Part shown: positions 1 to 60,000 of the stretch, piece by piece | How the letters are laid out: each line of letters starts with the position of its first letter | Numbering within the stretch: position 1 is the stretch's first letter | Assembly (NCBI GenBank): GCA_038087875.1 | Contig: CM075992.1 | Location: 2,048,001 to 2,108,000, forward strand | DNA length: 60,000 nucleotides | Direction: 5' to 3' | From: Malacoraja senta | Lineage: Eukaryota | Made by a program: the position numbers and the translations under genes | The notes under the pieces: generated by a model | The model's input: the letters and a program-made list of their open reading frames with translations, nothing else | Told to the model about the DNA's origin: nothing | Database searches by the model: none

Positions 1-1060
1 ATTGATGGGAGGTTGTTCCTCTCTCAGTTAATGGGGCTTTGCTTGTCAATCATCTCCAGCATCTCCTGGGTTTAGTTCCGTTTTGCAGCATCTGCAGTAC
101 TTTATTTTCCTATGGATATGCACAGACCCTGTTGCCCACAGTCTGTGCTGCTCTAGCTGTGGTTGGTTCCTCCTGCTGATGTTAAGACTGGGCTGCAGCG
201 TGTCGTGACGTTCTTTGGAGTAACTCAGCGGGTCAGGCAGCATCTCTGGAGAAAAAGAATGGGTGACGTTTCGTGTTGGTACCCTGCTTCATATTTTAAA
301 TGTCGCCCACCCATCACTTCTCTCCAGAGATGCTGCCTGTCCCGCTGAGTTACTCCAGCATTTACTTCAATTTAAACCATCACAACTAGAGGGCAGTCCT
401 GAACTACTATCTATCTCATTGGTGACCCTCGGACTGTCTATGCTCGGAATTTACTGGCTTTCCCTTGCACTAAATGTTATTCCCTGTATCATGTATCTGT
501 ACACCGTGGACGGCTCGATTGTAATCATGTATTGTCTTTCTGAAGAAGGGTTTCGGCCCGAAACGTTGCCTATTTCCTTCGCTCCATAGATGCTGCTGCA
601 CCCGCTGAGTTTCTCCAGCATTTTTGTGTACTTTGTGTTAAAGAAGGAACTGCAGATGCTGGAAAATCGAAGGTACCCAAAACTGCTGGAGAAACTCAGC
701 GGGTGCAGCAGCATCTATGGAGCGAAGGAAACAGGTAACGTTTCGGGCCGAAACCCTTTTGTGTACCTCGTCTTTCTGCTGACTGGTCAGCCCGCAACAA
801 AAGCTTTTCACTGTACCTCGGTACACGTGACAATAAAACTAAACTGAATTGAAGTTCGCTGCACATGGACTAGTAGCACAACAGAGGGGAAGAGCGAGAG
901 AACTGCTTCTCTCTTATGTGTGGGAAGGAACTGCAGATGCTGGTTTGCACCGAAGATAGAGACAAAATGCTGGAGTAACTCAGCGGGACAGGCAGCATCT
1001 CTGGGGTTTAAAAAAATCACTAGAGATGTTGCCTGTCCCGCTGAGTTACTCCAGCATTTA

Positions 1061-1560
1061 ACCTCATCTATTGCATTCGCTGCTCTAGATGCCAGCTGAT
1101 CTACATCGGTGAGACCAAGCGGAGGCTTGGCGATCGTTTCGCCGAACACCTCCGGTCGGTCCGCAATCACCAACCTGAACTCCCGGTGGCTCAGCACTTC
1201 AACTCCCCCTCCCATTCCGTATCTGACCTCTCTGTCCTGGGTCTCCTCCATGGCCACAGCGAGCAACACTGTAAATTGGAGGAAATGCACCTCATATTCC
1301 GCTTGGGCAGTCTACATCCTGGTGGCCTGAACGTTGAATTCTCCCAATTCTGCTAGCCCTTGCTGTCCCCTCCCCTTCATCAGCCCTCTGGTTGTCTCCT
1401 CCCCTCCCCCAGCCCTCGGGCTCCTCCTCCGCCTTTTTCCTTTTTTCCTTTCTTCTCCCCACCCCCCATCAGTCTGAAGAAGGGTTTCGGCCCGAAACGT
1501 TGCCTATTTCCTTCGCTCCATAGATGTTGCTGCACCCGCTGAGTTTCTCCAGCATTTTTT
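1061..1560 (+). mobile_element. Penelope-like element 3' fragment: GIY-YIG endonuclease + terminal repeat
   Basis: Translates NLIYCIRCSRCQLIYIGETKRRLGDRFAEHLRSVR...PVAQHFNSPSH...KLEEMHLIFRLGSLHPGGLNVEFSQF-stop, followed by a pyrimidine tract and the CTGAAGAAGGG...CCCGAAACGTT terminus. Confidence 0.88.
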
Positions 1561-2183
1561 GTGTACCTGCTGGAGAAACTCAGCGGGTGCAGCAGCATCT
1601 ATGGAGCGAAGGAAATAGGCAACGTTTCGGCCCGAAACCCTTCCGGGTTTCGTCCCGAAACGTTGCCTATTTCCTTTAGGGTTTCGTCCCGAAACGTTGC
1701 CTATTTCCTTCAGGGTTTCGGCCCGAAACGTTGCCTATTTCCTTCGCTCCATAGATGCTGCTGCAACCCGCTGAGTTTCTCCAGCATTTTTGTGTACCTT
1801 GTGTTAAAGAAGGAACTGCAGATGCTGTTCCTTCTTTAACATTTCAGCATCTGCAGTTCCTTCTTTAACATTTCAGTGTCTATCTTTGGAGGGCAACCAG
1901 CACCTGCAGTTCCTTCCTCCACACACTCTTGTCTTTATCTCCCCAGCCCATGAAGGGCTTCTGACGTGTTTCTCAAATGACAAGCCCTGGTCCGGTCCGG
2001 TCCGGAGCCCAAAGAGCCAGTGTCCGGGTTTTCGCGGCTGTCGTGCAACCTCGGGACAGAGAGAAGTGAGTACAAGTGGTGGGGGAAGTTGAACGGTGCA
2101 AGTTGTCCTGGCTATTACTGCCTGTGTGGGGGCTTCTCGGATGCAACCAAGGACAGGGCTGCAGCCCTGGGCGGATCGGTGTT

Positions 2184-2242
2184 ATGCATTTCTCCTTCAA
2201 TGAGGAAGACATTAAGAAACAGCGGTTCACCAGGACTCTTAG
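2184..2242 (+). CDS. PDE4A: PDE4A long-isoform-specific first coding exon (PDE4A10-like N-terminus)
   Basis: ATG at 2184 reads MHFSFNEEDIKKQRFTRTL, then AG|gttggt. This phase-2 donor joins in frame to exon 11471 (S-FDVENG). It aligns without gaps to the recalled end of the mammalian PDE4A10 unique region (HF[P/S]FS[D/E]EDT..HPPGR.VS|FEAENG). An in-frame TGA lies upstream at 2067. Confidence 0.72.
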
Positions 2243-2297
2243 GTTGGTGGGTCTTTGCACAGTGATTCGGGGAAGAAGGGGCGATGACAAATAGCAA

Positions 2298-3040
2298 CAG
2301 ACACCAGCTCCACCCTGGGGCCACGGGCAGCCCAGACGCCAGCTCCACCCTGGGGCCACGGGCAACCCAGACACCAGCTCCACCCTGGGGCCACGGGCAA
2401 CCCAGACACCAGCTCCACCCTGGGGCCACGGGCAGCCCAGACGCCAGCTCCACCCTGGGGACACGGGCACCCCAGACGCCAGCTCCACCCTGGGGCCACG
2501 GGCACCCAGACACCAGCTCCACCCTGGGGCCACGGGCAGCCCAGACGCCAGCTCCACCCTGGGGCCACGGGCAGCCCAGACGCCAGCTCCACCCTGGGGC
2601 CACGGGCAGCCCAGACGCCAGCTCCACCCTGGGGACACGGGCACCCCAGACGCCAGCTCCACCCTGGGGACACGGGCACCCCAGACGCCAGCTCCACCCT
2701 GGGGGCCACGGGCACCCAGACATCAGCTCCACCCTGGGGCCACGGGCACCCAGACACCAGCTCCGTCCTGGAGCCAGAAGCGCCCGAACGCCGGCTCCGT
2801 CTTGGAGCTGCTGGACTAAAACACCAGGTCCATCCAGGAGTCACTGGACTCAAATGCCAGCTCCATCCTAGACCCAGAAGGTCTAAAACAGCAGCTCAAT
2901 CCTGGGGCCAAAAGGTCTCAAGCACTAGCTCCATCCTGGGACCATGGGGGCTCAAGCACCAGCTCCATCCTGGGGCCACAAGGTCTCAAGCACTAGCTCC
3001 ATCCTGGGACCATGGGGGCTCAAACAGTAGCTCCATCCTG
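2298..3040. repeat. 35-bp GC-rich minisatellite, about 13 good copies, then degenerate
   Basis: Unit AGAC(A/G)CCAGCTCCACCCTGGGGCCACGGGCAGCCC repeated to about 2765, with diverged units to about 3040. Confidence 0.95.
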
Positions 3041-4762
3041 CACAGAATCATCGAGGCATTGCAGTATAGATGAGCTCATTGAGTCCACACTGTTGCTTTT
3101 TGAACAAATGTGCAGGAAGGAACAGCAGATGCTGGTTTACATTGAGGATAGACACAACATGCTGGATTAACTCAGCGGGACAGGCAGCATCTCTGGAGAG
3201 AAGGAATGGGTGACATTTCAGGTCGAGTCTGAAGAAGGGTCTCGACCCGAAAAGTCACCCATTCCTCCTCTCCAGAGATGCTGCCTGTCCCGCTGAGTTA
3301 CTCCAGCATGTTGTGTCTATTTCATAGAACAATCCAGTCAATCCCAAATTATTAAAGGTTAGACCATTCAGGAGCAGGAGCATGTCGGGAAGAGGAGGAC
3401 ACCAGCAGGGTGGGGGTACTACAGGGGTGATGTTGAGATGGTGTGTGTTCAGCTGAGGGCTGTGTTGGAGATTGACAGTACTGAGGCTACTCAACTCTAC
3501 ATTTAACGGAGTGAGTGGACCAGGCTGTTTGTGTACCTCAGTTCAGTTTATTGTCACGTCTATCGTGGTACTGTGAAACCCTTTTGTTGCGTGCTAACCA
3601 GTCAGCGGAAGGACAATGCATGATTACAATCAAACCATTTACAGTGTACAGATACATGATAAGGGAATAACGTTTAGTGCAAGGTCACTTGGACCCTGTG
3701 ATGGGGTCTCAGCCTGCCTGCCCAGGCAAAATAGCAGAGCAAATGCCCCACCATGGACCAGTGGAAACAATCCAATGATTGATTGATACCTGAGGTAATT
3801 CTTCCAGCTAGGATTCCAGACCATTTTTGCTTTGGATTAATATCCAGAGTGGTCCGTATCAATATCCTCCTCCTGATTAATAACCTGCTGTTTGAAAAAC
3901 AACAACTTACTGTTCATTAGGATCCTGTTCCACATCAATAATCCAACCCTGATCAGTAATCATCACTCCATCAATAATCACCTCTAGATCAGTGTCATGT
4001 TTCTCATGTGTAATAATCTTTCCTGGTTAACTTGTAAGTGTGTATGTGTGTGTGCGCATGTGCGAGTGTGAGTGTGTGTGTGCGTGTGTGTGCGTGTGTG
4101 TATATGAGAGAGATAAAGATACACGTGCAGCTAACTCTTTTCCGTGCAGGAAGGAACTGCAGATGCTGGTTTAAACCGAAGATAGACACAAAAAGCTGGA
4201 ATAACTCAGCGGGACAGGCAGCATCTCTGGAGAGAAGGAATGGGTGATGTCGAGTCTGAAGAAGGGTCTCAACCCAAAACGTCACCCATTCCTTCTCTCC
4301 AGAGATGCTGCCTGTCCCGCTGAGTTACTCCAGCATTTTGTGTCTATCTAACTGTTTTCCGTGACTATGTTGTTCTGTGTTCTGTATTGAGTACAGAAGA
4401 GAAATGAACTAGTGCTGGTGTGTATGTTGGCAATGAGCTAAGATCGGGACAGTGAGTTGTGACTGTGCAGTCCACGAGGAACAGTTGAAGGTGGGAATGA
4501 AAAGCATCATCACTTCTCAGACCAACGTGTCGGAAAGAGTAGGACTTGTTTAGTCAGAGTGAAGGATGAGGGCTACGGCATAGGATGTTTAATCGTAGAG
4601 TATGTGAGGAAGGGTGGTGAGAAGAGGTAGGTAAAATAAACACCGGTTGCAAGCATGCAATTCGTGAAGTTTCTGTTGCTGCTCATCCAGTGTTTGTGGT
4701 GATGTCTTGGGTTGTAAGCTCGTGGGATGATGATTTTCTACTTTAGTTCAGTTTAGTTTATT

Positions 4763-4887
4763 CTTCTTGTCGAGTCCACTTTTCGGCATCTGCATACAAT
4801 GGTGTCTGCCTTGCGCTTCTTGTGCGTGGTGGTGGAGGAAAGATTGTTGGAAACAGGGCCACGAATTGAACGCTCTTTCCTTGGCCC
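4763..4887 (-). mobile_element. 125-bp retroposon 3' end with 14-bp TSD
   Basis: CAGTTTAGTTTATT duplicated at 4749-4762 and 4888-4901; (AAG)n tail on the minus strand. Confidence 0.6.
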
Positions 4888-6366
4888 CAGTTTAGTTTAT
4901 TGTCACGTGTTTAGTTGTCATTATTACGGTGGAAAGCTCTTGTTGCGTGCTAACCAGTCAGCGGAAAGACAATACATGATTACAATCGATCCGTTTGCAG
5001 TGTATAGATACATGATAAGGGAATAACGTTTAGTGCAAGGTAAAGCCAGTAAAGACCGATCAAGGATAGTCCGAGGGTCACCAAAGAGGTAGATAGTAGT
5101 TCAGCGCTGCTCTCTGGTTGTGGTAGGATGGTTCAGTTGCCTGATAACAGCTGGGAAGAAACTGTCCCTCAATCTGGAGGTGTGCGTTTTCACACTTTTG
5201 TATCTTTTGCCAGAATCGACTTAATTTGACTTCAATCAGCTCATGTTCTTATCTTTTGACACCTGTCATGAATACTTTGAGATATAGTTCAGGAATAAGC
5301 CCAGATTGGCATCGATCCCAGGTGGCCGTGGATTCTTGCACAACCTAGAGTAGACTGTAGTAATACAGCCTATTGCAGTACCTCTGCCTTCTCCATTGAT
5401 GATCCACATGCTACAGGATTATTGTGGCATTCTGTGTCCCACCTATAGTCATCTTCCTCTAATAGAGAACCTCAGATACAACCTGTGCCCCTGAACTCCA
5501 GTGTAACGATGCTGATGGGAGTTAGTGTTTCAGTTTAGTTCATTAGTGTCATAAGGAATAGGAGTACAATTAGGCCATTCGGCCCATCAAATCTACTCCG
5601 CCATTCAATCATGGCTGATCTATCTCTCCATTCTAACCCCATTCTCCTGCCTTCTCCGCATAACCTCTGACACCCGTACTAATCAAGAATCTATCTATCT
5701 CTGCCTTAAAAATATCCACTGACTTGGCCTCCACAGCCTTCTGTGGCAAAGAATTCCACAGATTCACCACCCTCTGACTAAAGAAATTTCTCCTCATCCC
5801 CTTCCTAACAGAACATCCTTTAATTCTGAAGCTGTGGCCTCTAGTCCTGGACTCTCCCACCAGTGGAAACATCCTCTCCACATCCACCCTATCCAAGCCT
5901 TTACGTGTAACGAGGTACAGTGAAAAGCTTTTGTTGAGATGAGGAGGAATTTCTCTAGCTAGAATGTGGAATTCATTGCCATAGAATTCAAGGCCAAGTC
6001 ATTGGGTATATTTAAAGCAGAGATTTGTTTCTTGATCGGTCATGGTGAAAAAGGTTACGTGGAGAGGGCAGGAGAATGGGGTTGAGAGGGAGAGATTGAT
6101 CAACTGCGATCGAATGATGGAGTAGATGCGATGGGACAAATGGCCTCATTCTGCTCCTATCACTTGTGAATATTTGTATCTCAGTCAAGATCAGTGACAG
6201 TGATGAATGATCAGGTTGTTGATTGTGGAAGCTTGTGTCTGTAGTTGGCTGCCACAGTTCCTACTTTGTTACATGACTACACAGCACGTACTTTACTGGC
6301 TGTGAGACATCCTGAAATGAATGTGAGAGGTGCAATGAAAATATAGGTCATTCAAGGTGATGAAAA

Positions 6367-7080
6367 TTGCAAAAACGAGAAAAAGAACATACGATCCTAA
6401 AGATTAAATCAGATAGAGGGGAATTATTAACCATACCGAAGGATATTAATAAAAGATTTGCGCAATTTTATGAGAATTTGTATACATCTAAAACGACAAC
6501 TGACTCCAATAAAATTACAGAGTTTTGGGATAATTGTAATCTTCCAAAGTTAGAGTTGAAGGAACAAGAGGAATTGGGTGCACAAATCTCAATTAAGGAA
6601 TTAGAAGATACAATAAACTCATTAAAGAATGGAAAAACACCAGGATGGATTTACTAATGAATTTTATAAAAGCTTCTATGACAAAATTATACCACGATTA
6701 CAAAAAATGTACCAATATGCTTTTAAAAAACAAATATTACCTGATACACTAGCTGAATCAACGATCACACTAATACTTAAAAAAGAAAAAGATATAGAAG
6801 AACCGGGTTCATATAGAGCTATAGCATTGTTAAACACAGATCAAAAAATATTAGCGAAAACATTAGCTAGAAGATTAAGTAAATATATTAGTAAACTAAT
6901 AAACCCAGATCAGACGGGGTTTATCCCTAAAAGATATGCATCTAATAATATGAGACGTCTACTCAATATAATGCACTCACACAAATCTGAAGAACAAGAA
7001 TTATCAATTATTTCATTGGACGCTGAAAAAGCATTTGACCAAGTAGAATGGAATTATATGGATAAAGTATTACAAAAATT
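6367..7080 (+). mobile_element. L1-clade LINE ORF2 (RT) fragment, frameshifted near 6640
   Basis: AT-rich. FYENLY...KNGKTPG / DGFTNEFYK...YRAIALLNTDQKILAK...DQTGFIPKR...LDAEKAFDQVEW are L1 RT motifs. Confidence 0.9.
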
Positions 7081-7167
7081 GCATTCCTTTATCTCAGATT
7101 TTGAGGGCGGCTTCCATGTCAGAAATTTGCAACACAGCTTCCCATATGTGTGGGCTATAAAAGGCAG

Positions 7168-7600
7168 TCAAGTCAAGTCGAGTCGAGTCACTTTTATTCC
7201 AATAGCACATTTAAAAAACAACTCTCGTTGGCCAAAGTGCTTTACATTGGTGGAGGTACCAGCGTTATACAACAGTGGTTCATAGATTAAATATAAACAT
7301 CACTACATACATATAGCCCTCGCTCAGAGGACGTCAAGAAAGGCTTGGGAGTAGAGATGAGTTTTAAGTCTCGAGTTAAAGGAGTCGATGGAGGGGGCAG
7401 TTCTGATGGGAAGGGGGATGCTGTTCCACAGTCTAGGAGCTGCAACCGCAAAGGCCCGGTCGCCCCTGAGCTTATGCCTAGACCGCGGGTTGTTCAGTAA
7501 CCCCAAGTCGGCCGATCTGAGGGACCTGGAGGTGGTGTGGTGGGTAAGCAGACTTTTGGTGTAGGTGGGGGCAAGCCCGTTGAGGGCTTTGTAGACCCTA
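7168..7600 (-). mobile_element. L2-clade LINE 3' end
   Basis: RGDRAFAVAAPRLWNSIPLPIRTAPSIDSF.SRLKTHLY C-terminus and a (GACTT)n-type tail. A second copy lies at 39580-40015 (-). Confidence 0.8.
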
Positions 7601-10600
7601 AAGCAAATGCTTTTGAACTAAAAGCAAATGCTTTGGGCTGCTGGAACTCTAAAGGAAACGCTGGAAATACATAATACAGTCTGAAGAAGGGTTTCGGCCC
7701 GAAACGTTGCCTATTTCCTTCGCTCCATAGATGCTGCTGCACCCGCTGAGTTTCTCCAGCATTTTTGTGTACGCTGGAAATACATAACATGTTTGGCGGC
7801 ATCTGTGGAGAGAGGGACTATCAACATTGTGAATGATCTTTCTCCAGCAGGGTGGATGTGGGTAGGATGGTTCCAAGTTAGCCAGTTCAGTTTATTGTCA
7901 CGTGTACCGAGGTACAGTGAAAAGCTTTTGTTGCGTGCTATCCAGTCAGCGGAAAGACAATGCATGGTTACATTCAAACCATTTATAGTGTATAGATACA
8001 TGATGAGTAACATTTAGTGCAAGGTAAAGCCAGCAAAGTCCCAACAAGGATAGGTTGAGCCCACTGTCTCTGCCACTTCCTTTCTTCTTCCCTCCCCCCC
8101 ACCCCCACATCAGTCTGAAGAAGCGTCTCGACCCGAAACTTCAACTATTCCTTTGCTCCATAGATGCTGCCTCACCCGCTGAGTTTCTCCAGCCGACCAC
8201 CGATCTACACTAACACTATCCTACACACACACTAGGGACAATTCTACCAAGCCAATTAGCCTACAAACCTGTAGGTATTTGGAGTTCAGGAGGAAACCGG
8301 AGATCCCGGAGAATAACCCGCGCAGGTCACGGGGAGAACGTACAAACTCCGTACAGACAGCACCCGTAGTCAGAATCGAACCCGGGTCCCTGGCGCTGTG
8401 AGGCAGCAACTCTACCGCTGCGCCACCGTGCCGCTGGTGGAGATGTTTCAAAGAAGGCCCGTCGGGTGCCCTTGAACCTTGATCCCAGCCCACCTGGTAA
8501 TGCCGTGCCACGACAGAGCTCAGAACAGAATCTGTCTGGGGAGTGTGGTGTCGGGTCATGCAAATAATGTGGTTTGCCCGCGAGGAAACTGCGTGTGAGT
8601 AGAGTGTCAGTGCTGGGGTTGTTGGCCAGGGACTGGCTGCTGACAATGCTCTGCTTAGCCTTGCAATTGTGGGAATGTCATTGGTGATATCTTGGCCGCA
8701 CCTTAACGATAGCTGTAGGTTATCCAAGTTCCAAAACATACTGAGCTTAAGGGGAGACTGCGAGCTTTGTACCAGCTGGTGGTCTTGATCTTAAAACAAT
8801 TTCCTCAGATGGCCCAAGGCTGTGCCACCACATTGAAGGCCTTGCTGAAGGTCATTGTCAATGTCCACCTTTGCTAAGAAGGTTGATTTGGATGATGAAA
8901 TCCAGACCCTTTGTCAGACACCACTGAGAAGGTTCCCCAGTTCTGGTGCTGGGTTAGAGTGTTGTAATTTGTGGGACTTGTTGCACTGAGTACTTTAGTT
9001 TAGTACTTTAGTGACACAGCACGGAAACAGGCCCTTCTGCCCACCAAGTCCACAACAACTAGCGATCACCCCGTACACTAGCAATATCCTACACACACTA
9101 GGGGCAATTTACAATTTTACAAAAGCCAATTAACCTACAAACCTGCACGTCTTTGGAGTGTGGCAGGAAACCACGGGGTCACGGGGAGAAAGTACAAACT
9201 CCGTACAGACAGCACCCGTAGTCAGGATCGAACCAGGGTCTCTGGCGCTGTGAGGCAGCAACTCTACCGCTGCGCCACTGGGTTGCCCACAGCGTTGCGT
9301 GTGTACGTTCTCGCGGTGACCTGCGTGGGTTTTCTCCGAGATCATCGGCTTCCTCCCACACTCCAAAGACGTACGGGTTTGTAGGTTAACTGGCTTGGTG
9401 TAAATGTAAATTGTCCCTAGTGTGTGTAGGGTGGTGTTCATCTGCGGGGATCGCTGGTCGGTGTGGACTCGGTGGGCCGAAGGGCTTGTTTCCGCGCTGT
9501 ATCTCTGAAATATACTAAGATAATGTCAACTCTTTCCCATTGTCTAGTGTACAGTATTTTGTAAGTTCATTCCTGAAGTGTCAGGGGTCATGGGGAGAAG
9601 ACAGGAAAATTGAGCCAAAATGGCCTCATTCTGCACCTATTACTTATGAAAAGCCATGTTCAAATTTTTCAACCAAGCCCTCTAGTCACAAACCTGCCAA
9701 CCAGTGGAAATGGCTCCTCCCCATCAACTACATCGATAACTATACATATCTAAAGGTTTTGATTCATTAACTGTAAATTCAAAAAAAAACATTCCGTGGT
9801 ATGTCTAATCTTTCCTCATAGTTCAGCTGTTGAAGCTGTACCATGCTTCGTCCAAGGCCAATATATTCTCCCCAAGGTATACTGGCCAGAACGGCTCAGC
9901 AAACACCAGATGTGGGCCAACAGACACTTCGTATTGCTGCAGCAGAACTTCCATGTCCTTGTGCTTCAGGGGAGAGGAGACGTTTGGATTCACTTTAGTT
10001 TATTGTCACGCGTTCCGAGGTTCCGTGAAAAGCTTTTGCTGAGACTGACCCCCTCCCCAATCTTAGCACATCCCCCAATCCTTTCCACTCTTCACTTTAA
10101 TTTCATGTTTCATGTATTTTGTGTTTTTATATAACCATATATAACCATATAACCATATAACCATAACAGCACGGAAACAGGCCATCTCGGCCATTCAAGT
10201 CCGTGCCGAACATTAAAAAAAAAAATTTTTTTAATTAAAAATAAATACTTCCCCCTGACAGATTATGACAGATCAATTTCCTTCCTGGGAGAAATAAAGT
10301 TCTATCGTATCGTATTGTAACCAGGCAGTGGAAAGACAATACATGATTATAATCGAGGTGCCCACGGTGTACAGATACAGGATCAAGGGAATAACTCGAA
10401 TAATGTTTAGTGCAAGATAAAGACCAGTAAAGTCTAATCAAAGACAGTCCATGGGGTCTCCAGTGAGGTAGATAGTAGTTCAGGACTGCTCTCTAGTTGT
10501 GGTGGGATGGTTCATGGAGCTTGTACCTCGGGGAGAGTCAAAACATCAAGGGAGGGGAAGGAAGAACAACATTTGAAAACCAATGCATTGACCATTTAAA

Positions 10601-11470
10601 ACTAACTCATGACCTAACAGCAAGGAGGAATTTCTTTAGCCAGAGGGTGGTGAATCAGTAGAATTCATTGCCACAGATTGCCAAAGGCTGGCAGTATCAT
10701 CAAGGACCCACACCATCCTGGCCACACACTCATCTCCCTGCTACCTTCAGGTAGAAGGTACAGGAGCCTGAAGACTGCAACGACCAGGTTCAGGAATAGC
10801 TACTTCCCCACAGCCATCAGGCTATTAAACTTGGCTCGGACATAACACTGAACATTAATAGCCCATTAACTGTTATTTGCACTTTATCAGTTTATTTATT
10901 CATGTGTGTATATATTTATAGAATGGTATATGGACACACTGATCTGTTTTGTAGTCAATGCCTACTATGTTCTGTTGTGCTGAAGCAAAGCAAGAATTTC
11001 ATTGTCCTATGACACATGACAATAAACTCACTTGAACTTGGGATGGCAGGGGGGGGGGGGCAAGTAATTGGGTATTTATAAAGCATTGGCTTGAGAGGTT
11101 GTTGATTGGTACAGGTGTCAGGGGTTACGGGGAGAAGGCAGGAGAATGGGGTTGAGGGAAAAAAAAGATCAGCCATGATCAAATGGTGGAGTAGAGTGGA
11201 TAATACTGTATCTTATGATCTTTAAGACTTTTGCCTTCCATCACAGTGAGGAGGTGCCTGGTAGACTCACTGTGGTGGATGTTAAATTTGTGTTCATTGT
11301 GTGTTTTGTTATTTTATTCTATGTTATGACTGTAAGGCACGAAATTTCGTTCAGACTGAAAGGTCAGAATGACAATAAAGGATACTTTGACTTTATGAAC
11401 TTTCCAAGTGCTCAGGCATTTGTCGGGAAGTCTGGGAGAATAACAGCCGTGTCCTCTCTTTATGTCACAG

Positions 11471-11647
11471 TTTTGATGTCGAGAATGGCCCGTCTCCAGC
11501 TCGGAGTCCGATGGACGCACAAGCGAGTCCAGGACTGGTCCTTCATCCCCAGAGCCAGCGCCGGGAGTCATTCCTCTATCGGTCGGACAGCGACTACGAC
11601 ACCTCGCCCAAAACAATGTCTCGAAATTCCTCCGTGAACAGTGATGT
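11471..11647 (+). CDS. PDE4A: PDE4A shared long-form exon, start of UCR1 with PKA site RRES
   Basis: cacag|T...GT|gtgagt, 177 nt, phase 2/2. Translates [67 protein letters not shown] and [11 protein letters not shown] match PDE4A better than 4B, 4C or 4D. Confidence 0.96.
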
Positions 11648-11681
11648 GTGAGTACAACTTCCCAACGTTACATTATTTACA

Positions 11682-11682
<1 letters not shown>

Positions 11683-11748
<66 letters not shown>

Positions 11749-11770
11749 TCTCTCTCTCTTTCACTGAGAT

Positions 11771-11860
<90 letters not shown>

Positions 11861-11886
11861 CATCTCTCTCTCTCTTTCACTGAGAT

Positions 11887-11934
<48 letters not shown>

Positions 11935-11989
11935 CTCTCTCCATCTCTCTCTCTCTTTCACTGAGATCCCCTTTCTCTCTCTCTCTCGA

Positions 11990-12040
<51 letters not shown>
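11683..12040. repeat. (CT)n microsatellite array with repeated TTTCACTGAGATCCCC spacers
   Basis: Directly visible; three higher-order units. Confidence 0.97.
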
Positions 12041-12044
<4 letters not shown>

Positions 12045-12939
12045 CCCTTGGCAGCTTTTCTTTCTCTCTCTCTGTCACCCCCTCTCTTTCTCTGTACATG
12101 AACTATAGAACAGTACAGCACAGGGACAGGCCCTTCAGCCCACAATGTCTGTGCCAAACTAATCTCATCAGCCTGCATATGATCCAAATCCCTCCATGCT
12201 CTGCATATCCATGCATCCATTCAAAAACCTCTTGAAATGCAGTCCCTTTAACCCCTCTCTTCAGGTTCTCACCCTCCCATCATCACTTCTCCCACTCCCT
12301 CTTTCTTCTCTTCACTCTTCACACTCCATCATCCCATCCCCCACATCCACTTTCCCGCTCTCTCTTCCACTCTCCCTCTCTCAACCTCTCCCTCGATCCC
12401 CTTTCGCCCTCTTTCTTGCCCTCGTGCTCTCTCTCCCAGATCTCTGCTCCACACCAAAAGCTCTCTGTAGCAAGTGCTTCCTGTCGAAACGTGCTTTATT
12501 TCTTACGAAACGAATGCGTTCCGGATCCTGGATATTGATATAAACCAGGAAATGTTGGAATCGCTCAAATGCGAATGACTGTCTGTGGAGAGACACTCAG
12601 AAGAAACATGTCATATGGTGATCCTTCATCAGATCATTGACCAGAAATATTCACTGTGTTTCCTTTTCCACAGATACTGCCTGACCCAGCTGATCTTTAT
12701 TTCCTGTCTTCCATTTTCAATCCCAACTTTTCCCAGATTTCTACAAAGTACTTCACAGATGCATTATCTGTTGCTTGCTTCTATCTATCTCTGTTCTGTC
12801 GATAGCATAGGATCATTAACTCACTCACTATCCCTTACTCATCTCTGCACAGCCTCTGTCATTAGATGTGTCAGAAGGGAGTTCTGGGTCTGTTACCGAC
12901 TTGTTGGTCCGTGTTGTCACCTCTGTTTGTTTCTTCCAG

Positions 12940-12976
12940 TCATACCGAGGACCTTATCGTCACACCTTTCGCTCAG
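12940..12976 (+). CDS. PDE4A: PDE4A 37-nt UCR1 exon
   Basis: ttccag|T CAT ACC GAG GAC CTT ATC GTC ACA CCT TTC GCT CAG|gtgagt = HTEDLIVTPFAQ, the canonical 37-nt PDE4 exon. Confidence 0.96.
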
Positions 12977-15662
12977 GTGAGTTGAATGTTCAACACCTTC
13001 TTCCAGTCTACCTTTTCCCTCATTCTCTCTCCCTCTGCAACGTTATCACAACCTCGATGGGAATCCCTTAGAAAATCCCACTCTGGAGTAGTTGTGGAAA
13101 CCAGATCCCAGATGGACACAAAACGCTGGAGTAACTTAGCGGGTCAGGCAGCATCTCTGGAGAAAAAGGAGAGGTATGATTGAATGGCAGAGTAGACTTG
13201 ATGGGCCGAATGGCCTAATTCTGCTCCTATCCCCTAGCTCACTTTCTCCCGACTTGTTTACAGAAGACTAGCGTTTCCTTCTGTCTTCCTGCAATTCTTG
13301 TGCTCGTGTTTTCTCTTTGTCCTTCTCGTGCCCTTACGTTTACTGGGCCTATTGATTTCTAGATAATTGTTATATTTTTAACCTAATATCAGCCTTGGTT
13401 TAGCATTTTATTTTAATCTTGGCTTCATTCATCCTTCAGACCGATCTAGCATTTGACTCCCCATCTTGATACCAAAAACAGCGCTCAACTTATCCTTCCA
13501 CGTCTAAACTCTCCCCTGTTCTCTCGCTTACACCTCGTTGTTCGAATTCTTCCCACCGAATGTATCACCTCACACTTTGTAAAACTTCACCAATCATTTG
13601 TCTACCTAAGATAGGCACAAATTGCTGGAGTAACTCAGCGGGCGACGTTTCAGTTCGAGCCCCTTCTTCAGACTGGAGAAGTAGTCTTTCCAGTTGAATC
13701 TGTCTACCCAGTTCTGCCTGTTTAGTTTAGATATACAGCACGGAAACAGGCCCTTCGGCCCACCGAGTCCGCGCCGACCAGCGATTAACACTACCATATA
13801 CACACTAGGGACAATTTTACATTTACACCAAGCCAATTAACCTACAAACCTGTACGTCTTTGGAGTGTGGGAGGAAACCGAAGGTCTCGGAGGAAACCCA
13901 CACATGTCACTGGGAGAAGGTACAAACTCCATATACAGCAAGCACCCGTAGTCAGGATGGAACCCGGGTCTCTGGCGCTATGAGGCAGCAACTCTACCGC
14001 TGCGCCACTGAGCCACCCTCACTATTTGTGATCGCCTCACTATTTGCACACTCGTGTTGCCTGCAGAGCGACAGTTACACACTCACCCCTGGGGAACACC
14101 CTGAGGATTTCCCCGACGTCCGAAAAAACAGCCGCCTGCTCTCAGCTTTCAGTAACGTAACCATCACACCACATCCACTCGAACCCCAGGGGCAGCAATT
14201 CAGTCAACGGGCCTGCGAGGTGGTACTTTCTCAAAGGGCTGCTGAAAGTCCCTAAAAGTTGAATGACTGGTATTTATTAACCCTTACTTTCCCAAGTGGC
14301 AATTAATTTAGTCTCAGAGTTATATTGGTCTTTCCTATTGCTGATAGGAAGCTGGCTAGCCTGCGGTTAATGGTTTAACCCTCTACACTAGCAACACAGA
14401 CGCACAGCTGGTAGAACAGCTGCCTCACAGCTCCAGTGACCTCTGGTCTGTTCTAGCCAATAGACAATAGGTGCAGGCCATTCGGCCCTTTGAGCTAGCA
14501 CCGCCATTCACTGTAATCATGGCTGACCATCCCCAATCCTGCCTTCCCCCATATCCCTTAACTCCGCTATCTTTAAGAGCTCTATCTAACTCTTTCTTCC
14601 GGTCTACTGTTCTATTTTTAACCCCCCTCACCTGTATCCACCTACCGCTTGCATGTTCTTGCTTCATCCCACTCCACCACTTTTTATTGACTAATCACCC
14701 TCAATCCAGATCTCAGTCCACCACAGGTCCAAAGACAACCCTGCGTATTCTTACAGTCCACGGTACTATATTTGAAGTCTCCTTAACTCACCTGTTGCCT
14801 CACCATTGGGAAATGTCCTGTTGTTAAAGCAAGATTGTTCCAAATGTAGAAACAAAACTGAAAATTGGATTACACAAAAAGGACACAAAGTCCTGGAGAA
14901 ACTCGGCGGGTGAGAGAGGCCAGCATCTATGAGCGAAGGGAATAGGTGACGGTTCGGGTCGAGACCCTTCTTCAGTGGATATTGTTAAGGCAGAGATAGA
15001 AAGATTCTTTAGTACGGGTGTCAGGGGTTATGGGGATAAGGCAGGAGGAATGGGTTAGGAGGGAGAGATAGATAAGCCATGATTGAATGGCAGAGTAGAC
15101 GTTAATGGGCCAAATGGCCTAATTCGACTCTTAATCCTTATGACCTTATGACAATAAACTAAACTGGAAACTGCCCTGTCTCCACCTCTTCCTTCCTTCC
15201 CGCCCTCACCACCCCCACATCAGTCTGAAGAAGGGTCTCGACCCGAACGTCACCTATTCCTTTGCTCCATAGATGCTGCCTCACCCGCTGAGTTTCTCCA
15301 GCAATTTGTCTACCTTCGATTTTTCCAGCATCTGCAGTTCTTCTTAACAAAGTGCTGGAGTAACTCGGTGGGTCAGGCAGCATCTCTGGAGAACGTGGCT
15401 GGGTGATGTTTTCAAGAGTCCCGATCTATCCATGTTGTCCAGTGATGGTGCCTGACCTGCTGAGTTACTCCAGCACTCTGTGTCCAGCATTGTTCTGATG
15501 TTGCGGCTGAGGTTCATTTAAGGAGAGTGCGGAGGGAGCTTTACTCAGCGTCCAGCTCCTGCTACCCGCGTGCTGCAAGTGGGACCATGAGTGGGGAATA
15601 TTGCGCGGCTGTGTGTTACGTGAGCCGTCTAGACCAGTGTTCACTGACGACTCTCTTCCCAG

Positions 15663-15732
15663 ATCCTAGCGAGTTTGCGCAGTGTGAGGAACAACTTCAC
15701 TGTCCTGGCCAACACACAGGGCCTCCAAACAA
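15663..15732 (+). CDS. PDE4A: PDE4A UCR1-end/LR1 exon (apparent 1-nt deletion at 15719-15721)
   Basis: cccag|ATC CTA GCG AGT TTG CGC AGT GTG AGG AAC AAC TTC... = ILASLRSVRNNFTVLANTQ; donor AA|gtgagt. The exon is 70 nt, but 71 nt are needed to keep the frame into exon 18802. Confidence 0.92.
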
Positions 15733-15811
15733 GTGAGTAGCCGCATCCGATGCACGCAGCCAGCTCGTGCTGTGGTCTGGACATTGTCCCACTCATAGAA
15801 CTCTGCATTAA

Positions 15812-15826
15812 CTGTGTGTGTGTGTC

Positions 15827-15864
<38 letters not shown>

Positions 15865-16635
15865 CTGTGTGTGTCTGTGTGTGTGTGGCTGTGTGTGTGT
15901 CTGTGAGTGTGTGTGGCTGTGTCTGTGTGTGTGTGTGTGTGTGTGCGTGTCTGTGTGTGTGTCTGTGTGAGTTTGGTGTGTGTGTGTGTCTGTGTGTGTG
16001 GCTGTGTGTGCGTGTGCTGTGTGTGTGTGGCTGTGTGTGTGTATGTGTGTGTCTGTGTGCGTGTTCTGTGTGTGTGTGTGTTTGTCTGTGTGTGTGTGTG
16101 TCTGTGTGTGCGTGTCTGTGTGTGTGGCTGTGTGTGTGTCTGTCTGTGTGTGTGTGTCTGTCTGTGTGTGTGTGTGTGTCTGTCTGTGTGTGTGTGTGTG
16201 TGTGTGTGGCTGTGTGTGTGTCTGTCTGTGTGTGTGTGTGTCTGTCTGTGTGTGTGTGTCTGTCTGTGTGTGTGTGTGTGTGTGTGTGTGGCTGTGTGTG
16301 TGTCTGTCTGTGTGTGTGTGTGTCTGTCTGTGTGTGTGTGTGTGTCTGTCTGTGTGTGTGTGTGTGTCTGTGTTTGCTCGTGTTGTGTGTGTGTGTCTGT
16401 GTGTGTGGTGTGTGTGTGTGTGTCTGTCTGTGTGTGTGTCTGTCTGTGTGTGTGTGTGTCTGTCTGTGTGTGTGTCTGTCTGTGTGTGTGTGTCTGTGTG
16501 TGTGTGTGTCTGTCTGTGTGTGTGTGTCTGTGTGTGTGTGTCTGTGCGTGTGTGTGTGTGTCTGTGTGTGTGTGTCTGTGTGTGTGCGTGTGTGTGCGTC
16601 TGTGCGTGTGCCTCCGTGTGCGTGTGTGTGTGTTT
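15812..16635. repeat. Compound (GT)n microsatellite
   Basis: About 820 bp of GT/GTCT/GGCT repeats. Confidence 0.97.
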
Positions 16636-16740
16636 ATGCATATGTCATTTATATATTGTGTAGAAACAAGGAACTGCAGATGCAGGTTACAAAAGAAGAC
16701 ACAAAGTGCAGGAATAACTGAAGAAGGGTCCCGAACCCAA

Positions 16741-17022
16741 ACGTCACCTATCCATGTTCTCCACAGATGCTGCCTGACCCGCTGAGTTACTCCATCACTC
16801 TGTGAAACGTCACCTATCCATGTTCTCCACAGATGCTGCCTGACCCGCTGAGTTACTCCAGCACTCTGTGAAACGTCACCTATCCATGTTCTCCACAGAT
16901 GCTGCCTGACCCGCTGAGTTACTCCAGCACTCTGTGAAACGTCACCTATCCATGTTCTCCACAGATGCTGCCTGACCTGCTGAGTTACTCCAGCACTCTG
17001 TGAGACGTCACCTATCCATGTT
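16741..17022. repeat. 66-bp tandem repeat derived from the Penelope terminus (about 4.3 copies)
   Basis: ACGTCACCTATCCATGTTCTCCACAGATGCTGCCTGACCCGCTGAGTTACTCCAGCACTCTGTGAA with units starting at 16741, 16807, 16873, 16939 and 17005. Confidence 0.93.
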
Positions 17023-18801
17023 CCGGCAGCATCTATGGGAGCGAAGGAAATAGGCAACGTTTCGGCCCGAAACCCTTCCGGGTTTCGGCCCGAAACTTTG
17101 CCTATTTCCTTCAGGGTTTCAGCCCGAAAGGTTGCCCATTCCTTCGCTCCACAGATGCTGCCTGACCCCTGAGTTACTCCAGCACTCTGTGTCTTCTATC
17201 TGACTAAGATTGCTTGTGTCTTAATTTGTATATACCTCTGTACATCTTGGTGTATATGCATGTGTATATTTTTACATTTATCTTTGTCTGTGTGTGTGTA
17301 TATGTCTGTGTGCGTGTTTGTATGAGTGTGTATATGTGTGTGTGTGGATGTATGTGAGTGTGTGTGTGTGTGTATATGTGTGTTGTCCGTGTGTGTTTGT
17401 GTATATGTGTTTGCACACTGGGGATATTGCATTCAGCAGACGTTGAAGTCTGGAGCAAGCTTTCCCCCGCTGTGTGTTCTGTGGGCAGTGCTGGCAGTGT
17501 AGGGTTTTGTCTCCAGAGGGCAGTAGAAGCCTGTTGTGGCAGTAGGTGCAGTGCCCCAGATCGGTGAGATGGGTGAGAGTGGAAGAGGAATCTCGGGCTG
17601 ATTTCATTGCAGTGTCCGAGAGCACTCACTGCTTGCAACTCCGACAATCACAAAGAATCCACTCGCAATAAAATAAACTCACCATCAAGCCAGGCAGTGG
17701 GATCACCACAGATTGTCTGAAGAAGGTTTTCGGCCCGAACGTTACCTATTTCCTTCGCTCCATAGATGCTGCTGCACCCCGCTGAGTTTCCTCCAGCATT
17801 TTTGTGTACCTATGATTTATTCTGGGCTTGTCCTGCTATCTATGTGTAGGAATGAACTGCAGATGCCGGTTTACACCAAAGATAGACACAGAATGCTGGA
17901 GTAACTCCGCAGGACAGGCAGCATCTCTGGGAGAGAAGGAATATAGGTTCGAGAGGCTGGTTCAGACTGAATGACTAGGGACACTCAGTCTGGATAGACT
18001 GGATAGACTCTGGCTTGTACTCGCTAGAATTTAGAAGATTGAGGGGGGATCTTATAGAAACGTACAAAATTCTTAAGGGGTTGGACAGGCTAGATGCAAG
18101 AAGATTGTTCCCGATGTTGGGGAAGTCCAGCACAAGGGGTTACAGTTTAAGGATAAGGGGGAAGTCTTTTAGGACCGAGATGAGAAAAAAAAATTCACAC
18201 AGAGAGTGGTGAATCTGTGGAATTCTCTGCCGCAGAGGCTATATTTAAGAGGGAGTTAGATGTGGCCCTTGTGGCTAAAGGGATCAGGGGGTATGGAGAG
18301 AAGGCAGGTACAGGATACTGAGTTGGATGATCAGCCATGATCATATTGAATGGCGGTGCTGGCTCGAAGGGCCAAATGGCCTCCTCCTGCACCTATTTTC
18401 TATGTTTCTATGTATGTTTCTATGGCAATTTTTACATTTACACCAAATCAATTAACCTACAAACCTGTACGCCTTTGGAGTGCGGGAGGAAACCGAAAAT
18501 CCAGGAGGAAAACCCCCGCAGGTCACGGGGAGAAGGTACAAACTCCGCACGGACAGCACCCGCAGTCAGGATCGAACCTGGGTCTATGGCGCTGTAAAGC
18601 AGCAACCTTAGCGCTGCGCCACCTTGTATCTTGCAGCGTGATACCTGCGTGCATTGTGTCGGTGTGCTGTGAGCTGTCGGTCTATACAACATAGCCTGTT
18701 TGCATCCTACCTGCGTGCACTGTGCCTGGTTGATGTTGCCACACGTGCCTGCATCCCGTGCCACCTGTGATACTCACCTGTTGTTCTCCTTTCCTTCACA
18801 G

Positions 18802-18845
18802 GAGGTCTCCCGTGACACCGCAGCCTGCACTCTGCACCCTGTCAG
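18802..18845 (+). CDS. PDE4A: PDE4A LR1 linker exon
   Basis: ttcacag|G AGG TCT CCC GTG ACA CCG CAG CCT GCA CTC TGC ACC CTG TCA G|gtaatg = (K)RSPVTPQPALCTLS(D), phase 2/1. Resembles human KRSPLGGPTPVCKATLSE. Confidence 0.88.
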
Positions 18846-19152
18846 GTAATGAGTCCCTTAGATAATGGCTCCTTCTACCTGCAGCGGCTGTTAACTCTGA
18901 CTGTCTGGTTTGGGGTCTTTGGAGCAGCGGGATGGAATAATAATCCTCCAAGATTCCGTGCTCCTCTAATTCCACGTTCACTCCCCCACCCCCCCCCACC
19001 CACCCCCCCCCCGATTTCAATCACTGCACACCCGCTCCACCTTGGATGGAGCTGTTCCCAGACCGTGCGGTGATGCATCCTGATAAAATGCTCTCCATGG
19101 CGCATCTGTAGAAGTTGGTGAGAGTTGTAGGGGACATGCCGAACTTCCTAAA

Positions 19153-19472
19153 AGCCCTGTCCCACGGTACGAGTTCATTCCAAGAGCTCTCCCTGATTCG
19201 AACTCGGGAGATTTACGGTAATGACCGCTCGTCGGTACTCGGGGCTCTCGTGGACATTTTTCAACGTGTTGAAAAAATCTTCGCGAGTCTTCCCGAGCTT
19301 ACCTGCCGTTAGCGAGTCTTCCCGAGTATCTTGCCGTTAGAGTTACGAGCCGCTAAGGGACGTCCCCGAGCTCCGACGTACCCGCTACGTTCATTCTCCG
19401 TGCTTACCACGAGTTTGATTTTTTTAAACTCGGGAGAGCTCTTGGAATGAACTCTCACCGTGGGACAGGGCT
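19153..19472. mobile_element. MITE with 41-bp TIRs (PIF/Harbinger-like)
   Basis: The left end AGCCCTGTCCCACGGTACGAGTTCATTCCAAGAGCTCTCCC matches the reverse complement of the right end with 2 mismatches. TAA/TTA-like flanks; inserted in a LINE remnant. Confidence 0.85.
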
Positions 19473-20300
19473 ATTAGCCTTCTAAGGAAGTAGAGACTTC
19501 TAAAGGCGCAAGGAGGTACCACACACAGAGGGCGAGACGGTGTGAGCAACAGGAGAACATGTGTTCAGAGGCATGTGTGGACAAGGACACAGGCTGGGCT
19601 CACATCCATTAGGATTAAAATACGGACCAAGTAACTTGTTTAAAACCCTTCCAGATCCTGAGGGGTCTTGACGAGGTGGATGAGCTCCTAAGTTATATAT
19701 TTATCTGAGTATTCAATGGTGTGGGTGTGTTAGTCAAAAGTCAAGTGTTTTATTTGTCATATGTCCCAGAATGGAACAATGACATTCTCACTTGCAGCAG
19801 CAAAACAGATATGTAAACATAGTACTCTGTCAAACCCGTAATAAACAACAAAATAAAATGCTCACCGTATATAAAAAATACAGACAAATAAATAGGCAAT
19901 AGTAGTGCAAAGTAAAAAAAATGTCCCCCAGTCTCTATAGTTCAGAGCCTCTTTGGAGGTTGTAGTGCTTCATAGCCTGGTGGTTGCAGGGAAGAAGCTG
20001 CTCCTGAACCTGGACGTTACAGTTTTCAGGCTCCTGTATCTTCTTCCCGATGGCAGGGGTGAAATGAGAGCGTGGCCAGGGTGGTGTGGGTCTCTGATGA
20101 TGGTGGTTGTATTTTAGAGGCAGCGCCTCTTGTAGATCGCTTCGATGGTGCGGGGTAACGCCTGTAAGGGGAGCTATGCTGGGGTTGGTGTGTGTGCGGG
20201 AGGGTCTGAGCGATGTGGGTTCGGAGCTGCATACCGCACCCTGGGTCTAGGGCCTGCCACAGCTCCTCTCAACCCATCTGCTGTGCATCCTTGCTTCCAG

Positions 20301-20413
20301 ATGAAACGTACCAGCAGCTGGCGAAGGAAACGCTGGAGGAGTTGGACTGGTGTCTGGACCAGCTGGAGACCATCCAGACATACCGATCGGTCAGCGAGAT
20401 GGCCACGAACAAG
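20301..20413 (+). CDS. PDE4A: PDE4A UCR2 N-terminal exon (113 nt)
   Basis: ttccag|AT GAA...AAC AAG|gttaga = [38 protein letters not shown], the canonical 113-nt PDE4 exon. Confidence 0.97.
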
Positions 20414-20571
20414 GTTAGAGGGTTTGGGGTGGATGAGGGGGTGGGATTGGCGGGCGGGAAGTGGAACTGGAGCATAGGGAAGAGCCAGATGTAGCATTGC
20501 TGCTGGGATTGGGTGTGTGTGCAACGTGGCCTGGTGAGAGTTTGGTGGTGGCCGGTTGCTTGGTGTATTAG

Positions 20572-21146
20572 TTGGTGATGGGTGGAGATGGTGATGAGTT
20601 GGGGTTGGTGATGGGTTGGGGTTGGTGATGGGTTGGGGTTGGGGTTGGTGATGGGTTGGGGTTGGTGATGGGTGGGTGGAGATGGTGATGGGTTGGGGTT
20701 GGTGATGGGTTGGGGTTGGTGATGGGTTGGAGTTGGTGATGGGGTTGGAGTTGGTGATGGGTTGGGGTTGGGGTTGGTGATGGGTTGGAGTTGGGGTTGG
20801 TGATGGTTTGGGGTGGGTGATGGGTTGGGGTTGGTGATGGGTTGGGGTGGGTGATGGGGTTGGGGTTGATGATGGGTTGGTGATGGGGTTGGAGTTGGTG
20901 ATGGGGTGGGGTTGATGATGGGTTGGGGTTGGGGTTGGTGATGGGTTGGGGTTAGTGATGGGTTGGAGTTGGTGATGGGTTGGAGTTGGGGTTGGTGATG
21001 GGTTGGAGTTGGGGTTGGTGATGGGTTGGGGTTGGTGATGGGTTGGAGTTGGTGATGGGGTGGGGTTGGGGTTGTTGATGGGTTGGGGTTGGTGATGGTT
21101 GGAGTTGGGGTTGGTGATGGGTTGGGTTTGATGGTGTGTTGGGGTT
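20572..21146. repeat. G-rich (GGTTGGGGTTGGTGATG)n minisatellite
   Basis: Directly visible 17/23-bp variant units built from TTGGGG and TGATGG. Confidence 0.95.
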
Positions 21147-24100
21147 CAGTAAAGATCTATTGTGACACAAAGTGCTGGAGTAACTCAGTGGAACTTTGGA
21201 GAATGTGGAAAAGTGACATTTTGGGTCGGGACCCTTCTTCAAGACCCAACCCAAAGTGTCAACTGTTCTCCAAAGATGCTGCCTGACCGGCTGAATTTCT
21301 CAAGCACTTTGTGTGTGTTTTTGTTGTAAACCATAGTTCACTGTTGCTACTATGATGTGGTGCGGTTGCTTTAGTTGTAGTGGGTTGCAATGAGGGACAG
21401 CTTTGCATTCGCTCTCTGGTCATGTGCCGTGTGTCCACTGAGGTGTATCAGTCTCTCTGGGATGGTGTACATGTGGCATTTTCTATCCCCACAGAGTGTG
21501 AGCTGAGAACTACACAGTCACACCATGCTTTAGGACTGTCCCAAACCTGTTCATTCAACAGAGTAAAACGGGCAGCTTTTGCTAAAAGCCCAGATCCCAG
21601 GAGCAAAAGATCATTTTAAACGTCCTGAGATGCCTGGTGCTCAGGTAGTCTGCAGAGGTTGCAGGGACACACTGCTGACAATGACAACATTTCATGCTCA
21701 CTCCTGTAACCAGAGCAGGGATGGTGATGAGCCACCAGCTGGAACTGCTGGACAGGTGACTCCCACTGAGTTATTAGACGGTATGATTGACCTTGTGGTG
21801 AGCTTGCCGTTGCACTGCTTGGTAGTGGAGACTGTGGCATTGGGAGGAGCCTGTGGACTAGCCTGTGTGTAACTGCAGTACATTGTGTAGATGGTACACT
21901 CCTCACTGTGGTGGAGGGAGAGAATCTTCACCGTGGTCGATGGGGTGCCAGTCAACCTAGTTGCCTAGCCTTGAATGGCTTTAATCAGTTTAGTTTAATG
22001 TCACGTGTACCGAGGTACAGTGAAAAGCTTTTGTTGCGTGCTAACCAGTCAGCGGAAAGACAATACATGATTACAATCGAGCCATTTACAGTGTGCAGAT
22101 ACATGATAAGGGAATAACGTTTAGTGCAAGGTAAAGCCAGCAAAGGCCATTCAAGGATAGTCCGAGGGTCACCAATGAGGTAGATAGTAGTTCAGGACTG
22201 CTCTCTGGTTGTGGTAGGATGGTTCAGTTGCAGGAGTAGAGATTTAAGAGTGTGGAGCGATTGTAATATGTGACTGTAGATCTGCTTCTGTGGCCAGCAC
22301 GCAATAGTCGCCTGGGCTGGGCGCCATCTTGGAAGCAAGATGAGTCTCTTGAGCTGTTGGAGCTGCCTTATTGAGGCAAACAACAGTATCACCAACGTGG
22401 CATTCTGGATTGTGGCACTGAAGAAGTGAATGTTGGAACTTCATACCCAACGACACAATGGTGGAACCTCACAGCGATTTAAGTAGGTGGCTGACCACCA
22501 CCACCATGTCAAGGGGAGTTAGAGTTGGGCAATATATGTTGCCCTTGCAGCAATGCCTGCACCCAGCCAGGTGGATAAAACACCTTCACCGCCCCAATCT
22601 CTGGAGCTAACGTCCATATTCCACTCTGTGGTTAATTGCCAGTAACGCCGAATTTCGGACTTTTATATTAATTGAGAATTGATCTGCAATTGTCTGACCT
22701 CTAATTATTGAGAGCCAAAGCTGTCAATACTGCTCTCAATAACTTCTGGACCTGAATCCTAAAGAGAGAGAGAGAGATACTTTAGTCTAAGCTTGTGTTC
22801 CTTTGAGTAAGAGATTGAAAGGATTAAAATGATGTGACCTTCACTTTGGTCTGCCTAAACCCTAACTTCCTCATGGACCTCTGGGGAGACAAGGGGTCCT
22901 AGTGTGTCACCACTTGAAGGTATTCAGTTCACCACTGATGCTTTCAATGTGTTACGAAGCCAGGTGTTTAGTAAGACTGAGATTAACTCAGAACAAGAAA
23001 GGTTGGTACAGTAAATATGGATTGTGAGCATCAGACAGTCCACCCGTCCTAGTCATGCCAACTCCAGATGCCAGTACTCCCGCTATCCTGACATCGGTAC
23101 CCTAGGCTGTGCCCGGAACGTCACCCATTCCTTCTCTCCAGAGATGCTCCCTGTCCACGGAGATACCCCAGCATTTTGTGTCTATCTTCGGTGTAGACCA
23201 GCACCTGCAGTTCCTTCCTACACATTTTGTCCGCAAAATCTGCTCAAGGTATGTCTACTTGGCAGAAGTTCTCCTCCTCTCTCCGACGAGGGTTCTGCAA
23301 CACCTCTCTCACTGTTCCCCCTCTGTGACTCCTCCTGCCCTCCCACTACGACCACGTTCAACCCAGACTCGCTACCACAGTCACGTGTGACTTTATTGCA
23401 TATCTTTCATTCATTGTTCTTTATCTCTCTACATCATCGTCTATATGTCTCTTTGCCCTTTTCCCTAACTAGTCTGAAGAAGGGTCCCGACCCGAACGTC
23501 ACCCTTCCTTCTCTCCAGAGATGCTGCCTGTCCCGCTGAGTTACTCCAGCTTTTTTGTGTCTGTCTTCCTCAGAGGGGATCTTATAGAAACGTACAAAAT
23601 TCATATGGGGTTGGACAGGCTAGATGCAGGAAGATTGTTCCCGATGTTGGGGAAGTCCAGGACAAGGGTCACAGCTTAAGGATAAGGGGGAAATCCTTTA
23701 AGACCGAGATGAGGAAAAACTTTTTCACACAGAGAGTGGTGAATCTCTGGAACTCTCTGCCACAGAGGGTAGTTTGAGGCCAGTTCATTGGCTATATTTA
23801 AGAGGGAGTTAGATGTGGCCCTTGTGGCTAAAGGGATCAGGGGGTATGGAGAGAAGGCAGGTACGGGATACTGAGTTGGATGATCAGCCATGATCATATT
23901 GAATGGCGGTGCAGGCTCGAAGGGCCCAAGGCCTACTCCTGCACCTATTTTCTATGTTTCTATGTTTCTAAACCAGAATCTGCAGTTCCTTCCTACACAT
24001 GAACTATAATTGTTGTGGATCAGCCAGTTCTAGATATGTGAATATCAATACAGATAGTTGATAGTTAATACAGATAGCCTCAACGTGGCCCAATATCATT

Positions 24101-24286
24101 GTAGCAAATCATCATTACACTTGTACTCAAATTCCCTTGCAATGAAGGCTGGCATGACATTTGCCTTGCTAATTTCCTGTTGTGTCTGCATTAAGTGAAG
24201 CACAAAGACTCGGTGGGCCGAAGGGCCTGTTTTTGCTCTGTATCTCTAAACTAAACTAAACAACCTCCCAAACCACCTCAGGTGCC

Positions 24287-24705
24287 TGGCGATCGCTTCG
24301 CCCAACACCTCCGCTCGGTTCGCACTAACCAACCCGATCTCCCGGTGGCCTCAGCACTTCAACTCCCCCTCCCGTTCCCAATCCGACCTTTCTGTCCAGG
24401 GCCTCCTCCATGGCCAGAGTGAGGACCACCGTAAATTGGAGGAGCAGCACCTCATATTTCGCTTGGGCAGTTTACACCCCAGCGGTATGAACATTGACTT
24501 CTCTAATTTCAGGTAGTCCCTGCTTTCTCCTCCCCTTCTCAGCTCTCCCTCAGCCCACTGGCTCCACCTCTTCCTTTCTTCTTCCCCCCCCACCCCCCCA
24601 CCCTCACATCAGTTTGAAGAAGGGTCTCGACCCGAAACGTCACCTATTTCCTTCGCTCCATAGATGCTGCCTCACCCGCTGAGTTCCTCCAGCATTTCTG
24701 TCTAC
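24287..24705 (+). mobile_element. Penelope-like element 3' fragment
   Basis: GDRFAQHLRSVR...QHFNSPS...KLEEQHLIFRLGSLHPSGMNIDFSNF plus the same terminal repeat. Similar copies at 29360-29590 (-), 37315-37900 (+) and 43175-43690/45178-45350 (+). Confidence 0.85.
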
Positions 24706-25399
24706 CTCAGGTGCTGATTCGCTGTGGCCCCATACAATTGAACCAAAATGTTCATAAATTCATGAGTGATAGAAGCAGAATGCGGCCATTCGGCCCATCA
24801 AGTCTACTCCGCCATTCAATCATGGCTGATCCATCTCTCCCTCCTAACCCCATTCTCCCGCCTTCTCCCCATAACCCCTGACACCCGTACTAATCAAGAA
24901 TCTATCTATCTCTGCATTAAATATATCCACTGGCTTGGCCTCCACAGCCGTCTGTGGCAATGAATTCCACAGATTCACCACCCTCTGACTAAAGAAATTC
25001 CTCCTCATCTCCTTCCTGAAGGAACGTCCTTTAATTCTGAGGCTGTGACCTCTGGTCCTAGACTCTCCCACCAGTGGAAACATCCTCTCCACATCCACTC
25101 TATCCAAGCCTTTCACTATTTGGTATGTTTCAACGAGGTTCGCCCTCATATTCCTACAGTGCTGCCTTCTGGCTGGGCAACATTTCCTCAGGGTACCTTG
25201 TGTACCTTCGATTTTCCAGCATCTGCAGTTCCTTCGTTAACATTTCCTCAGCACAGGTAGACACAAAATGCTGGAGAAACTCAGCGGGCGAGGCAGCATT
25301 TATGGAGAGAAGGAATTGGCGACGTTTCGGCCTCAGTGCAGCCCCTTTGCCAGCTCAGTGGCTTCTGTGATACCATCCTGCTGCCTCTCCAATCGAGGA

Positions 25400-25783
25400 G
25401 GGGAGGAGTAAAAACGAATGAAGGGTCTGAGATTAGCAGAGGGTTAAAGAGGGGGAGGGTGAACACTAAGACATTAAAGAGGGATGACTGGGTCAGATAG
25501 CTAGATAAAGAGAGAGAGAGAAAGAGAGAGAGGGAGGGGGGGGATGACTGGAGAACGTCAGTGGGTGGGGGTGCAGAGAGAGCGAGATTAAATCAATTGC
25601 GTATCCAGAGAGGTATCGGGCAGGCAGTAGCAGAGATTAATTTGCAGCAAGGATCAATGCCCTCTGGCACTCTGCTCCTCCCTTGCATTGCTCGTCTTTT
25701 CAAAGGGGGTTTTAAGAAGAGGAAGACGCAGGGGTTATTAAGTTTACCAGCGGCTGCTGGTGCAGGCGGTGTGCGTGTGCGTG

Positions 25784-25821
<38 letters not shown>

Positions 25822-25996
25822 TCTCCCGCGTGTGATGCTGCTGCTCACCTCCCAACCCCCTCCTCCTCCTCCTCCTCCTCCACATCACCGACTGCAGCAG
25901 CACAGATGCACGGGATCTGCTTGCAAGCTCTGCCTGTGCTTGGGGGGGACGACACAGGAGGCTGTAAACACTGGGGCATTCCAGGCATCCGAGAGA

Positions 25997-26029
<33 letters not shown>

Positions 26030-26701
26030 GCCATGAGCAGTGGAGGCCCACAGCACTGCAAGTAATTGTCAATAAGGTCGAGGCACAGTGACTCCTGTGT
26101 CCTTACAGATTGGCTGAGAGGGATATCCAGAGAGGGGGAGAGCGAGAGAGGCTCCATTTTACAGTGCCGTCTCACTGGATTGCGTGTGACAACCTTTGTG
26201 CTTCACCTTGCCGAGCCTGTGAGGAGCCGAGGATTTCCGTGCTGCCGGCGACGGGCAGGTGCGGTGGGCATGAGGCGGGGAGCCTGATGCGAGCCCGCTC
26301 CTCTCCTCCACGCTGCAGTGTGCGGTTGCCAGTCGGAGCCTGCACTACAGGGAGACATCTTGTCGGCGGCTGCCGGTCTGGGCCTGTCTCGGGCCGGGCT
26401 TGGTCTCGAGCGGCGGCGGTGAGAGGGCGCCGGGAGTACGGACGGACGGTGGTGACCCCCCCCACCCCCTCCCCACTGGAGACACCTCAGGTGTGGGGGC
26501 TCCTCTAGACAACATGCCATCGGCCGAGCTCACCCCGGATAAAAAGTGCACTGGATGATCTGTGAACCCTGGAGACTTCCACCCCTGGTTTGACACTGCC
26601 AGGGGTCGTGCCTAAGGCAGGCGGCCCTGAACCCTGGGCACAGAACTGCAGCCGTTACCCGAGGCGTACGTGTTGCACGGGGCGGCCGAGACTGAGACAG
26701 G
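25400..26701 (+). promoter_or_regulatory. Putative internal promoter / long 5' UTR of the PDE4A1 isoform
   Basis: About 1.3 kb with no recognisable transposon, containing GA/GT/CCT microsatellites and a CpG-rich segment (about 26200-26700) directly upstream of the PDE4A1 ATG. Confidence 0.5.
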
Positions 26702-26767
26702 ATGCCCCTCGTCGACTTCTTCTGTGAGACCTGCTCCAAGCCCTGGCTGGTGGCCTGGTGGGGCCAG
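26702..26767 (+). CDS. PDE4A: PDE4A1 super-short isoform first coding exon (TAPAS-1 membrane-insertion motif)
   Basis: ATG CCC CTC GTC GAC TTC TTC TGT GAG ACC TGC TCC AAG CCC TGG CTG GTG GCC TGG TGG GGC CAG|gtagga = MPLVDFFCETCSKPWLVAWWGQ, 20/22 identical to recalled mammalian PDE4A1 MPLVDFFCETCSKPWLVGWWDQ. Phase-0 donor, positioned after the UCR2 N-terminal exon as expected. Confidence 0.95.
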
Positions 26768-29700
26768 GTAGGACCATGGTTATTCTGACACAGCTACGGT
26801 TATACGGCTTCAACCAGCGTCGCCAGTTCACTTCCTGCGCACCATGGTTATCCGGTTCCCCTCGGACTTCCACTCACCAGTGGCCCACTCCCCGGGTCTC
26901 CGGTTATAACCTGCCTCCCTCCCCCTTCCCCTTCCCATTGCCCCCACCCCACCATTGCCAACCCGCCCTCCACTCTACCCTCCATCACATGCTTCTGTTC
27001 TTGATTCACTCTTGCCAACGGTTTGTGATCACGTTTGCATTATGTGGGGCAGGTGAGGTGCCGAGGGAAAGCAGATCCCTCTCCTATTCTCAGTTTCTTA
27101 CCCGGGGGGCCACAGTCTTAGAGTAAAGGGGAGGTCATTTAAGACTGAGGTGAGAAAAAAACTTTTCCACCCAGAGAGTTGTGAATTTGTGGAATTCCCA
27201 GCCACAGAGGGCAGTGGAGGCCAAGTCACTGGATGGATTTAAGAGAGAGTTAGATAGAGCTCTCGGGGCTAGTGGAGTCAAGGGATATGGGGAGAAGGCA
27301 GGCACGGGTTATTGATAGGGGTCGATCAGCCATGATCACAATGAATGGCGGTGCTGGCTCGAAGGGCCGAATGGCCTCCTCCTGCACCTATTTTCTATGT
27401 TTCTATGTTAAAGCCATCAGGGAAGGGCAGTGGTGGAGGCCAACACACAGACGGTGGCAACTGGAAGGGAAATATTGGCCTACTGGAGTTACTCCCAGCT
27501 ACTCCCACTCCCTGCCCGATGCCAGCCTCGCTGGTGACCAATGAGACCGGCAGCCCATCCGGTGACAGCCCCTGTCAACCGGTGACCATTGGGTAAAAGC
27601 ACTGTTCCTGCAGAGAAGACAGACACAAAATGCTGGAGTAACTCAGCGGGACAGGCAGCATCTCTGGAGAGAAGGAATGGGTGACGTTTCAGGTCGAGAC
27701 CCACACTCAGACCAGGCCCATTCCTTCTCTCCAGAGGTGCTGCCTGTCCCGCTGAGTTGCTCCAGCATTTAGTGTCTGTCTCTGGGGTAAACCAGCATCT
27801 GCAGTTCCTTCCTACACATGTTGACCCAGCGACACGGCTCCATCCAATTAGCCAAACCCCGGGCAGTGTCCACCATGGAAACAGTCCTCTGCAGCCATCT
27901 CTTGAAGGGCACAGTTTGGATGCCAGTTCTTTATGGGCAATGTGGATGGGTATTGCTGAAGGACTGTGGTGCCCCCATGGTACACTAGCCAGCAACACTC
28001 ATGACTACTGTGGTAAGTTCATAAATGATAGGAGCAGAATTAGGCCATTCGGCCCATCAAGTCTACTCCGCCATTCAATCATGGCTGATCTATCTTTCCC
28101 TCCTAACCCCATTCCCCTGCCTTCTCCCCAATAACCCCTGACACCCGTACTAATCAAAAATCTATCTACTCTGCCTTAAAAATAACCATGGACTTGGCCC
28201 TCCACAGCCTTCTGTGGTGACTGGAGAAAAGGGGGTTGGGGCAAAGAGATTTACTAATCTATATTGAAAGCCTGCAAGTAGGTGATGTTTACAATGTCAG
28301 GGGTGGTGGTTGAAACAGACATGCCATGGGTGAAGGGTCTGAAGAAGGGTCCTGACCCAAAACATTCCATATTCTTCTTCTCAAGAGATGCTCCCTGACC
28401 CGTCGAGTTACTCCAGCACTTTGTGTCTATATTCGGTGTAAGAAGGAACTGCAGATGCTGGTAAAATCAAAGGTAGACACAAAATGCTGGAGAAACTCAG
28501 CGGGTGAGGCAGCATCTCTCTGGAGAAAGGAATGGGCGACGTTTCGGGTCGAGACCCTTCTTCAGACTGATGTCAGGGGAGGGGGCAGTTCACCAGACTG
28601 ATTCCTGGGATGTCAGGACTTTCATATGAAGAAAGACTGGATAGACTCGGCTTGTACTCGCTAGAATTTAGGAGATTGAGAGGGGATCTTATAGAAACGT
28701 ACAAATATTCTTTTTTTTTTTTTTTTTATTTTTTTTTTTAAACTTTAAGAAAGAAAAAGAAAGAAGTAAGAAAAGTGAAGAAAGTGCGCAAAGGTTGTGA
28801 AGTGCCAAAAGAGTGTTGGGAAAAGAAAGCCCCTTAGAAAAGAGGTTAAGAGAAGGAAGTAAAGTTAGAAAATAGACCCTAGAAAAAAAAGAGAAAGAAA
28901 GAAGGAACAATCGCTCTATTATGACTCTTATACCATACTTCATAGAGAAGGAACTACCAACCAAGTCTATTTTTATTTTACCTCCCATTACCAGGAAACG
29001 TACAAAATTCTTATGGGGTTGGACAGGCTAGATGCAGGAAGATTGTTCCCGATGTTGGGGAAGTCCAGGACAAGGGGTCACAGCTTAAGGATAAGGGGGA
29101 AATCCTTTAAGACCGAGATGAGGAAAAACTTTTTCACACAGAGAGTGGTGAATCTCTGGAACTCTCTGCCACAGAGGGTAGTTGAGGCCAGTTCATTGGC
29201 TATATTTAAGAGGGAGTTAGATGTGGCCCTTGTGGCTAAAGGGATCAGGGGGTATGGAGAGAAGGCAGGTACAGGATGATCAGCCATGATCATATTGAAG
29301 GCGGTGCAGGCTCGAAGGGCCGAATGGCCTACTCCTGCACCTATTTTCTATGTATCTATGTAAAGATAGGTGGGAACAGTAAGATTAGTGGGAGAACTGG
29401 AAGGGGGGAGGGGACGGAGAGAGAAAGCCAGGGCTATCTGAAGTTAGAGAAGTCAATGTTCATACCGCTGGGGTGTAAACTACCCAAGGGAAATATGAGG
29501 TGCTGTTCCTCCAATTTATGATCAGCAAGGTCAGGTTGGGATTGGGAGGGGGAGTTGAAGTGCTGGGCCACCGGGAGATCAGCTAGGTTAAGATAAGAGA
29601 GAACTGCAGATGCTGCTTGACACCGACTATAGACACACCTACACACTCTCAGTCAACCTACTTTATCCCCACAACCCTATAGATTTTTCTGTTTCAAGTA

Positions 29701-31317
29701 TTTTTTTCCCAATTTCCTTTCACTAACCCATTAAGTCCGCTCTCAGACAGCACACCCAGATTACAATCACAGCACAACAAGATTCTCCTAATCACCCTGC
29801 CAAATCCTCCCTCAGCAGCCTGCTCACCCTCCTGTCAATGTGAGCCGTTCCTCTCTGTCCATTCAATCCAAGATAGATGAGGTCGGCACGGGTGGTGCAG
29901 CGGTAGAGTTGCTGCCTTGCAGCACCAGACACCCGGGTTCGATCCTGACTATGGGCGCTGTCTGTACGGAGTTTGCACCTTCTCCCTGTGACCTTGAATG
30001 GGGTTTCTCCCAGATCTCCGGTTTCCTCCCACACTCCAAAGACGTACAGGGTTGTAGGTTAATCGTGTAGGCAGGAACTGCAGATGCTGGTTTAAGTTGG
30101 CGCGGGCTTGGTGGGCCGAAGGCTCCGTTTCCACGTTGTACCTCCAAACTAAACTAAGCTAAGCGTTGTACTGGTCTGTCAGATCAGTCTGAAGAAGGGT
30201 TTCGGCCCGAAACGTTGCCTATTTCCTTCGCTCCATAGATGCTGCTGCACCCGCTGAGTTTCTCCAGCACTTTTGTCTACCTTTGTAACTGGGATCAGGA
30301 AGGGCAGAGTTGAGAGCCTGGCAATGGGAGCAGGTCACACAGACCTGTATCATACAATCCATCGCACAGCCCTGTTGCTAGTTCCAGAACACATTTAGTA
30401 TATTAAACCACTGTTGACCATTGTTGGTCAAAGCTTGGTCACAGTCACAGCTGTGACAGGTTGCACTGCATCTTATAGTCTACCTTCCTTCACAAATCCT
30501 CATGGGACATGCGGTCATCTCAATGTTCTGTTCACACCCATTGTAGTAAACACTGCCCAGTCCATCACCGGCTCTGACCTCCCTTCCATCGAGGGGATCT
30601 ACCACAGTCGCTGCCTCAAAAAGGCTGGCAGTATCATCAAGGACCCACACCATCCTGGCCACACACTCATCTCCCTACTACCTTCAGGTAGAAGGTACAG
30701 GAGCCTGAAGACTGCAACGACCAGGTTCAGGAATAGCTACTTCCCCACAGCCATCAGGCTATTAAACCTGGCTCGGACATAACACTGAACTTTATTAGCC
30801 AATACTGTTATTTGCACTTTATCAGTATATTGACCATTGTGTATATATTTATAGAATGCCTTGTAGTAAATGCCTACTATGTTCTGTTGTGCTGAAGCAA
30901 AGCAAGAATTTCATTGTCCTACCAGGGACACATGACAATAAACTCACTTGACTTGACTTGACTTGACTTGTACATGTATATAGCCATTACCTAGAATTCC
31001 AGGTGACCCATCAGGTGAAATAAACACAGTCTAATCCAGACCATGCTTGTAGAATCCAGCCTTGCCTGAACAAGCCCAAACTAACATAGAGCAGCCCACC
31101 CAGCCCGGTCTAGTCCGATCTAACGCACTCATCATTGTCCAAATCAAACAAGACAACTTACCCCAGTAGGTGGGAAGGAACTGCAGATATTGGTTTCTAC
31201 CGAAGATAGACACAAATAGTAATTCAGCGGGACAGGCAGCAGCATCTCTGGAGGGAAGTGATAGGTGACCTTTCGGGTCGAGACCTTTCTTCAGACCGTG
31301 ACCCTTCTTCAGACTTA

Positions 31318-31897
31318 AAGGCCTGTCTCACGAGTCTGCGGTCATGGCGGCGAAACGGGAAGAATCTGCCGCCATAGACCGCGCACTCGTGAGAACGCAC
31401 AATTCCGGGGCCGTGGGGTGGTGTTGCCAACAGCGCACGGTGCTAAAATAAAACCTACACTGTTGAAAACTATATTCTTACCGCACAACTCCACCAGTGA
31501 TGCACGAGTGCGGCACGGCCGCCCGCACGGGCCCCGCCAGTGTGGCTCGAGCGCCGTGCGTCAAACTTCCACTGCCACAGCCTCCGCCAGTGAGGCACGT
31601 GTGCTGCACGGCCGCAGGCACAGCCACCGCTACAGCGCCGCGATCAGGACGGCCGCCGCCGCAGCCGCCGCTCGTGAGTCACGTGCGGCGGGCCGACGTC
31701 ATCGCAGTCGGCCCGCCCTTTTTTTAACTTACCGCAAGCACGTGGGACCCGCCGTGTTTGAATCACTCGGCCCCCGCGCAGCATCCGTGCGGCGCTCCCG
31801 TGGATAGGCTCGGCGCTCTCGCTGTTGCCGTGCGGTCCACTCTACAGGCGAAGCCGCGCTTCACCGCCGTTGACCGCAAACAGGTAAGACAGAGCCC
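31318..31897. mobile_element. CpG-rich MITE with degenerate TIRs and TTA TSD (PIF/Harbinger-like)
   Basis: TTA|AAGGCCTGTCTCACGAGTCTGCGGTCA ... TGACCGCAAACAGGTAAGACAGAGCCC|TTA. Confidence 0.65.
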
Positions 31898-33000
31898 TTA
31901 GCCCAGGTGCTGGAGTAACTCAACAAGTTCCTTCCTGCGCTGTATAACTGGCCTGTTACGCTGCTGCAAATCTGAATTTCATTGTTCTGTTGTCGGAACA
32001 ACATGTGTAAACAGTGTAAGGAACAAACAATGTGCAGGAAGGAACTGCAGATGTTGGTTTAAATCGAAGATAGACACAAAGTGCTGGAGTAACTCAGCGG
32101 GTCAGGCAGCATCTCTGGAGAGAAGGAATGGGTGACGTTTCGGGTTGAGACTGAAGAAGGGTCTCGACCGGAAACGTCACCCGTTCCTTCGCTCCAGAGA
32201 TGCTGCCTGACCCGCTGAGTTACTCCAGCATTTTGTGTCTACCTAAGGAACAAACAACTTCCCAAACCACCTCCCCAGGTGCCGTCTCTCTCTGTGGCCC
32301 CCATATATCCCTCCTCTTCCACTCAATCCCCATTGCCTGCCTCCCAGCCCCTCGTGTCACAGAGGTCGCACAGATCCCCACAGAGAGGGCAGCAGAAGAA
32401 AGTAATTGTGAACAGCGCGGTCCACTGGAGATGGCGTCCATGAGTACCACCCCCCCCCCCCCCAAACAAGGTAGCACTCCCTCAATCTTGCCCCTCCATC
32501 TGAAGAAGGATCCCGACCTGAAACATCAATGCAGAGATAGATAGATTCTTGATTAGTACGTGTATCGGGGGCTATGGGGAGAAGGCAGGAGAATGGGGTT
32601 AGGATGGAGAGATTGATCAGCCATGATTGAATGGGGGAGTTGACTTGATGGGCCGAATGCCTAATTCTGCCCCTATCACTTATGACCTTATTCTCCAGAG
32701 AAGCTGCCTGACCCACTGAGTTACTCCAGCGTGTGAGCTGCTGACACACATGTGTTGGTGTGGGAATGGCCCGCCCTGCTCAGGAGGACTAGCACCATGT
32801 TACATGTCCATGCACCGTCTTGCAATCACTGCCAGTCTGACTCAGCCGGCATCTGACCCCGACGCACTTGTTGCTTTGATCCCCAGGTCACGTCATCCTT
32901 TCAATGGCTGCATCTTAGCTTTAACCTTCAATCCATGTGAAGGTTTAAAAAAAAAAAATGCAAATAAATCTTCCAGAAAAACCCCCCTTCGGAAAATCAT

Positions 33001-33200
33001 NNNNNNNNNNNNNNNNNNNNNNNNNNNNNNNNNNNNNNNNNNNNNNNNNNNNNNNNNNNNNNNNNNNNNNNNNNNNNNNNNNNNNNNNNNNNNNNNNNNN
33101 NNNNNNNNNNNNNNNNNNNNNNNNNNNNNNNNNNNNNNNNNNNNNNNNNNNNNNNNNNNNNNNNNNNNNNNNNNNNNNNNNNNNNNNNNNNNNNNNNNNN
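33001..33200. other. Assembly gap (200 N)
   Basis: Run of exactly 200 N, typical of a fixed-size scaffolding join. Confidence 0.99.
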
Positions 33201-34279
33201 GTTTAGTTTATTTATTGTCACGTGTACCGAGGTACAGTGAAAAGCTTTTTGTTGCTTGCTAACCAGTGATGGGTCGAAGGGCCCAATTAGGCTGTACAGC
33301 TATGCATCCAGACCTCTGAGAAAAAGGAGAAATAGTTTGCAAGACTAATCTGGAAGAGAAACAGAAAGACACTCCAGAGCTCTGTATAAAGGGAACCATT
33401 AGCAAAAGGAAATGGTCGTCTCTTACAGATGTAGACAGGAGAAATTATACTGGTGAGTGAGTAGATGGCGATCTGTCGCCAGGGATGTAAACGTCATGGT
33501 CATAGTGTCGAACAACAAGTCCAGAGAAATGGGGAAATGAATAGTGTTGGGAAATCAATAGGACTGAAAGCTGATAAATCAGCAGGGTCTGATGCAGCGT
33601 GGCACTGGGATAGATGTGATACCGCAGGGCATGGTTAGAGGAGGCTGTGCTGAGAGTGTTTACAGCAGATAGACACAAAGTGCTGGAGTAACTCAGCGGG
33701 ACAGTGGGTGGAAACTGGAGATCCTGGAGAAAACCCACACAGTCACAGGGAGAATGTACAAACTCCGTGTAGACAGCACTGTTAGTCAGGATGGAACCCG
33801 AGTCTCTTACAAAATTCTTAAGGGGTTGGACAGGCTAGATGCAGGAAGATTGCTCCCGATGTTGGGGAAGTCCAGGACAAGGGGTCACAGCTTAAGGATA
33901 AGGGGGAAATCCTTTAAAACCGAGATGAGAAGAACTTTTTTCACACAGAGAGTGGTGAATCTCTGGAACTCTCTGCCACAGAGGGTAGTCGAGGCCAGTT
34001 CATTGGCTATATTTAAGAGGGAGTTAGATGTGGCCCTTGTGGCTAAAGGGATCAGGGGGTATGGAGAGAAGGCAGGTACGGGATACTGAGTTGGATGATC
34101 AGCCATGATCATATTGAATGGCGGTGCAGGCTCGAAGGGCCGAATGGCCTACTCCTGCACCTAATTTCTATGTTTCTATGTTTCTATGTCTCTGGCGCTG
34201 CGAGGCAGCAACTCTACTGCTGTGCCACCGTGCCATTATAAACTTGGGTTTAATACTAATGGCATGTACCAGTGTTGCA

Positions 34280-35860
34280 GCTCTCTCAGAAAATCATCTG
34301 CATCAGATCCTGACTGCCATTAACAGTGCATACACAAAACTTGGACTTACCATCAACTCCAAGAAGATTCAGGTTATCTACCAATCGTCACCAACTGAGA
34401 CAAATCGGAAAGAACCATCAATTCAACGGTGAAACAACCCTGGAAAATGTGGATCACTTTCCCTATCTTGGAAGTCACCTCTCCTCCAATGTCGACCTTG
34501 ATGATGAGATCCAACATCATCTTTTTTGTAATTTTTTTATTTTTTATTTATTAGAAGTACATTACATTACAACCACATACATTAGTACTCGTCACTTATG
34601 TCTTCTTACAATTAATGTACTCCCTTTGTTTTTTACACTAGTAAAAGGAAAGGATGAGATTGAAAGAAAGAAGAAAGTGAAGGAAAAAGTGAGAGTGTAG
34701 AAAATGTGACAACAAGAAAGAACGAAGACCCTATAAGAACAAAATTTAAAACAAAAGAAAAAGAGTTAAGAAATAGACCCTAGAAAAGAAGGAGAAAGAG
34801 AAAGAGGAAAAAGAGAGAAACAAATAGTTTTTATGAGCATTACGTAAATGGGACATACCAACTCTTCAACTAGCATCCCCCCTTACCTGACCTCAATTTT
34901 TTTTAAGGTACCTTTGCACCCTATATTTGTAATAATTCTATAAATGCAGACCACGTCAGGTGGAAGTGATCTGGTTTACCTGCCAGGAGGAGTCTTATCT
35001 CTTCTAGGTGTAATGTTTCGAACATATTTGAAATCCACATGTTTATAGTTGGTGAGATCCAACATCATCTTAAGTGTGCTGGAACAGCTTTTGGACGTCT
35101 TCGAACGAGAGTCTTTCAAAATCGTGACATCCGAACAGACACCAAAATGTTAGTGTACAAGGCAGTGGTGATTCCAATGCACCTGTATGGAAACATAGAA
35201 ACATAGAAAGTAGGTGCGAGAGTAGACCACCAGGCCCATCGAGCCCGCATCGAGTATGCATCAGAAACCTGGACAACATACCGACGGCATCTGAAAACAC
35301 TTGAAAAGTTCCATCAACGATGTCTTCGAAGCAGCTTAAATATCAGTTGGGAAAGAAGAACAAACGTCAGCCTGCTGAATGAAGCAAACACATCTAGCAT
35401 CGAAGCCTTCGTCATCAAGAACCAACTAAGATGGGTCGGTCATGTTATTCGGATGGAAGACGAGCGTCTACCAAAGCAAACCTTCTACTCCCAGCTTAGA
35501 GAAGGCAAACGTAAAAGAGGCGGACAAAAGAAGATTCAAAGATGCCTTAAAAACCAGCATGAAGAAATGGGAAATTGACATCGACAATTGGGAAACCAAT
35601 GCCAAGGACAGGAAACTCTGGCGAACCATCATCCAAGAAGGATCAGCGACCTTGGAAGCCAACAGACGCGCAGAATTAGAAGAAAAGAAAACTAAAAGAG
35701 AGGCAGCAACAACCAAAGCCCGATCTGCCATCTGGAATTACCTGTCCTGAATGCCGAAGAACTTTCAAAGCCAGGATTGGACTCATATGCCACCTGCGAG
35801 TCCATAAAAACAACAGAACGTAAACCATCATCCTCAACCTTGAGGGATAGCCACGACGAC
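34280..35860 (+). mobile_element. RTE-clade LINE 3' portion, interrupted by nested insertions
   Basis: YTKLGLTINSKK...LENVDHFPYLGSHLS...AFGRLRTRVF...ETWTTYRRHLKTLEKFHQRCLR...LRWVGHVIRMEDERLPKQ, ending in a 3' hairpin and GAC tail. Confidence 0.85.
34523..35052 (-). mobile_element. 5'-truncated L1 3' end with about 18-bp TSD, inside the RTE
   Basis: Flanked by duplicated TGAGATCCAACATCATCT. The minus strand encodes an ORF2 C-terminus PTINMWISNMFETLHLEEIRLLLAGKPDHFHLTWSAFIELLQI-stop, then AATAAA and an A-rich tail. Confidence 0.85.
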
Positions 35861-36040
35861 CAGTGGCATGTACCAGTGGCATGTACGTGGCATGTACGTG
35901 GCATGTACCAGTGGTATGTACCAGTGGCATGTACGTGGCATGTATCAGTGGCATGTACGTGGCATGTACGTGGCATGTACATGGCATGTACGTGGCATGT
36001 ACCAGTGGCATGTACGTGGCATGTACCAGTGGCATGTACA
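35860..36040. repeat. 11/13-bp minisatellite GTGGCATGTAC(CA)
   Basis: About 15 units immediately after the RTE tail. Confidence 0.93.
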
Positions 36041-36550
36041 AGTGAGAACAGACATAGGAAGGAGAGGCAGAAGCAAGCCTGGCAGAGGATATGGTTTAGG
36101 AGGGCTTTAGTGGAGAAAAGGGTACTTCTACAGTCCATCTGAAGAAGGGTCTCAGCCCCCAAAAAATCATCTGTCTATTCCCTACACAGATGCTGCCTGA
36201 CCCGCTGAGTTCCTCCAGCACTCGGTGTTTTATTCAAGATTCCAGCATCTGCAGTTCCTTGTGTCTCCTTTCTGCAATCCAGATGGGATGTACTTCATCA
36301 GGAATGGAACAACATCCTCGCTGGCTGGGAATTAGCTTGTGCTGTAGGGGAGGGTCGAAGCTACTTTGCCAGAGAGTGGACCTCTGGGAGTATCAACAAT
36401 AGTTGAGCAGGAAAGGGTTAGGTGGGGTTCTGGTGAGGGGGGATTCAGGCAGAGGAAGGAAATAATCCAGGACTACATCAGCCAGCGTGTATTGGGAAAG
36501 CACAAGACTAATAGTGCACCAGAAAATAGATCTGGAGTTGGGAAAACTTT

Positions 36551-36868
36551 AGTTTAGTCTAGTTTAGTTTAGAGATACAGCACGGAAACAGGCGCCTCGG
36601 CCCACTGAGTCCGCACCGACCAGCAATCCCCGCACATTAACACTACCCTACACACACTAGGGACAATTTTACATTTATACCAAACCAATTAACCTACAAA
36701 CCTGCACGTCTTTTGGAGTGTGGGAGGAAACCGGAGATCCCGAAGAAAACCCACGCAGGTCACGGGGAGAACGTACAAACTCGGTACAGACAGCGCCCGT
36801 AGTCAGGATGGAACCCGGGTCTCTGGCGCTGTGAGACAGCAACTCTACCGCTGCGCCACCGTGCCGCC
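36551..36868 (-). mobile_element. tRNA-derived SINE (HE1/V-SINE-like)
   Basis: Minus strand GGCGGCACGGTGGCGCAGCGGTAGAG (A box)...GGTTCCATCC (B-box variant), a conserved core and a CR1-like (CTAAA)n tail. Other copies at about 8195-8432 (-), 9005-9277 (-), 13722-14008 (-), 18425-18622 (-), 29885-30155 (+), 33705-34232 (-, split by CR1), 45400-45660 (-) and 55290-55549 (+). Confidence 0.85.
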
Positions 36869-38496
36869 CCAAAACTGGAAATAAAAAAAGAATGAGAAAG
36901 TTGTGAAAAGAGATATGGGGAGAAAGTTCACACTAGATTAGTCAGTGCAAGTATTTTACTGAGATTAGTTCAAATGGGAATGATATAACAAATTTGAGTT
37001 TACAACGTGTGATTGCAGATATATGAATCAAGTTAAGGACTTCAACACACATAGCCACAGCAACAGTTTGAACAGGGGTGGGACCAGGCATTTAATATTG
37101 CTGGGTGATGAATGGTAATAAAATATATATCATAATACTGGCGAGGGAATGACGCTGAGGCTCAACGATAGTCTTCCTTTAGACACTCTCTTCATAAACT
37201 CTAGAGCATTATGTTCATTTCAAGAGGGATGTGTGAGGCTAGTGGACACAGAGAGAGCCTAGCCTTGATCTTTCATAGGCCAAATTTAGGCATCAAACAG
37301 CCGGACTTTCATATCGGCAAGACCAAGAGCTGGCTCGGCGATCATTTGGCTGAACATCCCGCTCAGTCCGCCTAAACCTACATGATCTCCCGGTTGTTAA
37401 CACTTTAACTCCCCCTCCCATTCCCAATCTGACCTGGGCCTCCTCCATTATCAGAGTGAGGCCCAGCGTAAATTGGAGGAACAGCACCTCATATTTCGCT
37501 TGGGCAGCTTACACCCCAGCGGTATGAATTTAGATTTCTCTAACTTCAAGTAATCCCTTGATTTCCCTCTCTCTCCATCCTTCCCCCATCCTTGTTCTCT
37601 GACTAGTTTTACTGCCCTCCTAATTCAATTTTACATTGCATGCCTCGTGGTCCCCTTCCCCATAGCTAACAATGATCTATTCTACATTTCCCTTGAACTT
37701 CGTCCCCTTTGATCTCTTGTTTTCACACCTCACCCTTTTATATCTCTATGTCTCCCTTTCCTCCGACTCTCAATCTGAAGGAGGGTCTCGACCCGAAACG
37801 TCACCCATTCCTTCTCTCCGGAGATGCTGCCTGTCGCGCTGTTACTCCAGCATTTTGTGTCTACCTTGGGTTTAAACCAGCATCTGCAGTTCCTTCCCAC
37901 ACACTATCACTTGCCAGGATTTGTCCCGCTACCACTCCTTTTCTAGCTTTCTCATTGCCTGACTAAAGAAGGGTCCCAACCCGAAAAGCTGCCTGTCCAT
38001 TCTCTCCACAGATGCTGCCTGACCCACTGAGTTACTCCAGCAGTTTGCCTTTTGTCTCATGCCTGCTGCTCTACTGAAGAAGAAGGTCCAATGTTTTAAT
38101 ACAGCTCAACACTCTCCATGTCCTTGATATCGTTAATATTGAAAAATCCAACAATTTCTCTCTCGAAAAAAACTCGTCAGCTGTCACTTGTTATTCTAAT
38201 TACCCACTCCTATCTATTTCAAAGTCTCGTTTTACTAACATCTCATTTTCTTTCCATTCCCATTTTCTGTTCCTTTTGACAACGTCACATTTCCTTTGAT
38301 ACATTACCCTTCAACTTTTCATTTCCTGTTGGTTTTTTGTATTCAATGAGCCCTATATTTAACGATGCATTAAAAATTAAATGCATTGAACATTAAACGT
38401 TTAGTTTCCCAGTGTCCTCGAGGCAATTCATGTCTTGTACTGCATGATTGAATTTGTTTGAATTTAAGATCATAGTTTCAGATTGAACTAAATCAC

Positions 38497-39248
38497 ATGG
38501 TGGCCGACTAGGAAAAGGGGAGATGCAGCGAGACCTGGGTGTCATGGTACACCAGTCATTGAAAGTAGGCATGCAGGTGCAGCAGGCAGTGAAGAAAGCG
38601 AATGGTATGTTAGCTTTCATAGCAAAAGGATTTGAGTATAGGAGCAGGGAGGTTCTACTGCAGTTGTATAGGGTCTTGGTGAGACCACACCTGGAGTATT
38701 GCGTACAGTTTTGGTCTCCAAATCTGAGGAAGGACATTATTGCCATAGAGGGAGTGCAGAGAAGGTTCACCAGACTGATTCCTGGGATGTCAGGACTGTC
38801 TTATGAAGAAAGACTGGATAGACTTGGTTTATACTCTCTAGAATTTAGGAGATTGAGAGGGGATCTTATAGAAACTTACAAAATTCTTAAGGGGTTGGAC
38901 AGGCTAGATGCAGGAAGATTGCTCCCGATGTTGGGGAAGTCCAGGACAAGGGGTCACAGCTTAAGGATAAGGGGGAAATCCTTTAAAACTGAGATGAGAA
39001 TAACTTTTTTCACACAGAGAGTGGTGAATGCTCTGGAACTCTCTGCCACAGAGGGTAGTTGAGGCCAGTTCATTGGCTATATTTAAGATGGAGTTAGATG
39101 TGGCCCTTGTAGCTAAAGGGATCAGAGGGTATGGAGAGAAGGCAGGTACGGGATACTGAGTTGGATGATCAGCCATGATCATATTGAATGGCGGTGCAGG
39201 CTCGAAGGGCCGAATGGCCTACTCCTGCACCTAATTTCTATGTTTCTA
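38497..39248 (+). mobile_element. CR1/HER1-like LINE 3' fragment
   Basis: QRDLGV.VH.SLK...LYRVLVRPHLEYCVQFWSP...RRLRGDLIETYKI...RTRGHSL, with a (TTCTATGT)n tail. Shorter copies at about 5550-5900 (-), 17990-18420 (+), 23572-23968 (+), 24765-25150 (-), 27105-27406 (+), 28588-29360 (+), 33806-34187 (+), 40375-40725 (-), 47210-47585 (+) and 48900-49460 (+). Confidence 0.9.
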
Positions 39249-42200
39249 TACGATATTTATATAAAATTCTACCATATTATTCTGTACCCTAACACAACCT
39301 ACTTCTTGTGTCGAAGATAGACACACAAAGCTGGAGTAACTCAGCAGGGCAGGCAGCATCTCTGAAGGGAAGGAACAGGTGACCCTTCATACCTCTTGTG
39401 TCCATGGCCACAAAGCTTAGAGCTTGCCTTCTGACTTTAGACTTTAGAGATTTAGTTTAATTTGGAGATACAGCATGAAAACAGGCCCTTTGGCCCACCA
39501 AGTCCGTGCCTACCAGGGGTGTCATTCTCCCGCTACCAGAATCGAAAACTACCCTCAACCACTATAGTTAATAGTCACAAGTCAAGTCAAGTCACATTTA
39601 TTTATATAGCACATTTAAAAAACAACTCTCATTGGCCAAAGTGCTTTACATTTGTTATAAGAATAATATAAACAAACAAACTACATACATAGGTACACAA
39701 AAATGCTGGAGAAACTCAGCGGGTGCAGCAGCATCTATGGAGCGAAGGAAATAGGCAACGTTTCGGGCCGAAACCCTTCTTCAGACTGATAGGGGGTGGG
39801 GAGAAGCTACATACATATATACATATAGACCTCACTCAGAGGATGTCAAGAAAGGCTTGGGAGTACAGATAAGTTTTTAGTCTTGACTTAAAGGAGTCGA
39901 TGGAGGGGGCAGTTCTGATGGGAAGGGGGATGCTGTTCCACAGTCTAGGGGCTGCAACCGCAAAGGCGCGGTCGCCCCTGAGCTTATGCCTAGACCACGG
40001 GATATTCAGCAACCCCAATACCCACTCATCCAGGCACTAAACCATACCAAGATGCTGCCGGTGAGAGGGTATTAGCTACAGTTTAAGGATAAGTTGAGGG
40101 CAGTTTTAGATTCAGGTCGGGGGGGGAATGACACCCATATTGAACTTGGATTACTTGCTCAGAACCACTGATCTTACGGTAACATTCTGACATTATCTCA
40201 CTTAGAGGGGCGGTTAAACTACTAACAACGTTTTAGATTTGACAAAAGGGGTGTCCAACCTTTATAAACATACCTTCAAACAGTTTCCCTCAGGAAATAG
40301 ACCCTGAGTCATTTACACTCACTGGGGTACAGTTCCATCTCCTAAAGGTGCTTATAAGTTCACAAGTTCATAAGTAATGGGAGCAGAATTAGGCCATTCG
40401 GTCGACTCCGCCATTCAGTCATGGCTGATCTATCTCTCCCTCCTAACCCCATTCTCCTGCCTTCTCCCCATATCCCCTGACACCCGTACTAATCAAGAAT
40501 CTATCTGTCTCTGCCTTATAAATAGCCATTGACTTGGCCTCCAATTAATTGCACAGATTCACCACCCTCTGACTAAATAAATTCCTCCTCATCTCCTTCC
40601 TTTAATTCTGAGGCTGTGTCCTCTGGTCCCACTAGTGGAAACATCCTCTCCACATCCACTCTATCCAGGCCTTTCACTATTCGGTGAGTTTCAATGAGTT
40701 CGCCCCTCATCATTCTAAACTCCAGAACTGAGCTGAACTGAGCCGACTCTCTCTCTCTCTGGGGTACACAGTCCTCTCTCCTAAAGGTGCTCATTCTACC
40801 TGGGGTACAGTTCTCTCTCCTGATTGTGTAGACACTCACAGGAGCACAATTCCACGCTTCATCTTCCTCAAGTATTTCAGAAGTTGTGAAGAAATCCATT
40901 CAGCAAGAATCTCTTTGTTGCGGGTAAACATATTCAACCTTCCGTCCTTATCACTTGTTCATAGTCGCTGTTCCATGACATTTGTCTTACGATTGAGCAA
41001 AATGTCATTCTGTTGTTCAATAAGAAGCAGGAGTTGATAACCTGATCCATGTACGCCAGATTAGAACAAGATTAAAGCCAACAGGCAAAGTGACATTTAA
41101 CAAATGCCCTTTCGGGGATGACGTGAAAATAAATCTTTAATTAAAAGTGGCTGCATTTTCCAGCCTCTTTACTGCAGGATGGTCCAACTCATCAGCATGG
41201 TATACTCAATGTTACAAAGCCACAGCTCCAAAAGCAGTGAGTGACCTTTCGATCGAAAGACACAAAGTGCCGGTGTAACTCAACGGTCAGGCAGCAACTC
41301 TGGAAAACTCTGGAGGACTGTGAGCAGAGACGTGGGAAGGGGAAACTAGAGAAGCACTTGCAGAAAAAGAGGATAGCAAGTTATGCTGAGTGGGTCATCA
41401 AGGTTAACGTGGACCAGTTGGGTCAAACGGCCTTGTTGTACTAGATAGAAACATAGCAGAAACATAGAAAAATAGGTGCAGGGGTAGGCCATTCGGCCCC
41501 AAGCCAGCACCGCCATTCAATATGATCATGGCTGATCATCCCAAATCCGTACCCCGTTCCTGCTTTTTCCCACCAGGTCCATTAATTCCTTCAACCCTAA
41601 GAGCTAAATCTAACGCTCTCTTGATAACATCCAGTGAATTGGCCTCCACTACCATCTGTGGCAGAGAATTCCACAGATTTCAACTCTCTGGGTGAAAACG
41701 TTTTTCCTCATCTCAGTCCTAAATGGCCTACCCCTTATTCTTCAACTGTGTGGGCCCTGGTTCTGGACTCCACCAACATTTTTCCTGTATCTAGCCTGTC
41801 CAATCCTTTAAGAATTTTATATCTTTCTATAAGATTGCCTCTCATCCTTCTAAATTCCTGTGTCGCAAGGAACTGCAGATGCTGGTTTAAACCCTCTCCA
41901 GAGATGCTGCCTGTCCCGCTGAATTACTCCAGCTTTTTGTATCCATCTTTTGTTGTACTAGATAATATGCTTGTGCAATGACTGCCTTCAGTTGCGCGTA
42001 TTGAAGTTGGCAGCTGATGGGATCTCTGTCAGAGTCCTTGGTTATCAGTTTGACACATACACATCGACTGGGACTTAGTCACAGGAAAAGGCTCATCATA
42101 AATTGTTCTTCAATTAGTGCCCGGTTTTAGATCAACTGCTGTCCACCTTGGTGATAATACAGTTGATGAGGCAATTCATTCATTACATGAGTCAGTTCAA

Positions 42201-42260
42201 ACATCCATACATAGATTCAAATGCAAAGTTACATTGCTGAAAGTTATATTCTGTCACTTA

Positions 42261-42598
42261 GTTGAAGAGTTGGTATGTCCCATTTACGTAATGCTCATAG
42301 AAATATTTGTTTCTCTCTTTTTCCTCTTTCTCTTTCTCTTTCTTTTCTAGGGTCTATTTCTTAACTCTTTTTCTTTTGTTTTTAATTTTGCTCTTATAGG
42401 GTCTTCGTCCTTTTTTGTTGTCACATTTTCTACACTTTCACTTTTTCCTTCACTTTCTTCTTTCTTTCAATCTTTTCCTTTTCTAGTGTAAAAAATAAAT
42501 GGAGTACATTAATTGTAAGAAGACATAAGTGACGAGTACTAATGTATGTGGTTGTAATGTAATGTACTTCTAATAAATAAAAATTTAAAAAATATATA
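42261..42598 (+). mobile_element. 5'-truncated L1 3' UTR copy with TSD ATATTCTGTCACTTA
   Basis: Highly similar to the reverse complement of 34530-34870, with AATAAA, an A-rich tail and a duplicated 15-16 bp flank. A related insertion sits at 28710-28994 (-) inside a CR1 fragment. Confidence 0.82.
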
Positions 42599-43691
42599 TA
42601 TATTCTGTCACTTACACTTGCTTACTCTCTCTCTCTCTTTCTCTCTCTCACTCTCTAACTCTCTCACTCTCTCACTCGTCAATGATACTTCATTCCCACA
42701 TGTACCGAGGTATAGTGAACTTATTCGTTTTGCATACAACCCGGGAAAATCATACAATCTCTGTCTCCTTTCCCCTCTCATACAGGGGCAGTCGTAAAAG
42801 TATGTCAGAAGGAACTGCAGATGCTGGTTTCACCAGAAGATAGACACAAAATGCTGGAGTAACTCAGCGGGTCAGGAAGCATCTCTGGGGAGAAGGAATG
42901 GGTGACGTTTCGGGTCGAGACCCTTCTTCAGACTGGGTCTGAAGCCTGACGAAGGGTCTCGACCCAAAACGTCACCTATACCTTCTCTCCAGAGTTGCTT
43001 GCTGTCCTGCAGAGTTACTCCAGCATTTTGTGTGTATCTTCGGTCGTAGAAAGATGTTTGGCACCAAGGCTGAAAGGCAGATATCAGGCCCACCAGGCTT
43101 TAAGTGAGGGAGCGGTGGTTTTGGGCATGAAGTTCAGAGTGAACGCTGAACAGTCCTTGTTCCAAATGTACACCAGCACCATCCCCCAACTCTTCCTCCC
43201 CTACATCAACAGCTGCATCGGGGCTGCCCCCTGCACTCTTGCAGACTCATTGACTTCATTAACTTTACCACTAACTTCCACCCTGCCTTCAAATTCACAT
43301 GGACTATCTCTGGCACCTCTCTCCCCTTTCTTGGTCTCTCTGACCCCATGACGGGGATAATCGATTGATGTCGACAACAAACCCACCGACTCCCACAGTT
43401 ATCCCTCCCACCCTGCCTCTTGCAAAGACGCTATTCCCCGCTCTCAATTTCTCCATCCACGCTGCACCTTGCTCCCAAGTTGAGGCTTTGTCAATTGTTC
43501 AATTGTAAATGTAGCTTCCCCCCCTGCTACCTCACATCTGCCTCCTCTGTGACCTGAAGTTCTGCTCTCGCTCCCCTCGCCCCAGGCACAACAAGGATAG
43601 TTTCCCTGGTCCTCACCTTTCACCCCAGTGGCCTCCACATCCAATACATAATTCTCCGACATTTCCGTCACTTCCAACGTGATCCCAACAT

Positions 43692-45177
43692 ATAACCATA
43701 TAACAATTACAGCACGGAAACAGGCCATCTCGACCCCTTCTAGTCCGTGCCGAACACGTATTCTCCCCTAGTCCCATATACCTGCGCTCAGACCATAACC
43801 CTCCATTCCTTTCCTGTCCATATAACTATCCAATTTATTTTTAAATGATAAACACGAACCTGCCTCCACCACCTTCACTGGAAGCTCATTCCACACAGCC
43901 ACCACTCTCTGAGTAAAGAAGTTCCCCCTCATGTTACCCCTAAACTTCTGTCCCTTAATTCTCAAGTCATGTCCCCTTGTTTGAATCTTCCCTACTCTCA
44001 GTGGGAAAAGCTTATCCACGTCAACTCTGTCTATCCCTCTCATCATTTTAAAGACCTCTATCAAGTCCCCCCTTAACCTTCTGCGCTCCAAAGAATAAAG
44101 ACCTAACTTGTTCAACCTTTCTCTGTAACTTAGTTGCTGAAACCCAGGCAACATTCTAGTAAATCTCCTCTGTACTCTCTCTATTTTGTTGACATCCTTC
44201 CTATAATTAGGCGACCAGAATTGTACACCATACTCCAGAATTGGCCTCACCAATGCCTTGTACAATTTTAACATTACATCCCAACTTCTATACTCAATGC
44301 TCTGATTTATAAAAGCCAGCACACCAAAAGCTTTCTTTACCACCCTATCTACATGAGATTCCACTTTCAGGGAACTGTGCACAGTTATTCCAAGATCCCT
44401 CTGTTCACCTGCATTCTTCAATTCCCTACCATTTACCATGTACGTCCTATTTTGATTTGTCCTGCCAAGATGTAGCACCTCACACTTATCGGCATTAAAC
44501 TCCATCTGCCATCTTTCAGCCCACTCTTCCAACCGGCATAAATCTCTCTGTAGACTTTGAAAATCTACTTCATTATCCACAGCCCCACCTATCTTAGTAT
44601 CATCTGCATACTTACTAATCAAATTTACCACACCATCATCCAGATCATTGATGTACATGACAAACAACAGTGGACCCAACACAGATCCCTGATGCACCCC
44701 ACTAGTCACTGGCCTCCAACCTGACAAACAACCATCCACCATTACTCTCTGGCATCTCCCATTCAGCCACTGTTGAATCCATCTTGCTACTCCACCATTA
44801 ATACCCAACCATTGAACCTTCTTTACCAACCTTCCATGAGGAACCTTGTCAAAGGCCTTACTGAAGTCCATATATACAACAATCACGGCTTTACCCTCAT
44901 CAATTTCCCGAGTAACCTCTTCAAAAAATTCAAGAAGATTAGTCAAACATGACCTTCCAGGCACAAATCCATGTTGACTGTTCCTAATCAGACCCTGTTT
45001 ATCCAGATGCTTATATATATTATCTCTAAGTATCCTTTCCATTAATTTGCCCACCACTGACGTCAAACTAACAGGTCTATAATTGCTAGGTTTACTCTTA
45101 GACCCCTTTTTAAACAATGGAACAACATGCGCAGTACGCCAATCCTCCGGCACTATTGCCGTTTCTAATGACATTTG
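43692..45177 (-). mobile_element. Young CR1-clade LINE, 5'-truncated, with an uninterrupted RT ORF (about 470 aa)
   Basis: NYRPVSLTSVVGKLME...QHGF...YMDFSKAFDKVPH...QGSVLGPLLF...YADD, with an (ATATGGTT)n tail. Inserted into a Penelope fragment with an AACAT duplication (43687-43691 and 45178-45182). Confidence 0.92.
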
Positions 45178-46607
45178 AACATCAGCCACATCTTCCCATC
45201 CTCACCCCTTTCCGCCTTCCACAGAGACAGCTCCCTCCCAACATCAGCCACATCTTCCCATCCTCACCCCTTTCCGCCTTCCACAGAGACAGCTCCCTCC
45301 ACAACTCCTTGCTTCACTCATTCCTTCCCACCCAAACCAACCATTACCCCTGTAACCCCACTTTCTTCCACATGGGTTTCCTCCAAATTAGTTCAGTTTC
45401 GTTTAGAAACAGGCCCGCAGAAACAGGTCCGCGCCAACCAGCGATCCCTGCACACTAACACTATCCTACACCCAAGCCTATTAACCTACAAACCTGTACG
45501 CCTTTGGAGTGTGGGAGGAAACCGGAGCACCCGGAGAAAACCCACGCAGGTCACGGGGAGAACGTACAAACTCCATTCAGACAGCACCATAGTCGGGAAC
45601 GAACCTGGGTCTCCTGGTGCTGCATTCGCTGTAAGGCAGCAACTCTACCGCAGCGCCACCATGACCTCCCCCAATGTTCGGGGTCCTCTTGTATGCCAAA
45701 GACACACAGGTTGGTAGGTTGACTGCCCACTGCAAATTGCTCCAATTGTGTGTGTGAGTAGTTGAAAATGTGGGGAGTTGATAAGAAAGAGGGAGAGAAG
45801 GTGTAAATGGGTGGTTAATGTCAGTGTGGATTTTGTTGCTGAAAATGCCTGTTTCTGCACTGTATAACAATGATCCCACAAAAATGTCAGTGTGTGGGAT
45901 CCATTTGAGTGTGTGTACCTTGAGGAGTGTGACAGTCATCCCAATGTCCATGGCAGGTGACACATGCTGAGCTCTGCAACATAGAATTGAAGCTCCCTAA
46001 ACAATTCATCTGACATGCAATGACCAATCAGCCGGGAAACTATAAATGAATCGATTGAAAGATACAACATGGATCTTTGGCCCCCTGAGTCCACTCTGAC
46101 CATCACTCCCCCATTCACACTTGTTCTATCTTATCCCACTTTTGCATCCACTCGCTAAACATGAAGAGCAAACCCGCATGTCTATCGGATGTGGGAGGAA
46201 ACCCCATATAATCGCAGGGAGAACGAGCAAACTCCACACCAACAGCACCTGAGGAGTGACTCCATCAGGCAGCAGCTCCACCAGCTGCGCTACTGGGTAC
46301 TTGAATAGACGAGATTCTGTTTGGGACTTACTTTGAGTAAAGTAAGACTCAAGACTCAATGTAAGACTCTGAGAAGACAAAGTAACTTCTAGACTGAACC
46401 TTGCTGATGTACATGAGGTGAGGTAAGGGGGTTTGACAAATGATAACAACATAATTGTCTTAAAACATTCTGTTTTGTGCGTGTTTGGTTGAAATGATTT
46501 TTTAATTTCTTGTTTGATAAGTTACGAGGGAGACGTATTCTTGGTATGAGGCACATCGTGTGTCCGTCTCCTCCTCATTCCCCAAGACCTTTACATTGCT
46601 CCTGACA

Positions 46608-46695
46608 CCAATCATTAAACCGTCAGTCTCCTGTCGTGTGTTGTGACTGCTCTATAATTATGTCTCTTTATCAGATATCAACAAGGGTTTAAATA
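46608..46695 (+). promoter_or_regulatory. RLN3 proximal promoter: CCAAT, CRE half-site, TATA-like box
   Basis: CCAAT at 46608-46612, CGTCA at 46621-46625 and TTTAAATA at 46688-46695, about 130 nt upstream of the ATG. Confidence 0.55.
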
Positions 46696-46822
46696 GAGGC
46701 AGCTCGGAGCAAGGAGAGCACACAGAAGGAGTCTCGCCCCACAGCCAGCAAGACCTGCTCCCCGCTCCTGACTCACTCACTCTCTTCTTCTCTCCTCTTT
46801 CTCTCTCCTCAGACGACAGGAC

Positions 46823-46997
46823 ATGCAGAAACTCTGGTTCACCCTGGCTGTCTGGCTGCTCACCCCCGGGTCCCAGCTGGAAGCGGAAGCTCGGAATCCG
46901 AGTCTCGGTGTCAAACTCTGTGGGAGAGAGTTTATTCGTGCTGTCATCTTTACCTGTGGAGGCTCCAGGTGGAAGCGGACTGAGATAAACCTGCCAG
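46823..46997 (+). CDS. RLN3: Relaxin-3 preproprotein exon 1 (signal peptide + B chain)
   Basis: MQKLWFTLAVWLLTPGSQLEAEA-RNPSLGVKLCGREFIRAVIFTCGGSRW-KR-TEINLP, then G|gtacga (phase 1). The B chain LCGREFIRAVIFTCGGSRW is diagnostic of RLN3 and carries the RxxxRxxI motif. Confidence 0.97.
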
Positions 46998-49827
46998 GTA
47001 CGAATGAGCATTCCGTCTGTAATTCCTGGGGGTTAAAATGTCATCCAGGGATTAGGTTCTATGCAATGGGAGCCAGGTGGGACACGGAAGAGACAGATTG
47101 CCTTTGATTTGTCTTTGATGCTGGATTTGAGGGATCTTTCCTAACGATTTAGGAGAAGGGTGAGAAACGATTGCACCGTGTGGCAGGCAGAAAACCCAGC
47201 GGTCTAGGAACATATCCAATTCTTGAAGGATTGGACAGGCTAGATGCAGGAAAAATGTTCCCCATGTTGGGGGAGTCCAGAACCAGGGGTCACACAGTTG
47301 AAGAATAAGGGGTAGGTCGTTTAGGACTGAGATGAGGAAAAACTTTTTCACCCAGAGGGTTGTGAATCTGTGGAATTCTCTGCCACAGAAGGCAGTGGAG
47401 GCCAATTCACTAGATTATTTCAAGAGAGAGTTAGATATAGCTCTTAGGGCTAACGGAATCAAGGGATACGGGGAGAAAGCAGGAACGGGGTACTGATTTT
47501 GGAAGATCAGCCACGATCATATTGAATGGTGGTGCTGGCTCGAAGGGCCGAATGGCCTACTTGTGCACCTATTTTTTTCTATGTTTTCCAACAGCTCCCC
47601 CTTCCACCAGCCAAGGCAGGGTGGATTCTCCACATTAGGACAAGGAACATGGAACAGTAGAGTAGGAAGGAACTGCAGATGCTGGTTTACATCGAAGATA
47701 GACACAAAAAGCTGGAGCAACTCAACGGGCCAGCACATGACTGGTTATTCGGCCCACCATGTCTGTGCCAACTAATATGCCAATTGAAACTAATCCTGTC
47801 TGCCTACCCATGGTCTATATCCCTGCCTGTTCATGTGTCTGTCTAAACCCCTATTTAACATTGCTAATGTCTCTGCTTCCCTGGGCAGCATATTCCAGGC
47901 ACCTACCACTCTTTGCAGAAGAAATAGCTGCTTTGCAAATCCTTTGTAAAATTTGTAGGAAGGAACTGCAGATGTTGGTTTAAACCGAAGCTAGATACAA
48001 AATGCTGGAGTAACTCAGCGGGACAAGCAACATCTCTGGAGAGAAGGAATGGGTGATGTTTCGAGTCGAGACCCTTCTTCAGACTGATTGTAATTTAATT
48101 GGCTTTGTATAAATGTAAAATTTAAAATTGACCCTAGTGTGTGTATAGTGTTAATGTCAGGGGAGAGGGAGATACATAGATAAGGATGCGTAAGGTGTGA
48201 AAATAGAACAAAGGGAACCGAGATCAAGGAAAATGTAGCTTAGATCATTGTTATAAAGTTTCCTTTTCTTGTCTTAAAGCTTTGCCCTCCAAAATTGGAG
48301 AATTCCACCCTAGCGACTGATAATCAATGTGATTAAATGTCTATATTTCCCTAGAACATGACAGACACACTCTGTGTGATGCGTTGGGAGGATCTGTATA
48401 TGTTGGTTTAAACTGAAGCCAAAGACACAAAACGCTGGAGTGACTTAGTGGGTTAGGCAGCATCTCTGGAGAAAAAGAATAGCTGACATTTCAGGTCGTG
48501 GCCCTTCTTCAGACCACTATATGTACTGTCGAGTTTTGGCATATTAGTGGCAGAAGCGGATGATATTGATCTTTCTAGATTTCCTGTGCCGTCTTTTGAG
48601 AACTAGCAGGTTGAAGTAACAGGTTGAAGGCTATACTACTTTCTGGGACAGGATGCAGTGAGACTGGTACAGCCACTGCAAGAACGCTGGTCACATAACT
48701 AGCGCAAACCACATCAGGATGTTCCGTTTTCTATCATGTTTAATTTGCTGAATGTAAAAACTGAGGGGGCAAGGTGTGAATTGCTGTTATCTCCACTGTC
48801 ACGCATAGAGGCTGTATGCATCTCCCAAAGCTAATACTGCAGCTGTGAGAATCGTATGGTGGTTACCTCTCAGCTTTTCGACTAAAATACTGTTGAATAC
48901 TATTGAAACATATAAGATTATTAAGGGATTGGACACGCTAGAGGTGGGAAACATGTTGGGGGAGTCCAGAACTTGGGGCCACAGTTTAAGAATAAGGGGT
49001 AGGTCATTTAAGTCAAGAGTCAAGAGAGTTTATTGTCATGTGTCCCAGACAGGACAATGACATTCTTGGGTAGACAAAAATGCTGGAGAAACTCAGCGGG
49101 TGCAGCAGCATCTATGGAGCGAAGGAAATAGGCAACGTTTCGGGCCGAAACCCTTCTTGCTTTGCTGCAGCACAACAGGATATTGTAGTCATAAATTTAG
49201 AACGGAGACGAGGAAACACTTTTTCTCACTGAGAGTGGTGAGTCTGTGGAATTCTCTGCCTCAGAGGGCGGTGGAGGCAGGTTCTCTGGATGCTTTCAAG
49301 AAAGAGTTAGATAGGGCTCTTAAAAATAGCAGAGTCAGGGGATATGGGGAGAAGGCAGGAACGAGGTACTGATTGGGGATGATCAGCCATGATCACATTG
49401 ATTGGCGGTGCTGGCTCGAAGGGCCAAATGGCCTACTCCTGCACCTATTGTCTATTGTCTAAAATAAAAGGAGGCTATTCGGCCCATCGAGTCTAGTCCT
49501 GGGTCACTGGAGCTGCGAGGCAGCAGTTGCATTCAACAAGCCCACACTGTGGCTGTGGTACCGTATATTACTGAGAGTCAGTGCCTCTGATACTGTATCC
49601 AACTGTATCTGACTGCACCGGTTTGGGATAGAAGAATGGTTTCACAGACAAGAATGTTGTCCTCCAGATTAAATTTTGCTAATTGTATGCCTGGTTGTCA
49701 CCGTCCCCATAGCTAACAATGAACCATTCTACATTTACTTTGATCATCGTCCCCTTTGATCTGTCATTTTCACACCTTACCCTTCTGTATCTCTGTGCCT
49801 CCCTCTCCCCTGACTCTCAGTCTGAAG

Positions 49828-50211
49828 CAAAGATCCTTTAGCGAGCAAGATAGTCCACTCGACGAAAAAGACGTAGTACGGTCATGGGCAGATTCATGGG
49901 TCATTTTCGGCCCCATTTCCGTAACCGGCTTCCGTCTCCGCACCAAAGATCCCATAGGATACTAGTGCGGAGACGGAAGCCGGTTACGGAAACATCCTCG
50001 TAAAAATAAAAGTTCTTTGGTAAAAAATCTTCTCCTCATTTTCAGAATTTCAATTTATTAACACAAACTGTTCCCCCGCAACGTTGATTACACTGCGGGT
50101 CGGGTCAGGTCCGGTTACGGAAATGGATGAAAAAAAGGCCCACGTTCTGTTCCGTTGCGTACTACACGTCAGCCCATTGCATTTAGCAGGAGTGGTCTAT
50201 CTTGCTCTTTG
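49828..50211. mobile_element. Non-autonomous DNA transposon with 8-bp TSD in the RLN3 intron (hAT or P superfamily)
   Basis: GTCTGAAG duplicated at 49820-49827 and 50212-50219. Termini CAAAGA...TCTTTG, subterminal IR GAGCAAGATAG(T/A)CCACTC, and an internal 28-bp inverted repeat. Confidence 0.82.
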
Positions 50212-50686
50212 GTCTGAAGAAGGGACTCGACCTGAAATGTCACCCAGTCTGACAGCGGGACAGGCAGCACCCTGACACCTGCTGCCTGTCCCGCTGAGTT
50301 ACTCCAGCATTTTGTGTCTCTCTTCGGTGTATAACTAGCCTCTGCAGTTCCTTCCCGCACAGTACTTTTTATAACATTGTCGGCAGCTTTGTGTACTCTT
50401 CTGTGTACTTTGTATGAAAAAACAAAGATTTTCACCGTACTGAGCTAAGTGCAAGTGACATTAAAGCATCATCATCATCATCATCATCATCAAACGTCAC
50501 CAATCCATTCCCTCCACAGGCCTGAAGAAGGGTTTCGGCCCGAAACGTTGCCTATTTCCTTTGCTCCATAGATGCTGCTGCACCCGCTGAGTTTCTCCAG
50601 CTTTTTGTGTTTTGCTCGACTTATTGCTTGTAGTAATTTGGATTTAATGACGTGAGGGGTTAAGGATTGTGCTCTCTCTCCTGCAG

Positions 50687-50961
50687 ATATCGCTGACCCC
50701 TTCTCCCACATGCCGCAGTCTCTGGACGAAGCCAACCCCGACAGCTGGGATCTTGCTGACGATGCCGCCAGCTACGATGCGGCCAGCTGGAGGTTCCTGG
50801 TGGGATTCGGGGATGAGGGCAGGAGCCGGAGGAGCATCTCCAATGACGTTCTGGAGGCTCTGAGGAGCACGGATAGGAAGGGGAGGGATGTGGTGGTGGC
50901 TCTGTCTAATGCCTGCTGTAAGTGGGGGTGCACCAAGAGTGAGATTAGCTCGCTCTGCTAA
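50687..50961 (+). CDS. RLN3: Relaxin-3 exon 2 (C peptide + A chain)
   Basis: ctgcag|AT ATC GCT GAC... = DIADPFSHMPQS...RSRRSISNDVLEALRSTDRKGR-DVVVALSNACCKWGCTKSEISSLC-stop. Insulin-family A chain CC-3X-C-8X-C; the spliced product is 149 aa. Confidence 0.97.
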
Positions 50962-51294
50962 TACCTTCGCCCCCAAACGTCCACTCCTCCATCTCCTGCT
51001 CCCCAATACGCAAGACCCAGAAACTGGTGGGGTCCACGCTGGCATCTTGAATGCAAACATCCTGCTTGTGAACTCCAGATCACACACACAGCATGAAATG
51101 TGTGGCAGCTTGCGGCAAAATCAAACCTCATCCATTCATGTTCCAGAGACCAGTGTCCTTAGAGTGAGTGATGTTGTTCGATTAAGTGCAGGTCATTCTC
51201 TTTGTGTCCCTGGACTCTGCTGCTAAACACTCATTGTGTATCTGTTATGTTTCACTGCCGGAGTACAATATATATCTGCTGTACAGTTTCTTTT

Positions 51295-51300
51295 ATTAAA
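51295..51300 (+). terminator. Candidate RLN3 polyadenylation signal ATTAAA
   Basis: ATTAAA about 335 nt after the stop codon in an AT-rich context, ahead of the CA-rich minisatellite. Confidence 0.5.
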
Positions 51301-51399
51301 AAATGACATTTGTCACCATCCATTCGAATTTAGTCTCAATGTTAATGTCAAAGTATAAATAAGAAAATTGCTAAGTGCAGTCTCAGAAGTCAATAACAT

Positions 51400-52148
51400 T
51401 GACACTGTCACACAGTCACACACACACTGACATTCACTTTTACACTGTGACACAGTCTCACACATACTCACACTGTAACAGTCCCACACACACACTGACA
51501 CCTACACTGTAACACACTGACTCATACTGTCACACAGTCTCACACACTGACATTCACTTTTACACTGTGACACAGTCTCACACACACACACTCGCACTGC
51601 AACAGTCTCACACACACACTGACACCTACACTGTAACACAGTCTCACACATACTCACACTGTAACACAGTCTCACTCACACACTGACACCTACACTGTAA
51701 CACACTGACTCATACTGTCACACAGTCTCACACACTGACATTCACTTTTACACTGTGACACAGTCTCACACACATACTCGCACTGCAACAGTCTCACACA
51801 CGCACTGACACCTACACTGTAACACAGTCTCACACATACACTCACACTGTGACACAGTCCCACACACACACTGACTCACACTGTCACACAGTCCCACACA
51901 CACTGACACTGTAACACAGTCTCACCCACACTCACACTGTAACACAGTCTCACACACACTCACACTGTAACAGTCTCACACACACTGACCTACACTGTAA
52001 CACAGTCTCACACACACTGACACTGTAACACAGTCTCACACACACTCACACTGTAACACAGTCCCACACACACTGACACAAAGTCCCACACACACTGACA
52101 CAAAGTCCCACACACTGACTGTCACAGTCTCACACACACTCACACTCA
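51400..52148. repeat. CA-rich minisatellite (CACACTGTAACACAGTCT-type) with higher-order duplication
   Basis: Directly visible downstream of RLN3; the block CACACTGACATTCACTTTTACACTGTGACACAGTC recurs three times. Confidence 0.92.
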
Positions 52149-52412
52149 CGGTGTACAGTTCCTCCAGCTGTCCTTAACTGAGATAACAATGGTATCAAGT
52201 AAAACACAATATCTTTAAACTCAGGGGAAAAGATAAGAAAACTAAGAGGATGTGTTTGGAAAATGGGAATGAAAACAAAGTCCAGATTTGTGCTTTGCAT
52301 CTTTAGAAACTTTTGAAAATAAAATTCAAATTTAAAACAGTTCTTTTTGCAGTGAACTAAAAATTAAAATAATGTCAGAGGAATAGAGAAAAAATAGGTG
52401 GAGCTTGACGCA

Positions 52413-52444
<32 letters not shown>

Positions 52445-55400
52445 CCCCTCCCTCCCTCTCTCCCTCTCCCTCTCTCTTTCTTTCTCTCTCTCCTGCCAAA
52501 CCTCATGTGATGCTTTAAAACTCAGAGCTTTCAATTTAAACCAGTTCAGAAATGACTCATCCTCAAGTATTAAAGAGACGAGCGAAATTAAAACACAATC
52601 ATACACACCATATGGAGAATGTAAAACGTACAGGCTTTAAAACAAAGGAATGCTGGAAGTTATAGATCATGCAAATACATTCAAACATTCCTGTATCACA
52701 CAAAGCCCAGAACTGACTCAGAGTTTTTTTCATTTTAAAATCTCTGACCCATAACAGAACTCAGAATATGAAACTTTCTAGTTGCACAACTTTGGGAAAG
52801 CGTCTGGTTTTACAGGAATTGAATCAGACTGCTGATTACTCATGGGATGGCATAAATAAAAGGGTTCCTTTTCTTCTGCCATCTTCACATCATGTCAGCT
52901 TGTTCAGTGATTAATAGCAGTAACTGGGATGTTCAGAAGGCCTTTGATAAGGTGCCGCCGCGAGGCCGCTAAAGAAGATCTGAGCCCGGGGTATTAGAGG
53001 GAATACACTACCAAAAGATGAGCTGAATGGCATAAGGCAAAGTGTGGAATAAAGGGTTTTTTCTCTGGTCGACTGCAGTGACTAGCGGTGTTTCGCAGGG
53101 GTCGGTGTTGGGTCTGCTACTTTTCACGTTGTTTATTAATGATTTGGATGATGGAATTGATGGCTTTGTGGCCAAGTTTGCGAAAGATACGAAGACAGGT
53201 GGCGGGGCAGGTCGCACAGAGGAAGCAAGGAGTCTGAAGGAGGACTTGGACAGGTTGGGAGAGTGTCAGAGAATCATAGAGACATTGAGTGATACAGTGT
53301 GGAAACAGGCCCTTCAGCCCAACTTGCCCAACATGTCCCAGCTACACGTCCCACCTGCCCCGCATTTGGTCCATATCCCTCCAAACTTGTCCTATCCTTG
53401 TACCTGTCTAACTGTTTCTTAAACGTTGCAATAGTCCCAGCCTCAACTACCTCCACTGGCAGCTCGTTCCATACACCCACCAACCTTTGTGTGAAAAAAT
53501 TACCCCTCAGATTCCTATTAAATCTTTTCCCCTTCACCTTCAACCTATGTCCTCTAATCCTCGATTCCCCTACTCTAGGCAAAGAAGTAGCAGATGGAAT
53601 ACAGAGTGTGGTCAGGCACTTTGGTTGTAATAAGTAGGAATCAAGGCATAGACTGTTTTCTAAATGAGGAGAGGATTCAGAAATTGGAAGTGCAAAGGGA
53701 CAAAAACAGAAAATTCTGGCTCATCAGCAGATCAGGCACGATCCATGGAAGGAGAAAGAGTTACCATTCAGGGCCTGGGATCTTTCATCAGAACTGGTCT
53801 CCTTAATCTAGGGTTCTGCAGCCACTGGCTGCCTGCCTATCTGATAAACAGTAAGGTAAGGCTCTCATGAAACCTATCAACGGAGCCAGCACACATAAGT
53901 CCCATGACTTGCTTCCTGGAAGATTTGGCCGCAGATATGTTTGCTGGCACATGGCAACCAGATTTTGAGGAAGGAAATTAAATCCATGCCATACAGTTCA
54001 CAAGGGTTACCCCTGCATTAAGAAACCAACTTCCTTCCCAGAGTGCAGGAAGAAACTGTAAATGCTGGTTTAAACCGAAGACAGACACAAAAAGCTTGAG
54101 TAACTCAGCGGGTCAGACAGCATCTCTGGAGAGAAGGAACAGGTGACATTTCGGGTCGAAGGGTCTCGACCCACATATTCCTTTTCTCCAGAGATGCTGT
54201 CTGACCCTCTGGCTTTTTGTATCCTCCTTCCAAGTTAACTCTCTCTCTCTCAACACATTACATAGAAGGTACAACACCTGAACACATGTCATTTAGCCAA
54301 ACCAAACCATGCCAGCATGTTGTCTTATCATTATAAGATCACAAGTGATAGGAGTAGAATTAGGCCATTTGGCCCATCAAGTCTATTCTGCCATTCAATC
54401 ATGGCTGATCTATCTCTCCCTCCAAACCCCATCCCCCGACCATGGGTGAACATCAAAGAACATCAGAGGAAGAGGACTGACTGGTGCCTTCCGTCACAGT
54501 GGGAAACTTTGATTCTGCTGTGTGGGGATGTTTTATGTTGGACTCTATCGTATGTTGTGTTCTTTATTTATTTGTATGGCTGTATGGTGATCACACATTT
54601 CACTGTGCCAACTGGTACATGTGACAAATAAATGTATCTTGTATCTTATATCTTCTCCGCATAACCCTTGACACCCATACTAATCAAGAATCTATCTATC
54701 TCTGCCTTAAATATATCCACTGACGGCCCCCACAGCCTTCTGTGGCAAAGAATTCCACAGATTCGCCACCCTCTGACTAAAGACATTCCTCCTCATCTCC
54801 TTCGTAAAAGATCGTCCTTTAGTTCTGAGAGTATGACCTCTATAACCTCTAGTCCTAGACTCTCCCACTAGTTGAAACTTCCTCCCCACATCCACTCTAT
54901 CCAAGCCTTTCACTATTCTGTACGTTTCAACGAGGTCCCCCCTCATTCTTCTAAAATTGTTCAAACATTCTCCCATTCTTAACATACTGTAAGTCTCTAT
55001 TACTCATCTACAGGCCCACTCAGCTTATCTTTTATACGTCAGGACTACTCACCTCCAGCACTCCCTGTGGAAGCATCTGCCACAATTCCACCACTCTCTG
55101 GGTATAGGCCTTTCATTGTAGATTCCATAGGGCAGGCAGGATCTATGAAGAGAGAGACAAACTTAATGTTTCAGATTGTTAAATTCTGATTAAAGATTAA
55201 TGACCTGAAATGATCTCTATTTCTCTCCCTGCTCATTAAATTATCAAACAATAATAAATTGATCTATATGAATTCTATTTTATCCAATAGTCGTGCAGCT
55301 GGAAGTGCTGTTTCCTCACAGTGCCAGAGACCTGGGTTCGATCCTCACCTTCTCCCTGTGAGAAGGTTAGGTTTCTTCCGGGTGCTCCGGTTTCCTCCTA

Positions 55401-55577
55401 CATCCCAAAAAACTTGTATGTTTATAGATTAATTGGTCTCAGTAAATTGTCCTGTGTGTGTTGGGAGTGAATAGGAAATTGGGATAATGTGGAATTAGTG
55501 TGAAAGGGTCAGCGATGGTTGGTGTGCCTGTTAAACTAAACTAAACTAAAGACTCAGTTTAGGAAGGAACTGCAGGT

Positions 55578-56006
55578 TCTCCGTGGATTGTCACCTTGTC
55601 GTGGTGGAGAAGCTTGTGTGGTCCTGAGGTCCTGAGAGCGATGCCGTCTGGAGCTATGCTCCTGGTAGAGCCACCCATGGCGGTAAGGTCGAGGGGGAGG
55701 TCTCTGACAAAGAGCAATCCAACCAAGACCTCAACGGTGGAACAGGCGGAGGATGATGGATGACCTTAGTGGAGCGTCACAACGGCTGGGAAGGCGGATG
55801 AAGGCTGCAGCAGAAAAGGGTCTCTGGTCGTCTTGGACTCCATGCCACTGGATCCTGACCCAGATCTGTCAAGGACCGTGGGTGGCTGTCTGTGCACCAG
55901 TCTCCCCACGTTAAACAAAGTCACGCACAGGCGTCCTCCATATGGGGAATAGCACCCTGGAGACACCCATGGTCAGCCATGACCGAAGGAGGCCTAAGAA
56001 GAAGAA
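55578..56006 (+). mobile_element. Short non-autonomous RTE-derived element (RTE-like 5' head, (AAG)n tail, 6-bp TSD)
   Basis: GCAGGT duplicated at 55572-55577 and 56007-56012. The head GGATTGTCACCTTGTCGTGGTGGAG...GACAAAGAGCAATCC resembles RTE/Rex3/BovB 5' ends. Confidence 0.65.
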
Positions 56007-56381
56007 GCAGGTGCCAGTTTACAACGAAGATAGACACAAAATGCTGGAGTAACTCAGTGGGACTGGCAGTATCTCCGGAGAGAAGGAATGGGTGACGTTT
56101 CAGGTCCAGACCCTTCTTCTCAACCCTAAACGTCACCCATTCCTTCTATCCAGAGATGCTGCCTGTCCCGCTGAGTTACTCCAGCATTTTTGAGTCTAAA
56201 GATTCAGTTTAATTGTGTTCTGGTTTTCTAAATGAGCTTCCTTAATCATGTAGTCCAGCATTTTCATTTTGACAAATGTGAGGCTACAGTTTCATTCTTT
56301 CCCCCTTCCTCCTTTGTGAGTTCAATAACTTACAATTGTGGTTTTGCAATTCACACGGACCTTTGCAGAATCTAGGGGATT

Positions 56382-58960
56382 TCAAGTCAAGTCAAGTCAA
56401 GTCAAGTGAGTTTATTGTCATGTGTCCCTGGTAGGACAATGAAATTCTTGCTTTGCTTGAGCACAACAGAACATAGTAGGCATTTACTACAAGGCATTCT
56501 ATAAATATATACACAATGGTCAATATACTGATAAAGTGCAAATAACAGTATTGGCTAGTAAAGTTCAGTGTTATGTCGGAGCCAGGTTTAATAGCCTGAT
56601 GGCTGTGGGGAAGTAGCTGTTCCTGAACCTGGTCGTTGCAGTCTTCAGGCTCCTGTACCTTCAACCTGAAGGTAGTAGGGAGATGAGTGTGTGGCCAGGA
56701 TGGTGTGGGTCCTTGATGATGCTGCCAGCCTTTTTGAGGCAGCGACTGTGGTAGATCCCCTCGATGGAAGGGAGGTCAGAGCCGATGATGGACTGGGCAG
56801 TGTTTACTACTTTTTGTAGTCTTTTCCTCTCCAGGGCACTCAAGTTGCCGAACCAAGCCACGATGCAACCGGTCAGCATGCTCTCTACTGTGCACCTGTA
56901 GAAGTTAGAGAGAGTCCTCCTTGACAAACCGACTCTCCGTAATCTTCTCAGGAAGTAGAGGCGCTGATGTGCTTTCTTAATAATGGCATCATTGTTCTCG
57001 GACCAGGAAAGATCTTCAGAGATGTGCACGCCCAGGAATTTGAAGCTCTTGACCCTTTCAACCATCGACCCGTTGATATAAACGGGACTGTGGGTCCCCA
57101 TCCTACTCCTTCCAAAGTCCACAATCAGTTCCTTGGTTTTGCTGGTGTTGAGGGCCAGGTTGTTGTGCTGGCACCATATGGACAGTTGCTCGATCTCTCT
57201 TCTATACTCTGACTCATCCCCATCAGTGATACGTCCCACAACAGTGGTGTCGTCAGCGAACTTGATGATGGAGTTCGCACTATGTCCGGCTGCGCAGTCA
57301 TGAGTATAGAGTGAGTACAGCAGGGGGCTGAGCACGCAGCCTTGAGGTGCTCCCGTGCTAATTGTTATCGAGTCTGACACATTTCCACCAATATGAACAG
57401 ACTGTGGTCTGAGAGTGAGGAAGTCGAGGATCCAATTGCAGAGGGATGCGCAGAGACCCAGTTCTGCGAGTTTGGTAACCAGCTTGGAGGGGATGATTGT
57501 GTTAAATGCCGAGCTGTAATCGATGAATAACAGCCTGACATATGAGTTTTTGTTGTCCAAGTGGTCAAGAGCGGAGTGGAGGGCCAGCGAGATTGCATCC
57601 ACCGTTGATCTGTTGTGGCGGTAAGCGAACTGCAGTGGGTCCAGGTTTTTGTCGAGGTAGGAGTTGATCTGCGTCATGATCAACCTCTCAAAGCACTTCA
57701 TCACCACAGGCGTTAGTGCCACAGGTCGATAGTCATTGAGGCACGTCACCTTACTCTTCTTGGGCACTGGTATAATTGATGCCCTTTTGAAGCAGGTGGG
57801 GACCTCAGACCTCAGAAGTGAGAGGTTGAAAATGTTTGTAAAAACTCCAGCCAGTTGGTCCGCACAGGTTTTTAGAACGCGACCAGGTATACCATCAGGT
57901 CCAGGCGCTTTTCGAGGGTTCACCCCTCTGAAGGATTTCCTGACGTCGGCCTCTGTGACTGAGACTGAAATACCATCACAGCGAATGGGGGCTCGGCAAG
58001 GCACATCGGTGTTCTCCCTATCAAAGCGTGCATAAAACGCATTGAGCTCGTCAGGGAGTGATGTTTCGCCGACATTCGAGCTGCCTCCTGATTTCGACTT
58101 GTAAGAGGTGATTGCATTCAGGCCCTGCCACAGCCGCCGAACATATGTCTCTTCCTCCAGTTTGGAGCAGAAGTCCCTTTTGGCCTTTTTGATGGCCTTA
58201 CCAAGGTCGTATCTGGACTCCTTGTAGGCCACTGTATCATCAGACATGAATGCCCGGTGTCTGGACTTCAGAAGAGTGCGGATCTCAAAGTTCATCCAAG
58301 GTTTCTGATTGGGAAACGCTCGGAAGGTTTTGGTGGGGATGCAGTCCTCCACACACTTCTTAATGAAGTCTATAACGACTGTGGCGTATTCGTTCAGGTC
58401 CGCAGCCGAGTCCTTGAACATTGCCCAGTCTACAGACTCCAAACAGTCCTGGATTTGTTCCTCTGCCCCCCCCCCGACCAGCTCTGCACTGTGCTCACCT
58501 CTGGGGGTGCGCTCTTTAATTGCTTGCCTGTAGGCAGGAAGAAGCAGCACCGCGGTATGGTCGGATTTACCGAAGTGAGGGCGAGGATAGAGCGATAGGC
58601 ATTCTTGATGGTGGTGTAGCAGTGGTCGAGGGTGTTTGATCCTCTGGTGCAGCAGGAGACATGTTGGTGGAAGTTAGGGAGTGATTTCTTTAGGTTTTGC
58701 CTTATTGAAGTCCCCGGCTATGGTGGGTAAACGCCTCGGGGGTAAGACGTCTGGTGTTTGTTGACCACGGCGTGCAGCTCCCCCAGTGCCAGACGGACGT
58801 CTGCCTGGTGTGGATGTAGACCGCGGTCAGGATGATGGAGGTGAATTCCCTCGGAAGGTAGAAGGGACGACACTTCACCGCCAGATGTTCGAGGTGTGGA
58901 GAGCAGAGTTGACAGGACTGCCACGTCTGAAGATTTCACAAAGTCGCAACCAATGCATCC
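56382..58960 (-). mobile_element. Rex1/Babar-like non-LTR retrotransposon, 5'-truncated (629-aa RT ORF)
   Basis: KAPGPDGIPGRVLKTCADQLAGVF...LNDYRPVALTPVVMKCFERL...LDPLQFAYR...FIDYSSAFNTI...GAPQGCVLSPLLY...KFADD, with frameshifted endonuclease remnants upstream and a (CTTGA)n tail. 3' copies at 10680-11040 and 30540-30970 (+). Confidence 0.88.
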
Positions 58961-60000
58961 AGTATTGAGTCTGAAGAAGGGCTCTCGACCCGCAACGTCA
59001 CCCATCCCTTGTCTCCAGAGATGCTGCCCTGTCCCGCTGAGTTACTCCAGCATTTTGAGTCTATTTTCATTGATTATCATTGCATTTTGCATATCTTCCA
59101 CACATTTGCCCTAGGTACCATCTTTAACTTTCGCCTACCTTCGATTTAAACCAGCATTTGCAGTTCTTTCCTACACATCCACTATCTGGTCCAGACCCTA
59201 AACGTTGCCTGTCCATTCCCTCCACAGATGCTGCCTGACCCCCTGGAATTCCTCCAGCACTTTGTAATATGCTCAAGATTCCAGCATCTGCAGTTCCTTG
59301 TGTCTCCATTCACTGCCTCTGTGACTATTTTGTATTGGACCCAAGGATGCATTCTATCACATCCAGGGAATCTGTCTCCCTTTTGCCCATTAGTCTGCCT
59401 GGTATTTTTTTCTCCTTTAATTATGATTGTTTTATGCTCCTCCCTCCCTGGAGGAGCATAAAACCGGAGGAGGCACTGTCCTGAACGGCTGCCTGTCCTG
59501 CAGCTGTCCGTTTTTACCCCTTCTTTTTTTAAATTATTTTTAGTACGTTGAGGGTGCAGTCAGGGGGCCTAATCTTTTTATGTGTGGGGGGTGGTGGGGG
59601 GGGAAGGGGGAAACTGCTTTTCGAGTCCCTACCTGGTCGGAGGGGTTGCCTTCCTCCGAGCAGCGCCTTCGACCTGTCCTTGCGGCCTACCAGCGGGTCC
59701 TGGAGCGACGTTTCCCTGAGGGGACCTGGCCAGAACATCGGCTTTGGCAGCGGTGCAGCGCTGGGGCGCTGTCGTGGAGCGGGCGATGCCTTTCCTGGGC
59801 CGCCGCGCTGGAACTCCAGTATGCTGGGACCGCCGTGGAGCCGCGGTTCTGTGGAGCGGCCCAGCTGCGACGCTGAACGTTACATCCCGGAGCCTGGGAT
59901 CTCTCGCTGAGATCGCCAGTGTGTGGAGCTCCGTCCGGCGCGGTCTGTTGGCTTGGAAGCCGCGGTCTCCGGTGGGAAGGCGGCCGTTCCTGGCACTCCA

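Follow-up and report, generated by a model that had tools for sequence, protein, structure and literature searches.

A 60-kb stretch of the Malacoraja senta genome, analysed over its whole length and called the window below, carries in copy after copy a short sequence with the letter order of a hammerhead ribozyme. The question it raises is what this motif belongs to, and whether its copies can act on the transcripts that contain them. We consider it highly probable that the motif is a minimal type I hammerhead heading the 3' pseudo-LTR of a Penelope-like element (PLE), and that the window copies are 5'-truncated insertions, likely inert; the directly observed parts of this account are the core, stem II, the palindromic stem III, the position after a GIY-YIG frame, the inverted pairs and the optional tail.

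Occurrence, anatomy and identity of the motif

Scanning the 60-kb window with the core pattern CTGANGA-N-GGG-loop-CCCGAAAC gave eight exact matches, compared with none in 100 dinucleotide shuffles. The sites proposed in the initial annotation at 540, 1474, 7681, 30189 and 50522 (forward strand) and at 42904–42931 (reverse strand) were all found, as were the degenerate copies at 8115, 15225, 24614 and 37775, whereas the one placed at 3228 in fact starts at 3229. Fuzzy matching to two subfamily references returned 26 and 33 sites in the window, so that the earlier figure of about 25 repeats is a slight undercount. A profile search with the whole repeat recovered 74 fragments that together make up 7,130 nt (11.9%) of the window, a density here of one per roughly 0.8 kb, whereas 5 block shuffles gave none; this is in line with the very high copy number proposed. 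The ribozyme is spanned in 32 of these 74 fragments. Core, palindrome and stem II survive together in 9 of the 32, namely 540, 1474, 7681, 30189, 32151 and 50522 on the forward strand and 28565, 39784 and 42931 on the reverse strand; with the exact matches, they bear out the type I order CUGANGA ... GAAA ... UH. No Rfam hammerhead family reached its gathering score anywhere in the window. Contigs with pieces of the repeat stretch numbered 85,744 of 27.2 million, 66,228 of 17.4 million and 5,752 of 1.27 million in three public runs, tallies that show high abundance, a different quantity from copy number.

Read 5' to 3', the element is composed of the end of the GIY-YIG frame, its stop, a linker, TCAGT, the core CUGAAGA with an extra A, and stem II, followed by GAAA, CG and UH; the first 3' end comes about 65 nt further on, and a tail of some 35 nt beyond it is optional. 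At 1474 this order is seen in its native position on the forward strand: the 5'-truncated 3' end of a PLE open reading frame with a GIY-YIG fragment (1045–1356, stop at 1354–1356) leads into a pyrimidine-rich linker (1357–1473), whose terminal TCAGT resembles an initiator and a 3' splice acceptor in letters only, then an intact core (1474–1501; CUGAAGA-A, UUCG loop, GAAA, ACGU, U as H17) and the remaining pseudo-LTR up to the first 3' end (1502–1567). Cleavage is predicted between 1501 and 1502, with a stem I of 2 bp and a stem II of 4 bp.

Pairing was assessed in a 13-row alignment of 11 author-chosen copies from the 32 spanning ones together with two outside loci, L005 and L007. An unpaired A lies between A9 and position 10.1, and the pair 10.1–11.1 is G-C in 12 of the 13 rows. 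Stem II consists of 4 bp closed by a tetraloop, not of 3 bp with a 6-nt loop as originally drawn; it is retained in both subfamilies, as had been claimed, with 98% of cells paired over the 13 sequences and mostly one-sided changes, and the subfamilies differ in its fourth pair, U-A versus U-G. Stem I has at most 2 bp (U-A or U-G, then G-C), its third pair missing in 9 of 13 rows, which agrees with the very weak stem of about 2 bp described earlier, and stem III is indeed cut down to the palindrome ACGU, the majority state in all four subfamily groups. Both subfamily changes in the stems (U-A to U-G) preserve pairing. In this alignment, where two-sided stem changes come mostly from L005 and L007, 0 to 3 of 500 shuffles score as high as the observed structure, which also exceeds every slid control.

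The coding ends upstream of 1474, 24614 and 37775 had been assigned to a GIY-YIG domain, and a Pfam match for the 1045–1353 frame together with tblastn confirms the assignment. That frame matches PF01541 at 24 bits against a cut-off of 22.6; its closest relative, at 86%, comes from Leucoraja erinacea (little skate) and the next ones from sharks and rays, which points to a skate or a near relative as the probable host. The other two instances, both on the forward strand, are a GIY-YIG end with linker and a subfamily B core carrying C3U (24287–24707), and a GIY-YIG end with a longer linker, a core carrying A9G and a tail (37307–37903); between stop and core the linker is pyrimidine-rich, about 100–225 nt long and different among subfamilies. 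Reverse transcriptase (RT) lies upstream of the endonuclease in the relatives, and it is only there, e.g. in P0003 and P0004, that RT and GIY-YIG occur in one open reading frame; endonuclease ends and decayed RT pieces (43082–43689) lie apart within the window, which contains no full-length element and no tandem context to read. A CX2-5CxxC linker, described as a mark of Neptune and also of Nematis PLEs, joins RT and endonuclease in 114 of 123 relatives, and the window copies begin downstream of it. With three copies after GIY-YIG ends and the published consensus matched, the proposal of a minimal type I hammerhead in Penelope termini stands. Elsewhere, decayed PLE RT pieces come after a pseudo-LTR that lies on their own strand (42946–43689), with a further RT-linker piece at 45141–45368, and two long open LINE-type reverse-transcriptase frames of 477 and 670 aa (43768–45201 and 56661–58673, reverse strand) suggest young non-LTR insertions. 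The predicted Stegostoma protein P0004 extends into the pseudo-LTR (residues 505–522), its final residues being compatible, at the protein level, with the same core and a U at variable position 7. A putative N-terminus encoded in the tail had no match among the PLE proteins compared.

Outside the window, a pattern scan of genome contigs gave three matches (L005, L006 and L007) and one of viral contigs gave none, while a metagenome scan with an endonuclease alignment yielded 4 loci from 116 candidates, none with the descriptor. Because these three loci were picked by the core pattern, their core identity holds by construction, and independent evidence comes only from stem I, the fourth stem II pair and the PLE context. 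L007, a metagenome-bin contig, encodes a PLE at 45–48% amino-acid identity (E 4e-76) and, about 90 nt past the PLE stop, shows the same core, whose stem I, of 4 bp, is a different one; in L005 stem I is 5 bp long, and three protein queries gave no PLE match there. Both are contigs of a bacterial genome bin with animal-type PLE hammerheads, L007 including a PLE RT-endonuclease frame, and probably represent host DNA in that bin. The third match, L006 1501–1528 from a Treponema bin, has a hammerhead core with a 4-bp stem II and a 1-bp stem I and was left out of the alignment.

The consensus of Cervera and De la Pena 2014 (PMC4209133) comprises CUGANGAH, an extra base before G10.1, a G10.1–C11.1 pair and a palindrome at 15.2/16.2, so two features recorded in the initial annotation, the palindromic stem III and an additional base following A9, belong to a type already described in 2014. 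The present motif has CUGANGA-H with the extra base, G10.1–C11.1 and the palindromic 15.2/16.2 in common with those metazoan hammerheads, as well as the absence of loop III, a U-rich 5' flank, a position after the open reading frame and an occurrence mostly as dispersed copies, single or on opposite strands (PMC4209133). Its stem I (2 bp) and stem II (4 bp) lie at the short end of the range: helix I spans 2–5 bp in published PLE hammerheads, and the published alignment includes cases with a 2-bp helix I and a 3-bp helix II. Fish and frog genomes hold thousands of dispersed copies, for which that report describes no monomer cleavage and low dimer cleavage, and the PLE hammerheads of D. virilis, Culex and Oikopleura have a 2-bp stem I, an extended D. 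virilis motif being weakly cleaved (PMC4209133). Cartilaginous fish do not appear in Table S1 or Fig. S3 of that report, and no report of PLE hammerheads from skates or sharks turned up in our literature search; Lunse et al. 2017 may list cartilaginous-fish cases.

Insertion pattern and the RNA that is inserted

The repeat unit is 95–130 nt long and has the ribozyme core at its head. The optional tail is present in 20 of 60 copies reaching far enough, and there are 14 back-to-back inverted pairs, with the tail on exactly one side in 8 and on both sides in none; 5' truncation, an inverted 5' copy and an optional 30–40-nt tail constitute the published insertion pattern of PLEs. One such pair, tailed at one end, occupies 32031–32255 with an intact forward core at 32151 devoid of stem I, and another (42801–43041) joins the intact, tailed reverse core at 42904–42931 to a forward core carrying G12A. 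An intact subfamily B core with tail lies at 28435–28571 (reverse strand), an intact subfamily A core at 30189–30216 (forward strand), and the subfamily A core at 540–567 (C3 to H17, forward strand) has a stem I of 1 bp because the copy is 5'-truncated at the core; near it, a subfamily A copy in antisense orientation (635–761) carries the optional tail, about 35 nt, and is devoid of the CUGA box. Direct repeats of 16 and 11 nt adjoin 2 of 21 solo copies, respectively an intact one on the forward strand (7681–7772), where the repeat is likely a target-site duplication, and one on the reverse strand with an intact subfamily A core and 22 nt of linker (39691–39806). Seven further pairs are face to face, joined at their 3' ends (539–761, 1468–1643, 7676–7817, 15219–15411, 16936–17078, 17714–17967 and 28335–28571), and may be insertions into earlier copies.

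Where the copies begin is informative about the inserted RNA. Among 69 fragments with E < 1e-4, 26 start at −6 to +3 relative to C3, 14 at +4 to +13, 9 at +14 to +23, 3 at +24 to +33 and 9 beyond, and 8 were scored as linker-bearing, a scoring in which 37960 was probably miscalled as having the linker and 28565 as having none. Only 1 of the 69 starts within 2 nt of the cut site (+28). Given that the 5' edge of the ribozyme accounts for 26 starts, the inserted RNA was likely uncleaved, and the copies likely derive from RNA that still held the whole ribozyme.

A similar boundary appears in the sequencing runs: loose ends at 1469–1473 are among the best supported in all four runs, a step to which linkers of other subfamilies contribute, and they have no common upstream sequence (upstream agreement 0.32–0.44). 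For a possible spliced upstream exon joined at CAG|T, no common upstream sequence was found among window copies or among RNA loose ends, in reads dominated by dispersed copies. The initiator consensus is YYANWYY, which TCAGTCT fits, so the copies may be run-off cDNAs from initiation near the mRNA 5' end. According to this tentative reading, which we regard as possible though less than even, reverse transcription from two tail sites runs to the nearby 5' end of an uncleaved PLE mRNA, that end being placed about 3 nt before CUGA at the initiator-like TCAGTCT, and produces the mini-copies. If true, the many thousands of copies in the genome would map the RNA start of the element and would be in vivo evidence that transposing RNA carries its hammerhead uncut. 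Template switches by microhomology at GTCT could also contribute to the 5'-edge starts.

The Drosophila virilis Penelope element provides a second resemblance. Its intron is reported at 416–491 and C3 at 496, and the CAG upstream of the present core looks like this acceptor, 5 nt before C3; the D. virilis AG is an intron acceptor, whereas the AG here is known as a resemblance of sequence alone. The two hammerheads have in common a 2-bp helix I and an AG just upstream of the core, and differ in that, in the D. virilis form, helix III contains a 2-nt palindromic insertion and helix II is 6 bp long.

In an anole PLE, Frangieh et al. 2024 (PMC11167929) found that the tail is bounded by two internal start sites of reverse transcription, that cutting by the ribozyme requires the protein, that insertion mainly uses uncut RNA and that no RNA-seq ends fall at the cut site. 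The skate element is like this Anolis Poseidon PLE, PAc, in its two 3' ends separated by an optional 30–40-nt tail, in the absence of RNA-seq ends at the cut site and in the likely uncleaved state of the inserted RNA; it differs in that PAc belongs to the Penelope/Poseidon clade and has the start of its open reading frame inside the ribozyme, whereas the relatives found here have the Neptune-type CX2-5CxxC linker (PMC11167929). By analogy, the ribozyme of an active element would cut only as a dimer through its ACGU palindromes or together with the protein of the element, and reverse transcription would begin at two internal sites and generate two 3' ends. Its template would be uncleaved RNA, so that the copies would keep the cut site intact.

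Tandem units of 34 and 66 nt also occur in the window. None of the tandems (1639–1745, 16739–17023 and 17074–17145) has a CUGA box, and a retrozyme array with a complete hammerhead in each unit was rejected as a candidate. The identical 34-nt unit, running from stem II to CCTTC, is found at 1639–1745 and 17074–17145, at inverted junctions in both cases, the first within an inverted pair at 1567–1799; together with a 1514-to-1482 joint common in public contigs, it is a recurrent template jump.

Folding, conservation and copies in host genes

The initial annotation considered activity uncertain, and the folding predictions agree: at 37°C, 8 of the 9 intact copies have a predicted share of hammerhead-like fold no higher than 0.0015, the core purines being predicted to pair instead with downstream pyrimidines of the CCUUC type. 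Because folding programs ignore tertiary and dimer contacts and score L005 low too (0.009; L007 in long context, 3e-5), this result is suggestive only. The prediction is that nearly every copy in the window is inactive.

In polyA RNA of a relative, another species, 9,079 of 7,335,232 reads matched the repeat stretch. They cross the cut site without a dip in depth (2,484 and 2,355 reads on the two strands in the 1490–1507 bin), and no pile-up of read ends was called there, fragmented RNA-seq being a weak test of cleavage. The even coverage of both strands fits read-through of dispersed copies. Over the endonuclease part (1040–1400) the reads are strand-biased by about 2.3 to 1, and over the pseudo-LTR they are even.

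Conservation was compared by counting varying columns among the four subfamily groups, a rough sorting. The core varies in 1 of 11 columns and the downstream part in 16 of 60 (p = 0.20); with the palindrome and three stem II pairs included, 1 of 19 columns varies against the same 16 of 60 (p = 0.04). A per-copy test gave 15/320 against 116/1371 (p = 0.02) but, being biased by ascertainment, is given no weight. On the column counts, excess conservation of the core appears weakly supported; its complete lack, named in the initial annotation as an argument against a ribozyme, is not what the counts give. As the excess is weak, even the source element may carry no more than a vestige of the ribozyme.

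Sense copies had also been placed in introns of two host genes. Five PDE4A exons (UCR1/UCR2 part) lie at 11469–20413 on the forward strand, and sense copies spanning the ribozyme are present between them at 15225, 16718 and 17717, all with broken cores; none of the 9 intact copies lies inside a confirmed PDE4A intron. Copies 540, 1474 and 7681 may be inside a long upstream PDE4A intron. The first exon and the catalytic exons of PDE4A are absent from the window: the gene ends after the UCR2 exon with no catalytic exon in the 26 kb before RLN3, which include a 200-N gap at 33001–33200, and the catalytic exons are likely missing through a gap or mis-join in the assembly and not through truncation of the gene.

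RLN3, its identity confirmed through both chains, extends over 46823–50961 on the forward strand (coding exon 1 to 46997, exon 2 from 50687), and its intron, 46998–50686, holds four antisense and two sense copies. The sense copy reported about 160 nt before exon 2 is there: it begins at 50522, 165 nt upstream, and the acceptor AG ends at 50686. This intact copy (50518–50610) is joined to an older one, and the junction by chance yields a 4-bp Watson-Crick stem I. It has a hammerhead-shaped minimum-energy fold with a predicted share of 0.63 and 0.14 in short contexts; in the 49040–50687 context its stem probabilities fall to 0.0. A near-perfect complement, the antisense subfamily A copy at 49049–49158, forms a duplex of −169.8 kcal/mol with it and, being transcribed earlier in the same intron, is predicted to sequester the 50522 ribozyme. 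The older sense copy at 50214–50241 retains its core letters with AUGU as stem III, a 3-bp stem I and a weakened stem II, and its stem probabilities are 0.0 in both contexts. Since a random flank yields 4 paired bases 1.5% of the time (0.35% for Watson-Crick pairs), one 4-bp stem I among about 26 junctions is unremarkable. With no intact copy in confirmed PDE4A introns and the RLN3 copy predicted to pair with its antisense neighbor, a role for the intronic sense copies, as suggested earlier, is not upheld, and an effect on PDE4A or RLN3 is unlikely.

Alternative readings and significance

The initial annotation suggested that the genome may hold a non-autonomous Penelope family. Taken further, the short copies would form a separate family, SINE- or retrozyme-like, with its own transcript from the 5' edge of the ribozyme and with borrowed PLE protein. 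The 26 of 69 copies starting at −6 to +3, the loose ends clustered at 1469–1473 in four of four runs, the defined 3' ends and the two direct repeats would all suit such a family, and PLE-derived non-LTR retrozymes with a type I hammerhead, including one chondrichthyan case, have been described as originating from PLE pseudo-LTRs (bioRxiv 10.64898/2026.07.22.740005). Those retrozymes, however, are tandem arrays with a complete hammerhead per unit, which the window does not contain, its 34-nt and 66-nt tandems having no CUGA box; moreover, the subfamily letters are identical in short and long copies, and the low upstream agreement of the loose ends leaves no unique head sequence. An origin as 5'-truncated ends of the autonomous element accounts for the copies just as well, and we consider a separate family improbable. 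Chance resemblance to a hammerhead in an unrelated repeat is hardly credible: it would accord with the silence of Rfam, and the copy number is no independent support for a ribozyme since all copies descend from few sources, but all consensus features occur in the expected place after the PLE endonuclease stop, and the published consensus and the distant PLE of L007, with the same core in the same place and different paired stems, already contradict it.

The remaining two alternatives concern function. A vestige throughout the lineage, in which the 2-bp stem I is non-catalytic and the sequence is kept as a promoter, protein-binding or splice site, is doubtful but deserves weight, as the third position of stem I is unpaired in 9 of 13 rows compared with 4–5 bp in L007 and L005, the competing pairing with CCUUC-type sequence dominates, and PLE clades devoid of hammerheads are reported to proliferate well. 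Against it stand the 2-bp stems of D. virilis, Culex and Oikopleura, with weak cleavage of the extended D. virilis motif, the low variation (1 of 19 columns, compared with 16 of 60 downstream) when the core is counted together with palindrome and three stem II pairs, and the subfamily changes that keep pairing; this reading and the origin from a PLE pseudo-LTR can hold together. Self-cleavage of the RLN3-intron copy 50522, alone or with the copy at 50214 that lies 308 nt upstream, with consequences for RLN3 pre-mRNA, is very unlikely. Its 4-bp stem I and short-context fold, and the intact core letters of 50214, whose AUGU could pair with ACGU, speak for it; yet the antisense copy lies 1.4 kb upstream, the long-context stem probabilities vanish for both copies, the stem I length is within what about 26 random junctions provide, and a monomeric stem III is absent.

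On the preferred account of a PLE hammerhead in 5'-truncated insertions, dispersed copies would enter host transcripts in both orientations and are predicted to stay unfolded. Because the repeat occurs in both orientations and makes up about 12% of the window, it is predicted to give rise to much intronic double-stranded RNA. As PLE hammerheads are a known class, the case adds a host lineage and no mechanism. An abundant family with sharp ends nevertheless offers a way to count, genome-wide, where inserted copies start, which bears on the role of the PLE hammerhead: starts at the 5' edge of the ribozyme rather than at the cut site would be in vivo evidence against cleaved RNA as the transposition template.
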